Source of the DNA: an uncultured bacterium
GTDB taxonomy: Bacteria; Fidelibacterota; Marinisomatia; Marinisomatales; UBA1611
DNA: 64,000 nucleotides
Assembly: GCA_943788175.1 (NCBI GenBank)
Contig: CALSPG010000006.1
Coordinates: 256,316 to 320,315 of the forward strand
Reading direction: 5' to 3'
Part shown: in pieces, positions 1 to 64,000 of the stretch
Position numbering within the stretch: position 1 is the first letter of the stretch
How the letters are laid out: each line of letters opens with the position of its first letter
Program-made: the position numbers and the translations under genes
Notes under the pieces: generated by a model
What the model was told of the DNA's origin: nothing
Database searches by the model: none
Seen by the model: only the letters and a program-made list of their open reading frames with translations

Positions 1-248
1 AGGTTGTATATAACTTCGAGAGTATCTAAGTGATAATCAGCAATCAGAACCTCAGATAATAAAATCTTAACGTCTTGTAAAATTTCAGGAAACCTATTTC
101 TACTTTCATCTAGGCTACTTTTTAAAGCACTTTTATTGTATGGCTTTATTTGATTTAGATTATTTTTGTTTTGAGAATTTAAAACCGAAATAAAAAATGT
201 AAAAATTGCAGTGAAAAGTATGGCGCTTCTTGTAAGTCTTTGTATCAT
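1..248 (-). CDS. Hypothetical secreted protein, N-terminal part only (gene runs off the window start)
   Basis: An ATG at 248 on the minus strand opens a frame that stays open to position 1. The product starts MIQRLTRSAILFTAIFTFFISVLNSQ..., which looks like a signal peptide. It is absent from the ORF track because there is no stop inside the window. Confidence 0.35.
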   Translation of the reverse strand, partial: MIQRLTRSAILFTAIFTFFISVLNSQNKNNLNQIKPYNKSALKSSLDESRNRFPEILQDVKILLSEVLIADYHLDTLEVIYN

Positions 249-308
249 ATTAATTTGTTTGTGAATTAGATTTAAAATCTATTATCTAATTTCAAGAGGG
301 CCAAGATA

Positions 309-773
309 TTATCTATTACTTTTATTGATGATTAAAGTGGTGCTAAATCCAGGTGTTAAAGGTACAATTCTAACAACTCCGCCATTTTTTGTTACATTGT
401 TATATCCGACTATCTCTTCTTTTTTATAATCGCCTCCTTTTACCAAAACATTTGGAATGATTTGCTCAATCAATTTCTTTGGTGTGATTTCATTAAAAAT
501 AATTACATCATCTACAAAACTTTTATCTAATAAATTATTTGATCGAACAGATTCATTTTCAATAGGTCTACTACGTCCTTTTAGCTTCTTAACTGAAACA
601 TCAGAGTTTAAACCAACAATTAATTTATCCCCAAATTCAGAGGCTCTCCTCAAAAGGTCTAGATGTCCAGAATGCAAAAGATCAAAGCAACCATTTGTGA
701 AAACTATACTTAATCCGTTATTTTTATACTTTGAAGTCAATTTAGAGATATCTTCTTTTTTTATAATAATCAT
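309..773 (-). CDS. rfaE: D-glycero-beta-D-manno-heptose-1-phosphate adenylyltransferase (RfaE domain II / cytidylyltransferase fold)
   Basis: 154 aa. Carries the nucleotidyltransferase motif FTNGCFDLLHSGHLDLL, plus LIVGLNSD and LVKGGDY blocks. Confidence 0.75.
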   Translation of the reverse strand: MIIIKKEDISKLTSKYKNNGLSIVFTNGCFDLLHSGHLDLLRRASEFGDKLIVGLNSDVSVKKLKGRSRPIENESVRSNNLLDKSFVDDVIIFNEITPKKLIEQIIPNVLVKGGDYKKEEIVGYNNVTKNGGVVRIVPLTPGFSTTLIINKSNR

Positions 774-1471
774 TCTTTTAACGCTTTAACCCTTTCGTAA
801 ACAATGTGAGACAACCTTTTTCGATCTTCATCATTAAAGGTATTAGTTAAAACTGGTTTGCCAATCTTTATCTCTAAAACTTTTCTTGTGAATTTTTTTG
901 AGCCCTTTTTTAAAGATTCATAGGTTCCATTAATTGCAACAGGGACAACTGGAATTCTTGTAGCTATTCCGATGCTTAACCCTCCAGGTTTAAATTGATT
1001 CATGTTTCCGTTATCAGTCCTAGAACCCTCAGGAAAAACCAAAATAGAACGTGGTTTTTTTGTTAAAGATCTTTTAATATTTTCAATTGATACCATCGCA
1101 TTTTTGTGATTTGTTCTATCAACAAATACATGTCCTGCCATTTGCATCGCCCAACCTAAAAAAGGAATCCATTTAAGTTCAATTTTCGCAATTGGAACAG
1201 TCCAAAAAGGTAGATATCCTAGCATTAGTGGAATATCTAGGCTCGAAGCATGGTTTGCAGCAAAAATATAATTTTTTGATATATCTAAATTCTCTAAACC
1301 TGTTATTTTTGTTTTGATTCTAGATGCAACAAATATTGATTTTGCCCAATACCTAACAATATGGCCAACCAATTTCCCATTTTTGAAATCAAAAAAAGAG
1401 AACACAATAACAACTATACCAAAGAATACAGTACAAATTATCGTAACTGTAAGAAGCCAGAGGAAATACAA
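770..1471 (-). CDS. plsC: 1-acyl-sn-glycerol-3-phosphate acyltransferase
   Basis: 233 aa. Has an N-terminal TM helix, the HX4D acyltransferase motif (NHASSLD) and an FPEGSRT block. Confidence 0.8.
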   Translation of the reverse strand: MYFLWLLTVTIICTVFFGIVVIVFSFFDFKNGKLVGHIVRYWAKSIFVASRIKTKITGLENLDISKNYIFAANHASSLDIPLMLGYLPFWTVPIAKIELKWIPFLGWAMQMAGHVFVDRTNHKNAMVSIENIKRSLTKKPRSILVFPEGSRTDNGNMNQFKPGGLSIGIATRIPVVPVAINGTYESLKKGSKKFTRKVLEIKIGKPVLTNTFNDEDRKRLSHIVYERVKALKE

Positions 1472-2740
1472 CTATCTTATTTCTTTCATTCCTATGAAAT
1501 CAGCAGCAGAGTCAGAAAAAATAATCCCACCATCTTCAGTTTGATATGTTTCTAATAGTGCGACCATAAGCCTAGGCGTGGCTAAACCTGATCCATTTAA
1601 AGTATGTAGAAGTCTAACTTTTTTATCTGAATTACTCCTGTATCGTATTTTTCCTCTCCTAGATTGAAAATCTTCAAAATTACTGCATGAGGATACTTCT
1701 AGCCACTGCTCCTCACCTGGTGACCAAATTTCGATATCATAACATTTCGCAGCCGAAAAGCCCAAGTCACCTGAACACAATTCAACAACCCTGTATGTAA
1801 TACCCAGTTTTTGAAGTATTGACTCTGCTTGTAATACTAATTGTTCAAGATCTTCATAAGATTCTTCTGGTTTCACAAATTTAACCATTTCAACTTTGTT
1901 AAACTGATGAAGCCTCAAGAGACCTCTTGAATCTTTTCCATAGGAACCAGATTCCCGTCTAAAACAAGGAGAGTATGCAACATAGTTTATCGGCAAATTA
2001 TTTTCAAGAATTATTTCATCTCTATGAATATTCGTAATTGGTACTTCTGCGGTTGGGGCTAGATAAAGCTGATCTAAATCAGAAAGATACATATCTTCTT
2101 TAAACTTTGGTAATTGCCCAGTTGTCCTCATAGATTCTTCAAGAATCAATACAGGTGGAAACATTTCTTTAAAATCATAATTATTTACATGATGATCAAT
2201 CATACTATTTATTAATCTACGTTCAAGTTGAGCACCCTTTCCCGTGTAAAGAGGAAATCCGCTTCCAGAAATTTTTGATCCTCTTTCAAAATCAAATAAT
2301 TTGAGATTTTTACCTAATTCTTGATGCGTTTTTTCTTTAAAATTAAAAACAGCTTTGTTACCCCACTCCCTAATAACAACGTTCTCTTTTTCATTTTTCC
2401 CTTGAGGAACGGATGAATGTGGAATGTTTGGGATTTCTTCAAGCTTTAAACTTAATTGAGACTTTAAGTCAACTAGTTCCAATTCAAGAGATTTTATTAT
2501 ATCGCCAAGCTTCTTCATCTCAGCAATTTTGTCATCAGCATTTTGACCTACTCTTTTTTGAATTGCGACTTTTTTAGAAACTAAGTTTTTCTCTGCTCTA
2601 TTATCTTCGAGAGTCTTAGTAAGATTTCTATATTGAGAATCAATATTACTAACGTCCGAAATTGAACCTTCATAACCTTTTTGGACTAATGCATCTTGAA
2701 CGAACTCAGGCCGTTCTCTTATATCTTTTATTGAAATCAA
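1472..2740 (-). CDS. serS: Serine--tRNA ligase
   Basis: 422 aa. Has the N-terminal coiled-coil arm and class II core motifs (RLHQFNKVEM, GSGLATPRLMVALLE). Confidence 0.95.
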   Translation of the reverse strand: MISIKDIRERPEFVQDALVQKGYEGSISDVSNIDSQYRNLTKTLEDNRAEKNLVSKKVAIQKRVGQNADDKIAEMKKLGDIIKSLELELVDLKSQLSLKLEEIPNIPHSSVPQGKNEKENVVIREWGNKAVFNFKEKTHQELGKNLKLFDFERGSKISGSGFPLYTGKGAQLERRLINSMIDHHVNNYDFKEMFPPVLILEESMRTTGQLPKFKEDMYLSDLDQLYLAPTAEVPITNIHRDEIILENNLPINYVAYSPCFRRESGSYGKDSRGLLRLHQFNKVEMVKFVKPEESYEDLEQLVLQAESILQKLGITYRVVELCSGDLGFSAAKCYDIEIWSPGEEQWLEVSSCSNFEDFQSRRGKIRYRSNSDKKVRLLHTLNGSGLATPRLMVALLETYQTEDGGIIFSDSAADFIGMKEIR

Positions 2741-2861
2741 AATATTTTATTGCTAAGAGTTAGAATTATCTTATATGTAAAAATTAAATAATTTAACATT
2801 GAGAAAAAATATATATAACAACACAGTTTATCGTAAAGACTAAGTGATTTTACCTAAAATA

Positions 2862-4256
2862 TTAGCGACCTTTGCCAGACAAAACTACAATGACAGTTCT
2901 TATTAAAATTTTTAAATCAAGGTTTAAACTTATATTTTCAATATAATAAAAATCATATCTTAATTTTTGTCTTACATCTTCTTCTTTCAGATCAGACGGA
3001 TGCTTTATTTGTGACCATCCAGTAATACCAGGCCTAACCCTAAACCTCCTATCATAGAGTGGAAATTTCTCTTTAAGTTTTTCTGTAAAATATGGCCTTT
3101 CTGGCCTTGGCCCGACTAAACTCATTTGCCCTAAAAAAACATTAACTAATTGAGGCAATTCATCCAATCTATATTTTCTTAAGACCTTACCAAATGAAGT
3201 AATGCGAGGGTCATTATCGGTAGTCCAAACAGGGCCACTGCTTTCCTCAGCGTCAATAATCATAGATCTAAATTTATAGATCATATAAGGCTTACCTTTA
3301 AACCCAAGTCTTTCTTGACTGTAAATTATTGGACCTCTAGAAGTGAAACTAATAATTAGTGCTAAAATGGTAAAAAGTGGAAATAAGATAATTAATGAAA
3401 AAACACTCAAAATAACATCAAATAGTCTCTTCATGCCAGAACTCGACCATTGACTTTCTTGAAAATTGACCTCAATTAACGGCAAGCCTGAGATTTGCTC
3501 TGTCCTGGCTAACCCGCTGATAACTTCATATAAATCAGGCACTATCTTAATTGAAACAGGTGCACCATTTATTGCCGAAATTAATTTCATGATATGATCA
3601 TGATCCATATTATCAAGTGCTATAACTATATCAGAAACTGGGTTTTTTGAAATAATTGATTTTAATTTAGTTTCATCTCCTAAATAATTATTCAAGGAGC
3701 TAACATTTTTATTTTTTTCATCTAAAGTTCTAATTAAACCTATTACGTTATAAAGTTTTTGCCCATGCTTAATTAATTTTCCTGTTACAAACTTTGAATT
3801 ATCTCCGGTACCGATAACGATCACATTACGTTGACCGAACCCTTTCTTAAGTAATAATTTTTGAATTGAACGAACAACCCAACGTATAACCACAGTTAAA
3901 AATGAATATAATATCCAATACCTAATTATAAATTGTGATTTTATCGGACCTAGATCTACATCGACTCCCAATAAAAACACTGCAGCAGCCATCATGAAAA
4001 AAGTTATTTTTATCAGGTTTTCAGTTTCTACGAATCGAGAGGTTTGAGCATCACCCTTATAAAGGTTCGCAGACCAAAATAATAAGCACATAGTAATCTG
4101 TAAAACCAAATAAATTTTAAATACTGGATAACTTATTTCAAATTGATATAATATCAGGTCAATTACAAAATAGCCAGCGAATGCGTCTAAGATAACTAGT
4201 ATCCAGGAAACAATCCATTTGGGCACACGCACTAATAATTGATTAAATATTTCCAT
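2862..4256 (-). CDS. Polyprenyl-phosphate glycosyl-1-phosphate transferase (WbaP/EpsB-type priming sugar transferase)
   Basis: 464 aa. Has N-terminal TM helices and a C-terminal bacterial sugar transferase domain (KRLFDVILS...YKFRSM...DELPQLVNVFLGQMSLVGPRPERP). Confidence 0.85.
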   Translation of the reverse strand: MEIFNQLLVRVPKWIVSWILVILDAFAGYFVIDLILYQFEISYPVFKIYLVLQITMCLLFWSANLYKGDAQTSRFVETENLIKITFFMMAAAVFLLGVDVDLGPIKSQFIIRYWILYSFLTVVIRWVVRSIQKLLLKKGFGQRNVIVIGTGDNSKFVTGKLIKHGQKLYNVIGLIRTLDEKNKNVSSLNNYLGDETKLKSIISKNPVSDIVIALDNMDHDHIMKLISAINGAPVSIKIVPDLYEVISGLARTEQISGLPLIEVNFQESQWSSSGMKRLFDVILSVFSLIILFPLFTILALIISFTSRGPIIYSQERLGFKGKPYMIYKFRSMIIDAEESSGPVWTTDNDPRITSFGKVLRKYRLDELPQLVNVFLGQMSLVGPRPERPYFTEKLKEKFPLYDRRFRVRPGITGWSQIKHPSDLKEEDVRQKLRYDFYYIENISLNLDLKILIRTVIVVLSGKGR

Positions 4257-4441
4257 ATTATTGATTGAATAATTAATTAACTAGAAATTAACCGTCAATA
4301 ACAACTTTGGAGTGACGCCTCCAAGCTCGTCATGATGAACAAAGTTCTTTTATTTATTTTTTGACAAACTGATAGCGTTTTTTTTCGATAGGAATCCTTA
4401 AATTGGAAAATCAAAATTAGCATTCAACAACAGTAAATGCA

Positions 4442-6052
4442 ATGATTATGAAACAACAATATTCAAAACTAATTTTTCTTTCTATTTTTATTTCAAACAT
4501 TTTTGTGTTTTCACAAATGCCAATAGAGCTAAATCATCCCTCTAGTATCATACTAAAGAGATTGTCAGCACAAGGAAAAATTTCCTTAAATTATTTTGGA
4601 AATAACTCAATAAGCTCAATTGATGCAGACAAGATACTTAAAAAAAACGAAAATAAAATTTATATTAAAAGCCTACTAAATTTTAGAATCCCATATAAAA
4701 AGACATCACTTGATTCCTTAAAACAGAAAAGTAGCATCCCAAATTTTTATAGTAAAATATTTAAATCTAACGTTGATATTGAAAATAAATATTTCTATCA
4801 ATCAATATCTGACACAACATTAATATGGATTAGGCTACGTGAAGTTTTATTGAGCCAGAGTCAAAAAAATCAGCGAAACTTTCAATACCTTGACGAAATT
4901 TCTTTCAATGGTATATTTAATAATCAATTATATATTAGATCGACATTTTCAATGTTTCGACATAATGGAGATCAAATCTCAATTTTAAATAATTATAGAA
5001 ACGAATGGAAAAAATATTTCCCGGAAATTGATATGACTTTTTGGTATTTAAATAATACTTCTCTTTATTTAAAGAACCCTTTAGTGAACGTAGAAATTGC
5101 AAATAATCCTTTCTCATGGGGATGGTCATCAGGAAATTCACCAATTTTATCTGCAAAAGCCACACCGTTTAATCACCTGAGACTTTATAAAAGCTTAGGG
5201 AAATTTAATTTTGAATATTTTCATGGTAGTCTTTTAAATAAAACAATAGATGAAATTCATAATGAAAACATAAAAAACGAGAAATTTCTTTCTGGTCATC
5301 GAGCTAAATATGAGATAAACAGTAATCTTCACGCTTCAATTTCTGAACTAGTCATTTATGGAAACAGGTCGCCTGAGCTAGGTTATATGAACCCTATATC
5401 TTTTTTTTGGGCCCAGGAGCATAATCTTGGCGATCTAGATAATAAGTTAATCGCGGCTGATCTAGGGTATCGAATTGTACCTGGGTGCGTGATATATAAG
5501 ACATTACTTTTTGATGAGCTTTCTTGGAAAGATATTTTTAAAGATTGGTGGGGTAATAAATTTTCATACCAATTTGGAATATTTTTATCATCAAAAAATA
5601 TAAGCCTTCCAGACCTGAGAATTGAATATACTGCGACTAGGCCCTGGACATATACGCACCCCGATTTCTCTTATTCACACAGACATCAATCACTGGGATC
5701 TTCCGATGGCCCGGCAAGTAAAGCGCTTCTGATAGAATCTTTTTATTTACCTTCGTCAAAAATAATTTTTTATAGTGCTTTTGAGCATGTTCAAAAAGGC
5801 ATCGGTAAGGGATCTGGACTCTTTGATAATTATGACGAAAGAAATAGAGACAATGATTGGAATACTGAATTTTTACTTAAGGACAAAACTCATTCATATA
5901 AATACAAGTTTGATCTTCAATATTTATTATCAATAAATATAAATTTTAGTACTACAATTATAATTAACAGTGATGAATACATAAGCAATAACTCTGAAAA
6001 ATTAAAGAAATCAGGAACAACATTTATCGTGGGATTAGATTTTAACTGGTAA
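4442..6052 (+). CDS. Secreted hypothetical protein, possibly a capsule-assembly Wzi-like outer-membrane protein
   Basis: 536 aa with a signal peptide (LIFLSIFISNIFVFSQ). It is rich in aromatic beta-strand-like segments and sits at the edge of the polysaccharide locus. The Wzi assignment rests on context and general resemblance only. Confidence 0.3.
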   Translation: MIMKQQYSKLIFLSIFISNIFVFSQMPIELNHPSSIILKRLSAQGKISLNYFGNNSISSIDADKILKKNENKIYIKSLLNFRIPYKKTSLDSLKQKSSIPNFYSKIFKSNVDIENKYFYQSISDTTLIWIRLREVLLSQSQKNQRNFQYLDEISFNGIFNNQLYIRSTFSMFRHNGDQISILNNYRNEWKKYFPEIDMTFWYLNNTSLYLKNPLVNVEIANNPFSWGWSSGNSPILSAKATPFNHLRLYKSLGKFNFEYFHGSLLNKTIDEIHNENIKNEKFLSGHRAKYEINSNLHASISELVIYGNRSPELGYMNPISFFWAQEHNLGDLDNKLIAADLGYRIVPGCVIYKTLLFDELSWKDIFKDWWGNKFSYQFGIFLSSKNISLPDLRIEYTATRPWTYTHPDFSYSHRHQSLGSSDGPASKALLIESFYLPSSKIIFYSAFEHVQKGIGKGSGLFDNYDERNRDNDWNTEFLLKDKTHSYKYKFDLQYLLSININFSTTIIINSDEYISNNSEKLKKSGTTFIVGLDFNW

Positions 6053-6062
6053 AAATAGAACC

Positions 6063-6839
6063 TTAAGCTTGTTTTAAAAACCCATACCAAGCCCAACAAA
6101 GCATATAAAAAACACTCGCGATAATATTAATTTTTTCAACTTGTCTATAAAGTTTCCATTGGAACTGAGCACTTTTGACCTTATCAAATGAAATCGAACC
6201 TGAACGGTGCCTGTATTTAGCTAAGATTTTTACATTACCAGAAGCGTTGAAACCTTTTTTTAAAATAGCTAACCATAAGCCATGATCATGCCTTGTTTTA
6301 ATATCAGGCATATAAACTTTCTTAAAATTCATAATCTTTAAATCTATCATAGCAGTCAAACAACCAATATGATTACTTTTTAATAGATCATTGTAGGTTG
6401 GATTTGTATTTGAAATCATTATATTTTTTAAATGTTTACCAGACTCATCAATTTTTTCATATGAACTAAAAGAAAGTGCGACCTTTTTATCATTCATAAA
6501 CTTAATCTGTTCTTCAAGCTTTATAGGAAACCAAACATCATCACTATCCAAAAATGCAATGTATCTTCCGCATGATTTTTCAATACCAATATTTCTGGTT
6601 AATGATGCACCTTTATTAATAGTATTTTTAATTAATTTTATTCTATTATCCCTACCCAAATATTTTTCAACTACTTCAATACTTTTATCCTTAGATCCAT
6701 CATCAATAATCAACAACTCCCAATTAGTGTAGCTTTGTTTGATAACAGATAAGATGGCTTCCTCTACAAAATTTTCCGAATTATACATTGGAGTTATAAT
6801 TGATACTAATTCAGACATTTTAAATGATTCCATCTGCAT
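6063..6839 (-). CDS. Family 2 glycosyltransferase
   Basis: 258 aa. Carries the GT2 signature SIITPMYNSENFVEEAILSVIKQSYTNWELLIIDDGSKD and a DxD motif (FLDSDD). Confidence 0.85.
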   Translation of the reverse strand: MQMESFKMSELVSIITPMYNSENFVEEAILSVIKQSYTNWELLIIDDGSKDKSIEVVEKYLGRDNRIKLIKNTINKGASLTRNIGIEKSCGRYIAFLDSDDVWFPIKLEEQIKFMNDKKVALSFSSYEKIDESGKHLKNIMISNTNPTYNDLLKSNHIGCLTAMIDLKIMNFKKVYMPDIKTRHDHGLWLAILKKGFNASGNVKILAKYRHRSGSISFDKVKSAQFQWKLYRQVEKINIIASVFYMLCWAWYGFLKQA

Positions 6840-7620
6840 TTTTATAACCTTTAAACAGTGCTAAAGAAAGTTTGTAACTTTTACTAATTAGAATGCATTT
6901 AACCAAAAAATAAATAAAAATTAAAAACCCCATAAGGCCTCCATACCTAAAACAAAACATGCCCTTAGCTTTCAAAATCGAACTATTGGAAAAGTGAGCC
7001 TTCTTACGATTAATAAATTCATGTTTAAGAAAAAATTCTGGAAGATGGATTATCAAACCACCCTCATCAAATATATCTAAATAGAAAACATTCTCCTCTG
7101 TTGAAGGAAATTTCGAACCCAAGCCAAGGCCTTCATTAAATCTAATATTGTTTTTTAATACAAACTCTTTTGAAACAACCAATTCAACTGAAGAGACTTT
7201 TAACGAACCAAGTCGTCCTAATATTTTTTTATTAGTATAATTCTTATAGGGAGTATCATCTAAGTAACTCATACGCACAGTCAATAAACTAGCATACTTA
7301 TTGATATTTATAGACTTTTTTAATTTTTGTATGCAATTACTGTTTAATACGACATCGTCATCGAGAAACCATATAAAATCACATTTAGATTTTTCAATCG
7401 CAATATTTCGACTGCGACTTAGTCCTAATTGGTCATCATAAATTATTGTATAATCTTTCAATATTGGCTGTGAAGATTTGTCTTTCATGCCCTGTACGAT
7501 AATTATTACTTCATCTGCATCTTCTAGGGGTTGAAAAGAAAATGAAGAACAAAAATGATCTAAATTTTTAGCAACAGTTGAAATAGATACCGTAATTGAA
7601 GGGTTACTAAAATTGTTCAT
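6820..7620 (-). CDS. GT-A type glycosyltransferase (GT2-like)
   Basis: 266 aa with FLDDDVVL (DxD) and a C-terminal TM helix. It overlaps the downstream GT2 gene by 20 nt. Confidence 0.6.
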   Translation of the reverse strand: MNNFSNPSITVSISTVAKNLDHFCSSFSFQPLEDADEVIIIVQGMKDKSSQPILKDYTIIYDDQLGLSRSRNIAIEKSKCDFIWFLDDDVVLNSNCIQKLKKSININKYASLLTVRMSYLDDTPYKNYTNKKILGRLGSLKVSSVELVVSKEFVLKNNIRFNEGLGLGSKFPSTEENVFYLDIFDEGGLIIHLPEFFLKHEFINRKKAHFSNSSILKAKGMFCFRYGGLMGFLIFIYFLVKCILISKSYKLSLALFKGYKNADGII

Positions 7621-7649
7621 GAATCGTTATTTGATAAAGGTTAGCATAA

Positions 7650-8408
7650 CTAATTTTTGACATAAATCGTAGTAACAAGAAAATCTATCCCAGGCCTATT
7701 TATTTTTAAAAGTTCTTGTCTTTTATTTTCCCTAAAAACAAAGGGGGCCTCGTGCAATACAACGCCAGAATTTATATAAGCTCTTGATTCAGGACCCTTA
7801 ATTTTATCCAAATTTGATTTAAATTTTCCTAATGGAATACTTTCTGTAATCACAACATACTTATATCTATTAATTCTATTTAATATGATTAAAATTTCAT
7901 TATTAGTTAAATGCTGTAAAACTTCCCTTAAAAGTATACAATCAGCATCTGGCAAATCATCCGTCACGATATCTTTACATAAAAAGTCAAGATTCTTTGC
8001 GTTAAATATTTTTTTATTTCTTTCTATTAATTCAGGTACCACATCAACACCTAAATAGCTTTTAGAGTTTGGATAAAGCTGGCGCCCGATATTAAAGTCA
8101 CCACAACCGAGATCAAGGAATTTTAAAAATTGAAAATCTTCTTTAAAGTATTTAAAAATCGTTTTTACGTAGTTATCAACAATTTGATTGTTATGAGATC
8201 CCGGACCAGAGAAAAAATTATTAGATTCATTTGAACCCCATAAATTATCCCTATAAATAGTAGAAAAGATTTCTCTATTGTTTAGTTTTTTAAATTTATC
8301 ATCACGCAATGGTATGTTTTTTTTCCGGTAGTTTAACTTTTTATAATACAATAATAACCAATTAGGTATAAGACTTAGTATTTTTGACTTTATATTAATT
8401 GAAATCAT
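7650..8408 (-). CDS. Class I SAM-dependent methyltransferase
   Basis: 252 aa. Has SAM-binding motif I (FLDLGCGDFNIG) and an acidic loop (LGVDV). Confidence 0.7.
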   Translation of the reverse strand: MISINIKSKILSLIPNWLLLYYKKLNYRKKNIPLRDDKFKKLNNREIFSTIYRDNLWGSNESNNFFSGPGSHNNQIVDNYVKTIFKYFKEDFQFLKFLDLGCGDFNIGRQLYPNSKSYLGVDVVPELIERNKKIFNAKNLDFLCKDIVTDDLPDADCILLREVLQHLTNNEILIILNRINRYKYVVITESIPLGKFKSNLDKIKGPESRAYINSGVVLHEAPFVFRENKRQELLKINRPGIDFLVTTIYVKN

Positions 8409-8413
8409 TTCAA

Positions 8414-9524
8414 TTATACTTCACTTAATAACTTTGAAAACTCTCCGAAACAATTTTCCACACTGAAATTTTGTGATCTTTTAAAAAGAGCGTCCTCTTC
8501 AAAAAAAATATCACCATTCAGTATAGCTAGCAGACCCTCGGATAGTTTTGCAGCATTATTTACAGGAACTAATATACCAAACTTACCGTCCTTTAAGATT
8601 TCTCTTGGACCACTTGGACAATCTGTTGAAACAATTTGTTTTTTTAAAGCTAATGCTTCTATTATAACTAATCCAAACCCTTCATTAATAGATGATAAAA
8701 CGTATGCAGAAGCATTTTTAATTAGCGGGAATGGGTTTTTTTTGTGACCAAAAAGAAAAATCTCACTGTTTAATTTTAAAGATTTTATTAAATCGATAAT
8801 ATTTTGTTTTTCTGGACCTTCTCCAACTATAACTAGCTTAATATCTTTCGATGACATCATGAGTCTTTAAAATCTTAAATGCTTTGATTAAGCTGGGGTA
8901 ATTTTTTTGCTTTGCCAACCTTCCCACTGCAATAATATAATTATAATTGATTTTTAGAAAATCATCACAATCGTCTCTTGAATTTAAAATAATATCTGGG
9001 TCAAAAGCAGGATTGTAAATAGTAACAACTTTCCTAGATGGAAAATTAAAATTAGCTATCAAATCATCTCTAACACCATTTGAAACCGCAATAATTTTTT
9101 TTGAGAAAGAATAAAATACTTTAATTAATATTTTATTCAAGAATAAAGAGTTCGATATAGTTTTTTTTGAATGAATTGATAAGTTGTTATGCTCCCAAAT
9201 CAAAAAAGTTGCCTTCGAATTAGAAATTTTATAAGCCAAACTTGAGATAAGACTCATATAATCTAGCGAAGATATAAAATAATCAGGCTTTTGAATTCTT
9301 AGATAATTTATAATATCAAAAAGACTATTTTTTGCATGATTTTTATTAAAGTCAAATATTTTAATATTTTTATTAAGCCCATCTAGAAGTAATCCCTCTT
9401 TTTTAGCAAGCAGCAAGTGAATGTCATATCCATTCTGGTTTTTTGCTATATAATTTAGCAATCTAAATAAAACTTTTTCGGCTCCTCCTCCTTTCATGTT
9501 TGGAATTATAAAAGCTAACTTCAA
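8414..9524 (-). pseudogene. GT4 (GT-B) glycosyltransferase split into two overlapping ORFs by a 1-nt frameshift
   Basis: ORF 8838..9524 is the N-terminal half (MKLAFIIPNMKGGGAEKV ... AVGRLAKQKNYPSLIKAFKILK). ORF 8414..8860 is the C-terminal half (KDIKLVIVGEGPE ... EGFGLVIIEALALKKQIV, the EX7E motif). The frames switch near 8850 (gtcatcGaaagat). Confidence 0.7.
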
Positions 9525-10951
9525 AATACAAACCTTTTTAAAAAGTTCTTGAGTGTAACCGAATTAAAAAACAAAGTTAGTAAGGAGTAAATAAGTATAA
9601 AAGTAAGTATCTGGTATCCTATGTGCAAATTCATAGACTCAATGATAAAAGTTATTATAATTGAAATACTTACAAATGATAGAGTTTTTAATATAATGGG
9701 TTTATTTATGTTTAATCTCATTAATGAGCGTCCTTTATAAACTGAAAGAACTAAGCAAATTAAATAAGCTAAAAGTGTTGAAAATGCGGCTCCCATCAAT
9801 TCATATCTCGGAATTAGAACTAGATTTAAACAAATGTTAAAGAGGCTGCCAAAGAATAAAATTTTCATTGATACTTTAGTTTTTTCTCTAAGAAAGAATA
9901 CATAATCAAAATGATATATTTTTAAACCCCAAAAGAAAAACATAAATGAAAAAGATGGGATTAATAAAGATGATGAATAATTAAAGCTATCACCGATAAA
10001 AATTGAGGTAATAAACTCATTAAAAAATGCAACGAATATTGAAAGAGGTAATATTATCACAATTAAAAGATTAAAATTTAAGGACATCAAATTCCCCAAC
10101 TCAATTTGATTTCCCTTTTCGTAGGTTCTATTAATCTCTGGATAGATAATTAGTCCTTGAACTATAACTAAAAATAATATTATTTGCTTAATGAAATCAT
10201 AATTAGCGCCATATATTCCGACCATTTTTGAATCAAAAAAATATCCAATTATAATTCTGTCAGAAGACGTCAAAATATAATCAAAGAAAAATAATCCAGT
10301 AAGTGGGAAGCCATAAGAAATAAATTTTTTTATAATATTTTTATCAAAAGAACCATCTCCAGTATTTCTCTGGATATAATAACTAGAATAGATTGAGCTA
10401 ATCGCAAAAGATGACATAAATCCAATTAAGAGGGCATATTGGCTATTAGGAAAAACGTTGTAGACAAAAAGACACACACCCAAAAAAAATAAAGGCCTAA
10501 TAATTATATTTAACCCAAAAAAAGTATCATCCCTATTTATATTTAATAAATTTTGATTTAAATCAAAAATTGACCTAAAAGTTGAGGCTAATATGCTTAG
10601 AAGAAAAATGTCACTTACTTTTAACAAGCCAGTTGAAGAAAAAATATTTAAAAATAAATAAATTACTATTAAGAAAATGCACAAAGCATAAAAAGAAAAA
10701 TAACTGGTTTTTATAAAGGTACTATACCTTTTTTTAAATTTATGATAATATCTGTAAACGGAAAGCCTATGCCACCAAAAAACAAAGGAACATATAAACA
10801 TAACATATGAACTAAATAAAATGAAGTCACCATATACTTCCGTACTGAAAATTCTTGTAAAAAGATATATACTCAATAATTGAAATAAAGCAGCAAATAT
10901 TTTTGAAAATAAATAGATAAAACTCTTACTTTTAATTACATTATTTGACAT
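9521..10951 (-). CDS. wzx: Polysaccharide flippase (Wzx / MOP superfamily)
   Basis: 476 aa, about 12-14 predicted TM helices, located inside the glycan locus. Confidence 0.7.
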   Translation of the reverse strand: MSNNVIKSKSFIYLFSKIFAALFQLLSIYLFTRIFSTEVYGDFILFSSYVMFICSFVFWWHRLSVYRYYHKFKKRYSTFIKTSYFSFYALCIFLIVIYLFLNIFSSTGLLKVSDIFLLSILASTFRSIFDLNQNLLNINRDDTFFGLNIIIRPLFFLGVCLFVYNVFPNSQYALLIGFMSSFAISSIYSSYYIQRNTGDGSFDKNIIKKFISYGFPLTGLFFFDYILTSSDRIIIGYFFDSKMVGIYGANYDFIKQIILFLVIVQGLIIYPEINRTYEKGNQIELGNLMSLNFNLLIVIILPLSIFVAFFNEFITSIFIGDSFNYSSSLLIPSFSFMFFFWGLKIYHFDYVFFLREKTKVSMKILFFGSLFNICLNLVLIPRYELMGAAFSTLLAYLICLVLSVYKGRSLMRLNINKPIILKTLSFVSISIIITFIIESMNLHIGYQILTFILIYSLLTLFFNSVTLKNFLKRFVF

Positions 10952-11041
10952 ACTAATATCCAGAAAATCCGCATGTGTTTTTGCAAATAAAATATATTAT
11001 CAAAAAAATTGAATTAACAATTTGATTTAAAAAGATAAGTA

Positions 11042-12214
11042 TCATCTAGGAGCAAAAATCTTTTTATTTTTAGAACCAGACATTACCAATGTAGATAAAA
11101 TGAGGATATATGGCATTCTATGCCTTACAGCACCAGTAAAAGCAATTTCAAAAACACCCAGTATAGTAATAAATAAAAATGTAAAAACCACAATGTCTAA
11201 ACTCCAGAGCTTTCTTTTAATAGCATTCCAAGCGATGTTAAGAAAAAGAACTACCAAGATGAGTGAATCTAAAAAAGCAAAGGAATACCGGAGATTTGAT
11301 ATCTCCCAGGGAAACGGTGCAAATAAAAATCTAAAAACTAAATAAGGCGTAAGAATAATTAATTCATAAAAAGAATTTGGAACAATTGTCTGTTTGAAAG
11401 CTATGGTGGGAATGCTTGCAGCACCTTCAATTTTCTTAGCTTCTAAATATTCAAAGGAAATTTTTGATAAATATTCTGATATAATATAATCATTTTTTAA
11501 AAAGATTATACCAATCAATGAAATTAGTAATCCGAAAAGGATACTTTTTTTAAAAAATACATATGTATACCATACAAATAGAATTGGAAGAATCTGTGGC
11601 CTTAAAAGAACACTAAAAATACTAAAAAACACTAACGAAAAAATATTTTGCAACCTCAATTTTGAATTTTGAAAATCTAATGAATATGCAAATATATTCA
11701 CGATGCAATAAAAAAATATTGATTCTCTTAAAACATTTGGGACAAACCAATAAATAGATGGGTACGCTAGAAGAAAAAGAAACCATAACCAAAAGGAGTT
11801 TAGGTTACTTTTAGGAACTATTTTTAATAATTTAACTAAGGCGAAAATAAATAAAACATTGTTCAAGAAAATGATAGCATAGTGATTATCAAATGTAATA
11901 GACTTGATAAAATAAATAATATCACTATAAAAAAAAGCGCCCATAAAAAAAAAATCATTACCGTTAGCAATTCGTTCAGAAGCTTTTAAGTACATAAAAC
12001 TATCAGGAGTATTAGGTAAAATATTTGAAAAAATTCTTATAACTGCAACGATTGATAGAGCAATATAGTAATTCAGAAAGAAGCTCTTTTTATTTGATAT
12101 TTCTTTATGCTGAATATTCAGATATTGAGAAAGTACTAAAAAAGAAAAACACCAAACTATAGTAGCTATGAAAAATTGTTGAAAAGCTAAATAACTGATA
12201 TGATCAACAAACAT
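11042..12214 (-). CDS. Multi-pass membrane protein, probable polysaccharide polymerase (Wzy/EpsG-like)
   Basis: 390 aa, at least 10 hydrophobic helices, located between wzx and wzz. The call rests on context and topology only. Confidence 0.4.
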   Translation of the reverse strand: MFVDHISYLAFQQFFIATIVWCFSFLVLSQYLNIQHKEISNKKSFFLNYYIALSIVAVIRIFSNILPNTPDSFMYLKASERIANGNDFFFMGAFFYSDIIYFIKSITFDNHYAIIFLNNVLFIFALVKLLKIVPKSNLNSFWLWFLFLLAYPSIYWFVPNVLRESIFFYCIVNIFAYSLDFQNSKLRLQNIFSLVFFSIFSVLLRPQILPILFVWYTYVFFKKSILFGLLISLIGIIFLKNDYIISEYLSKISFEYLEAKKIEGAASIPTIAFKQTIVPNSFYELIILTPYLVFRFLFAPFPWEISNLRYSFAFLDSLILVVLFLNIAWNAIKRKLWSLDIVVFTFLFITILGVFEIAFTGAVRHRMPYILILSTLVMSGSKNKKIFAPR

Positions 12215-12221
12215 AAAATAT

Positions 12222-13445
12222 TTATATATATAGCCTTTCTCGATAAAAAACTATTAACAATGAAAACATAATTCCTAAAGAGATAGATGATAAAACGATC
12301 AAGCTCCTTTTTGGTTTAGATTTTCTTACAGCTACATCTCCTTCATCAAGGATATTTATAAATAATTTATCTTCCTCTGCTTCAATTTTTGCAATTTCAT
12401 ATTGTTGTCTTAAAGTAATATATACTGCTTGATTCTCCTCTATTTCTCTTATTAACCGACCTTGCTGAAGTTGCAAGTCAGGATTACCTAAAGCTAGGGG
12501 ATTTCGTTTTAAAAAATTTGTCAATTTAAATTCTGAATCAGATAAGTCTATTTTTGCTGACTGCATTTGACTGAAAATAAATTCTTTCTTTTTTATGGCT
12601 TCTTTTTCCTGTTCTAATGAGATGAATTCTTTAACATAATCTGCTATATAATTTGTAATGTTTGCAGACAAGAAAGGATCTTCCATTAAAACGGAAACGA
12701 CAATCAGTCCTGATTGCTCTTCATTTACAGATATTTGCCTTTGCAACTTTTCAATTGCATTTTCTAGATGTAATTTATCAGTTGAAGTAGAATAGCCTTT
12801 TTCTTTTGGTAAAAAAGCTCTAAACAAATCCAAAATAATATAAGGAGAAAACCTATCTGGCTTGTCTATTTCCCAAAATTTTATAAGGTTAGAACTATCT
12901 GGATATGCTCGTGATTTCCATTTCGATAAAATGATATTTTTTTTAATCCTGCGACTCAAGACTATATCGGGGATGTTATAAGTAGGAGCAGACCCCAGCC
13001 CCATCAACCCATAAGACTCTGCTAGACCCTTTATACTTCCGCCAAGAATACCTCCTGATTTTTCAGTATCTAATGCAGGATACATTGAAGTAGTGGATCG
13101 ATAATATGGAGTAGCGTAGAGAGCATAAACGAGACCAATGAATCCAGCAATAAGAGAAACCTTAACAATTAATGACTTATTATTTTTAATTATTACTAAG
13201 GGGTCAAGCTTATCTTCTTTAATACTGGCTTCAGTCTTCAAATTTCTATTTAGATCTCTTAACGTATCCATGTTTTTTGAACTGATGACACCATATTTTT
13301 TCAAATCACCAATTCTATTTCTTAGAGTTTTTTCACTTAGATCATTTTCTTTAGCAATTTTGGCACGTTTTTTTGTATCATCAATTATTTCCGGATTTTT
13401 TTCAATGAGACCCAATATTTTTTTTTCATGTGGCGTCAACTTCAT
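12222..13445 (-). CDS. wzz: Wzz-type polysaccharide co-polymerase (chain-length determinant) with an N-terminal AsnC/Lrp-like HTH extension
   Basis: 407 aa. Residues 1-55 (EKKILGLIEKNPEI...LSEKTLRNRIGDLKKYGVI) follow the AsnC-type HTH pattern. These are followed by TM1 (VSLIAGFIGLVYALY), a Wzz motif (PYYRSTTSMYP), a periplasmic coiled coil and a C-terminal TM (LIVLSSISLGIMFSLLIVFY). There is no tyrosine kinase domain. Confidence 0.65.
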   Translation of the reverse strand: MKLTPHEKKILGLIEKNPEIIDDTKKRAKIAKENDLSEKTLRNRIGDLKKYGVISSKNMDTLRDLNRNLKTEASIKEDKLDPLVIIKNNKSLIVKVSLIAGFIGLVYALYATPYYRSTTSMYPALDTEKSGGILGGSIKGLAESYGLMGLGSAPTYNIPDIVLSRRIKKNIILSKWKSRAYPDSSNLIKFWEIDKPDRFSPYIILDLFRAFLPKEKGYSTSTDKLHLENAIEKLQRQISVNEEQSGLIVVSVLMEDPFLSANITNYIADYVKEFISLEQEKEAIKKKEFIFSQMQSAKIDLSDSEFKLTNFLKRNPLALGNPDLQLQQGRLIREIEENQAVYITLRQQYEIAKIEAEEDKLFINILDEGDVAVRKSKPKRSLIVLSSISLGIMFSLLIVFYRERLYI

Positions 13446-14677
13446 TATTTTACGGCACTTAAATATGTCATGTATATGGTAAGAATGGATGTAACAATTT
13501 GTAAAATACTCATACTACCTGCCAAAGTATAAAAAGATGATCTTTCGACAATTATTACATCACCTCGCTTAAGCTTTAGTTCAGAATTCCTAGATACTGT
13601 ACCATCTTTACGAACTATTTTAAGTTTATTAATACTGCCATCTTTCGTATTACCTCCAGCCATACTTATATAGTTATAGGCTAAATACCCTGGGAAATAA
13701 TTATATGCTCCTGGCTTTTGAACAAATCCATTTACCATTACACCATCATCTCGTGCAATATCTATTATATCTCCATTATAAAGTACAAAATTGAAAAAAT
13801 CATCCGGGGAGACTTGAATTATTTGTTCTATTTTATCAATAGAACGCGTGATAATAATACTTTGCAAATTAGATTCATCAATTAAGCTTATACTCCTGTT
13901 TAGAAAACTTAATAATGTTTCATTTGGCTCAATAATATCATATCCGCTGTTACCCACTTGCCCTCTCAACGAAACAGAATTAGAAGATACATCACCAAAA
14001 GGAATATTGATCAATTCAGTTTCTAAAAAAGTAGGGTTTGATTCTAGATTTCCAGTTTTAACAAAATTTAAAAAATTAACTTTTTCCTGAGTTCCATTTT
14101 TCCTAGTTATAGTGATATCATATTCTTTAGCTAGAGGATGAAATCCATCAGCTGCCAAAATTACTTTATCAAGTCGATCTAGCGCAGAAATTTCAACGAA
14201 ACCAGGATTTTTAATAGCACCAATGATTTGAATTTGAAAATTTCTAATATTTAAAAGAGCTATATTCACTTTAGCATTTGGAAAAGCGTTGTCGTGAATA
14301 AAATTCTTAATCTCTGATCTAGCAGCGCTTAATGAAAGTCCAGCAATATTCACTAAGCCTACAGATGGAATGAAAACATCACCAGTTGGAGTCACTTTGA
14401 CAGGTAGCGTTAAACTCTCACCCATTATTATGCTTAGACCTAATTCATCACCAGGCCCCATAATGTATTTATCAGGCGAAACTGCTCTTTCCATAGAAAC
14501 AGGTGAATTTTGCTGGCCAATGATTTTTAAATCAGTTTGTTCATTTTCTGCAAACTTATTATTACGAGGCCTATTCATAGAACCAATTCTTGTATCTAAC
14601 TCTGGTTGAAGAAATTGAGCCCGGGCATAGCCCACAAAGACGCTAATTATAATAAATTTTAAGTATACTTTTGTCAT
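13445..14677 (-). CDS. wza: Polysaccharide export protein (Wza-like, Poly_export + SLBB domains)
   Basis: 410 aa with a signal peptide. Has a Poly_export-type motif (YIMGPGDELGLSI...TPTGDVFIPSVGLVNIAGLSLSAARSEI) and repeated SLBB-like segments. Confidence 0.8.
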   Translation of the reverse strand: MTKVYLKFIIISVFVGYARAQFLQPELDTRIGSMNRPRNNKFAENEQTDLKIIGQQNSPVSMERAVSPDKYIMGPGDELGLSIIMGESLTLPVKVTPTGDVFIPSVGLVNIAGLSLSAARSEIKNFIHDNAFPNAKVNIALLNIRNFQIQIIGAIKNPGFVEISALDRLDKVILAADGFHPLAKEYDITITRKNGTQEKVNFLNFVKTGNLESNPTFLETELINIPFGDVSSNSVSLRGQVGNSGYDIIEPNETLLSFLNRSISLIDESNLQSIIITRSIDKIEQIIQVSPDDFFNFVLYNGDIIDIARDDGVMVNGFVQKPGAYNYFPGYLAYNYISMAGGNTKDGSINKLKIVRKDGTVSRNSELKLKRGDVIIVERSSFYTLAGSMSILQIVTSILTIYMTYLSAVK

Positions 14678-14693
14678 CCATTGAACGTAATTG

Positions 14694-15563
14694 TTAATCT
14701 ACTAATCTACGTAAATAATTTGCATAATCATTAGGTAATTTTTTAATTAGCTTTTGGAGTTGACTTTTATTTATAAAATTATTTTTAAATGCAATTTCTT
14801 CTAAACAAGCAATTTTTAAGCCTTGCCTTTCTTCAATAGTCCGAATATAGTTTGATGCATTATTAATTGCATCAATAGTACCGGTGTCTAGCCAAGCAAA
14901 ACCTCGGCCCAATATTTCTACTTTTAAATTATTATTTTCAAGGTAATATGAATTAACTGATGTTATCTCAAGTTCACCTCTTTCAGAAGGCTTCACATTT
15001 TTAGCAATACGAACGACACTGTTTGGGTAATAATATAACCCTACGACAGCAAAATTTGACTTTGGTTTTTTTGGCTTTTCCTCAATACTTAAAGCATTAC
15101 CTTGTTGATCAAAATTAACGACACCATAACACTCAGGATTTTTTACTTCATATCCGAAAACAACTGCTTTTTTTTGATTCGCTACTATGTTAACGCAATT
15201 TTTCAATTTACCAGAAAAACCTGTTCCATAGAATATATTATCGCCAAGCACTAAAGAAACATCATCATCCCCTATAAACTCCTCTCCTATAATAAATGCT
15301 TGCGCAAGGCCATCCGGGTTAGGCTGAATTGCATAGGCTAAATGTAATCCATACTGATTTCCATTGCCGAATAAGCGCTTATAAAAATCAATATCTTGAG
15401 GAGTAGATATAATTAAAATATCTTTAATTCCCGACAGCATTAAAGTTGATAAGGAATAATAAATCATTGGCTTATCATAGACAGGAAGGAGTTGTTTCGA
15501 GACAACTTTAGTTAACGGATAAAGTCTAGTTCCACTACCTCCAGCTAAGACAATCCCTTTCAC
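14694..15563 (-). CDS. rfbA: Glucose-1-phosphate thymidylyltransferase
   Basis: 289 aa. [18 protein letters not shown] and full-length RmlA-like sequence. Confidence 0.95.
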
Positions 15564-16604
15564 TTAAACACTTTCTCCTAATCGGTTTTGAGCATATTTT
15601 TTTTCTTCAATTTTTCGCCACCAAGGTTCATTATCAATATACCAATTTAAAGTCTTTCTAATACCAGTTTCAAAAGATTCCATTGGTGTCCAACCTAGCC
15701 CTTCTTTTATCTTGGTAGAATCTATAGCATACCTTAAATCATGACCGGGTCTATCTTTTACATAAGTAATTAAATTTTTATAAGATTTATTTTTTAAAGG
15801 TTTCAGCTCATCTAATGTTTCACATATAATATTTACTATATCAATATTTTTTATTTCATTATTACCACCAATATTGTAAGTATCTTGAATTTTACCATTT
15901 TTATAAACTTTATATATAGCACTACAATGATCCGTTACATAAAGCCAGTCTCTAATATTTTTACCATCGCCATAAACAGGAAGAGGTTTATTATTTAAGC
16001 AATTAATTATCATAATTGGTATTAATTTTTCAGGAAATTGGAATGGACCATAATTATTTGAACAATTTGTAATAAGAATAGGCAAACCAAACGTTCTTCC
16101 CCAAGCCCTTACTAAATGATCTGAAGAAGCTTTTGATGCTGAATAAGGAGAACTAGGGTTATAAGGCGTTGTTTCTTTAAAAAAGGCACCATCTTCTAAA
16201 TCACCATAAACTTCATCAGTAGAAATATGAATAAATTTAAAATCTTGCTTAAGGTCACTCATATATCTTCGAGAAACTTCGAGTAGATTGTATGTTCCTA
16301 CAATATTTGATGTTATAAATTCTTCAGGTCCATCGATTGATCTATCTACATGACTTTCCGCGGCAAAGTGAAAAACAGCTATAAACTTATACTCTTTAAA
16401 TAAACTATCAATTAAAGTCTTGTCGCAAATATCACCCTCAGAAAAAATAAAATCATTTTTATCTATATGATCCAAATTGCTTAAACTACCCGCATAAGTT
16501 AGTTTATCCAATACAACAGGAAAGAGCTCCTTATTCTCTGTTAATAACTTTACAAAATTTGACCCGATAAATCCACACCCTCCCGTAACTAATACATTTT
16601 TCAT
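15564..16604 (-). CDS. rfbB: dTDP-glucose 4,6-dehydratase
   Basis: 346 aa. Rossmann motif [14 protein letters not shown] and catalytic [11 protein letters not shown]. Confidence 0.95.
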
Positions 16605-17143
16605 AATGGAAGTTTGCTTTGATTTTTTAAAAGAGGCAACTTACTATCTTTATCAGAAATAACTGGGGAATCAACCCCCCATCCTATGTTTATATCTGGA
16701 TCATCCCATTTTACGCCATACTCTTTTTTCGGATTATAATAATTTGTGCATTTATAAAAAACTAGTGTTTTCTCTTCAAGAACTAGATAACCATGTGCGA
16801 AACCTTCTGGTACAAAGAGCATGTGATGATTCTTACTATTTAAATCAAAAGATAAACTTTTACCAAAACTTGGAGAACCCTTCCTTATATCTACAATAAC
16901 ATCTTTAATTCGACCAGTGGCGACATGTATTAGCTTGCATTGTTCATCATCTATCTGATAATGTAAGCCTCTTATTACATTTGCATGCTCTGAGAATGCT
17001 TCATTATCTTGAACGAATTCTTTGTTTAAATTTTTAAAAAACACGGAATGTCTAAAGGATTCAAAAAAGTAACCCCTAATATCTTTGTGAACCCTCGGCT
17101 TTATTAGATAGACACCTTCAATAGCTTGTTTTTCAAAAATCAA
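16601..17143 (-). CDS. rfbC: dTDP-4-dehydrorhamnose 3,5-epimerase
   Basis: 180 aa cupin. RGYFFESF ... IRGLHYQ ... [10 protein letters not shown]. Confidence 0.9.
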
Positions 17144-17144
17144 T

Positions 17145-18458
17145 TTAAATTTTTATCCTACCAATATTATCATAAACGAATCCTAGATCTGAAAGTTCCT
17201 TCATATTCATAACATTTCTTGTATCTAAAACATAATTATTTCGCATAGATTTTTTTATTCTATTTAAATCTAAAGCCCGAAATTCATTCCACTCTGTCAT
17301 AATAACTAATGCGTCCACACCATCAATGGCATCATAAACATTATCAGAATAATGGATATCATTAAAGATTTTCTCCATAGATTCATTAGCAATTGGGTCA
17401 TAAGCATTTACAAATCCACCTTCATTTAAAATAAATTTTATTAAATCAATAGATGAAGACTCTCTCACATCATCAGTATTTGCTTTAAAAGCCAACCCCA
17501 ATATTGCAATTTTTTTTCCTCTAATGCTGCCTGAGATTAACCTATCAAGCTTTTCTCCAACTCTTTCTTTTTGGTTTTTATTTGCTTTTATTGCGGCCTG
17601 TAAAGTTTCCATAGTTACACTATGCTCCTGAGATAACGAGAGTAAAGCTTCTAAGTCCTTTGGGAAACAAGAGCCTCCAAATCCTGGGCCTGGATGTAAA
17701 AACTTATCACTAATTCGACCATCTTTCCCCATTGCAATCGCCACGTCATGAACATCTGCACCCACAGATTCGCAAAGATTTGCAATCTCATTTATGTAAC
17801 TAATTTTTAAAGCTAAAAATGAATTTGAAGCGTATTTAATCATTTCTGATGTTTCGACAGCAGTACGCTGAATTGGGTTTTTATTTATGTATAAGGGTCT
17901 ATAGATATCACACATTATCTTAAGTGCTTTTTCACTCTTAGTACCAATGATCACTCTGTCTGGCCATAAGAAATCTTTAACAGCAGAACCTTCCCTTAAA
18001 AACTCGGGGTTAGAAACATAATCAAAATCAATATTTTCTTCATAATTTTTCTTAAGTTTTGTATTAATTTTTTTGCCTGTTCCAATCGGAACAGTGCTCT
18101 TTGTAACGATTACTTTATAAGAATTTAAATTTTCTGATATTTTACCAACAGCATCTAAAACATATCTTAAATCAGCTGAACCATTTTCACTCTGAGGAGT
18201 ACCAACCGCAATGATTACAACCTCAGATTCTTTAACAGATGAAGCAATATCTGAACTAAAAAATAAACGCTCGCTATTAATATTTTTCCTAACAAGTTCT
18301 TTTAAACCTGGTTCATAAATTGGCATTTTACCTGCGTTAAGATCATTAATCTTAATTTGATTAATATCTGTGCATATAACTTTATTCCCAAATTCAGAAA
18401 GGCCAACGCCAGTTACTAGTCCAACATACCCTGTACCAATAATCGCAATATTTTTCAT
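17145..18458 (-). CDS. ugd: UDP-glucose 6-dehydrogenase
   Basis: 437 aa. IAIIGTGYVGLVTG and the catalytic-Cys block GFGGSCFPKD. Confidence 0.9.
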   Translation of the reverse strand: MKNIAIIGTGYVGLVTGVGLSEFGNKVICTDINQIKINDLNAGKMPIYEPGLKELVRKNINSERLFFSSDIASSVKESEVVIIAVGTPQSENGSADLRYVLDAVGKISENLNSYKVIVTKSTVPIGTGKKINTKLKKNYEENIDFDYVSNPEFLREGSAVKDFLWPDRVIIGTKSEKALKIMCDIYRPLYINKNPIQRTAVETSEMIKYASNSFLALKISYINEIANLCESVGADVHDVAIAMGKDGRISDKFLHPGPGFGGSCFPKDLEALLSLSQEHSVTMETLQAAIKANKNQKERVGEKLDRLISGSIRGKKIAILGLAFKANTDDVRESSSIDLIKFILNEGGFVNAYDPIANESMEKIFNDIHYSDNVYDAIDGVDALVIMTEWNEFRALDLNRIKKSMRNNYVLDTRNVMNMKELSDLGFVYDNIGRIKI

Positions 18459-18472
18459 AAGACCTTTTTAAA

Positions 18473-20602
18473 TTAAAATAACCCGATTTTTTTTCTATAT
18501 AACCATTCTAAAGATAATAATATTATTATGAGAGATATAAAAATATAATTAGTTCTTAGCAAAAAGGCCGATATATATAATTCAGGTTCTTCTACTTGGT
18601 TTATATTATTGATTATTTCCGAAATATTTGACCATTTCTTAAAATTTCCATTCGTTAATGTTGCTAGATTTATAAGCCTTGTATTGTTAAGCACTATTTT
18701 GTTCATTTCTATATGGCTTGCTTTAACCATGAAAGTCCCATTGCTAACTTCAAAATTATCAAGTCCTCTAGTAATTATTACTTTATAATAGATTTCGCCA
18801 GGTTTTGGAGCCCAGAATTTTGACTTATATTTATCTTCTTTTAAATCAAAAAATAAATTTTTAGAACCAATAAAATTATTTTCTTGATATAATTCAACTA
18901 ATCCATCATCTATAATTAATTTTTTATTAAAGTCTGTAGAAACACCAGTCAAGATTACTTCTTCCCCTTGTTGGTATGAATTTTTATCTGTTCTAAAAAT
19001 AAATTCTCCATCACCGCTCTTCTTCATCAACCAATTAGTAATTTGTTTTATTGTGCTTTCAAAAACGAAACTAAAATCCGAGCCAGATAACATATATTTT
19101 AAGGATGATATATCAATAGAATTCCAAAATGCAAATCTGACGAGTTTTTTCTCACCAATTATTAGTAATGGACTTTGTTTTTCGTCTTTAATATAATTTG
19201 CATAGACATTAGTTTTTTCGCCATCAACAATATTGGAGATATTATAAGCAGGAATTTGTGGCGGGTATGAATGAACTTTTTGCTGCAAAAACTTACTTTC
19301 TTCTGCAAGAGGAGAAAGGCTAGTCCATGAATCTAAAAATCGCCAATTCATTTTTACATTCATATTAAGTGGTAATAGTTTAGCGTCAATATTTACAATT
19401 TTTAAATATTTACTTAATGATTTAAAGTCAGTTTCTGGCCCAGGAATAATAAAAAAGCTAGAATTGTGAGAAATCAGTTTTTTAGCAAAAACTCTTAAAA
19501 TAGAACTCCATTTATCTGAACTTGAGATAATAGGGTTATTATCAAATATTATTACTTCATATTTTTTTTCTAAAAACTCTTTTATTTTACTACTAAAATT
19601 TTTTTCATCAATTATAAAATGATCTAAAAGATTATTACCATTTTTTAATAAATGACTTTTAATTACTTTTGTATTAAAACTTGGTGAGCCAGTTACTAAT
19701 GCTATATTGTATTGATCTTTCAGTACATGAATAGCTAACTTTTGTTGATTATTCTGAATATTTATTTCATCTGGAAGAGCGCTGCATTTGACTAAGTAAT
19801 TATTCTTACCAATATTATCAGGGACTATTTGAAAGCGAATGTTTTCAATTGACTCAGTTCCTGACATTGTAATTATTTTTGACCCAATGAGCTTATTTTT
19901 ATCATTAAAAAGTGTAATATTTATTCTTTCCTTAACAGAACCCATGCTCGAAATCAAGACATCAATGTTTACTTTATCTCCTTTCACGCTTTTTGGCGGG
20001 AGAGCAACGGACTGAATAAATACATCACGCATCGGTGTAATCTCACCAATACCTACGATATGAATTGGGACACTAATTAAGTTACCAATGTCTTCTAAAA
20101 TTGGTCCCTGATTTATTTGACCATCTGTTAAAATAATAGCTCCAGCTATTTTATTTTTATAATCTTTTTTAATATGATCAGCAACTATACCTAAATTGGT
20201 TGAGTTGGCATCTAATTCTAAATCTAAAATATTTTTCAACGTATCTAAACTCGAACCAAAAGAATAAGCTTGTAAACTCAACCCACGTTCTGACATCTGT
20301 GCCAACAACTTTTGGATTCCTTTTTTATATGCACTCGCAGATGGCTGTTTATGATATTTTATGCTTAATGATTTATCAACGTAGATTCTCCATGGTAATT
20401 TTTTATTTTTTATTCCTTTCTTTTCTACTTTGAAGTCAAAAAGAAGTAATAATAATAAAAATAAAACTAACCCTCTAAAAATCACAATTAGATTAACTCC
20501 CTGAATAAAATAAAATTTTTTATATGCTATATAAAAAGTAAATACTGAAATCAGAAGTAGAATACTTACAATTTCAAAAGAGGAATTATAGTAAATATTC
20601 AA
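18473..20602 (-). CDS. Large membrane-anchored hypothetical protein (BatA-N / vWA-like architecture suspected)
   Basis: 709 aa. Has two N-terminal TM helices, a vWA-like strand (AIILTDGQINQG) and a C-terminal TM ending EWLYRKKIGLF. The family assignment is tentative. Confidence 0.3.
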   Translation of the reverse strand: MNIYYNSSFEIVSILLLISVFTFYIAYKKFYFIQGVNLIVIFRGLVLFLLLLLLFDFKVEKKGIKNKKLPWRIYVDKSLSIKYHKQPSASAYKKGIQKLLAQMSERGLSLQAYSFGSSLDTLKNILDLELDANSTNLGIVADHIKKDYKNKIAGAIILTDGQINQGPILEDIGNLISVPIHIVGIGEITPMRDVFIQSVALPPKSVKGDKVNIDVLISSMGSVKERINITLFNDKNKLIGSKIITMSGTESIENIRFQIVPDNIGKNNYLVKCSALPDEINIQNNQQKLAIHVLKDQYNIALVTGSPSFNTKVIKSHLLKNGNNLLDHFIIDEKNFSSKIKEFLEKKYEVIIFDNNPIISSSDKWSSILRVFAKKLISHNSSFFIIPGPETDFKSLSKYLKIVNIDAKLLPLNMNVKMNWRFLDSWTSLSPLAEESKFLQQKVHSYPPQIPAYNISNIVDGEKTNVYANYIKDEKQSPLLIIGEKKLVRFAFWNSIDISSLKYMLSGSDFSFVFESTIKQITNWLMKKSGDGEFIFRTDKNSYQQGEEVILTGVSTDFNKKLIIDDGLVELYQENNFIGSKNLFFDLKEDKYKSKFWAPKPGEIYYKVIITRGLDNFEVSNGTFMVKASHIEMNKIVLNNTRLINLATLTNGNFKKWSNISEIINNINQVEEPELYISAFLLRTNYIFISLIIILLSLEWLYRKKIGLF

Positions 20603-21594
20603 TCTTTAGAGTTATGAAAATTTGGATTTATACTAAAGTCAAATTTAGATTTATGCCCTAATTTGAATTTCAATTCACCGAGATAGCTGATCATTGCTGC
20701 ATTGTCAGTGCAATATTTTAAATCAGGAAATATTATGTTCTCTTTTTTAAAATTTTTTGTAATCATCTTTCTAAGCAATTTATTCTTAGCAACTCCTCCA
20801 GCAATTGAAATCGTATCAACACCTGTTAACTCGACAGCTAACTTCATTTTTGAAACTAAACAATCAATAATAGCCTTTTGGTAACTAGCGGCTACATCAT
20901 TTAGTTTACATTCATCTGTTTTTTTAAATGAATCCATGTAGTAAAGAAGCGAGGTTTTTAACCCGCTAAAACTAAACTCTACTTTTTTGCTTTTAATAAG
21001 AGCTCTAGGAAATTTTATTAAACTACTATTACCTCCTTTTGCGCACATCTCAATCTCTGGACCTCCAGGATATTTTAGACCTAAAAGTCGCGCACCCTTG
21101 TCAAAAGCTTCGCCAGCTGCATCATCCCTACTTTCTCCAAGCAATGTGTAATTTTCCATCTCTTTAATCCACCATAATTGAGTGTGCCCACCAGAAACCA
21201 ATAAGCATAAGAAAGGATAACTTAAATTATTGGCTTCTAAAAAATTAGCGATGATATGAGCTTCTAAATGATTAATAGAGACTATTTTAACACCTAATCC
21301 AATTGCTAATCCCTTTGCAAAACTAACTCCAGTAAGCAATGCGCCAGATAAACCTGGACCATTTGTGACTGCTACACCTTCAATGTCTGTGATCTTAATC
21401 TTTGCACTATTAATCGCTTCTTCAGTCAAATTATATAATAATTTTTCATGTTCTCTAGAAGCTATTTCAGGGACTACCCCTCCAAATTCCGAATGAACTA
21501 ATTGTGAACCAATTATATTCGAAAGAATATTTCCATCTTTACATATTGAAACTGCTGTTTCATCACATGAAGTTTCTATACCAATTACAATCAT
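20599..21594 (-). CDS. tsaD: tRNA N6-adenosine threonylcarbamoyltransferase
   Basis: 331 aa. GIETSCDETAVSI and HLEAHI motifs; full-length Kae1/TsaD pattern. Confidence 0.95.
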   Translation of the reverse strand: MIVIGIETSCDETAVSICKDGNILSNIIGSQLVHSEFGGVVPEIASREHEKLLYNLTEEAINSAKIKITDIEGVAVTNGPGLSGALLTGVSFAKGLAIGLGVKIVSINHLEAHIIANFLEANNLSYPFLCLLVSGGHTQLWWIKEMENYTLLGESRDDAAGEAFDKGARLLGLKYPGGPEIEMCAKGGNSSLIKFPRALIKSKKVEFSFSGLKTSLLYYMDSFKKTDECKLNDVAASYQKAIIDCLVSKMKLAVELTGVDTISIAGGVAKNKLLRKMITKNFKKENIIFPDLKYCTDNAAMISYLGELKFKLGHKSKFDFSINPNFHNSKD

Positions 21595-22565
21595 TTTGAT
21601 TCTCTAGCAACTCCAATTTCTATAGCTCTAGGGGATAAATCAGTCCACCTAATTATATCAAAAGGAATTGAAACAGTTGGTATATAGAATTTTTTGTCTA
21701 GAGCCCAATCTTTGAAATCTACGATAACAGAAATGTCAGATGATTTAATTTTAGAAATCTGAGTGGCTCCACCTATCACAGTCAATGATACTGTTTGAGG
21801 AGATAGGAAAACACGCAGACCTTTAACTTTATTAATAACCTTAACTGGTATTTCTACGACAATTCGTTCACTAATTTGTTGAATATTTAGTGAATATTGA
21901 ACGTTTGTTTCTGAGTATTTAATCAGTCGATTTCTTGCTATCAACCCAATCTTTCTGCTCGTAAATTTTGACAAATTTTCTAGAGTATCAATCATAGTTT
22001 TTACCCCAATAATCTTCTCCAATTCAATTTTTGGACCGGTCAAAGTAATACTGTCTGGATTAAAAATAATTTTCCCGACTTGGACATGACCATCTTTTGA
22101 TATTTTTTCGATATTTGAGATTACTGGAACTATTTTTTCCACTATTTCATCTAAACTGATTTTAATCCGATTAGGATATATGACTTCGACAAAACTAACA
22201 TTGTAAGAAGGCGGGAAAACAACTTTTCTAGGGTTTTTATCGAAGTATTCATTTAAAATAAACTCATACTGTTGAGAGATTCCATCAAGGTCAAGCACTA
22301 GCTTAAAATTTGCGAAGTTTTGCAAAAGATAACTTTTAAACAAATCTCTTCCTTTCCCCTTAATCATTACGGATGCATAATCAGGGACCTCTTCTAAATA
22401 GGTTTTTTGGGAATTAAGATTTCTTGCTTCAATTGGAATATCAAGCATCATCGAGTACTGATTACCACTGATTACAAATAGCCATAATAAAGTAGCTAAA
22501 CTAAAAGCTCCAAATGGAAAAAAGAAATTTTGAATAAATGAGCTTATTGAATGATTTTTGTTCAT
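21591..22565 (-). CDS. YbbR-like domain protein (CdaR-like), membrane anchored
   Basis: 324 aa. Has an N-terminal TM (FGAFSLATLLWLFVI) followed by repeated beta-rich YbbR-type segments. There is no cdaA next to it. Confidence 0.4.
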   Translation of the reverse strand: MNKNHSISSFIQNFFFPFGAFSLATLLWLFVISGNQYSMMLDIPIEARNLNSQKTYLEEVPDYASVMIKGKGRDLFKSYLLQNFANFKLVLDLDGISQQYEFILNEYFDKNPRKVVFPPSYNVSFVEVIYPNRIKISLDEIVEKIVPVISNIEKISKDGHVQVGKIIFNPDSITLTGPKIELEKIIGVKTMIDTLENLSKFTSRKIGLIARNRLIKYSETNVQYSLNIQQISERIVVEIPVKVINKVKGLRVFLSPQTVSLTVIGGATQISKIKSSDISVIVDFKDWALDKKFYIPTVSIPFDIIRWTDLSPRAIEIGVARESK

Positions 22566-22608
22566 TGATTCACAAAATCTTTAATAAGCTTCATTTACAG
22601 ATCAAATT

Positions 22609-24510
22609 TTATTCTGACTCAGTCGGTTTTTCTTCTTTTTCAGCATCAAGGGCATTATCTAAAAGCTCCTGAGGAATATCTAATTTTCCACCAGTCTCTA
22701 TTTTTTGATTCTTTAAATAGTCCTTAACTTCATCCGTAGCAGTTTGAGTACTACCGCCACCAGCAAGTTCTTCTTTGAACAAAATTATTTTTTTGTCATC
22801 AGGAGATACTTTCATCACTATACCAGATAAATTAGCACCAACTTCATATTGACTAGCAAGAGACCTGCGATCTTTTTTAGACATTTTTCCAAATGGAATT
22901 ATTCCTTCAACATCCATATCAAGTTGGATAATTATTCCTTTATCTAAAATTCTTATGATTTCACCACTGACCTCTTTTCCAGATTCAAAATATTCAATTA
23001 TATTTTGCCAAGGGTCATCTTCAAGTTGCTTCATACCAAGTGAAATTTTTCGGTTTTCTCTTGAAACTTCTAGAATGATTACTTCGACTTCTTGACCTTT
23101 TTCTAGTACATTCTTTGCATGCCTCACTACTTTTGTCCAAGATAAATCAGAAACATGAACTAGGCCATCAATACCTTCTTTAAGCTCAATGAACGCGCCA
23201 AACTGTGTCAAGTTTTGAACTTTACCTAAATATTTGGTGCCAACTTCAAAATCTTTTTCTATTTCATCCCATGGATCAGGAGTCAACTGTTTGACACCGA
23301 GACTGATTTTTCTTTCATGAGAATCTATGGATATTACTTTAGCCTCAACTTTATCACCCATAGAATATTCTTCTGATGGGTTTTTTATATGCCTGGTCCA
23401 AGAAATTTCAGAAACATGGATTAAACCTTCAACACCAGGTTCTATTTCAATAAAAGCACCATAATTCGTTAAACTTACAATTGTTCCCTTAACAGTCACA
23501 CCAATAGGATATTTAATGTCAACTTCCTCCCACGGATGAGGAGTTAATTGTTTTAATCCTAGAGAAACACGTTTTCTTTCAGCATCATACTCAATAACTT
23601 TTACAGTTATATCATCATTTAGATTTATCATTTCTGATGGATGATTGACTCTACCCCAGGATAAATCTGTGATGTGAAGCAACCCATCAATACCACCTAA
23701 ATCAACAAAAACTCCAAAATCTGTAATATTTTTAACTCTACCTTCCATGATAGACCCAATTTCAATTTCTTCAAATAAGGCAGCCCTTTGTTCAACTAAA
23801 CTTTCTTCAAGTATCATTTTATGAGATACAACAATGTTTTTTCTAGCTTCATTAAGTTTAACGATTCTTAAGTCAATCTCTTTATCAACATATACATCAA
23901 AATCTGTTATAGGTCTAACATCCAGTTGTGATCCTGGCAAGAAGGCTTGAACTGCACCTAAATCAACAATCATACCGCCTTTAATCCTTCTAATTATTTT
24001 TCCAGTAATAACTGTTTCCTCTTCATAGGCTTTGATTAAACTTTGCCATCTAAGCATAAAATCTGCTTTCTCCTTAGAAAGAATTGTATTGCCGCTTGAA
24101 TCCTCAAGATACTCTAAATAAACTTCTACTTGATCTCCAATACCTGGTAAGCTGTCTTTACTAAATTCACTCCTGTCAATGATACCCTCAGACTTAAACC
24201 CAATATCAATTAAAACATCCCTATCATTCATGCCTACCACACGGCCATTGATCAGCTGATGTTCTGATATATCTTTCAGAGTGCTAGCATAAGCTTCACT
24301 AAGCTCAACTTCTTCAACTGCGCCTTCAGACTGACCTTCAAGTTCGTCTGATGCGATTATCCTAACATCTTCAAATAATGAACTACTTAAATAATTTTTT
24401 AATTCTTTCTCATCAACAGAAGGCGTTTCATCTACGCTGGTTTCTTTTTCAATTATTTTTGAATTATCAACCTCTTCAACTGAATTATCACTTATTATTT
24501 CATTTAACAT
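22609..24510 (-). CDS. rpsA: 30S ribosomal protein S1
   Basis: 633 aa with six recognisable S1 domains (e.g. GRVKNITDFGVFVDLGGIDGLLHITDLS, GTIVSLTNYGAFIEIEPGVEGLIHVSEIS). The N- and C-terminal tails are acidic. Confidence 0.95.
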   Translation of the reverse strand: MLNEIISDNSVEEVDNSKIIEKETSVDETPSVDEKELKNYLSSSLFEDVRIIASDELEGQSEGAVEEVELSEAYASTLKDISEHQLINGRVVGMNDRDVLIDIGFKSEGIIDRSEFSKDSLPGIGDQVEVYLEYLEDSSGNTILSKEKADFMLRWQSLIKAYEEETVITGKIIRRIKGGMIVDLGAVQAFLPGSQLDVRPITDFDVYVDKEIDLRIVKLNEARKNIVVSHKMILEESLVEQRAALFEEIEIGSIMEGRVKNITDFGVFVDLGGIDGLLHITDLSWGRVNHPSEMINLNDDITVKVIEYDAERKRVSLGLKQLTPHPWEEVDIKYPIGVTVKGTIVSLTNYGAFIEIEPGVEGLIHVSEISWTRHIKNPSEEYSMGDKVEAKVISIDSHERKISLGVKQLTPDPWDEIEKDFEVGTKYLGKVQNLTQFGAFIELKEGIDGLVHVSDLSWTKVVRHAKNVLEKGQEVEVIILEVSRENRKISLGMKQLEDDPWQNIIEYFESGKEVSGEIIRILDKGIIIQLDMDVEGIIPFGKMSKKDRRSLASQYEVGANLSGIVMKVSPDDKKIILFKEELAGGGSTQTATDEVKDYLKNQKIETGGKLDIPQELLDNALDAEKEEKPTESE

Positions 24511-25184
24511 TAATATAATGTCCTTTTTTGGTTAACTGTGTTTACGATTTTATCTATTACCTCATTGATAGTTAAATATGTTGTATCTATAACTAAAGCA
24601 TCCTTTGCTTTCATTAAAGGAGAGTGATTTCTTGTCGAATCTTTATGATCACGAACTTTCAAATCATCTAAAACACTATTCAACTCACTTGCATTTCTGT
24701 CCCCAGAACTGACTAATTCAATTAGCCTCCGTTCAGCTCTTGACTTTTCATCTGCAGTCATAAAAAATTTAAAGTCTGCATTTGGAAAAACAACTGTACC
24801 GATGTCTCTCCCCTCAAGAATGCAATCGGTATCACTTGCCATCTGCCTTTGGATTTTCACCATGAAATCCCTAACAATTTTTATTGCGCTAACTTCACTA
24901 ACGTTTTCACTAATAACACTAGTACGTATAAGATCAGTAACATTATTATTATTAAGTATTAAAACTGTTCTTTTTTTTGAATTAGAAAATCTTAATTTTA
25001 AAGATTCCAAAAAATCGGTAATTGATTTGGTATCCTTAAAATTTATCTGGTTACTAATCAATCCATAAGTAACAGCTCTGTACATAGATCCTGTATCAAG
25101 ATGAGTGATATTTAGGGCTTTGGCTACGCCAATTGCTGCTGTACTTTTACCAGACGCAGCGGGTCCATCAATAGCAACTATCAT
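24510..25184 (-). CDS. cmk: Cytidylate kinase
   Basis: 224 aa. P-loop IVAIDGPAASGKST. The cmk-rpsA adjacency is conserved. Confidence 0.95.
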   Translation of the reverse strand: MIVAIDGPAASGKSTAAIGVAKALNITHLDTGSMYRAVTYGLISNQINFKDTKSITDFLESLKLRFSNSKKRTVLILNNNNVTDLIRTSVISENVSEVSAIKIVRDFMVKIQRQMASDTDCILEGRDIGTVVFPNADFKFFMTADEKSRAERRLIELVSSGDRNASELNSVLDDLKVRDHKDSTRNHSPLMKAKDALVIDTTYLTINEVIDKIVNTVNQKRTLY

Positions 25185-25264
25185 TTTATTTTAACTCTCA
25201 ATAAGCCGGCGAACTTACTAGGAATATTGGACATTGGCAAAATATGAAATAATAACACTTTTTT

Positions 25265-25969
25265 TTACACTGTTTTTTTTAAACGATTAATTTCTTTTTC
25301 ACTTAAAAAACGAGATTCTCCTAATTTTAAATCACCTATATGTACACTCCCAAAACTGATCCGATTTAGAGAAAATAGCTTAATTTTAACAGAACGAAAA
25401 ATTCGCCTAACTTCTCTTTTTTTTCCCTGCTTAAGCTCCAACCTAGCTTCACATCTGCCTTTTATGAGTTTCTGACTAATAACTTTAGCTCGTCCAATTT
25501 CTCCATCACCGATACTTAATCCTCTAGTGATACGATTTAATTTACGAGTGTCAATCACTTTTTCTATGATTACATCATATTGTCTAGGAATTTGATTTTT
25601 AGGGTGAGTTAAATACTGATGTAAATCACCGTCATTCGTTAGTAGTAGAAGGCCAGTAGAATCTTTATCTAATCTCCCAACCGGAGCTAGACGTTTATTT
25701 GACTTTATATAGTTCATAACTGTTTTCCTTGCGAAAGGGTCAGAAACTGTCGTTATTACATTTTTGGGTTTATTAAAAATAATGACAATTTTCTCATCAT
25801 CAATTTTTAAAAGCTTACCATCATATCTAACTTCATCTTGACTTTTTACTTGATATGCCGGATCTAAAATAATTTCATTATTTACGGTAGCCATTGCCAT
25901 TTTTATTAGTTCATCAGATTTTCTACGAGATGCAATTCCTGATTTTGCTAAAAACTTATTTAATCTCAT
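25265..25969 (-). CDS. Pseudouridine synthase, RsuA/RluB family
   Basis: 234 aa. Has an S4 domain (MRLNKFLAKSGIASRRKSDELI) and the catalytic Asp block GRLDKDSTGLLLLTNDG. Confidence 0.85.
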   Translation of the reverse strand: MRLNKFLAKSGIASRRKSDELIKMAMATVNNEIILDPAYQVKSQDEVRYDGKLLKIDDEKIVIIFNKPKNVITTVSDPFARKTVMNYIKSNKRLAPVGRLDKDSTGLLLLTNDGDLHQYLTHPKNQIPRQYDVIIEKVIDTRKLNRITRGLSIGDGEIGRAKVISQKLIKGRCEARLELKQGKKREVRRIFRSVKIKLFSLNRISFGSVHIGDLKLGESRFLSEKEINRLKKTV

Positions 25970-25976
25970 TTATTTT

Positions 25977-26579
25977 TTACTCTTCCTCACTGGTTGAATC
26001 ATTTTCATTATCGTTATCAAAAACGGCAATTTGCTCTCCAAGATTGGGGTCAGATTCGATAAGTTCTTCAACTTCTTTTAACTTCGGCATATCTGTTAGA
26101 CGATTAATCCCAAACTTCTCTAAAAATAGTTTAGTAGTAGAGTAAAGCAGAGGCCTTCCAGGTCCCTCTCCACGACCTTTAATCATTATTAAATTTCTTG
26201 ACAGCAAAGTTTTTACCACTCCTGACGAGTCGACACCACGAATAGCTTCAACATCATATTTACCAATTGGTTGTTTATATGCAATAATAGCTAGTGTGTC
26301 TAATGCCGCAGCAGAAAGTATTAATTTATTTGATTTTCCTATTAGTCTACTAATCCAAGTATCAAATTCAGAATTTGTCACAAGTTGAAACCCCCCAGCG
26401 ATAGCTTTAATTTTGTAGGGTCTCTCATGCAAAGAATAAAACTCATTAAGCCTTTTAATTGATTCTTTTAGCAATGGCGAAGGACTATCAAATACTTTAT
26501 TTAAAAGAGTTTGACTTAATGGCTCTGAACTAGCAAATAATAGCGATTCGATAATTTGATCTAATTCTTTATCCGTCAT
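25977..26579 (-). CDS. scpB: Segregation and condensation protein B
   Basis: 200 aa. IIESLLFASSEPL start, two winged-helix repeats and an acidic tail; located next to scpA. Confidence 0.85.
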   Translation of the reverse strand: MTDKELDQIIESLLFASSEPLSQTLLNKVFDSPSPLLKESIKRLNEFYSLHERPYKIKAIAGGFQLVTNSEFDTWISRLIGKSNKLILSAAALDTLAIIAYKQPIGKYDVEAIRGVDSSGVVKTLLSRNLIMIKGRGEGPGRPLLYSTTKLFLEKFGINRLTDMPKLKEVEELIESDPNLGEQIAVFDNDNENDSTSEEE

Positions 26580-26585
26580 GACTAT

Positions 26586-27308
26586 CTATGCAATAACTAT
26601 TTTTTGAAGCTCTAGTTCCCCAAAGATTTCATCTTGAATTATACTGCAAACACCTTCTCTAACTAAATCTAAAATAGCTAGAAAAGTCACAACAACTTTC
26701 ATTCGAGTGTTCAATTTAGTTAAAATTGTAGAGAACCTTAGCCTTCCTTCTCCATCAAAATGTTTGAAAATAAAACTTTTTTGATCCTCAAGCTTTACAG
26801 GCTCTCTGCTGAGCTCAAATTGAGATACCACAGGCATATTGTCGATTGCATTTTTAAAAACTTTAGCCAAATCAAAAAGGGAAATATCAATAATTATATT
26901 TTCTTCATCTTTTAAGTGCTCTTCACTAACAATAGTTTCTAACTGCCTAGAAAAGTTTAGTCCTCTTTTTTTAGATAAATTTTTTAATAAATCGGCTGCC
27001 TCTTTAAAACGTTTATATTCAATTAACTGCTGAATTAGTTCAGTTCTAGGATCCATTATTTCACCATCATCATCAAGCTCCGGTCGAGGCAAGAGTAGCT
27101 TTGCTTTTATTCGCATTAATGTTGAGGCCATTACAATAAAGTCTCCTGCAATATGAAGGTGTACTTTCTTCCATTCTTCCACAGTAGTAATAAACTCTTT
27201 TGTGATTTTTGAAATAGGTATATCGTAAATGTTTAATTCATCTCTTCTAATAAAATACAGAAGTAAATCAATTGGACCTTCAAAGTTGTTTAATTGTACT
27301 TTATACAT
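26586..27308 (-). CDS. scpA: Segregation and condensation protein A (kleisin)
   Basis: 240 aa. FEGPIDLLLYFIRRDELNIYDIPI is the N-terminal ScpA signature. Confidence 0.85.
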   Translation of the reverse strand: MYKVQLNNFEGPIDLLLYFIRRDELNIYDIPISKITKEFITTVEEWKKVHLHIAGDFIVMASTLMRIKAKLLLPRPELDDDGEIMDPRTELIQQLIEYKRFKEAADLLKNLSKKRGLNFSRQLETIVSEEHLKDEENIIIDISLFDLAKVFKNAIDNMPVVSQFELSREPVKLEDQKSFIFKHFDGEGRLRFSTILTKLNTRMKVVVTFLAILDLVREGVCSIIQDEIFGELELQKIVIA

Positions 27309-28286
27309 TTAATAATTGAGACCCATCGCAGTTCTTATTTTGACTATGTATTCATCAGCTACCTTAGACGCCTTGTTTTTTCCAATCTCAAGCGTCTTAT
27401 AAACGAAATCCATGTTTTTAGATAATTGAGCCCTCTTTTCACGAAATGGCGAAAAATATTCAATAGTTTTTTCAAATAATTCTTTCTTTAGATCTCCATA
27501 TCTCAAACCTGGCGTATCGTACCTATCATTCAACCGTTCTTTCCCTTCATTATCTAAAAACATTGAATAAATTTGAAAAAGTGGAGTGTTTTTATCCTTA
27601 GGCTCATTAATGCCAGCAGAGTCTGTTAAAATTGACATCACTGCTTTTTTAATTATTTTTTCTTCTGCAAAAATCGGAATTGTATTCCCATACGATTTAC
27701 TCATTTTCTGACCATCAATTCCAGGAACCAACTTAGTATCTTGGTTTATACTAGATTCAGGAATGACAAGAATATTTCCATAGGTGTTATTGAACTTAAC
27801 AGCAATATCTCTAGTTATCTCTAGATGCTGTTTCTGATCTTTTCCGACAGGAACTATATCACTACCGTAAAGTAATATGTCTGCAGCCATTAAAACAGGG
27901 TAAGAAAAAAGACCCATGTGTGGCTTGAGCCCTTTTTCAATTTTATCTTTGTAGGATGTTGATCGCTCCATTAACCCTACTCCTGCCATATTAGATAGCA
28001 ACCAAGTGAGCTCCGTTACCTGCGGGACATCAGATTGTACCCAAAAAGTAGATTTCTCTGGATCCATGCCAAGCGCTAAAAAGTCTAATGCAGCATTCAT
28101 TGTATTGTTTTTAAGCTCATCCTTATCATGAATAGTTGTTAATGCATGATAATTAACAATGAAGCAAAACAAATCGTTCGCTTCCTGATATTCAATCATT
28201 CTAGACATCATACCAAAATAATTTCCTAGGTGCAGTTTACCCGATGGTTGTATACCACTTAATACTCTTTTTTTATTAATACTCAT
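27309..28286 (-). CDS. trpS: Tryptophan--tRNA ligase
   Basis: 325 aa. SGIQPSGKLHLGNYFG (HIGH-type motif) and KMSKS (GQKMSKSYGN). Confidence 0.95.
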   Translation of the reverse strand: MSINKKRVLSGIQPSGKLHLGNYFGMMSRMIEYQEANDLFCFIVNYHALTTIHDKDELKNNTMNAALDFLALGMDPEKSTFWVQSDVPQVTELTWLLSNMAGVGLMERSTSYKDKIEKGLKPHMGLFSYPVLMAADILLYGSDIVPVGKDQKQHLEITRDIAVKFNNTYGNILVIPESSINQDTKLVPGIDGQKMSKSYGNTIPIFAEEKIIKKAVMSILTDSAGINEPKDKNTPLFQIYSMFLDNEGKERLNDRYDTPGLRYGDLKKELFEKTIEYFSPFREKRAQLSKNMDFVYKTLEIGKNKASKVADEYIVKIRTAMGLNY

Positions 28287-28292
28287 TCGTAT

Positions 28293-28832
28293 TTAGTTCA
28301 AAGGCTCCATAAATAAATAAGGTCTCCAGTCTGCTTGCTTTTTTTTGACAAGTCTCTGAAAATAATGAATACGGTTTGGCCTCTTTGGTTTGTTTAATAA
28401 AGGCATCCTAGCTTCTTCGGGCGTCTTATCGCCCTTTGACTGATTACAATTTTTGCATGCAGCTACAAGATTCTCCCATGTATCTAGTCCATTCTTAAAC
28501 TTAGGAACCACATGATCAACTGTTAAAGCATTGCTTTGCTTGCCACAATACTGACACTTATAGCCATCCCGAGCTAAAATATTTTTTCTGCTGATTTCTA
28601 CAGACAAATTATTATTTTTAATATAAGTTCTAATTTTAATTACGCTCGGCAGCTCAAGAGCAATGGATGGGCTATTAATTTTATCATCATAATTTGACAA
28701 TACGTCAATTTTATCTAAAAAATGAAGAGTGATAGCTCTTTTCGCTGTACAAACTGTCATTGGGGAATAATTAGCATTTAGTACTAAAACGGCGCTACTA
28801 AGTAAGTTACTTTTAGAAAAACTTGGTTTCAT
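28293..28832 (-). CDS. HNH endonuclease domain protein
   Basis: 179 aa. CQYCGK...LTVDHVVPKFKNGLDTWENLVAACKNCNQSKGDK (HNH/zinc motif). Confidence 0.8.
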   Translation of the reverse strand: MKPSFSKSNLLSSAVLVLNANYSPMTVCTAKRAITLHFLDKIDVLSNYDDKINSPSIALELPSVIKIRTYIKNNNLSVEISRKNILARDGYKCQYCGKQSNALTVDHVVPKFKNGLDTWENLVAACKNCNQSKGDKTPEEARMPLLNKPKRPNRIHYFQRLVKKKQADWRPYLFMEPLN

Positions 28833-29569
28833 TTATTTAAATTTACAGCAACTGAACAAGTATGCATGTATATATCTCTTAATTTTTTATTCCCACTTTT
28901 ATTATTTTCAAAGGACTCTTCTTTAACCCACCCTTGACAGTGAATTAAATTAAAGCCTCCTGTTGAAATGCCGACATGAGATATCTTCCCGCTTTCTCCA
29001 AAAAAGTGCAAATCACCTGCCTTACTATCCACACCTTCTATTTTTGAGGTATTAAAGAATTTTGATTGCTGCCAGGCATCTCTAGGTAAAGACATGCCAC
29101 AGGCAAAAAACACAGACTGAACTAAGCCAGAACAATCAAAGCCAAGTGAAGATTTCCCTCCCCAACGGTAAGGGCAACCTAATAGCGTCCTAGCTATTTG
29201 AATTAAATTTTCTGGTTTTGGATTACCACCGTAATTAGTTCGGCTAAGATTAGAACCATATCTTTCATTGTTAACTGAAAGCAAATTATTGTTTTCATAT
29301 TTTAAATAAGTTCCGAATGGTAATACTGATTTATCCATAGCAATGCAATCTGGTTTAAAAGGCCTAGTTTCAAATGTCCCATAAAAAGATTTTAACCAAC
29401 TTATATAACCATCATTTTGTTCTATTTGAAGCCAGTCTTTATTAGTATCTAGAATTTTTACAGTCTCTCCGCATAATACTTCGGTGACTTTTGAAGACGT
29501 AAAAGTTGGATCAGAATACGAAGGTGCGATTAGCGCTCTCACAACGAATAAATTTTTTTGTTTTATCAT
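28829..29569 (-). CDS. NlpC/P60 (C40) cell-wall peptidase with an SH3-like N-terminal domain
   Basis: 246 aa. Catalytic block GCPYRWGGKSSLGFDCSGLVQSVF and a later His (SHVGI). Confidence 0.8.
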   Translation of the reverse strand: MIKQKNLFVVRALIAPSYSDPTFTSSKVTEVLCGETVKILDTNKDWLQIEQNDGYISWLKSFYGTFETRPFKPDCIAMDKSVLPFGTYLKYENNNLLSVNNERYGSNLSRTNYGGNPKPENLIQIARTLLGCPYRWGGKSSLGFDCSGLVQSVFFACGMSLPRDAWQQSKFFNTSKIEGVDSKAGDLHFFGESGKISHVGISTGGFNLIHCQGWVKEESFENNKSGNKKLRDIYMHTCSVAVNLNK

Positions 29570-29666
29570 TATTATAAATTATAAAAAATGGTAGAGACTT
29601 AAAACTTTATACAAAAAATAATTTTTATAATATTTTGTTAAAATAGAATTAAAATAGCACCAACAA

Positions 29667-29819
29667 TTTTTTGAATAAAAGGGAAGTTTGTTAAAATCAA
29701 ACACAGTCCCCGCTACTGTAATTGTAGAATACTAGTTTTTTATTATCCATCTTTGTTTTTACAAGGAGAAGGTAAACTAAGTTGAAACTACATAAGTCAG
29801 GAGACCTTAATTCAAAAAT
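29667..29819 (+). promoter_or_regulatory. Cobalamin (B12) riboswitch aptamer
   Basis: Conserved core aaaaGGGAAgtttgtTaAAAtCaaacacaGtCCCCGCtACTGTAa (29677-29721). Also CCAtCT...GGaGAAGG (29747-29772) and the B12 box AGTCAGGAGACC (29795-29806). The candidate P1 helix is tttttgaa (29668-29675) paired with ttcaaaaa (29811-29818). It lies directly upstream of a TonB-dependent receptor. Confidence 0.8.
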
Positions 29820-29887
29820 AAACTATAAAAAACACTTTCGGGAGAAAAGAATGGTTTTAATATATTATTATATTATTTTTGATTTTT

Positions 29888-29920
29888 TCTCCGCCCTTAA
29901 AAGGCGGAGAGGTATTTTTG
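29888..29920 (+). terminator. Riboswitch expression-platform hairpin (terminator and/or SD sequestor)
   Basis: tCTCCGCC-cttaaaa-GGCGGAGa followed by ggtattttt. The 3' arm contains GGAG just upstream of an in-frame TTG at 29918. Confidence 0.5.
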
Positions 29921-31939
29921 ATTAGATACATATTTCTTTCTTTTATATTTAAATTATTTTGTTGTGTTGTGCTTGCACAAACAATTTTAATTAAGAGTTA
30001 TAATAACCAACCCTTAGAGTTTGCCTACATTTTGAATACCTCAAATGGAAATTGGAGTATCTCAAATCAAAATGGGTTAGCCTCGATCCCGGATAAAACA
30101 AAATTTAATGACTCTTTATTAATTCAAAGATATGGTTATAAATCGATTTCTTTAAATTTTCAGAGTGGTGATAATTTAATACTCTTAACGGCTCAACCAT
30201 TAATTTTTAAAACTGTTGAAGTAGAAAGTAATAGAGGTATTTCGGCATTTAATAAGATTAATATTTCGAAATCATCTGGTCTGGAAAATATTTCACATAA
30301 AGAATATTTAGAACTATTACCTGGCGTACAAATCAGAACTTTAGGCGGTCCCGGAAGCATCTCAACCGTAAGTTTAAATGGCGGACCAACATCTCAAACA
30401 AAGGTTACACTAAACGGCTTTGATCTTTCGAATATGCAAACTGGCGTAACTGACCTTTCACAACTGCCAAACGCTTTTATTGATGAAGCAAGAGTTATAA
30501 CCTCTGGAAATAAATCGATAGGGTCAGGATCACAAAATGGTATTTTAGAATTAAGTACTTGGAGACCTGATAACTCTTTTTCTCAATCAATCAGCTCTTT
30601 AAATAGCAAAAGCTCATATGCTAAGCTTGCCTGGCAGTCCAAATTATTGCATACAGCCATCATATTAGGCGAAAAAAATGATAAGGGTGATTTCTTAGTA
30701 TCTTGGAGAGATGAATCATTTAAAAGAGAAAATAATAAATTTAATCAGTCATATGCTTCTCTACAATTTAATGGGAGAATAAGTAATAAATTATTTTTTA
30801 AAGGGCTGGGTTTAATTACAAAACAGAAAAGAGGAGTTCCAGGCCAAGTATGGTCACCTTCAGAAGCAAAACATTTTGATAATCTTAATATTTACGCCTC
30901 TAGTTTAAATTGGATTTCAGGATTAGGTAAAGGTTCAATCAAATACTTTTACCGCCAATCTTCTGATAATTACGAAAACCCCAAATATTCTATTGAAGAT
31001 AAGAATAACTTAAAAAGTTCATCATTAACTATTTCAAACTCTATTTTTAGAACAAAAAATATGGTCATAGATTTTTCGAGCAAAACTCAAAACCAAATTC
31101 TAAAATCAGACCAAAAAACATATAAAAAGAATATAATAACAACAAATTTTAGGTTAATCTATGAGCTGAGAAAACGTATCGTTTTCACTCCATCTTTTCA
31201 ACATAATTTTTCAGAAAACTTTTTCGATCATACCACATATTCGTTTTTAGGTACTTATAATTTTAAAAATAAAGTTTTTGATCAATTAGCATTATCCTCA
31301 TCTTCTCATTTTAGACATCCAACATTTAACGATTTATATTGGCAGCCCGGAGGCAATCCTGATCTTCAACCTGAATTTGGCGATAATTATTCTCTTAGCA
31401 TCAGTTTAAAACCAAACTATTTTGGTGCTTTTGATTTTATTTACTTCAATTCTATTACAGACGATTTGATACAATGGCTTCCAGTTGGGTCTTACTGGCA
31501 AGCAAAAAATGTGAATGATGTTAAAAGATATGGAATAAGTGGTAATTGGAGCAAGAATACTGAATATTTTCAAAGTCGATTTTCTTTTAGCCTTGTTGAA
31601 TCTTTTTTTGGTAAAGATAAATTACCTCTTAGGTACTCGCCAAAATCGATTGGAACTATTTTTCTTGAAAAAAAAATTAGTAGTTATACAATAAGCTTAA
31701 ATACACACTTTTCTGCAGAAATGATATCAATGTATAGTTACCCAAAAGATAACATTATCCCTGCCAGCACTACTACTTCCTTACATTCTTCAAAAACATT
31801 TAATTTTAAAAATTTCGAAGTAATAGGATTGGTATCTATTTTAAATATTTTTAATAACCAATACGAATCATATAAGGGTTACCCTGAGCCAGGGAGGTCT
31901 TTAGGACTCACAGTCACACTAAATCAAAAAAGGAAATGA
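29918..31939 (+). CDS. btuB: TonB-dependent receptor, probable corrinoid transporter (BtuB-like)
   Basis: The frame is open from 29879 (the track start, a TTG). I prefer the in-frame TTG at 29918, after the hairpin, which gives the signal peptide M-IRYIFLSFIFKLFCCVVLAQT. The protein has a CarboxypepD_reg-like N-domain, a plug and a long beta-barrel with alternating-aromatic strands. Substrate is inferred from the riboswitch. Confidence 0.75.
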   Translation: MIRYIFLSFIFKLFCCVVLAQTILIKSYNNQPLEFAYILNTSNGNWSISNQNGLASIPDKTKFNDSLLIQRYGYKSISLNFQSGDNLILLTAQPLIFKTVEVESNRGISAFNKINISKSSGLENISHKEYLELLPGVQIRTLGGPGSISTVSLNGGPTSQTKVTLNGFDLSNMQTGVTDLSQLPNAFIDEARVITSGNKSIGSGSQNGILELSTWRPDNSFSQSISSLNSKSSYAKLAWQSKLLHTAIILGEKNDKGDFLVSWRDESFKRENNKFNQSYASLQFNGRISNKLFFKGLGLITKQKRGVPGQVWSPSEAKHFDNLNIYASSLNWISGLGKGSIKYFYRQSSDNYENPKYSIEDKNNLKSSSLTISNSIFRTKNMVIDFSSKTQNQILKSDQKTYKKNIITTNFRLIYELRKRIVFTPSFQHNFSENFFDHTTYSFLGTYNFKNKVFDQLALSSSSHFRHPTFNDLYWQPGGNPDLQPEFGDNYSLSISLKPNYFGAFDFIYFNSITDDLIQWLPVGSYWQAKNVNDVKRYGISGNWSKNTEYFQSRFSFSLVESFFGKDKLPLRYSPKSIGTIFLEKKISSYTISLNTHFSAEMISMYSYPKDNIIPASTTTSLHSSKTFNFKNFEVIGLVSILNIFNNQYESYKGYPEPGRSLGLTVTLNQKRK

Positions 31940-33231
31940 ACATGAAAAAACAAACTCTAATTATAGCTTATGCATTTATAATGTGCTGCCTTTTTGGGCA
32001 AACTATGACAACATATACACTCTGCGAAGGTAATTTTCAGACTCCAAATGCTAGCCTATGGTCGATTAATTCCACAGGAAACTTGGATGGCCCTATTCAT
32101 TGGGATGAAAATTCAAATCCTCTTGGAGATACCGGACAATCATTAACAATTCATGATAATAAACTTTTTATTGTGATGAATAATTCCCACACAATTGAAG
32201 TAATGAATCTAGCAGGAGGTGCTCAATACTCTACCACAATCAACCTTCCCAGTGCTAGTCCAAGACATATGTTTGCTGAAGGTGAAAAAGGGTATGTCAC
32301 ATCCTGGGGCTTGAACGCAATCTTTATACTAAATTTAAACACCATGGAAGTAGTAGATACAATAGAGGTCAATGGAATGCCTGAACATATAATTAATTAC
32401 CAAGATTATTTGTATGTTTCTGTGCCTTCAAAAAGTGACTGGGCAACAAATGATCAAGTTTTAAAAATAAATAAATCAGATTATAGCATAGATTCTACTT
32501 TCACTGTAGAGCCTGGTCCAAAAATGATGGCGCTTGATGACTCATTATTATACATCACATCATCATCGTATGACAGTGATTGGAATGGTTATGCAGGAAT
32601 TACAAGTATAAACCTTTTTAATAATCAGGTTTTAAGATATAATGCTGGCCAGACATCTAGTTATGGCACAGATATTTTTAAATATCAGAATGAAATTTAT
32701 CATTTATTTGATGGGGGCGTTGTTCCATTAAATAATGACTTAACGTCTGATACGACTAGAAAAATTGGAAATTTCAGCTCTCTCCGTTCTGCATCCGCAT
32801 ATGGAGATCATTTATATTTTGGAATATCCGATTACGTCGCGCCGGATACAGTAATGGTAATAAATGGAAGTGGTGAATTGATGAATGATTATATTGTGGG
32901 TGCATTACCCGGATCATATGCGTTTTACACTTATACTCAAACATCAATTGAAAACCAAAGTATAATCCCAGAATATGCGTCCATGAAAAATTTTCCAAAC
33001 CCTTTTAATCCTCGTACAAGTATTCAATATACACTTAAAAAAACATCACCTTACAGATTATACATTTCTAATATTAATGGTAGGACTATTAAAGAATTTG
33101 AGATTCAAGATTATACTAGCGGAACAAAAAATATTTCTTGGGATGCTAGTTTATTTTCATCTGGAATATATTTTGCAATACTGGAGCAAGCAAATCAAAC
33201 TACAGTTTTGAAACTAAGTTTGATTAAATAA
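31936..33231 (+). CDS. Secreted YncE/DUF5074-like beta-propeller protein with a T9SS C-terminal sorting domain
   Basis: 431 aa. The ATGA start/stop overlap with the receptor gene indicates translational coupling. Has an N-terminal signal, a propeller-type start (CEGNFQTPNASLWSIN) and repeated blade-like segments. The C-terminus is FPNPFNPRTSIQYTL...GIYFAILE...KLSLIK (type-A CTD). Confidence 0.6.
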   Translation: MNMKKQTLIIAYAFIMCCLFGQTMTTYTLCEGNFQTPNASLWSINSTGNLDGPIHWDENSNPLGDTGQSLTIHDNKLFIVMNNSHTIEVMNLAGGAQYSTTINLPSASPRHMFAEGEKGYVTSWGLNAIFILNLNTMEVVDTIEVNGMPEHIINYQDYLYVSVPSKSDWATNDQVLKINKSDYSIDSTFTVEPGPKMMALDDSLLYITSSSYDSDWNGYAGITSINLFNNQVLRYNAGQTSSYGTDIFKYQNEIYHLFDGGVVPLNNDLTSDTTRKIGNFSSLRSASAYGDHLYFGISDYVAPDTVMVINGSGELMNDYIVGALPGSYAFYTYTQTSIENQSIIPEYASMKNFPNPFNPRTSIQYTLKKTSPYRLYISNINGRTIKEFEIQDYTSGTKNISWDASLFSSGIYFAILEQANQTTVLKLSLIK

Positions 33232-33252
33232 CTTGAACCCACTCATATATAT

Positions 33253-33293
33253 AAAGCCATATTTAAAGAAAAAATTTTCAATAATATGGCTTT
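33253..33293. terminator. Possible bidirectional stem-loop between convergent genes
   Basis: aaagccatat (33253-33262) is the perfect reverse complement of atatggcttt (33284-33293). There is an inner gaaaa/ttttc pairing. The flanking T-run is weak. Confidence 0.3.
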
Positions 33294-33386
33294 ATATCTT
33301 TAAAAATATGAAGAGTTCAACTTATGTAGAAAAAACAATTCTATAAGAGTGCTAAATAATATTCTTATGTTTTTAAAAAATTATAG

Positions 33387-34967
33387 TTAATTATAAAAAT
33401 TCCACATAATTGACAAAGAGGCTAGCCTACTTTCACTAGGAAAAAACTGGTTTAAAATAATAGGACTATCAAGATTACTTTTTCCAAGAAAATTGTAAGC
33501 AATATTTAGCATATTTATCATTTCGTACTTTATTTCTACATTTTTTACTGTTGATGTAATACTCAAACTAGGGACCCAAATATTTTTAAGTTTATCCTCC
33601 CCGGTAACTTTAACAGGGAATTTTTCTACAGGACTTAAAGCATAACCATATTGACGATTTAGATAACCATCTAGTGAAAAAACATAGCTCAAAGCCATTG
33701 CCTTTGAAAACAATTTCAAATCACCACTTATTTTAAGTTTCAGCCTGTCTCTAATTCCATCATGAACATATTTAATCGCCTTAGATTTATCGTAAGATAT
33801 GTCAAATATTAAATTTTTTGTAAAGGGATGATTAACATTAAATGACAGCCACAAATTTGTTCCATCGCTTGGCAATCCTTTATAATAGAAACTTCTACTT
33901 TCTTTATAAATTGCAAAATTAAATCCAAACCTAGTTTTATTAAATTGTAGCACATTTTTTAAATTTAATTGATCTTCGACTTCGAAAAAAAGAGAATCAA
34001 CCATAGCAATGTGGGCTGGTCTAATACTATGTTCTAAATTAAATGTGGTATGAATAGGCCCCATTACAAATTTAGATTTTACACTGGAAGTAAGCTCTAC
34101 TCTATCTTGATAGGGGATAAAACCAACACTGTATTTAGATTCTTTATTTTTTAAAAAGACTCCGAATGTTTTCCAATGATGCCTTTTGAAAGCTTCATAT
34201 CTCAAAGACCTATTATTTAATTCAAATATAAAACCAAAATTATAATTGGCATTTTTAATTAATAATAGCATACCATCAATTTTTGTTCTAGTTAAGTATC
34301 TTACCCCTGCGTAATCGGAGGAAGAATGAAAACTGTCTAGCCTTTGGAGGAAGTTGTGTATTTTTATTTCATATTCAAGACTATCATATTGAAGCTCATA
34401 TTTTATATTTGAAGATGTAATTCTGGAATCTAAGAAAGAGAGACTAGTTGAATCAAACAAACCATAATCTGAATTAAAGTTCCCAATAGATATTGTTATC
34501 TGATCATTTGGCCTTTTTACAAAATATGAACCAACATAGCTATATTGGATTGGCTTAATTAAACCTGAATTATTATTATACTGATTAAAATTACCTGCGA
34601 ATCTTTTCTTAAAAGCATGCAAATTTATAAATCCATTTTTTTTATAATATTTTATGCCTAAATCAAGGTTGTCTAAAAAATAATCACCCTGTACATAATC
34701 AAAATACGAACTAACGAGAGTAGAATCTTTTAGAGAAGAATCAGGTTCAGACCGGTTATAATATCTTTCAATTTGAGGACCATACATTGATGGGTAATTT
34801 GAGAATGTTCCATCAAAAAAAATCTCTCTTGCAGACCAGTCTTCATTCCATAAAATATCACCATCAATTCGTACGTGCCCTTGGTGCTTAGAATAATCGT
34901 AAAATATATTATCTATATCATTCGCAAATAAAATATTGACTATAAACGTAATAATAATCCTTAGCAT
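33387..34967 (-). CDS. Hypothetical outer-membrane beta-barrel-like protein
   Basis: 526 aa. Has a signal peptide (MLRIIITFIVNILFAN), pervasive alternating aromatic/polar strands and an aromatic C-terminus (MWNFYN). No family was recognised. Confidence 0.35.
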   Translation of the reverse strand: MLRIIITFIVNILFANDIDNIFYDYSKHQGHVRIDGDILWNEDWSAREIFFDGTFSNYPSMYGPQIERYYNRSEPDSSLKDSTLVSSYFDYVQGDYFLDNLDLGIKYYKKNGFINLHAFKKRFAGNFNQYNNNSGLIKPIQYSYVGSYFVKRPNDQITISIGNFNSDYGLFDSTSLSFLDSRITSSNIKYELQYDSLEYEIKIHNFLQRLDSFHSSSDYAGVRYLTRTKIDGMLLLIKNANYNFGFIFELNNRSLRYEAFKRHHWKTFGVFLKNKESKYSVGFIPYQDRVELTSSVKSKFVMGPIHTTFNLEHSIRPAHIAMVDSLFFEVEDQLNLKNVLQFNKTRFGFNFAIYKESRSFYYKGLPSDGTNLWLSFNVNHPFTKNLIFDISYDKSKAIKYVHDGIRDRLKLKISGDLKLFSKAMALSYVFSLDGYLNRQYGYALSPVEKFPVKVTGEDKLKNIWVPSLSITSTVKNVEIKYEMINMLNIAYNFLGKSNLDSPIILNQFFPSESRLASLSIMWNFYN

Positions 34968-35034
34968 ATAGATTAAATATATCTAAAATAAAAATATAAC
35001 ATTAATACGAAAAATAAGTTCAGAAATAAATACC

Positions 35035-35532
35035 ATGAATGTTCAAAAAGTTTCTTTTATAGAAGTATCCTATCACAATAATGATGATATAAGGATTTTA
35101 AATGCAATTTTGTCTAATTGGTTTAGTAATCCAAAAATACTCCATTTTACAGCGCCTAATCATCAATATCCTTTTAAAATCAGCAAATGGATTTCACTTT
35201 CATATGCAGACCAAGGTATCAGCACTTTTTGCCTAAAATTAGATAATTGGATTATAGGACACATTAGCATGAAGTTAAATATTGAAGAAAATTCAGCACA
35301 TCTATTTCATCTCATAATAGATGAAAAATATAGGAAAAAAGGATATGGAAAAAGCCTCGTAAAGTATGTTGAGCAAAAACTAATAGATAGAGGAGAATTT
35401 AACCGCTTGTCCTTAAACTGTGTAAAAAAAAATCAATCAGCACGAGCATTGTATCAATCTCTTGGCTTTTCTATAGTAAAAGAGAAAAAATATATTAAAA
35501 TGGTTAAAGATTTAAAGATGATAGAAGGGTAA
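35035..35532 (+). CDS. GNAT family N-acetyltransferase
   Basis: 165 aa. Acetyl-CoA binding motif A: IDEKYRKKGYGKSLV ... ARALYQSLGF. Confidence 0.8.
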   Translation: MNVQKVSFIEVSYHNNDDIRILNAILSNWFSNPKILHFTAPNHQYPFKISKWISLSYADQGISTFCLKLDNWIIGHISMKLNIEENSAHLFHLIIDEKYRKKGYGKSLVKYVEQKLIDRGEFNRLSLNCVKKNQSARALYQSLGFSIVKEKKYIKMVKDLKMIEG

Positions 35533-35568
35533 ATGAACCAAGAAGAGGCAATAAATATATTGATTAAT

Positions 35569-35991
35569 TTATTTTTTTAGTGGCTTAACAAACAGCTGGT
35601 GTACATGCCTTACTAATTCATAGCCATGTTCCTTCACAATTTCATCTTGAAGCTGCTCAAGCTTTTCATTATAGAATTCTATAATTTTCCCAGTCTCGAC
35701 GCAAATAATATGATCATGATGCTCTTCATCAGCTTTATGTTCATACAACGCCCTTCCATCGCCAAGTTCCATTTTTCTAACTAAATTATTTTTTACTAAA
35801 ACATCAATAGTGCGATAAACGGTTGCTCTAGAAACATTGATGGCATTTTTCTTTTTAATAATTAAATAAATTTCTTCGGCATCTCTATGTTCTTTAGACT
35901 TTCTAATTTCATCCCATATTATCTGTCTTTGCTGAGTGTAACGAAGCCCCTCAGTCTTAAGAATATTTTTGAGAATATTTATTTGATTCAT
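35569..35991 (-). CDS. fur: Fur family transcriptional regulator
   Basis: 140 aa. LRYTQQRQIIWDEI, a winged helix (VSRATVYRTIDVLVKNNLV) and a metal-site block HHDHIICVETGKIIEF. Confidence 0.8.
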   Translation of the reverse strand: MNQINILKNILKTEGLRYTQQRQIIWDEIRKSKEHRDAEEIYLIIKKKNAINVSRATVYRTIDVLVKNNLVRKMELGDGRALYEHKADEEHHDHIICVETGKIIEFYNEKLEQLQDEIVKEHGYELVRHVHQLFVKPLKK

Positions 35992-36046
35992 AATTTTTTA
36001 ATAAGATTTTGAAGCAATTTACAAGTTTTTATAAAAATATTTGAGT

Positions 36047-38215
36047 TTATATTTTTTTTAAATTTGCGAATTTTACAATAAGTTTTTTTCTGGTTCCATC
36101 ATTAAAAACTACCCCAACTCGTTGATTTTCTCCCGTTCCACTCAGAGCCATAATTTTTCCTGCTCCGAAGATAGAGTGTTCAACATTGTCGCCTACTTGA
36201 AAATCATCAAAATCAGTAACTGTCCTAACCATTTGGGTAAGGCCATCTTTCTTTCGTTTACCTGCTACAAATTTTCTTGTGACAGCAGAACTAAAACTAA
36301 TTCTGTCCAGCGCGTCTTCTGGTATTTCATTTATAAATCTACTTGGTAACCCGTTTACAGTCTCAGCACCCATCCTACGTCTGTTCGTCGCATATAGGAG
36401 ATAGACTTTTTCTTCAGCCCTCGTTAATGCGACATAAAATAATCTTCGCTCTTCTTCAAGCTCACTTTTATCATCCAGAGATCTAAATAAAGGGAATAGT
36501 CCTTCATCCATACCAGCTATAAATACGACAGGAAACTCAAGCCCTTTTGAAGAATGAATAGTCATTAGAGTAACTCGATTTTCAGTATCATTCCAGTTGT
36601 CAATATCTGTTTGAAGGGAAACGTTTTCTAAAAATGTACTTAGCTCAGAGTCTGGATTGCGGACGGAGAACTCTTCGATACTTGTTAAAAGTTCCGCAAC
36701 ATTATCAAATCTATCTTTTGCATCAGGTTCTTTAGATTCTTTGAAATGAGCTAGGATTCCAATTTCTTCAACTAAGCTCCTAGCTAATTCACTTGCACTT
36801 AGTTTTTTCCTTAGATCATGATATTTAATAATAATATTATAAAATTTAAAGAGCGCATCTGCCTGTTTGCCTCTTATCTCCATATCATTTGGATTTTTTA
36901 AAACATCAATGAATTCTATTTTATCTTTTTTTGCCTGCTCGACGCATTTATCAATCGTCTTAGCCCCAATTCCTCTTGCCGGGAAATTAATAATCCGCCT
37001 CAATGAAATTGTATCTTTTAAGTTCACAACCAGCCTGAGATAAGCTATCACATTTTTAACTTCTTTTCTTTCATAAAAGCGAACACTGCCAATAATATTA
37101 TAGGGGATCCCTTGCCTAATAAAACTTTCCTCTAATGCACGAGACTGTGCATTAGTCCTATATAAAACAGAAAATTTATTAAACGTTCTTTTATTTAGTT
37201 TAATTTCTTTTTCAATTGATGAGACGACAGCACTAGCCTCTTCTTGCTCATCAATGGTTTCGAGAAGCCCGAGTGTTTCTCCAGAACCATTTGCAGCAAC
37301 AAGATTTTTACTAGCTCTATTATCATTATGCATTACAACTGCAGTTGCAGCATTTAATATTTCTTGAGTTGATCGATAATTTTTCTCCAATTTAAAGACC
37401 TTGCATGAAGAAAATGTTTTTTCGAAATCTAAAATATTTGAGACGTCAGCTCCTCTCCAACCATAAATTGACTGGTCATCGTCTCCAACCACACAAATAT
37501 TTTCATGAGCACCGGCTAAACTAGTTAAAAATTGAAATTGAGCGCGATTAGTATCTTGGTATTCATCAACTAAAATATATTTCCATCTCTTTTGATACTT
37601 TTTTAAAACAGAGGGCTTTTTCTTAAAAATTTCAAGAGGAAAAGTCAATAAGTCATCAAAATCCAATGCATCATTCAATTTTAAATTTTTCTGATATTCT
37701 TTATATATTTTTGCTACAGTTTTCTCTAAAATAGTTTTAGCCTTACTTTCAAGCTCCTTAGAGTCCATCATTTTATTTTTAAAAAGACTAATTTGATTCC
37801 TTAATTGATTTGGTGTAATCAAGTTCTTAGATATTTCAAATGATTCATAGAGGACTTTTATTAAGTCAAGTTGATCTTTTACATCATAAATAGCAAAATG
37901 TCTGCTAAAACCTAGAACATCTATATCTTCTCTTAAAACTCTAGCACATATAGAATGAAAGGTTCCCATTGATAAATCAAGATCGCTAGTTTTAAGCAAT
38001 TTCAGCACTCTTTCTTTCATCTCTTTTGCAGCTTTGTTTGTGAATGTAACTGCTAAAATTTCTTCTGGCTTGAACAATCCCTCATTTACTAGATGATACA
38101 ATTTATGTGTTAATACTCTAGTTTTACCACTTCCTGCTCCAGCAAAAATCAATACTGGCCCACTAACTGCTTCGACAGCTTCTTTTTGTGTTTTGTTAAG
38201 TGCTTTTAAACTCAT
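36047..38215 (-). CDS. pcrA: ATP-dependent DNA helicase PcrA/UvrD (SF1)
   Basis: 722 aa. Walker A AGAGSGKTRVLTHK, motif II ILVDEYQDTN, and TIHSSKGLEFPVVFI ... LFYVALTRAEE. Confidence 0.9.
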   Translation of the reverse strand: MSLKALNKTQKEAVEAVSGPVLIFAGAGSGKTRVLTHKLYHLVNEGLFKPEEILAVTFTNKAAKEMKERVLKLLKTSDLDLSMGTFHSICARVLREDIDVLGFSRHFAIYDVKDQLDLIKVLYESFEISKNLITPNQLRNQISLFKNKMMDSKELESKAKTILEKTVAKIYKEYQKNLKLNDALDFDDLLTFPLEIFKKKPSVLKKYQKRWKYILVDEYQDTNRAQFQFLTSLAGAHENICVVGDDDQSIYGWRGADVSNILDFEKTFSSCKVFKLEKNYRSTQEILNAATAVVMHNDNRASKNLVAANGSGETLGLLETIDEQEEASAVVSSIEKEIKLNKRTFNKFSVLYRTNAQSRALEESFIRQGIPYNIIGSVRFYERKEVKNVIAYLRLVVNLKDTISLRRIINFPARGIGAKTIDKCVEQAKKDKIEFIDVLKNPNDMEIRGKQADALFKFYNIIIKYHDLRKKLSASELARSLVEEIGILAHFKESKEPDAKDRFDNVAELLTSIEEFSVRNPDSELSTFLENVSLQTDIDNWNDTENRVTLMTIHSSKGLEFPVVFIAGMDEGLFPLFRSLDDKSELEEERRLFYVALTRAEEKVYLLYATNRRRMGAETVNGLPSRFINEIPEDALDRISFSSAVTRKFVAGKRKKDGLTQMVRTVTDFDDFQVGDNVEHSIFGAGKIMALSGTGENQRVGVVFNDGTRKKLIVKFANLKKI

Positions 38216-39246
38216 AATCCTGTCCTTTGTCGTTTAACCTTTTTTCTTACACGCTGAAAGGCTCTTTTAGCCCGCTCATGCTCTTTCTCATTTTTTGAAA
38301 AGGTATGATAACCGTCTCCCTTTGCAACAAAATAAAAATAATTGTTTATTTGAGGATTTAAAGCAGCAAGCAAAGATTGCAAACCTGGAGAATTAATAGG
38401 GCCAGGAGGCAAACCTTTGTACATGTAGGTATTATATGGTGATTTGATTCTTAAATCTTTATTTAATAGTCTTCGTGGACCATCTTTAATTATATATTGA
38501 ACTGTAGGATCAGCCTGTAACTTCATTCCTTTTTTTAAACGGTTGTGATAAACCGCAGATATAATAGGTCTTTCAGAATCGTATATGGCTTCTCCTTCAA
38601 TTATTGAGGCGAGTGTAACAATTTCGACAGGTGTAAAACCTAACTTATCAGCTTTTAGAATATTTTCTTCATTCCAAAAAGAAAAATGTTCTTTTACCAG
38701 TCTTTTAATGATGGTTTTTTTATTTACTCCCTCAAAAAAATAATAGGTCTCAGGAAATAAGTAGCCCTCCAAAGTATTCGAATTAATATTTAAATCTTTG
38801 ATAAAACTTTCATTGTTAAGTAGTGTAATAACTTCATCATAATCAAATTTCATAACATCGGCAAGATGCCTAGAGACTTGTTTCATATTCCAGCCTTCTA
38901 AAAATGTAATTTTTTTTCTATCTGGCCGGCCAAAAGCTAAATTATTTATAATATCCTGATTAGTGTGCGTTCTATTAAATCCAAAGGTTCCAACTTGAAT
39001 CGATTTATCTAGACCTTTTAACTTTGTTACAAATTCAAATACCCACTGATTAGATATAATGTTTTTTTGGCTCATCATAGAAGATATAGCTGCCAATGAT
39101 TGCCCGTGACTAATTTTAAGTTTAATCACTTTTTCCATATTAGTTTGCGGCCAGTAGTTCAAAGTTAAAAATGCAGTGCATATGACTATTGAAAAACAAA
39201 CTAAAAAGTATGTGGTGATTAATTTTGGACTTCTTTCTACGCTCAT
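38212..39246 (-). CDS. mltG: Endolytic murein transglycosylase MltG (YceG-like)
   Basis: 344 aa. N-terminal TM, LASIIEGEA, and YNTYMYKGLPPGPINSPG. Confidence 0.9.
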   Translation of the reverse strand: MSVERSPKLITTYFLVCFSIVICTAFLTLNYWPQTNMEKVIKLKISHGQSLAAISSMMSQKNIISNQWVFEFVTKLKGLDKSIQVGTFGFNRTHTNQDIINNLAFGRPDRKKITFLEGWNMKQVSRHLADVMKFDYDEVITLLNNESFIKDLNINSNTLEGYLFPETYYFFEGVNKKTIIKRLVKEHFSFWNEENILKADKLGFTPVEIVTLASIIEGEAIYDSERPIISAVYHNRLKKGMKLQADPTVQYIIKDGPRRLLNKDLRIKSPYNTYMYKGLPPGPINSPGLQSLLAALNPQINNYFYFVAKGDGYHTFSKNEKEHERAKRAFQRVRKKVKRQRTGL

Positions 39247-39339
39247 TTAAAGGGGTGAAATTAGCTCCTCTTAAATGTGAGTGTCAATTTCGTTTATGAA
39301 AAATAAAAAATAAATAAAAAGACCTTTTGTTGCCATAAC

Positions 39340-39608
39340 ATGAATCGTAATTTTAGAGTCATGAGTAATTTATTTCACAATGGTAAGGACAGTTCAGATG
39401 ACCTCTTCGAAGGCTGGTCCTATTGCAAAGAGAATTATATCTTATTTGCTGTTGGAATAATTACCATAATTCTTGGTTATGTAATTATGGCTCTTGGGTG
39501 AGACTTATAGTTTCCAGAGTCTATCAGTTGCACCCGTTTTTCTTTTTATCAGGATATTTGATATTCATTCCTATTTCTTTGATTTATAAGAAAAACAAAC
39601 AGAAATAA
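39340..39608 (+). pseudogene. Small two-TM membrane protein (DUF3098-like) interrupted by two homopolymer-length frameshifts
   Basis: Frame 1 (39340..39501) reads MNRNFRVMSNLF...KENYILFAVGIITIILGYVIMALG*. The sequence continues sensibly only by shifting at GGG (about 39497) to give ..ETYSFQSLSVAPVF. A second shift at the T-run (about 39541-39546) gives ..LSGYLIFIPISLIYKKNKQK*. The family call is from memory of the pattern and is tentative. Confidence 0.4.
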
Positions 39609-39614
39609 AATTTT

Positions 39615-39688
<74 letters not shown>

Positions 39689-39695
39689 CACACAG

Positions 39696-39733
39696 AAAGC
39701 CTTGGTTTCACGAAAAGAAACTGAGGCTTTTTT
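39696..39733 (+). terminator. Rho-independent terminator after tRNA-Asp (element-borne)
   Basis: aaagccttggtttc-acgaaaa-gaaactgaggcttt followed by ttt. Confidence 0.7.
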
Positions 39734-39858
39734 ACTTTATATAGAAACAGAGATGTAGTTGGAAAAGCTATTAAGGATGGAGAATGTGTATAAACATTAG
39801 ATGTGCCTCATGCATAAACTTAAAATCACAAAAATGATTGCTACTATTAGGCATTACC

Positions 39859-41714
39859 ATGTCCCGCTCTAACTCGCCCCATGTTCCGCCTGCCCCAGCA
39901 GGTTCTAATGCCAAAAGCCCACGACGATATTTGGGTGTGTTTCGGTATAGCGGTCGGGCACTTGGGCTAGTATGGACTACGCATCGGGGACTAGCGCTGG
40001 CGATGATGGCGCTGGTATTGGCTGCGGGGTTGATGCCCGCTGTAGTTGCATGGCTGGGCAAAATGATTGTTGACACAGTAGTGCTGGCGGTAGAAACACA
40101 AGCGCCCGCAGACAGGCATTTGGCGATAATGTATGTCGTTGCTGAGGCAGGTGCAATCGGCTTACTAGCCGGATTCCAACGCGGTATCGCGGTGTGCGAG
40201 TCGCTATTGCGCGCCCTGCTGGGCCAACGAGTCAATGTAATGATCCTGGAAAAGGCTGGGACATTGTCGTTGGAGCAATTCGAAGATTCGGAGATATACG
40301 ACCGTATGACACAGGCGCGTCGCGAGGCATCTAGCCGCCCGCTGGCGTTGGTACGCAAAACTTTTGGGCTGATTCAAAACTCTATTTCTATAATTGCCTA
40401 CGGAGGATTGCTGATACAGTTTTCGCCTATTGCTGTGGTGGTGCTGTTTGTAGCGGCCCTGCCCGTCTTTTTTGCCGAAGCTCGTTTCTCGGGCGAGGCC
40501 TTTCGCCTGTTTACATGGCGTACCCCTGAGCGACGCGAGCAGCTGTACCTAGAGACCGTACTGGCCCGCGAAGATTACGCCAAAGAGGTCAAACTTTTTG
40601 GCCTGTCTTCAATGCTGCTCGGACGCTATAAGGCAATATTTAAAAAGTTATTCCGCGACGACCGTAACCTGACGTCTGCGCAAAGGTTTCTGGGGTTACG
40701 TACTGGGCCTATTGGGCACGTTGGCCTTTTATGGTGCCTACGGATGGATAGTTGTAGAGACAGTTGCAGGGGTATTAACCTTGGGTGGCATGACGATGTA
40801 TATCCTAGTATTCAAACAAGGTCAGGCCGCCATAACCGCTAGCCTATCGGCAATTGGCGGCATGTACGAAGACAACCTATACCTTTCGAACCTTTATGAA
40901 TTTCTTGAGGTTCCCGTTACAAAGGATACAGGCGGTGCCAGCTCGGGACCGATACCCTAAAGACGGCATTCGATTTGAGAACGTTGGATTCACTTACACA
41001 GGCGCCGATAGCCCTACCCTGCAAGGAATAAACCTGCACCTTCAACCTGGGCAAAAACTGGCGCTGGTCGGACACAATGGTTCGGGCAAAACAACACTGA
41101 TCAAATTAATGTCTCGGCTATACGAGCCTACCGAAGGCCTAATACTGTTCGAGGGCCGCGATCTGCAGGATTGGGATATCGCTGCGTTGCAAGACAAAAT
41201 TGGCGTTATATTCCAAGATTTTGTCCAGTACCAAATGAAAGTAGGTGAAAACATCGGTACCGGAGATGTCCAGAATTTCGATGCCCAAGACCGTTGGCAA
41301 GACGCTGCAACCAAAGGACTGGCTGCGGACTTTATCGAACGTATGCCTAACAGCTACCTAACTCAATTGGGTAGATGGTTCGCTGGTGGTCAAGAGTTGT
41401 CTGGCGGAGAATGGCAAAAAATAGCACTATCGCGCGCATTTATGCGCCGGTCGGCCAATGTCATAGTGCTGGATGAACCCACCAGTGCAATGGACGCGGA
41501 AGCTGAAGCCAAAATATTTGACCACTTCCGCCAAATCACCGAGGATCAAATGGCGATTCTAATCTCACATAGATTCTCGACTGTTCGTATGGCTGATCAA
41601 ATTGTAGTCTTAGAACACGGCCAAATACAAGAGCGCGGTACGCACGAAGAATTATTAGATGCCGAAGGCGAGTATGCACGGTTGTTCAAACTACAAGCCG
41701 CAGGGTATCAATAG
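39859..41714 (+). pseudogene. Fused TMD-NBD ABC exporter (MsbA/multidrug-type half transporter) carrying two +1 frameshifts
   Basis: Three ORF pieces lie in frames 1, 2 and 3: 39838..40842, 40712..40960 and 40854..41714. The sense is continuous across the shifts. At about 40677 it reads ...RDDRNLT | LRKGFWGYVLGLLGTLAFYGAYGWIV. At about 40957 it reads ...GPIP | KDGIRFENVGFTY. NBD motifs: Walker A GHNGSGKTT, signature LSGGEWQKIALSRA, Walker B VIVLDEPTSAMD and H-loop ILISHR. Confidence 0.8.
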
Positions 41715-41787
41715 GCTTGCACAATAAATAGTGTATGATTTCAGGCATGTGAGCAACAATCCTACCCTACAATATTTACTGAAACAT

Positions 41788-41816
41788 GTCGAGGGTTCGA
41801 GTCCCTTCGGTCCCGC
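41788..41816 (+). repeat. Direct repeat copy 2 (attR-like): orphan 3' fragment of tRNA-Asp
   Basis: gtcgagggttcgagtcccttcggtcccgc with no 5' half of a tRNA upstream. It is followed by the native terminator. Confidence 0.9.
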
Positions 41817-41821
41817 TTTCA

Positions 41822-41847
41822 AAAAACCCACCAACAGTTGGGTTTTT
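41822..41847. terminator. Bidirectional rho-independent terminator (displaced tRNA 3' end and convergent 1397-aa gene)
   Basis: aaaaaccca-ccaacagt-tgggttttt, flanked by an A-run and a T-run. It abuts the stop codon (41846-41848) of the minus-strand gene. Confidence 0.7.
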
Positions 41848-44800
41848 ATTTTAACAGAATCATTTTTTTAGTTTTTCTAAAGCCTTTAGTTTCAATACTA
41901 TATACATAAATACCTGCTGATACAGGTTGCCCAAGGTTGTTGGTCGCATCCCATTCAATGCTTTGATAACCCGCTTTTTGAAATCCATTTTTTAGTGAGA
42001 CTATTTCTCGTCCCATAATATCAAATATTTTTATAGCGACATCACTATCTTTCGGCAAGTCAAAACGTATTATCGTTCTAGGGTTAAACGGATTTGGATA
42101 ATTCTGATGAAGAACATACTTATCCGGTATTAAATCATTATCTATTTCTAAAAAGTTACTTAAATCAAATTGAATATTCCTCAATTCATTAGTCATAGTA
42201 GAATCTTCACCATCCGAGGCAAAAACGGTCCAATATTTTTCTATCAGGCTTTGATTCGAATCAACCATGTCGTCAACAAAGATTTGATAGTTCAAATATA
42301 GGGCAGTATCAGAAACCATGGTGTCAAATACTGAAGCTTCAGCTAATGTACTTGGTTCGTTAAATAATAAGAATTTATAGAAAATCTCATTTCCATCAAG
42401 ATCTGAACTTGACTCCCATATTATTTCCAATTGAGAACCTTGCTCAAGATCTTCTGGCGTAATGACAGTGTATGATGAATCTTCAGGGCTTATTAAACTA
42501 AATTCTGAAGGAGGACTATTTTCGTTTTGTAATTGAAAATTTAAATGAGGCCACACACTTTTCTTTGTAGCATATCCTGAATTATGATCTACAACACTTG
42601 AGTTAAATTCACCCTTTTGAACTAATCTCTCAGAACTATAAAATGTAATATGATCATTTGTATCAAGGACACCTATGGAGAATGAATGTATTCCACTATT
42701 ATTTACATAGTCAGAAATATCAAACTCGATCGAATTATTTTGTGTAACAGAAAATACAGTATCAATAGGCTCAATTAAACTATGATCAGCCAAACCAATA
42801 TTATTCTCATCAATTTTTTCACCCCAATCTGTATTGTTGTAATTGTATAATACTAAACCACCATTTAATGAGGTCACTGTCTCTGGAGTTAAATAAAGTT
42901 TAGTAATACTTAAATCGTTAATAAATGGAGGTATATCAAACTTAAAAAATGATTTATAATCTCTAGAAACTGTTAGTGTCTGAATATGTTGAGGTAAATA
43001 AATACTATCAGCAATAGTGATATCTATAGAACGATCATTTTGAGGGAATAAACCATTCTCAGTAGTAAAATTCCAATTTCCACTATCTGAAGAACCTTCA
43101 ATGCCATTGATATGAACAGACCATGTGTAAGAAGAATTAGGCCTGAGATTTACGAACATTACATTAGAAGGATATGTGAAGGTATTTGTTTGACTTAATT
43201 CCGGACCGCTTATTGTAACTGTAGCTGTGACACCATTATAGTTTTCTGACCATGGGTAATTCCATGCAAGCCCGTATTCTAGAGGTACATTTTCGGCACC
43301 ATCATTTGGAATTGGAATACTAGGATAATTATATCTAAATCCGGGTATCCAATAAACAGAATCACCGTATTCGTAAGGCCCAATATCCGGTGCATCTCCA
43401 ATGAATGCTCTATTTTGATTTGGATAAGACTCGCCGTGATAGAAACTTTCTTCTTGTCCATCATTAATCCCTTCAACAATTTTACCATTATCAACGAAAA
43501 CAGACCCTTTTTTTGGTCTAAAGTCATATGACTGAATACGATCGTTTTCAAATGGATCTTCACCAAAGATATTAGATAATTCCTGTGAAGATTTATTCCT
43601 ATTATCAACCCAAGGGTTTTCCATTTCTAATTGCGGAAAAGATTGAGACCAGCTTCCTTCATTATTATCAATCGGGAATTGCCTTCCATACCAATTACCT
43701 GATTCATTTAATAAAAATTCAGGATTTGTATTAACGACATCTTCTCCGTTATTTGTTGTCGAAGGATCACCGCAATCATAGGAAGAACATGGAAAACTTC
43801 TTCCAGAAATAACATTATGAACTTGAGTATTATAATTTCCCTCTCCATTCTCGATCCCTTGTTCATGCTCATCAGTTCCATAATCACCACAATATTTATC
43901 AGGTCGAATATTTACATCATTATCATAATTATCATAGGCAGCAACATGGTACACATTATGTTTATCTCCCTTAATTCGAAATCCACGTTTGTTTCCGCTA
44001 GAAATTATATGATGAACGAGTCCATACTGACCGGCACAACTCCCATCAAAGCGGAAACCATTTCTATTTGTGTTAAACAACCAACAATATCTAGTAGTAG
44101 ATTTAATTGCTAATCCCGAAGCTCTTCCTATACCACTTCCATCTGAATCTTGATAATGATTCTCTATCCAGGCATACTCTACAAGTGATCTTTGGCCCGG
44201 TCCGATATTACCCGATCGATTGTGACGCATGGTAATGTATCTAAAGGTATCTGAAAAGTAATTTTCATCATTCATTATATCTTGACTAGAGTTACCACAA
44301 TTGACACAATTATCATCAACTTTTAAATTCCAATATTCACTACCAAACCAACCATTGTTTTCAGCTAAAATATTTTCATAAACAGGCCAACGCACACTCC
44401 TAGTTCTAAAAATATATCCATCAACCACATATCTAAAAATACAGTTGCGAACTGTATTACGTAGCCCATTAACCATCATATTGCCCCTATGACGCATGTC
44501 AATGCCTGCCGCAGCCATTTGTCGATGTCTTAGCCCTACTTCCCAACTATGACTAAAACTTGAATTTTTAAATGTTATATAACTTGCATCCCTAGAAAAC
44601 ACGGCACCAGAATAAAAATGGAAATTGTTAAAAACAATATTATCTGAATTGTGTAAATACAAGCTGTAAGTGCGAACTCGGACTCTAACATTTGTTGAAT
44701 CTGGGATCTCATTCCCAGGATAGATATATAAGGTGTTTGTATTTTTATCAAAACCGTACTCTTCGAGAGTGTCTAAATTATTTAAGTCCCCAGGTTCATA

Positions 44801-46039
44801 CCCTCCTGCATATGGTGCGCCACCATGATCTACTGAGAAAACAGTATTTGGTTCTTGGTTGTCTTTATTTCCATATGTAGGGTCAGTTGGATTTTTAAAA
44901 TTTACAGGCATCGCAGGAATCATATATCTATCATTTACAAACACCCCATAGATTGTATCAATGTAGGTATTAGCTTTTTTAGAAATCTGTCCCATATCAA
45001 GAACAGCTCTATAAACTTGGTTTCCATTTAAGCTATATTGCTCCCAGTTTGCATTTATATCTACAGTTCCATCTATAAATGTATTTTCATTTTCACCTTT
45101 AATTTCAATTGCTGGGCCTTCTTGATAAGTTGATTGATTAATATGATCAGCAAAAATAAGGTCGGTATATCTTCCTTCTCTAACTAAAATATTTTGACCT
45201 CCCTCTGCACTTTCTAAGGCACTTAATATAGTCCGGTAAGGACACCCGTATGAACCATCAGGCCCATCAGGACAAAACTCGGAACTAATAAATTCAGGTA
45301 ATATTTCTGCGTTATTTATAGATGCATGATACGAATTTGTAGAGTAATCAATAATTTTAAAATCTTCATTTGTATCCATCTTATAGTAAGCTAATAAACC
45401 ATTTGAATCTTCATCGACTGACCCTGCCATATTTTGGTTTATTTCAGATGCTGACCTCGCAACATTCCAAATTCGGACTTCATCTATTTTCCCAGAAAAT
45501 CTTGTACCAATTGATGTAATCGGAATTTCTGATGGAATTGACCCTGCCCAGTTTGAGGTACTGTCTATTGCTATTCCGTCTAAATATAATTTTGCTTTAG
45601 TTCCATCAAAACTAAAAGCAACATGCTGCCATGTTTTTGCGGCTCTTACATTTGCTTTTATTCTTCTATTTATTTGACCATTACTTGAAAAACCATAATA
45701 AATGTCATCGTTTCTAATAAATGTAATATTTGGTGAAGAGTTACTATATTGATTCCCAGAAAATATCAAGTTCCCAATTATTTTTTGATGATAATCACTA
45801 GTTGAATCATTAGAATAGAACATTGCCTCTAATGTAAAAGTGCTACCTAAGCTTGGAAAATTATTTGGGAGTCTTATTTCATCTTTCGAGGCGTTTTCAT
45901 AGTTATTCCAACCTCCATGTTTTGTAAATCTGTCAAATTTAGCATAATACTGCTTTTCATAATCCATACCACTATCTACATAAATGTCTTGTGAATAGCT
46001 ATAACATAAAAACACTAAAATAAATATTATCTTACTCAT
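41846..46039 (-). CDS. Giant secreted protein: LamG/ConA-like domain + right-handed beta-helix region + T9SS C-terminal sorting domain
   Basis: 1397 aa with a signal peptide (MSKIIFILVFLCYSYSQ). LamG-type block (VAFSFDGTKAKLYLDG...GKIDEVRIWNVARSASEI). The central region is rich in N/G/D-repeat beta-helix-like segments. CTD: YPNPFNPRTIIRFDLP...AGIYVYSIE...KMILLK. Confidence 0.75.
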   Translation of the reverse strand: MSKIIFILVFLCYSYSQDIYVDSGMDYEKQYYAKFDRFTKHGGWNNYENASKDEIRLPNNFPSLGSTFTLEAMFYSNDSTSDYHQKIIGNLIFSGNQYSNSSPNITFIRNDDIYYGFSSNGQINRRIKANVRAAKTWQHVAFSFDGTKAKLYLDGIAIDSTSNWAGSIPSEIPITSIGTRFSGKIDEVRIWNVARSASEINQNMAGSVDEDSNGLLAYYKMDTNEDFKIIDYSTNSYHASINNAEILPEFISSEFCPDGPDGSYGCPYRTILSALESAEGGQNILVREGRYTDLIFADHINQSTYQEGPAIEIKGENENTFIDGTVDINANWEQYSLNGNQVYRAVLDMGQISKKANTYIDTIYGVFVNDRYMIPAMPVNFKNPTDPTYGNKDNQEPNTVFSVDHGGAPYAGGYEPGDLNNLDTLEEYGFDKNTNTLYIYPGNEIPDSTNVRVRVRTYSLYLHNSDNIVFNNFHFYSGAVFSRDASYITFKNSSFSHSWEVGLRHRQMAAAGIDMRHRGNMMVNGLRNTVRNCIFRYVVDGYIFRTRSVRWPVYENILAENNGWFGSEYWNLKVDDNCVNCGNSSQDIMNDENYFSDTFRYITMRHNRSGNIGPGQRSLVEYAWIENHYQDSDGSGIGRASGLAIKSTTRYCWLFNTNRNGFRFDGSCAGQYGLVHHIISSGNKRGFRIKGDKHNVYHVAAYDNYDNDVNIRPDKYCGDYGTDEHEQGIENGEGNYNTQVHNVISGRSFPCSSYDCGDPSTTNNGEDVVNTNPEFLLNESGNWYGRQFPIDNNEGSWSQSFPQLEMENPWVDNRNKSSQELSNIFGEDPFENDRIQSYDFRPKKGSVFVDNGKIVEGINDGQEESFYHGESYPNQNRAFIGDAPDIGPYEYGDSVYWIPGFRYNYPSIPIPNDGAENVPLEYGLAWNYPWSENYNGVTATVTISGPELSQTNTFTYPSNVMFVNLRPNSSYTWSVHINGIEGSSDSGNWNFTTENGLFPQNDRSIDITIADSIYLPQHIQTLTVSRDYKSFFKFDIPPFINDLSITKLYLTPETVTSLNGGLVLYNYNNTDWGEKIDENNIGLADHSLIEPIDTVFSVTQNNSIEFDISDYVNNSGIHSFSIGVLDTNDHITFYSSERLVQKGEFNSSVVDHNSGYATKKSVWPHLNFQLQNENSPPSEFSLISPEDSSYTVITPEDLEQGSQLEIIWESSSDLDGNEIFYKFLLFNEPSTLAEASVFDTMVSDTALYLNYQIFVDDMVDSNQSLIEKYWTVFASDGEDSTMTNELRNIQFDLSNFLEIDNDLIPDKYVLHQNYPNPFNPRTIIRFDLPKDSDVAIKIFDIMGREIVSLKNGFQKAGYQSIEWDATNNLGQPVSAGIYVYSIETKGFRKTKKMILLK

Positions 46040-46208
46040 TTATTTTCTCCAACGCCACTAAATATAAAAAATAATTGTTTAAACTGACTTGAAAATATAA
46101 AACAGAAAAATCTATTAGTAATGTTGATTCGAGTCTTGAAAATAATAAAGTAAAGTTAGAAGTTTAAAGCTGCTATGAATATCATATCTTACATTAAAGA
46201 TGTTTTAA

Positions 46209-47882
46209 ATGAACTTAGTCCGAAATCTAATGTTCTATCCCTTTCAGAATAATATCAAAGGAGATATAGTAGCTGGTGTTACTGTCGGTATAATTGCATT
46301 GCCTCTAGCACTGGCTTTTGGTGAAATTTCACAGCTTGGTCCAATCGCAGGTGTATGGGGTGCAATAGCAGGTGGTGTTGTAGGAGGTCTATTTGGTGGG
46401 TGCCTTGTTGGTGTAAGTGGTCCCACAGCTCCAAAGGCTGCACAGATTGCAGCATACATGAGCTTTTTTGTTATAGGTAGCTCAAATAATCCAGATTTAG
46501 TTGCGGCTTTTTCAATCATATTTTTAAGTGGTCTGATATTAGTTTTAATATCTTTTGCAAGAATTTCTCATTTTATACATTACACACCTTATCCTGTTGT
46601 TGCTGGATTCATGTGTGGCATAGGAGTTATTGTTATACTAACACAACTCAATGCTTTTGTAGGACTTGAAGTAAAGAAGAGTATAAAAGATGTAATTATT
46701 AATATACCAGATACATTAAATAGTGCAAATATTGATGCGCTTTATGTTTCAATACCTTCACTAATCATTCTATTTTTGTGGCCCATAATTGGAAAAACCT
46801 TTTTATTTTTAAAAAAAATTCCTGCTCCCTTAACTGCACTGTTAGTTGGAACTAGTATAGCCCAGATACTTAGTCTAGACATCCCCTATATTGGAGATAA
46901 AATGGGCAATGAAGCTGCAAATGAAATTTTTTCAATTTACATCCCTGATTTAGGTCGATCTATTGAATTTATAGCCCCTGCATTTGCTTTAGCCGGACTA
47001 GCAGTATTAGATAGCTTATTAAGTTGTAAAGTTGCTGACAACATAACAGGTAATCGTCATAGTAGCGATAGAGAGACCTTTGGCCAAGGAATGGCGAATA
47101 TGGCAGCGGGATTATTTGGTGGAGTAACGACTGCAACAGCCACAATGCGTACTGTAGCCAATATTAAATTTGGAGGAAAAACTCCTCTGGCATCTATTGT
47201 CCACGGGTTAACGCTTTTAGCTGTATTACTAGGCTTAGGCTCTTTAGTAGCAAAAATACCAACTGCATGCCTGGCAGCAATTTTATTTAAAGTAGGTATT
47301 GAGATTTTAGATTATCGAATAATGCCTGTAATAAATAAACTGCCACTAAAAGATTTAATCATATTTTCAACAGTGTTGTTAATTACAGTTTACGAAGACC
47401 TAATGGTAGCGATAGCTATTGGAGTTGTTTTTGCTATTTTAAGCTCTTTAAAAGATTTGAAAAATATTATCAAAGAAAAAGAAAATTATCAATTTTTTAA
47501 CGTTACTGATTCTGATTATAAAAATGATATAAAACTTAAATCTGCAAATGATAGTAATATCAATGTTTTGTTACCAAGTGGACCATTATTTTTTGGGTCT
47601 ATTGAAAAACTAATTAAATCATACAATAATATACCAAGTGATAGCAATGTCATCATTGATATGAAGAACATAACATATGTGGACCTATCAGGTGTTTTTG
47701 GCTTGGAAGATCTTTTTAAACTCTCTCAGCTCCAAAAAAGAAAAGTAATAATAGCAAATATGAAAGATGAGATAAATAAAAGCTTTAATGATTTAAAAGT
47801 TATTGAAAATATGGGTCTTACAAATTTTTGTAAATCAAAAGAAGAAGTAATTCAAAAGATCAATAACAGTTTTTTTAAATAA
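46209..47882 (+). CDS. SulP family anion permease with a C-terminal STAS domain
   Basis: 557 aa. GDIVAGVTVGIIALPLALAFGE, at least 10 TM helices and a STAS-like tail (VIIDMKNITYVDLSGVFGLEDL). Confidence 0.85.
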   Translation: MNLVRNLMFYPFQNNIKGDIVAGVTVGIIALPLALAFGEISQLGPIAGVWGAIAGGVVGGLFGGCLVGVSGPTAPKAAQIAAYMSFFVIGSSNNPDLVAAFSIIFLSGLILVLISFARISHFIHYTPYPVVAGFMCGIGVIVILTQLNAFVGLEVKKSIKDVIINIPDTLNSANIDALYVSIPSLIILFLWPIIGKTFLFLKKIPAPLTALLVGTSIAQILSLDIPYIGDKMGNEAANEIFSIYIPDLGRSIEFIAPAFALAGLAVLDSLLSCKVADNITGNRHSSDRETFGQGMANMAAGLFGGVTTATATMRTVANIKFGGKTPLASIVHGLTLLAVLLGLGSLVAKIPTACLAAILFKVGIEILDYRIMPVINKLPLKDLIIFSTVLLITVYEDLMVAIAIGVVFAILSSLKDLKNIIKEKENYQFFNVTDSDYKNDIKLKSANDSNINVLLPSGPLFFGSIEKLIKSYNNIPSDSNVIIDMKNITYVDLSGVFGLEDLFKLSQLQKRKVIIANMKDEINKSFNDLKVIENMGLTNFCKSKEEVIQKINNSFFK

Positions 47883-47884
47883 GT

Positions 47885-48916
47885 TTAAATTATAGAATTA
47901 ATGTACTCTCTACATAATTCAATTGTTCCTCTATAGACTATGAAATCATTTCGTAGTTCAAGTTTATAATTATACATTTTATCGTAATAGTTTGTTAATA
48001 ACATTAATATCCACTTTTTATGAACATCTTTGTCATTATTGACAAATGCATTTTCCATTAAATTTTTTATTTCATTATAAACCTTATCCCCTAGCCTTCT
48101 ATTAATATTTTTTAATGACCTTAAATATTTATTTTGAAGAATATCATTTTTGCACCCATTTTTTAATTCTTCATAAATATATTCGTAATAAATATTTTCG
48201 GCTCTTTTATCATTCCCAACCTCTAAAATTATAAGTTTTGAGGTTTGCATTTTTTGATACCAAGAATCTGGTAAACCAGTTCTTCCTATTGTTCTACTTT
48301 CATCTTCAAGAATCAAATGATTATAACCATGATTCAAATAGCTCATGGTCAGGATGTTCTCAAAATTTGCTTGGGAAGGTTGACCATCTTTTTTACCTCC
48401 AAAGGCAGAACCTCGGTGATTTGCAATCCCCTCTAAATCAATTGATTCTTTAAATGACTTTAAAAATTCGGTTTTCCCTGACCCCGTTAAACCACCTATA
48501 ATTATCCATTCATTTTTATAATTGTCTATATTTATATGTTGAGTAACGATTCTATTTCTAAAATTTTTATAACCTCCAGCAAGTCTCTCTACATTTAGAC
48601 CATATTCACGCAACCATTTGACTGCAATCTCTGACCTCATACCTCCACGGAAACAGAAGACTACACTCCCTGGATTTGCTTTTAAATGTTTAGCCCATAA
48701 TTTGATAAGTTTTTTTTTTGATTCTTGTTTTACCAAGGAGTGACCTAATAAGACAGCAGCAGCGCTTCCATTATTTTTATATTCAATCCCAACTTTTTTA
48801 AATTGATCATTGGTTAAAATTGGTATGTTGATGCTAGAGGGTATAGAACCTTTTTTAAATTCATTCTCTGACCTGAGGTCAATATTGGAGACATTAGATA
48901 AAGTTTTGAATCGCAA
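47885..48916 (-). CDS. selU: tRNA 2-selenouridine synthase (rhodanese + P-loop)
   Basis: 343 aa. Rhodanese part (SENEFKKGSIPSSINIP ... VVFCFRGGMRSEIAVKWL), a P-loop (IIGGLTGSGKTEFL) and IANHRGSAFG. Confidence 0.8.
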   Translation of the reverse strand: MRFKTLSNVSNIDLRSENEFKKGSIPSSINIPILTNDQFKKVGIEYKNNGSAAAVLLGHSLVKQESKKKLIKLWAKHLKANPGSVVFCFRGGMRSEIAVKWLREYGLNVERLAGGYKNFRNRIVTQHINIDNYKNEWIIIGGLTGSGKTEFLKSFKESIDLEGIANHRGSAFGGKKDGQPSQANFENILTMSYLNHGYNHLILEDESRTIGRTGLPDSWYQKMQTSKLIILEVGNDKRAENIYYEYIYEELKNGCKNDILQNKYLRSLKNINRRLGDKVYNEIKNLMENAFVNNDKDVHKKWILMLLTNYYDKMYNYKLELRNDFIVYRGTIELCREYINSII

Positions 48917-48942
48917 ACTATATAGATTAAAAAGTTATAATT

Positions 48943-49377
48943 TTATGTCAATTCTTCGATTGCTATGTTTGCCAACAAATCCGCTCTTTCATTTTCAGGA
49001 TGTCCGGAATGCCCTTTTACCCAAGCCCAACTAATAGAATGTATTTTAATAAGCGAATCTAGTTCAATCCATAATTCTTTATTTTTTACTTCTTTTTTTG
49101 CAGCTGTCTTCCATCCATTTTTTTTCCAATTATGTATCCAATTAGTTATACCATTTTTTACATATTTTGAATCCGTGGTAATAATCAACTCGCAAGGTTT
49201 CTTTAAATTTCTCAGAGACTCAATTACCGCTGTCATTTCCATGATGTTATTTGTAGTGTTTTTACTTGCACCATAAATTTCTTTTTCAGTCTCATCATAT
49301 CGTAATATTGCCCCCCAACCTCCAGGACCAGGGTTACCTTTACAAGCACCATCTGTAAAAATTTCTACTTTGTTCAT
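48943..49377 (-). CDS. rnhA: Ribonuclease HI
   Basis: 144 aa. [22 protein letters not shown] ... NNIMEMTAV ... [18 protein letters not shown]. Confidence 0.95.
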
Positions 49378-49390
49378 TTTGATAAAATAA

Positions 49391-51712
49391 TCATATTAAC
49401 GGTGATTCAAAAATCTCAGATCGTTTTTTTAGAAATTCTAAATTTCTAACAGATTCTTTAAGTTTAAGGTCTAGTTGAAATTTAATTCTATTTTGATCTT
49501 TATACTGACTATCTAAACTTTTCAGCTTGGAAGGGGATTGTTTAATCCTCAACTCATAATCCTTGATAGTTTTATTATTTTGTTTCATTATATCTTTATC
49601 CTTTAAAACTTCATATTCTTTATCAAGTATATCTTTTTCAATTGGAGCAATTTTCTCAGTTACACTAGCTTTTAATTCAATTAACGCAGAGCTTAAAGCT
49701 GAAAAATTTTCATGAAACTGACTTAATTTTTGATTCAAATATTTCACCTCTTTTTTTAATGAATTATGTTCCATCAATAATTTTTTTAAATCATTACTAG
49801 CGGTAAGACGATTTTCCATTTTTGCTATTTTGGCTTTAATGCCCTTTTTCTCATCAATCTGCTCAATCAAGTCATTATTTAATTTTAATTTAATTCTAAT
49901 ATTATTCTCGAGTTTAGCCCTTAATGTCTTTGCGGATTTTTTATTCTGCTCCAAATTGGATTTAAGGTTTTGAACAGATTCTTCATTTTTTCTGATCTCA
50001 TTATCAATTTTTTTTGTATCATTTTTGATTGTTTTTTTTATTTTTCTTATTGTTTTTCTACTGTATTCAATTTTTGTACAAATATTTTCTTTCACTAACT
50101 CAAGGTCTTCCATTTCTATAGAATTATTTTTACTATTATTGTCAATTTTTTCTAATTCTTTCATTCTAGGTCCAAGAGAGTCTTCTAATAAAAGTATACG
50201 GTTTGTACATTTTTGAAGGTCTGAATTAATATTTGATAAATTTCTTTCTTTTTTTACTAATAAAGAATCTATAACAGGCATATCTTTTTTATGCTCACGA
50301 TGTAAATCATTCATATTTTTCTGCAAATTCTTTTTTCGCTCAATAAAAAGTTTCATCTGTTGAGACTCAGATTTTTTCGATGCTTTTAATTCAAAAATCT
50401 TATTTTCTATAATTTCAGTCTCTTGATGTAAGTTTTTCAAATCAGATTTTTTTACATCTGCTTTCAAATTATTTTTTTTCTCACTTTGATCAAATTCTTT
50501 TTGAACTGCTTCAAAATTTGATTTCATTTTTCTTATCGTTTTATCAAGATAATCGTTTTCTTTATATTGATTTCTTAATAGCTCTAATGATTTATTTTTT
50601 TCGGTAATTAATAATTCTATAAAAGATGTGATTAAGATTTCATTCTCTTTTATTTTTTTTGAACTAGTTGAAATTGAACCATAATCATTTTTTAATTCCT
50701 TAAGCATTTTTTTTGTTGTAGATAATTCAAGCGCATAAATATTTTTTAAGGACTGAACTTTTTCACTTAACTCTTCAAAAAAAGAATGCTTTTCAACAAT
50801 CTCTGTTTCTATTTTTGAAAGATTAATACTATTCATCTTATTTTCTTTCTCTGATACCACTTTATTTTGTTCAATAATGTTGAGTTTACTTATTGTATCA
50901 GAATACTTTACCTGTGCACTTTTTAACATCTTTTCTGATGTCTTCATGTTTTCAGCAATTTCTTTTTTTGATTGTAACCTAGAAGCTATTATTGAGTCAT
51001 TTTCTTTTTTGGCTTTTATACTTTTTTGCCTTAAATCATCCAGTATTTTATAATTTTGATTTATCTCAAACTCTATTTGCGATGGATCTCTACCAATACT
51101 TATGACTTTCTTTTCATAAGATTTTAATTCTAACTCTAGAGCATTTTTTTCATTATAAAGGTTTAATTTTTTAATTTCAATATTATGAATCTCATTGTTA
51201 AGCTTTTCTGATTTTTTATTTAATGAAGTAAGTTTCATTTTTAATCCATATTTTAATTTCTCAAGCCTTTTATCCAACATATATATCTTTTTATCATGGA
51301 TTTTTATGAAGGATGAAGATTGCTCTCTTTTTTTTGTTATGTCATCTATATTAGATAAAGATTCGTTCACTACCTCTTCCCCCGTGATAATAAGTTGGTC
51401 AACTTTATTCATCCTTTGTTCTGCTTTATTTAATACTTTGGTCAAATTGTTTGTAAGCTGATTAACCTTTAACAATCTTAAATCTTCTTGATTCTTTATT
51501 CGATTTCTTAATTCCTTGAGCTTTGCTTGATAAACTGCATCTAGTTTTTTAGAGTTCTGATTATACTTTTCCTCATCTAGTTTTCTTTTGCTAAAAACAT
51601 CATTTAATTTTTCTTGTTCCTTTAATTGCACATTGATAAAAGATTTCTCAACAACATCTTTTTCTTTTAAAAGAAGTTCTTTCCCGTTTACTAATTTTTT
51701 CAATGGTACCAT
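49391..51712 (-). CDS. Giant K/E/N/I-rich coiled-coil protein (C-terminal 773 aa; probably continuous with 51648..52796)
   Basis: 773 aa of near-uninterrupted heptad-like, charge-rich sequence. No P-loop or other catalytic motif is visible. Confidence 0.6.
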
Positions 51713-52796
51713 TAATTTTCTCGTAGTTCTTTTGAGCTTTTTTTATTTTTTTATTAAAAATATTCATCTCTTTTTTCAATAATGATATTTTGTATTTTAT
51801 TTTTTTTACTTCATTTTTATGACTAGATATTTTTTTCAATAACTCTTTTTTGGTGATGTTTAGAGCTTTCTTAAGATCTACTATAGATTTTTGATGGCTT
51901 AATATTGATGCCCCCACTAATACATCAACCTGACTTCCAACGACTTCATCAGGTATTGATGACTCCATTGATTGTTTTAAAAAAGAAGCATAAGTATCTC
52001 CAGATTTGAAACTAATTTTGTTTTCTAATTCTTGAACTTTTGAAGCAGTTATTAATATTTTATCTTTTAATGCTGCTTCAAATTCCTTAGATAATGATAC
52101 TTCTGCATTTAATTGCTGGTTATAAGTGATAATTTTTGAAGATATTCTCTCTTTTAATACTTTAGACCTTTCTATATGGCTTTCATGCTTTTTTAGTTCT
52201 CTTTTTTTCTGAAATTTAAATTTTTGGATTTTTTCATTAACTTTTTTCAGCTTTTGCTCTATGTCTGAGTAATTTTTTTCATGAATTTTAATTACTGTCA
52301 AAATCTTTAACTCATCTTGCAGCAATTTTGAATTCATATCTAGAAATATTTTCTTTAGTTTTTCTTGCCTTACCTTTTCTTTATCGATTTCAACATTTTG
52401 TTCTTTTTGAATTTTTTCTATATTTAAATCTCTCTGTGTGTCTACTTCAGCTTCTTTTTGGCTAGCAATAAGCTGTGATTTTTCAATTTCTATATTTATT
52501 AATTTTTTTTCGGCATTCAAACTATTTAATTCTTTTTTCCACAATCTAATTTCACCAAGAACTTGTTTCTCCTCAAACCTTGAACTACTAATCCAAGTTT
52601 TGTTACTTATTATTTCATTTTCGTAATTACTAATCTGTAGTCTTATTTTTTCAATTTCTCTACTTTTTTCTTCCCTGACATTCTCTTCTTCTAGACCAGT
52701 TACTTTAATTTTATGATTAATTGATGCAATTTTATCATTTTCTTTTTCAATATTAGAGACCAGTGCTTCAAAAATATTTACTTTTTTATCTAATTC
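51648..52796 (-). CDS. Coiled-coil protein fragment (frame open 52796 to 51648; first canonical start is the TTG at 52544)
   Basis: Track ORF 51648..52544 begins at a TTG. The same frame stays open 84 codons further upstream (ELDKKVNIFEALVSNIEKENDKIAS...), with no ATG. The 3' end overlaps the 773-aa ORF by 65 nt in another frame. Removing one A from the A6 run at about 51690 joins them (..INGTIEK|[13 protein letters not shown]..). Confidence 0.5.
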   Translation of the reverse strand, partial: ELDKKVNIFEALVSNIEKENDKIASINHKIKVTGLEEENVREEKSREIEKIRLQISNYENEIISNKTWISSSRFEEKQVLGEIRLWKKELNSLNAEKKLINIEIEKSQLIASQKEAEVDTQRDLNIEKIQKEQNVEIDKEKVRQEKLKKIFLDMNSKLLQDELKILTVIKIHEKNYSDIEQKLKKVNEKIQKFKFQKKRELKKHESHIERSKVLKERISSKIITYNQQLNAEVSLSKEFEAALKDKILITASKVQELENKISFKSGDTYASFLKQSMESSIPDEVVGSQVDVLVGASILSHQKSIVDLKKALNITKKELLKKISSHKNEVKKIKYKISLLKKEMNIFNKKIKKAQKNYEKINGTIEKISKRERTSFKRKRCC

Positions 52797-55179
52797 TTAT
52801 ACTTATTTCTTCATGATCCTTCAATGAGTCTTTCAAATTATCAATTAACGATTCAGTTTCAAGCTTACGTTTATTAAGCTCGTTATTGTTTTCAGTATTA
52901 CCAAAATCATTTTCAATTTTTTGATTATCTAATAATTTTGAATCATCTTTTAATAGAACAATTGAGTGCTCAACTTCTTTTATAATTTTTTTATTCTGAT
53001 CTTTTTCTTTTGTTAATGTTTGGATTTTCTTATTTATAATTTTTCTTTCATAATCATACTTTTTCTTATCTTTTTGGAATCCATTTTTTTTCTTATTTAT
53101 ATTTATTAATTCATCTTTACATACATTTAGATGATTTTTATTTTTCAAATATGAAAGATAATTTAATCTTGTCTTATTTAAGCTTAATCTCAGATTATCT
53201 AATTTTTCAGGTAACGTTAATAATAGAGTTGAAATATCAAATACTATTTTTGATTCTTTTATAATTCCCTCTACTTCAATAAAACTATTATTGTTTTCGT
53301 CTACAATTTTGTTTTTAAGAAAATCGACATGATTCGTTTTAAGTTGCGAAATCGACCAATTAAATGTTTTTACATATCCATCTAGGATTATTTCAAGTGA
53401 TCTGTCTTCATTATTTTTATTAATTGCATTTACATTGAACTTTATTTTAAAAGTATCATTTTCAAATAACCGTATAGATTTTAAAATGACATAATGAAAT
53501 TCTATTAACCTTTTAAAAGCGTCAATTTCATACGTGAGAGAAAGAACAATCTTATCATTTTTTTCAATTTCATATTTCAATCCATCAGATTTAGAAGCCT
53601 CTTTTCCAATTTCTTTATCGTATATTTTTTTTGATTTTTCAAAAAATTCTAAATCTTTATATAAATCTTCTTTTAAAAATCTAACATTATTTTCTATAGC
53701 CTCTTTTTGTATTTTTTTGTTTTCTAAAATCTGAGTTTCATTCTTTAAATCTTTTGAAGTGTTATTATATTTAATTTTATGGATTTCATTTTTTATGTTT
53801 TCTAATAAATCAGAGTATTCAAAAATCTTATTTTTATAATTATTAATAATTCGTTTCTTACTTTGATTAATAGAATCAATCTCAGAATGTAGTTTTCTTT
53901 CATTCTGAATCATTTTAGACTCTCTTGATTTTATTTTTTTTAATTCTAAGAGATCTGGCTTATATGATTTAAGCAGTGTTTTTTTTAGCTTCCCACTATT
54001 GTGCATTTCGCCTTTTATAGATATTATTTTATCATCAATATCTTTTTTCCTGTCTTCGAGGTCTAACAATTCAGTTTCTAAACTTTTGTTTAAGAGTTCG
54101 TTATTAGTAATAACCTTTTTTGATATAGGTCCAAATAATTTAGATTGATGTAAAATATTATTTAACTCGTTATCATATGAAACAGTTTGAACAGCGAGCA
54201 ACTCTATCGCTTTTTCATTTTGTATAATTTTTTCATCTAAAAACAAAATTTTAGATTTTAGACTAGAGATTTCTTCGTTTATATTTTTCTTTTGAATTTT
54301 TAAACTGGAAACTTCATTTTTAAAATTAAATTTTTCATAAGTTTTCAAGATTGAGTCGTCATCATAAATATTTTTTATATAGGATTCTACTTGGTCTTTT
54401 TTATTTGATTGAATGAGAAGTTCTTTTTCAACCTTTTCAATTTTTTTCAATAAATCATTTAATGTATTGTTTCTCTTATTTTTTTCATCATTGTAATTTT
54501 TATTAATTATTGAAATTTTATCTTTAGAAGAAATAACGCTATTTTTATAATTACTTATTCGCTTAGAAAAACTTTCATTCTCTTGTAATAATTTTTTCTG
54601 GTTGTCGTAGATTTTTTCGTTATCATCATAGAGTGATATTTGAGTAATGATTAAATCTATTTTTTCTTTAACTATGCTAATTTCGTTTTTTGTCTTAATA
54701 ATATATTTATTCAATTTGCGTATTTTATTATCGGTCTCATATTTTTGTATTATTATATCATTATTAGAACCACTGCCCACAATTTTTCTAGCCATAGCCT
54801 TTACATAATCAAACTTAGTGGTCTTATATTTTATTTGATTTAACGTCTTTAATGGCAAATCTTTAAAGTTTACATGATCTACAATTTTTACTTTTTTATT
54901 TCCACCTGCAATAGTGGATGGATAATCAACTAGCCTATATTTTTTTTGAACGATTCCTTTTATTTCTTCTTTTTCTGAAACAACAAGAATCTCAAAAGCC
55001 ACCAACTTTTTCAAATGGTAATAAATTTTTTCTTTTGGGAATGATATCCTTTCTGAAATTTCAGATGCAGTCAAAGAATTTTTACCAATGCATGATATTA
55101 TTTTTTTAGGTACAGGCTTTGAAACTGCCTTAATTACGCTTTGGTCAGATAGGTTAGATATAAGGTCTTTAAAACTCAT
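52786..55179 (-). CDS. Winged-helix (ArsR-like) DNA-binding domain fused to a ~700-aa coiled-coil protein
   Basis: 797 aa. Residues ~20-85 (PKKIISCIGKNSLTASEISERISFPKEKIYYHLKKLVAFEILVVSEKEEIKGIVQKKYRL) fit the ArsR/wHTH pattern. The remainder is coiled-coil-like except for a non-repetitive insert at about aa 560-680. Confidence 0.6.
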   Translation of the reverse strand: MSFKDLISNLSDQSVIKAVSKPVPKKIISCIGKNSLTASEISERISFPKEKIYYHLKKLVAFEILVVSEKEEIKGIVQKKYRLVDYPSTIAGGNKKVKIVDHVNFKDLPLKTLNQIKYKTTKFDYVKAMARKIVGSGSNNDIIIQKYETDNKIRKLNKYIIKTKNEISIVKEKIDLIITQISLYDDNEKIYDNQKKLLQENESFSKRISNYKNSVISSKDKISIINKNYNDEKNKRNNTLNDLLKKIEKVEKELLIQSNKKDQVESYIKNIYDDDSILKTYEKFNFKNEVSSLKIQKKNINEEISSLKSKILFLDEKIIQNEKAIELLAVQTVSYDNELNNILHQSKLFGPISKKVITNNELLNKSLETELLDLEDRKKDIDDKIISIKGEMHNSGKLKKTLLKSYKPDLLELKKIKSRESKMIQNERKLHSEIDSINQSKKRIINNYKNKIFEYSDLLENIKNEIHKIKYNNTSKDLKNETQILENKKIQKEAIENNVRFLKEDLYKDLEFFEKSKKIYDKEIGKEASKSDGLKYEIEKNDKIVLSLTYEIDAFKRLIEFHYVILKSIRLFENDTFKIKFNVNAINKNNEDRSLEIILDGYVKTFNWSISQLKTNHVDFLKNKIVDENNNSFIEVEGIIKESKIVFDISTLLLTLPEKLDNLRLSLNKTRLNYLSYLKNKNHLNVCKDELININKKKNGFQKDKKKYDYERKIINKKIQTLTKEKDQNKKIIKEVEHSIVLLKDDSKLLDNQKIENDFGNTENNNELNKRKLETESLIDNLKDSLKDHEEISIRIR

Positions 55180-55412
55180 TATTAGTCGTTTGTATTTTAT
55201 TTTTTGTTATTTCTACAACATTAAAATAAAATAAACTAATTATAGAATATTAAACGTCTATAATTATAGTAAAATAATTTAGCTAAAAAAAAATATCTTC
55301 ACAATGAGTATACAATTTTATAACATTGTAAAAATATTAGATCTTATATTATTTAAAATTAAAAAAAATTTACTTTTAACTTTTGCTCGAAATTGTTTTT
55401 AAGACTTATTCT

Positions 55413-55435
55413 AAAAAAAATTACAGGCCCTGTAA
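55413..55435 (-). terminator. Rho-independent terminator of the 607-aa gene
   Basis: Minus strand: ttacagg-g-cctgtaa followed by T8 (plus-strand A8 at 55413-55420). It lies 47 nt after the stop at 55482. Confidence 0.55.
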
Positions 55436-55481
55436 AAATATAATACGATACACTTGACTTTAATAGATTTACAAAGCCCTA

Positions 55482-57305
55482 CTATTTCATTAGTAGCATT
55501 TTATTAATTCTACGATTATCACTCGCTCTTATCTCTGCAAAATAAACACCCGATGATACTTGCTTCCCAAAATTATCCTGACCGTTCCATGAAATTGAAT
55601 ACTTTCCAAAGGACTGTTCTTTTTCCAAGAGTGTTACTACTTCTTTACCCAACATGTTATATACCTTTACACTTACTAATGATCTTTTTGGAAGTGTATA
55701 ATACATCTTTGTAATTGGATTAAAAGGATTCGGAAAGTTTTTATCTAAAACAAACTCAGATGGTATAATCGTTAAAAGTTCTAATATTTTTGTTTGTACA
55801 TAACTAGGTTCACCAATTATAACTTTAAGCTCATATCCAAGATTATTGTTTTTGTTAATTACTATGAATTCTTCAAGTATATTTTCATAGACATGTCTAC
55901 TTTGGACATCTAATACTGATATTACTACCCTTTCTGGAAGTGACATAATCTCATTTAATGAAAAATTAATATCACCGGAATTTGACTTTGACTTGATTGA
56001 AATATTCCAAACTCCATTTTGCGTATTAGTTGATCTTAAATCTTTTGAAAATTCATATGAATTTCCATCATTATGTGATAAGGCAACAGATAGACCATTT
56101 TCAATTTTTGGTAATTCAGGAAAATCCGAGTTGTCTATTTCATCTAACGACTCGTTTCTTCTTCCAATCATTACTGAATGATCAACATTAAGTTTTGTCT
56201 CAGCATTTATTAAAATAAGCCATTCATCTTCATTAGACTTCCTTGAAATATTTCTCTGAATATCATCTTCATTGAAAGGAATTAAGTTAATCGAAGCATC
56301 TTCGGAATCAGTATAAATGGCATAACCAGCCCAAGGGTTCATTATATTTTCTTTTAATACCCAACCATCTCTATCTAAGCTGTCACCAAAAAAATACAAA
56401 TCAGATACAATACTTAAATCTGATTCAACATTAACAGGAAAAGCAAATGGACTCCCAATCATATTCCAACCTTTTTTCAGATTAATTTTATATTTTTGTA
56501 ATGGAACTGCAGTTCCAGAATCTGAACTAAAAGGAACAGCCTTGTCATAATTATGTTTAAACCAATAAGCATTCCCAGGCTCAACTGATTCTGGTAAAAG
56601 CCATTTGCTTTCTACATTATCCCAAGCATAAAAGACATGCCCCTCATCCTTTGGGTTTTTAATAAGTGAGTCACTAACGTTTCCAGGGAATGATATCATT
56701 CTCCATTTATTTGAAACTACACCATTAGGGTATTCACTATTTTCAATTTTAGTATTTAATTCATTAGCTCCATATTTTATTGACGGATAAAACAAAGGAC
56801 TGTTTCCTTCATTTTCTAAATTGTCGATACCTTTTACATATGCTCTAAAATTATTCACTGTAACTAAAGAGTCATGTATACTAACCTCATAAAGTGAATC
56901 ATTCAACGCAACCATAGGTAAAATTATTTCTTCAAGTGTCCCTCCCTTCTGCAAATGAAGATTCGCCGTAGCAATACCATTTAGATCTTTGACAACACCA
57001 ATTACATTAATTGGAAAACCGCTATTAAAAGTATTGTCTTGTATAGAAAAATAAACTTCAGGAGGAATCGTATTTACAGTTTGAATAACACCAATCATAC
57101 CCTGAGAAACTGAAAAAGAATCAGAAGAAGTAGGGAAAGAAGTTTGGCTTGTCGTCGTAGAACTCATACTATACTGACCAGAACTTGAAACAGCTTGCCC
57201 ACCAGTAATTTGAGAACTAGTAATTTTATAGCCTTGTCCGTAGAGAATTCCTGACAAAATAAAAACTGTAGATATAATTATGTTTATCATATTATTTAAT
57301 TTCAT
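55482..57305 (-). CDS. Secreted hypothetical protein with a T9SS C-terminal sorting domain
   Basis: 607 aa. Has a signal peptide (IIISTVFILSGILYGQG) and a Ser/Thr-rich linker. CTD: FPNPFNPITKMYYTLP...SGVYFAEI...KMLLMK. It starts 13 nt after the fibre gene stop. Confidence 0.7.
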   Translation of the reverse strand: MKLNNMINIIISTVFILSGILYGQGYKITSSQITGGQAVSSSGQYSMSSTTTSQTSFPTSSDSFSVSQGMIGVIQTVNTIPPEVYFSIQDNTFNSGFPINVIGVVKDLNGIATANLHLQKGGTLEEIILPMVALNDSLYEVSIHDSLVTVNNFRAYVKGIDNLENEGNSPLFYPSIKYGANELNTKIENSEYPNGVVSNKWRMISFPGNVSDSLIKNPKDEGHVFYAWDNVESKWLLPESVEPGNAYWFKHNYDKAVPFSSDSGTAVPLQKYKINLKKGWNMIGSPFAFPVNVESDLSIVSDLYFFGDSLDRDGWVLKENIMNPWAGYAIYTDSEDASINLIPFNEDDIQRNISRKSNEDEWLILINAETKLNVDHSVMIGRRNESLDEIDNSDFPELPKIENGLSVALSHNDGNSYEFSKDLRSTNTQNGVWNISIKSKSNSGDINFSLNEIMSLPERVVISVLDVQSRHVYENILEEFIVINKNNNLGYELKVIIGEPSYVQTKILELLTIIPSEFVLDKNFPNPFNPITKMYYTLPKRSLVSVKVYNMLGKEVVTLLEKEQSFGKYSISWNGQDNFGKQVSSGVYFAEIRASDNRRINKMLLMK

Positions 57306-57317
57306 ATAATAGCCTTA

Positions 57318-60300
57318 TTATAAAGAAGTATCACCAGATATAACAAAAACATCACTGCCTAGATGGACTAAAGTCATGATAGCATATTGGCCTGATGTTT
57401 TTTTACCGTTTTTATTATTTAGTGTTGCACTACTTGATGCAGTTAAACTTACTTGACCGGCCCCGCTCTGGATAATCATGCAATTAAAACCAGTAGGAAG
57501 GTTATCGGGTATAGTGATAGAAATTGCACTACCATTTGAACAATTAATGATTGTTCCATTATCTGAAGCTGATAAATCCTTTGATGTTCCAGATTCAGTT
57601 TGAACATCTGCTCCGAAACCCGTTAAAGGACTATCGTTTAAATCGATTTTTCCTGTTCCATGAGGATCTATATCTATATTATTGTCTGATCCATCTCGTA
57701 TTATAATTGAACCAGTGTTAGAAGACCCTGTTTGCAATGTTAAATCTTTATTCCCATTTGATTTAATCGTAGGATCAGTACTACCATTTCCAACAACAAG
57801 CGTAGTTGAAGACATATCAATTTGAGTATCTGTTGAGTTAACTATAGTCTCATTATTCTCTAAACTAATACCAGCAGCATGAACTGTTGCTCCTTTATCC
57901 TGAGCCATATAAACTGCAGTAACATTTGCATCACCAAGTGTTACAGAATTATCTGCTTGCCCAGATGCACCATAACCAATGACTATCTGGTTTGTACCTG
58001 CTGCAGCTGAAGCGGCTGTACTTGCCCCAAGTAACGTATTTTTATTCCCAGTTGTAAGATCATTGGTTCCTGTATTCCCGGCATTATAACCTAATGCGGT
58101 GTTATAACCATCTGTGTCAGCTGTTCGATTAGCGTCATAAAGAGCCTCTGCTCCAATTGCAGTATTATAGTTTGCTGCAGTATTCGAATAAAGACTACTA
58201 TTTCCTGCCGAAGTATTGGATGAACCTGTACTATTTGATTTTGATGAACTAGATCCAATACCAACATTATTACTACCTTCAGAATTTTGTGTTAATGCAA
58301 CGTATCCTAAAGCAACATTCTTATCCCCAATTGTATTATTATCTAGAGTATAACTCCCAACAGCGGTATTGAATGCACCATCTGTTGTTTGGATTGCAAG
58401 AGCATTATATCCCATAGCCAAGTTCTGACTAGCTGTAGTATTTGCAGCTAAAGTATTATATCCAATAGCAACATTACCTTCTCCCGTAGTGTTGGCGGTT
58501 AATGCATTATATCCAACAGCAGTGTTCCCATCTCCAGTTGTAACCGCATCAAGCGCTGTCAGACCAACACCAGTATTATTATCAGCAGCATCTAAAGTAC
58601 CAGTATTTTGATGACCGACAATTATGGAACCTGTAAAATTTGTGCCTCCAGATTTGGAGTCTGATAATACATCTAAGCTTGAATTAGAAGCAATATATGT
58701 TCCTAAATCCGATACCGCAACTTGAACCATCGTTCCATTATCATTTAAGACTAACCTATCGGCATCAACAATAGTTGTTGATGAAGCGGATGTACCACCA
58801 TCTAAAAGATTTAACTCCGCTGTTGTCGAAGTAACCCCATCAAGAATGTTCAACTCTGATGCCGTAGAGGTAACTGATAAATCAGATAAAGCACTTACTG
58901 AACCAACTCCTTTTGCATTCAACTGCGTCTGGATATTGGAAGTAACGCCATCAACATAGTTAAGTTCTGCGGTAGTTGAAGTAACGCCATCTAGAAGATT
59001 TAACTCCGCTGCTGTCGAAGTAACCCCATCAAGAATGTTCAACTCTGATGCCGTAGAGGTAACTGATAAATCAGATAAAGCACTTACTGAACCAACTCCT
59101 TTTGCATTCAACTGCGTCTGGATATTGGAAGTAACGCCATCAACATAGTTTAATTCTGCTGCTGTCGCAGAGATTGTCGTACCATTTAAATCAAGACCGT
59201 CTACATAAGCAATCCCATCCAAATAAAGATCTTTGAACTCAATCGAGCTACTACCCAAGTCAACTTCATTATCATCTGATGCTAACCAATGAGTAATGTC
59301 TCCATTACCTATCGTTACTGTATTATTACCTTTACCTGATGCACCATAACCAATCACTGTCTGATTAGTTCCTGCGGCTGCTGAGGCTGCTGTTGAAGAG
59401 CCTAAAAGAGTGTTTTTATTACCCGTAGTAATATCATTAGTTCCTGTATTACCCGAATTATAACCCAATGCAACATTATAACCATCAGTGTCTGCTGTTC
59501 GATTAGCATCCTCTAAAGCATAGGTACCAACGGCCAAATTATATTGACTAGTCGTTGTAGAGTACAATGCTTTTCTACCAATTGCTACGTTCAAGTCTCC
59601 ACTAGTGTTGCTATTCAAAGCTCTATGCCCCAGGCCAATATTCGAATTTCCATCAATGTTTAGCCCCAATGATGAATTTCCTACGGCAACATTAAAACTT
59701 CCCGTGGTATTCACATACAAACTTTGATATCCTGAACTAGTATTATAATTACCATCTGTATTACTATTCATTGCATCTTTACCAATAGCAGTATTCCTAT
59801 CACCAGAGGTTATTGATTCAAGAGATCCAATACCTAGCCCAATATTTTCATCTGCATTATTAAGTGTCCCGGTAGTTTGGTGTCCTAAAATCATTGAATT
59901 AGAAAAATTACTTCCACCTGATTTAGCATCAGTAAGATCATCAAATTCTGCTGTAGAAGATTTTGAGTCTAATTGAGCTTGTATGTTTGATGTAACTCCA
60001 TCTACATAGTTTAATTCTGCAGTTGTAGAGGTAACGCCATCAATTAAATTTAACTCAGTCGTCGTCGCTGTCACTCCATCCAAAAGATTCAACTCCGTTG
60101 TCGTCGAAGTAACTCCATCAAGAATATTCAATTCTGTTGCCGTTGATGTGATAGCATCTATAAGCGAAGCTTGATCTGTTGTAATCCCTGTCTTCGCCGT
60201 GTTTGCTGCAACAGCAGAATTTGCCGCTACTAAATCATCTGTGTAACCAACCTTGGCGGTATTTGCTGTGATCGCAGAAGCTTGATCTGTTGTAATTCCA

Positions 60301-60545
60301 GTCTTTGCCGTGTTCGCTGCAACAGCAGAATTTGCCGCTACTAAATCATCTGTGTAACCAACCTTGGCGGTATTTGCTGTGATCGCAGAAGCTTGAGATG
60401 TTGTAATCCCTGTCTTTGCATCCAACTGCGTCTGAATATTAGAAGTAACACCATCTACATAATTTAATTCTGCCGTCGTCGCTGTCACTCCATCCAAAAG
60501 ATTCAACTCCGCTGTCGTTGAAGTAACTCCATCGAGAATATTCAA
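57318..60545 (-). CDS. Phage-tail-fibre-like / Hep_Hag-like repeat protein (intact 3' 1075 codons of a larger gene)
   Basis: Contains 11-aa ELNxLDGVTxT repeats and AELNYVDGVTSNIQTQLDAK. Two ~330-aa modules carry xNTAxGxxAL beta-roll-type repeats (NTAIGKDAMNSNT.., NTAVGYNALTANTTGEGNVAIGYNTL..). Also DADRLVLNDNGTMVQVAVSDLGTYI and a globular C-terminus. There is no T9SS CTD. The annotated Met lies inside a repeat unit, and the sequence homology continues upstream. Confidence 0.7.
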   Translation of the reverse strand: MNILDGVTSTTAELNLLDGVTATTAELNYVDGVTSNIQTQLDAKTGITTSQASAITANTAKVGYTDDLVAANSAVAANTAKTGITTDQASAITANTAKVGYTDDLVAANSAVAANTAKTGITTDQASLIDAITSTATELNILDGVTSTTTELNLLDGVTATTTELNLIDGVTSTTAELNYVDGVTSNIQAQLDSKSSTAEFDDLTDAKSGGSNFSNSMILGHQTTGTLNNADENIGLGIGSLESITSGDRNTAIGKDAMNSNTDGNYNTSSGYQSLYVNTTGSFNVAVGNSSLGLNIDGNSNIGLGHRALNSNTSGDLNVAIGRKALYSTTTSQYNLAVGTYALEDANRTADTDGYNVALGYNSGNTGTNDITTGNKNTLLGSSTAASAAAGTNQTVIGYGASGKGNNTVTIGNGDITHWLASDDNEVDLGSSSIEFKDLYLDGIAYVDGLDLNGTTISATAAELNYVDGVTSNIQTQLNAKGVGSVSALSDLSVTSTASELNILDGVTSTAAELNLLDGVTSTTAELNYVDGVTSNIQTQLNAKGVGSVSALSDLSVTSTASELNILDGVTSTTAELNLLDGGTSASSTTIVDADRLVLNDNGTMVQVAVSDLGTYIASNSSLDVLSDSKSGGTNFTGSIIVGHQNTGTLDAADNNTGVGLTALDAVTTGDGNTAVGYNALTANTTGEGNVAIGYNTLAANTTASQNLAMGYNALAIQTTDGAFNTAVGSYTLDNNTIGDKNVALGYVALTQNSEGSNNVGIGSSSSKSNSTGSSNTSAGNSSLYSNTAANYNTAIGAEALYDANRTADTDGYNTALGYNAGNTGTNDLTTGNKNTLLGASTAASAAAGTNQIVIGYGASGQADNSVTLGDANVTAVYMAQDKGATVHAAGISLENNETIVNSTDTQIDMSSTTLVVGNGSTDPTIKSNGNKDLTLQTGSSNTGSIIIRDGSDNNIDIDPHGTGKIDLNDSPLTGFGADVQTESGTSKDLSASDNGTIINCSNGSAISITIPDNLPTGFNCMIIQSGAGQVSLTASSSATLNNKNGKKTSGQYAIMTLVHLGSDVFVISGDTSL
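58800..59180. repeat. Two near-identical 189-bp (63-aa) tandem units within the fibre ORF
   Basis: caagaatgttcaactctgatgccgtagagg occurs at 58841 and 59030. About 130 nt are identical between the copies. They encode ...NAKGVGSVSALSDLSVTSTASELNILDGVTST... Confidence 0.85.
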
Positions 60546-61800
60546 TTCTGTTGCCGTTGATGTGATAGCATCTATAAGCGAAGCTTGATCTGTTGTAATC
60601 CCGTCTTTGCCGTGTTTGCTGCAACAGCAGAATTTGCCGCTACTAAATCATCTGTGTAACCAACCTTGGCGGTATTTGCTGTAATCGCAGAAGCTTGAGA
60701 TGTTGTAATTCCAGTCTTTGCCGTGTTCGCTGCAACAGCAGAATTTGCCGCTACTAAATCATCTGTGTAACCAATCCTTGGCGGTATTTGCTGTGATCGC
60801 AGAAGCTTGATCTGTTGTAATTCCAGTCTTTGCCGTGTTCGCTGCAACAGCAGAATTTGCCGCTACTAAATCATCTGTGTAACCAACCTTGGCGGTATTT
60901 GCTGTGATCGCAGAAGCTTGATCTGTTGTAATTCCTGTCTTTGCCGTGTTCGCTGCAACAGCAGAATTTGCCGCTACTAAATCATCTGTGTAACCAACTC
61001 TTGGCGGTATTTGCTGTGATCGCAGAAGCTTGATCTGTTGTAATCCCAGTCTTTGCCGTGTTCGCTGCAACAGCAGAATTTGCCGCTACTAAATCATCTG
61101 TGTAACCAACCTTGGCGGTATTTGCTGTGATCGCAGAAGCTTGATCTGTTGTAATCCCTGTCTTCGCTGTATTCGCTGTAATTGCTGAAGCTTGAGATGT
61201 TGTGATTCCTGTCTTTGCCGTATTCGCTGCAACAGCAGAGTTTGCTGCTACTAGATCATCTGTATAACCAACCTTGGCGGTATTTGCTGTGATCGCAGAA
61301 GCTTGATCTGTTGTAATCCCTGTCTTTGCTGTATTCGCTGTAATTGCTGAAGCTTGAGATGTTGTGATTCCTGTCTTTGCCGTATTCGCTGCAACAGCAG
61401 AGTTTGCTGCTACTAGATCATCTGTATAACCAACCTTGGCGGTATTTGCTGTAATCGCAGAAGCTTGAGATGTTGTGATTCCTGTCTTTGCCGTATTCGC
61501 TGCAACAGCAGAGTTTGCTGCTACTAGATCATCTGTATAACAACCTTGCAGTATTTGCTGTATCGCAGAACTTGATCTGTTGTAATTCCTGTCTTCGCCG
61601 TGTTTGCTGCAACAGCAGAATTTGCCGCTACTAAATCATCTGTGTAACCAACCTTGGCGGTATTTGCTGTAATCTGCAGAAGCTTGATCTGTTGTAATTC
61701 CAGTCTTTGCCGTGTTCGCTGCAACAGCAGAATTTGCCGCTACTAAATCATCTGTGTAACCAACCTTGGCGGTATTTGCTGTGATCGCAGAAGCTTGATC
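60150..61800. repeat. Coding tandem array of ~111-bp units (37 aa: TGITTDQASAITANTAK-VGYTDDLVAANSAVAANTAK), about 14 copies in two sequence subfamilies
   Basis: The period is seen directly: ccttggcggtatttgctgt recurs at 60251 and 60362 (111 bp apart). It then recurs repeatedly to about 61760. Some units lack the 20-aa half (51-bp units). Confidence 0.85.
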
Positions 61801-63537
61801 TGTTGTAATCCCTGTCTTTGCATCCAACTGCGTCTGAATATTAGAAGTAACACCATCAACATAATTTAATTCATTCGCTGTTGCTGTTATATTTGTTCCA
61901 CCTATATTTAATGTTCCGGCTGTAACTCCACCATCTACCAAAACTTGGTTAGCTGATAAAGTAATTAAGTCTGAGTTTTGTATATGACCAATTTCTGATC
62001 GATTTATTAATACCTCATCTATGATTAATGAACCACCAGTAATTGCACCTGAACCAGTAATCGTCGTTGCTCCAGATAAAGCTCCGCTAGAAAGCGTTGC
62101 GGTTCCATCGCTGATAGTTCCTGCTGTTAAACTTGTTATCCCAGAAACAATACCTTCATCTACACTCACTGATCCATCTAAAACAATCATCGAACCTGCA
62201 GCTGGCGTCAAATTTATCCCACCAGTAGAAGTACTGATCGTAACTCTGCTGTTAGATTTGTTACTCCTGTAACAACTCCTGCATCAACATTTATTGAGCC
62301 ATCTAATAGAACCGAAGAGCCTGCAGCTGGCGTTAAATTTATCCCACCAGTAGAAGTAGTAATTGTAACAGCAGCATCACCTGGCGTCAAATCATCTGAT
62401 TTAATTGAGCTTGCTGAAACACCAGTTATACCAGAACCATCACCCATAAACATACCAGCAAACGATTCTGCATTCACTGTACCTACAGCGTTAAGATTTC
62501 TTAGACCAAAGATATCTTTCTCACTATCAACCACAAGTGCTCTTCCAGGAGAAGCTTGCCCATGTACAACACTATCTAGAACATTTAATTCATCATTAGA
62601 TAAAGCTATATTACCATTGTAAATTTTTAATCCATCTTCTGTAGTTAATGATGTGAAATTTGCAGATGAGGGCACTGAATTCCCGATTGGGGTTGCATTA
62701 ATTTCACCATCTAAAATAGTTAAATCATCATTAATAAATGCATCATTTATTCTGGAGCCATTCCATGCCCCCGAATTAATGGTTCCAACTTTGTCAATTA
62801 GCTGATCATTTCCAGTCGTAATGATTGTTCCACTTGTATTAGGAATCATAATTTCATTATCGGATGTTGGATCTTGAATTTTTAACGACACTTGAAATTC
62901 ATTATTATTGTCACCCTCAAAAACAATAGGTCGAGATCCACTTAAGACACCAATTGAATCAGCTAATATTCCTGTTAACCCAGAAGCGCTTCCTATAAAG
63001 ACATCAGCTATTAACGTATCTGGTATATTTTTTAGATCACTATACTCTCCAGATAATGAAACAGGAGGTAGGTCCTCTGTCCGCGTATATCCTTTTGCGA
63101 AAGTAAGAAGTATCCGAAATAATAGAATAAAACACAGAGGTCATTTCTTGCCTTGGCTCCAGAACACTCCCCCCAACTTCGACTTCTAAAAATGCATTAG
63201 CGGGAATTTTATTAAGTTCATTATAAACACCAACAGTAGCTGATAAAAGGCCATCATTTATAAAGATTATTTGAGATTCTTCCCAAAAGGGCTCTCCGCC
63301 TTCTAGCAAATTATATAATCGAAACTTCACATTGTACATTCTATCATCAGCTGGTTGGCCATTATCTTTTGTCAAAATACCTTGATAAGCAATTTTTCTA
63401 GGGACTGATGCTACAGAAGTGCTCTCATTTTTGACTTTAAGAATTTCTGTTTTATTAGAAAACTTAATTTCATTTTTTTTATTTTGAGCTAGCAGCGGTA
63501 TTAAAAATATAGCTGCTATGTAAATTAGTTTTTTCAT
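60546..63537 (-). pseudogene. 5' half of the same fibre gene, broken into at least 6 ORF fragments by single-nt indels
   Basis: The signal-peptide N-terminus is at 63537 (MKKLIYIAAIFLIPLLAQ; IAYQGILTKDNGQP...FWEES...). Fragments are 63040..63537, 62214..62891 (open to about 63090), 61636..62211, 61524..61724, 60759..61070, 60572..60847 and 60439..60624. All encode the same repeat families in shifted frames. Indels are visible against sister repeats, e.g. taatcccgtcttt against taatccctgtctt at about 60600. Confidence 0.7.
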
Positions 63538-63708
63538 GATATACTCCTCATTAAAAACGATTGTTTGTTAATTTTAAATTAAAATGGAAAATCTGGTGGT
63601 GTGTCTAATGACTTTGAATTTTCAGCAATAGATTGAATTGCTTGAGTCGTCGCAACCATTAAAACTGCAAAAAGAATAGGTCTATCTTTAAAGTAAGTCG
63701 CTGCATTT

Positions 63709-64000
63709 TTATTTATTTTTTTTAAAGCTTTCTTTAACTGATATTTTTTGTCTAGGAGCGAATCCTTTTAAGAGCTTGGGTAACATTGAAAGCAAATAAG
63801 GTTCCAAAGCTGATATACCATCATCTTGAATTAAATACATTGGGGTCATAAAGTTCTCATTCCCTAAAAATTCATACTTTTCTTTAATATCAATACATAT
63901 TAAAGAGTTATCAAGCATTTGAGAAACATAAATACTCTGATCTTTACCAACTCTCACACTTGACATATTTGTTAGTTTAAGGTCAGCAGAATTAACATAA
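63709..64000 (-). CDS. Hypothetical protein, partial (frame open to the window end)
   Basis: Track ORF 63709..63966. The frame is still open upstream to 64000 (..YVNSADLKLTN-MSSVRVGK..). No family was recognised. Confidence 0.3.
   Translation of the reverse strand, partial: YVNSADLKLTNMSSVRVGKDQSIYVSQMLDNSLICIDIKEKYEFLGNENFMTPMYLIQDDGISALEPYLLSMLPKLLKGFAPRQKISVKESFKKNK

Follow-up and report, generated by a model that had tools for sequence, protein, structure and literature searches.

How does a protein come to carry a DNA-binding fold in front of well over a thousand residues of coiled coil, and what could such a protein do? The question is raised by a 5.8-kb block within a 64-kb stretch of DNA (hereafter the window) from an uncultured SAR406 bacterium. 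A sequence-only reading of the window had taken the block for a possible DNA-tethered filament or scaffold system, composed of an ArsR-like winged helix (wHTH) and giant coiled coils. Among the open-access papers and preprints searched, the protein family is undescribed.

Gene structure and neighbourhood

The block is a single gene (49391..55179, minus strand) with a 1,928-residue product. The 797-aa ORF first noticed is indeed there (52786..55179, minus strand), with the quoted sequence in its N-terminus, and so are the ~1,130 coiled-coil codons said to follow it, but these are the same gene in two other frames and not separate ORFs. Two 1-nt insertions on the coding (minus) strand break the window copy. 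The first, an extra A at 52794..52795 (AAGAATT, versus AAGATT in relatives) that is not found in the L003 and L012 copies, closes the 797-aa ORF. The second, at 51720..51721, gives CGAGAAAA where relatives have CGGAAAA or CGAAAAA, and moves translation into the third frame. The three frame segments align to aa 1-783, 792-1151, and 1146-1917 of the 1,917-aa L006 protein, and when one base is deleted at each of positions 52794 and 51721, translation yields 1,928 codons and a terminal stop only. There is thus one gene rather than a multi-gene system, and its split in the window is most likely an assembly artefact.

The L012 contig carries an intact 1,928-codon ORF and is 99.5% identical to the window across 18.5 kb, with 99.6% nucleotide identity in the giant gene itself. 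The two differ by five indels, each a +1 insertion on the window side, and together these disrupt three genes: the giant gene, an ABC-F ATPase gene (deleting two further insertions restores its 624-aa ORF), and the N-terminus of a SulP gene. Since +1 insertions across several genes are the signature of error and not of decay in one particular gene, the frameshifts are probably assembly errors. We consider it unlikely that both are genuine, which would leave this strain with a pseudogene, or with a truncated 797-aa wHTH-coiled-coil product followed by untranslated remains. Such a reading can draw on the position of both insertions outside homopolymer runs, on a 34-nt deletion about 15 codons from the first site in the L001 copy, on an NCBI metagenome-assembled genome in which the gene is split at aa ~640-677, and on the relative P0068, which ends at 1,770 aa where P0231 reaches 2,611. 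It is opposed by the intact, nearly identical L012 contig, by the insertions that also hit the ABC-F and SulP genes, and by the full-length 1,928-aa protein found in at least five listed members of the same 90% cluster.

The gene is real and under selection. Orthologues of 1,917, 1,928, and 1,932 aa in other SAR406 (Marinimicrobia) genomes are 36-54% identical over their full length, and they hold the same position just upstream of rnhA-selU. The 22 substitutions separating the window and L012 genes, few as they are, give a dN/dS of 0.22, and base composition puts the chance probability of an open frame this long in ~25% GC DNA at about 1e-77. The wHTH plus coiled-coil architecture, whose conservation had been left to be checked, is kept in these orthologues along with the rnhA-selU neighbours.

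The locus lies, as had been noted, between rnhA and a surface-fibre locus. The rnhA gene (RNase HI; 48943..49377, minus strand; Pfam RNase_H, E 6e-51) starts 13 nt past the stop of the giant gene, and T9SS-sorted proteins are encoded upstream. The order giant gene, rnhA, selU is common to L004, L006, L012, and L013, and no terminator-like site was found between the first two genes, which from their arrangement are probably co-transcribed. On the other side, a 302-nt spacer separates the giant gene from the upstream T9SS-tail gene and contains strongly conserved non-coding blocks. It also contains a hairpin read directly from the DNA (TTACA-GGGCC-TGTAA followed by T8; 55413..55435, minus strand), 47 nt past the stop of the upstream gene. 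The terminator scanner did not call this hairpin and T8, which nonetheless look like a likely terminator, and with a terminator there the giant gene would be transcribed separately from the gene upstream. The promoter region once assigned to the gene gains nothing from its sigma-70-like sites, which are not above chance (36 found, versus 41 +/- 6 expected).

The winged-helix head and the coiled-coil arm

The N-terminus (aa 1-88; 54916..55179, minus strand), with the putative recognition helix PKEKIYYHLKKL, can be modelled with confidence as an ArsR/HTH_20-type winged helix, to which PH1932 is nearest. This bears out the original description of the head. Pfam HTH_20, TrmB, and HTH_5 match aa 22-85, all under their cut-offs, and the NCBIfam matches are likewise sub-threshold. 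With 59 homologues as input, AF2 models aa 20-85 at a pLDDT above 90, and the best PDB match of this model in Foldseek is the ArsR homologue PH1932 (1uly; E 1.6e-5, rmsd 1.1 A), with 1uly and 2cwe ranked first and the ArsR/SmtB family next. Nothing else in the protein is as conserved as the head. In a homology search of 1.84 billion proteins, nearly all of the 156 matches align to aa 7-85, and the tail of the match list is made up of ~190-aa HTH_20 proteins.

A candidate operator for this head is the 20-bp near-palindrome TACAATGTTATAAAATTGTA (55311..55330), 132-151 nt upstream of the ATG. It is one of two TACAA-N2-10-TTGTA matches within the 64 kb, although the region upstream of the giant gene is only tied for densest in TTGTA sites within the window. 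In five independent lineages the TACAA/TTGTA pattern precedes the homologous gene at a distance of less than 200 nt, and the most enriched upstream words are TTGTA-containing hexamers. The spacer of the palindrome is variable (2, 10, or about 25 nt). The palindrome might also be an inherited promoter element bound by another factor, and wHTH domains can also serve as protein-binding modules.

Past a linker of low conservation and low pLDDT (aa 89-140; 54760..54915, minus strand), the remainder of the protein is mostly helical coiled coil, as had been read from its composition. The heptad a/d score is 0.416, versus 0.277 +/- 0.01 in shuffled sequences, and the protein is strongly basic, with a net charge of +96. 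The first part of the proximal arm (aa 141-575; 53455..54759, minus strand) has continuous helices in the AF2 model and a heptad score above the shuffles, even though the model of the first 797 aa is of low confidence (pLDDT 52); this part is colinear with P0231 starting at aa 621 of the latter. The non-repetitive insert that had been described corresponds to a conservation peak at about aa 576-660 (53200..53454, minus strand), a non-heptad stretch containing NNEDRSLEIILDGY..NWS.SQL, with predicted strands and a helix. Its strands fall at aa 578-609 in the AF2 model, with low confidence, and the insert is also conserved in P0231. A PilN-like identity for the insert was rejected (hhalign probability 0.1). 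The second part of the proximal arm (aa 661-1054; 52017..53199, minus strand) contains a conserved W-ISSSRFEE..LGEIRLWKKE block, and it leads to a Gly/Pro-containing landmark at the coil midpoint (aa 1055-1098, SFKSGDTYASFL...; 51885..52016, minus strand). No heptad signal is found at aa 1030-1100. The midpoint motif is conserved in P0231 (from aa 1525), P0260, and P0245 (from aa 1227). The distal arm (aa 1099-1928; 49394..51884, minus strand) ends in ~110 highly conserved residues; it contains no membrane helix (maximum Kyte-Doolittle hydropathy 1.13), and its aa 1708-1912 align to P0231 2172-2376 (E 9e-9).

No Walker A, ABC signature, CxxC motif, or hinge is found in the protein by motif scanning, and no ATPase family of Pfam or NCBIfam matches it, in line with the enzymatic motifs reported missing at the outset. 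A wHTH on ~1,800 residues of coiled coil without an ATPase is not a member of the SMC/MukB/RecN group, as had also been argued. That it is a degenerate SMC/Rad50/MukB-like ATPase, with head motifs too diverged to detect, seems to us scarcely credible. The idea might appeal to weak NCBIfam matches to SMC and ASRP models (E 2e-5 to 2e-3) and to the label "chromosome segregation ATPase" given by JGI to some fragments. However, these matches are confined to the coiled-coil positions of the models and reach 20 bits against cut-offs above 500, Walker A, signature motif, and hinge are all absent, the N-terminus is confidently a wHTH, and the C-terminus is a helical coil.

Relatives carrying PilM and PilN domains

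The protein is not an orphan design: by alignment, its coil is homologous to that of wHTH-PilM-coiled coil-PilN giants. These distant relatives share the head and, with it, a colinear coil; a PilM-like domain comes before that coil, and an LNLLP motif, membrane helix, and PilN-like tail come after it. The window head is ~50% identical to that of P0231, and the coils are colinear, with 25% identity over about 1,190 aa (E 3e-33). The domain inserted in the relatives matches PilM from M. xanthus (3jc8, E 2.5e-13) and Thermus (2ych, E 3.5e-5) as well as TIGR01175 (E 2.8e-5), and the tail after LNLLP and the membrane helix has a weak score to Pfam PilN. The relatives head operons with PilO-like and PilP-like genes, a secretin, a T2SSE (MshEN) ATPase, T2SSF, and pilins.

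Gene order indicates that the window lineage lost the PilM domain, LNLLP, membrane helix, PilN tail, and downstream pilus genes in place. An M13 peptidase gene precedes both P0068/P0231, where PilM and PilN are present, and P0063, which is without either; between the two kinds of loci the peptidases share 73% identity, and the genes preceding them 56%. The positional orthologue downstream of the same peptidase gene keeps both pilus domains. The next gene is PilO-like after P0231, but rnhA in the case of P0063 and of the window gene. Searches of the window and of the four orthologous loci L004, L006, L012, and L013 turned up neither PilM nor PilN nor a secretin. The linker may be a scar of the deleted PilM domain: the C-terminal tail of the P0245 PilM domain can be aligned with aa 90-154 at a z of 4.0 (2/300 shuffles reach it), whereas the same shuffle test against P0231 and P0126 is not significant.

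With the two domains that define the machine and the pilus genes downstream all gone, and no function assignable, the shortened form could be taken for a functionless relic of the lost pilus machine, still open for lack of time. We give this a slim chance. Three lineages at 36-54% protein identity retain a frame of 1,917-1,932 codons with its landmarks, head, and C-terminus, the dN/dS is low, DNA of 23-25% GC would gather stop codons fast, and the promoter blocks are conserved. Rather less doubtful, though still improbable, is an accessory role in a pilus or secretion machine whose genes lie in another part of the genome, the protein docking to it by its coil or conserved C-terminus. Its relatives are integral parts of such machines, and the region inspected makes up 64 kb of a 323-kb contig. 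On the other hand, the protein has neither membrane anchor nor PilM domain, the window and the four orthologous loci searched contain no pilus gene, and the conserved neighbours are rnhA and selU.

A possible DNA-anchored rod and its known counterparts

The ancestral position of the coil bears on its topology. In canonical systems a PilN peptide binds PilM, and a coil set between the two should have ends that meet, so the coil is probably folded back as a hairpin. Measured as a fraction of coil length, the midpoint landmark is centred at 0.51-0.52 in P0034, P0231, and P0245, although their coils span 1,368-1,829 aa. A central landmark is also expected from indels spread evenly along the coil. 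The mirror symmetry of conservation peaks at aa 1081 (r 0.59), but only 5% of surrogates fall short of this value, and the symmetry is gone after detrending.

Taken together, and with slightly better than even confidence, we propose that this single SAR406 gene encodes the surviving cytoplasmic arm of a pilus alignment protein, made of a hairpin rod and a DNA-anchoring head. The ancestor would be a type IV pilus (MSHA-like) alignment protein of a kind not described before, whose pilus parts were lost in place while head and coil were retained full-length and conserved. The resulting protein would be autonomous and cytoplasmic: behind its wHTH head (aa 1-88) and a short linker, some 1,790 residues of segmented coiled coil would bend back at aa 1055-1098 to form a rod about 120 nm long whose two ends sit together at the base. 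Like its dimeric ArsR-type relatives, the head would bind a palindrome, for which the conserved TACAA...TTGTA in its own promoter is the best candidate. The protein could then act as a DNA-anchored structural strut or scaffold, probably autoregulating. The early suggestion of a DNA-tethered filament or scaffold is in this respect a reasonable guess, which the conserved upstream palindrome supports to some extent.

Could it instead be a cytoskeletal protein like crescentin, FilP, or Scy, a parallel dimer assembling into filaments, its wHTH serving protein contacts or regulation and not as a DNA anchor? Such a role would suit the long, segmented rod of heptads between a head and a conserved tail, as well as the very basic charge and the lack of any enzymatic motif. 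Still, we find it unlikely: no search reveals any sequence relation to known coiled-coil-rich proteins (CCRPs), the ancestral place in a loop between PilM and PilN favours a fold-back rod over a filament subunit, and the ArsR-type fold and conserved palindrome favour DNA binding.

The proposed DNA-anchored rod can be placed beside several known systems. The best structural matches to its head, PH1932 (1uly/2cwe, also the top PDB sequence match) and Phr (2p4w), superpose with rmsd 1.1-1.5 A over 70-72 residues at 28% and 18% identity, respectively. Both are small archaeal ArsR-type regulators of the Pfam HTH_20 family with a C-terminal dimerising helix. They share with the window protein a wHTH followed by a helical extension, but this extension is ~1,800 residues long in the latter, whereas the regulators total ~190 aa. 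The window protein also has no metal-site Cys motif and stays under the HTH_20 cut-off. With SMC, Rad50, MukB, and RecN it shares the great length of its coiled coil, conserved interruptions in that coil, a probable fold-back at a central non-helical element, and a plausible association with DNA. It differs from them in having no ABC ATPase head, hinge domain, or zinc hook, and its DNA contact would be made through a wHTH of the same chain. With crescentin, FilP, Scy, and Ccrp it has in common a segmented heptad rod, the absence of an enzymatic domain, and a probable structural role, but it shows no detectable homology to them and has a wHTH head and a pilus basal-body origin.

The system to which its relatives belong is the PilM-PilN alignment subcomplex, whose fused form in the T2SS is GspL; in MSHA pili, MshI is such a fused PilM-PilN form. 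The relatives share the PilM-like actin fold, the LNLLP motif, one membrane helix, and the PilN-like tail. To these their family adds an N-terminal wHTH, and the giant forms add 1,370-1,830 coiled-coil residues between PilM and PilN, neither of which we found described for PilM/PilN; the window protein has lost PilM domain, PilN domain, and membrane anchor alike. Pilus alignment proteins have been reused before, after or apart from the pilus. In that precedent it is the PilN/PilO domains that are reused, whereas here those domains appear to be lost and the lineage-specific appendage kept.

The giant gene, its frameshifts and its neighbourhood

On the minus strand between positions 55179 and 49391, three stop-free stretches of 806, 382 and 783 codons follow one another in three frames. 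The block picked out in the sequence-only reading is real, and its 797-aa ORF is present as the start of the first stretch, but the further ~1,130 codons noted there are not separate ORFs, since a single gene crosses all three frames (L006 tblastn, L012). What had been taken for a "system" is therefore one gene. In the tblastn search, residues 1-783, 792-1151 and 1146-1917 of the 1,917-aa protein from the related locus L006 match the three stretches in order, which indicates one gene read in three frames. Locus L003 (95.8% nucleotide identity) is open across both junctions, and the window has one extra base at each. In contig L012, which matches the window at 99.5% identity over 18.5 kb, the 1,928-codon gene is intact and 99.6% identical to that of the window, the only two indels being extra window bases at 52794 and 51721; their removal restores the 1,928 codons. 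Three separate ORFs or programmed frameshifting were rejected, because near-identical and diverged relatives are in a single frame and similar +1 insertions occur in two other window genes.

The 18.5 kb common to the window and L012 contain five indels, and all five are +1 insertions in the window. The remaining three hit the gene for an ABC-F-type ATPase (39838-41714, plus strand), listed as two ORFs through insertions at 40676 and 40953 whose removal gives one 624-aa ORF, and the N-terminus of the sulfate permease (SulP) gene (46209-47882, plus strand), where an insertion at 46247 leaves a product of 557 aa, versus 568 aa in L012. The 40-42 kb region has a GC content of 48.7%, compared with about 30% in the remainder of the window. 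The presence of every indel on the window side suggests a systematic assembly error, and we read the frameshifts as the signature of that error. The insertions lie outside homopolymers, which leaves real lesions in this strain as an improbable alternative.

The giant gene is also repeatedly broken in public assemblies. In L001, near position 3285, 34 nt are deleted between 11-nt direct repeats, some 15 codons from the window's first frameshift. The NCBI proteins MFL2989766 and MFL2989767 (P0038 and P0039) are the two parts of a gene split at residues ~640-677, and P0068 stops at 1,770 aa versus 2,611 aa in its relative P0231. Breaks of this kind would be either assembly artefacts or a real tendency to decay. 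In L011 (10112-13378), the apparently hydrophobic segment that opens the ORF after P0087 spans a scaffold run of N; a single giant gene was probably divided by scaffolding into parts of 714 aa and at least 1,089 aa. Family fragments in JGI/IMG (P0035, P0040, P0213, and P0243) are labeled "PTS system EI component," "DivIVA," and "chromosome segregation ATPase," labels that are coiled-coil artefacts. Assembly errors readily break up giant AT-rich coiled-coil genes, whose pieces then receive wrong annotations.

The window belongs to a 323-kb contig, and the source names of identical proteins assign it to Candidatus Marinimicrobia/Neomarinimicrobiota (SAR406). The rnhA gene (Pfam E 6e-51) begins 13 nt past the giant gene's stop, and is followed by a rhodanese/SelU-like gene and then by the convergent SulP gene, while genes for proteins with T9SS tails lie upstream. 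The order giant-rnhA-selU-SulP is found in three lineages, with giant proteins of 1,917, 1,928 and 1,932 aa that are 36-54% identical over their full length; the upstream neighbor differs, being either a T9SS-tail protein or an M13 peptidase. The dN/dS ratio against L012 is 0.22, from few substitutions, and a 5.8-kb open frame cannot arise by chance in DNA of ~25% GC. Conserved gene order in three lineages and full-length orthologs mean that the giant gene is real and under selection. Further upstream, a 1,075-aa ORF of long internal repeats (…ELNLLDGVTSTTAELNYVDGVTSNIQTQLDAK…; 57318-60545, minus strand), without a Pfam match, adjoins the gene for a 607-aa protein with a T9SS tail; its product is probably a fiber on the cell surface. 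The only Rfam matches in the window are a cobalamin riboswitch (29649-29807, plus strand, 72.6 bits) and a tRNA gene (39615-39688, plus strand).

The winged-helix head and the upstream palindrome

The ArsR-like winged helix noticed earlier at the N-terminus is borne out by structure prediction. Given a 59-sequence alignment, AF2 exceeds a pLDDT of 90 over residues 20-85 and predicts three helices (22-31, 38-44, 49-61) and two strands (65-73, 76-83). The best PDB match in Foldseek is the ArsR homolog PH1932 (1uly/2cwe; rmsd 1.1 Å, 28% identity), which is also the best PDB match by sequence, followed in Foldseek by Kfla_6221 (4g6q), NolR, HlyU, SmtB, CzrA, and Phr. AF2 and Foldseek together recover the helices, recognition helix and beta-hairpin wing of the ArsR/SmtB-like fold, a class whose members, like the nearest structural relatives of the head, are dimeric DNA-binding regulators. 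The head falls below the curated family cut-offs for HTH_20 (PF12840; 23.1 bits vs. 27) and HTH_5 (PF01022; 16.6 vs. 22), and sub-threshold winged-helix matches at residues 14-85 in Pfam and NCBIfam are to HTH_20, TrmB, HTH_5, and SdpR. Two relatives tied to the window protein by profile search, P0123 and P0143, exceed the HTH_20 cut-off (36-37 bits). When 1.84 billion representative proteins were scanned in full with HMMER, only 156 matched, nearly all of them spanning residues ~7-85 around the helix SFPK(E/D)KIYYH(I/L)KKL. The metal- or metalloid-sensing Cys/His site of true ArsR/SmtB sensors was not found: the 1,928 residues have no CxC or CxxC and include only four cysteines (30, 687, 1657, and 1700).

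A 20-bp near-palindrome, TACAATGTTATAAAATTGTA, lies at 55311-55330, 132-151 nt 5′ of the start codon, and is one of only two matches to TACAA-N2-10-TTGTA in the 64 kb. Five independent lineages, among them short and giant forms that bear a PilM-like domain, have this pattern within 200 nt 5′ of the homologous gene. All branches of the winged-helix gene family conserve it, as seen in the window and in the upstream regions of L001, L003-L006, L009, L011, L012, and L015. Across nine upstream regions, no words are more over-represented than hexamers that contain TTGTA; within the window, TTGTA enrichment upstream of the giant gene is modest. Several extra TTGTA(A) half-sites lie closer to the start codon of winged-helix family genes. 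Scans for sigma-70 promoters and terminators gave nothing above chance. Between lineages that share only 36% protein identity, one upstream block of 20 nt is unchanged. The palindrome may be an operator or a promoter element specific to the lineage, and its pattern fits autoregulation by the predicted DNA-binding head. Binding of another factor to a promoter element that was inherited would fit equally well.

The coil, the pilus-type relatives and a probable domain loss

Beyond the head, the window protein is mostly coil. For the first 797 residues, AF2 (three-sequence alignment; pLDDT 52, usable for secondary structure only) gives a near-continuous helix from residue 138, interrupted by a strand-containing insert at about 576-636, with low confidence overall. 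The mean heptad a/d periodicity is 0.416 vs. 0.277 ± 0.01 in shuffled sequences, and 11.6% of scoring windows exceed the shuffles' 99th percentile vs. 0.8%. Conservation peaks in the head, at residues 240-300, in the insert (560-620), at 860-900, and in the last ~110 residues. Self-BLASTP detects no internal repeats in the coil, and the window protein has no hydrophobic stretch that could form a membrane helix (maximum KD 1.13). Neither Walker A, an LSGG/ABC signature, CxxC, a hinge nor a zinc-hook motif was found in it. An SMC-like ATPase is rejected, as Walker A and LSGG are missing and the SMC model matches the coil only, at ~20 bits vs. cut-offs above 500; the sequence-only reading was right that this has no ATPase and is neither an SMC protein nor a known CCRP.

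The only conserved, non-heptad coil element that contains Gly and Pro lies at the midpoint. In each of the three full-length architectures it stands at 0.51-0.52 of the coil, despite a spread of 460 residues in coil length. This landmark is consistent with a fold-back of the coil, which it suggests at most. A mirror-symmetry test on the conservation profile peaks at residue 1081 (r 0.59, p about 0.05), a signal that is gone after detrending. The insert (residues 576-660) was also considered as a relic of a PilN/PilO ferredoxin-like domain, and this was rejected, since hhalign against the PilN-like tails of relatives gives a probability of 0.1.

In these relatives, which are the longer of the HMMER matches, the same head is followed by a linker rich in (D/N)RR and then by a domain of ~350 aa. 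The (D/N)RR repeats recur every 7-9 residues between the winged helix and the PilM domain (e.g., DRRKSRNRRTSFQRRSNLDRR...; P0068, P0087, P0091, P0100, P0110, and P0245). The profile of the ~350-aa domain matches PilM from M. xanthus (3jc8, E 2.5e-13) and Thermus (2ych, E 3.5e-5), as well as TIGR01175 (2.8e-5). In short forms (787-895 aa), the PilM-like domain leads directly to ...DPKDRLNLLP, after which come a single membrane helix and a tail that matches Pfam PilN weakly. One of them is the first gene of an operon that also encodes two small membrane proteins, a secretin, a response regulator, an MshEN-type T2SSE ATPase, T2SSF, and N-methyl pilins. The giant forms P0245 (2,111 aa) and P0231 (2,611 aa) have the same ends, and a coiled coil of 1,370-1,830 residues separates their PilM domain from LNLLP; PilO-like, PilP-like and secretin genes are found 3′ of the giant PilM/PilN-bearing genes. 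The PilN-like tails have no PDB sequence match, so their identity is drawn from the motif, membrane helix, weak Pfam matches and operon context. In L008, a 1.8-kb spacer (3785-5587) of 20.5% GC, in which no ORF reaches 70 aa, separates an M13 peptidase gene from the PilM/PilN-bearing giant gene.

The window protein carries the features of a new family, made up of winged helix-headed giant PilM...PilN proteins and their derivatives without a pilus: the SFPK(E/D)KIYYH(I/L)KKL head, a colinear coil, the NN.DRS..WS.SQL insert, and the midpoint D.Y..F. Its intact form, P0034, has a head about 50% identical to that of P0231; residues 154-1292 are colinear with 621-1756 of P0231 (25% identity, E 3e-33), and residues 1708-1912 match 2172-2376 (E 9e-9). 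The common landmarks are QNEKAIEL, NN.DRS..WS.SQL, W-I..S....LW..E, the midpoint D.Y..F, and L..PL..L. The alignment to P0231 jumps from residue ~113 to 621. The (D/N)RR-repeat linker is absent from the window protein, and Pfam and NCBIfam give no match in it to PilM, an actin-like ATPase fold of ~350 aa (TIGR01175/PF11104). It ends ~45 aa short of P0231's LNLLP position, and the PilN (PF05137) features LNLLP and membrane helix are absent. The colinear head and coil make it equivalent to P0231 without the linker/PilM region and without the C-terminal ~235 residues, which in P0231 comprise LNLLP, the membrane helix and the PilN-like tail.

The genes for P0068/P0231 and for the PilM-less P0063 both lie directly 3′ of orthologous M13 peptidase genes (73% identical); the next gene is PilO-like after P0231 and rnhA after P0063. 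Searches by tblastn for PilM, PilN, and secretin found none in the window or in four orthologous loci (L004, L006, L012, and L013). Of the PilM domain, a tail of ~60 aa would be left at most: the linker of the window protein is weakly similar to the C-terminal tail of the PilM domain (z 4.0), which may be the deletion scar of that domain; as the similarity is significant against one of three relatives, this remnant is kept as a hint. We read the window protein as the cytoplasmic arm that was kept from a winged helix-PilM-coil-PilN family, one of which the papers searched hold no description.

Proposed working and comparison with known systems

In canonical systems, PilN attaches to PilM at the membrane through its N-terminal peptide, as seen in published PilM-PilN peptide structures. 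PDB matches of the PilM-like profile include 2ych (PilM) and 5eou, a PilM-PilN fusion chain. A coil placed between PilM and the PilN peptide that binds it should start and end at one place, and so would fold back. It would double back as a hairpin with about 830 residues per arm, roughly 120 nm long. Taking everything together, we lean slightly towards an intact gene for an autonomous rod, anchored by its winged helix, folded back and derived by domain loss, whose function we infer.

A broader scenario is possible, although doubtful. In some uncultured marine bacteria, every PilM-PilN unit of a type IV (MSHA-like) pilus basal body would bear a sequence-specific winged helix and extend a coil hairpin of more than 100 nm into the cytoplasm; the window's SAR406 lineage would then have dropped the pilus and kept the arm, now free and anchored to DNA, as a structural element of the nucleoid or cytoplasm. 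If so, the arm in pilus-bearing forms would physically couple an envelope machine to DNA or the cell interior, and the window lineage would have a new class of bacterial chromosome-associated scaffold of traceable origin.

SAR406 is among the most abundant uncultured bacterial groups of the dark ocean, and its cell organization is little known. An anonymous cluster of low-complexity ORFs becomes a defined family with a clear architecture. The outlasting of the machine by its appendage is a natural experiment and speaks for a separate function of the arm. The family also shows the pilus alignment complex elaborated in a way not reported before, with a DNA-binding-type head and 1,400-1,800 coil residues inserted between PilM and PilN; the open-access papers and preprints searched hold no description of winged helix-PilM fusions or of giant coiled coils in Marinimicrobia.

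SMC, Rad50, MukB, and RecN proteins have a split ABC-type ATPase head (Walker A, Walker B, and signature motif), which the window protein does not, and an antiparallel intramolecular coiled coil with a central hinge or hook; the window protein has a conserved non-heptad landmark at its coil midpoint and no hinge or zinc-hook motif. Crescentin and FilP-like proteins assemble into filaments without nucleotide; the window protein displays a rod-like heptad architecture, as read from its sequence. The closest precedent for the reuse of pilus alignment proteins is the flagellar cage of H. pylori (PMC10823254).
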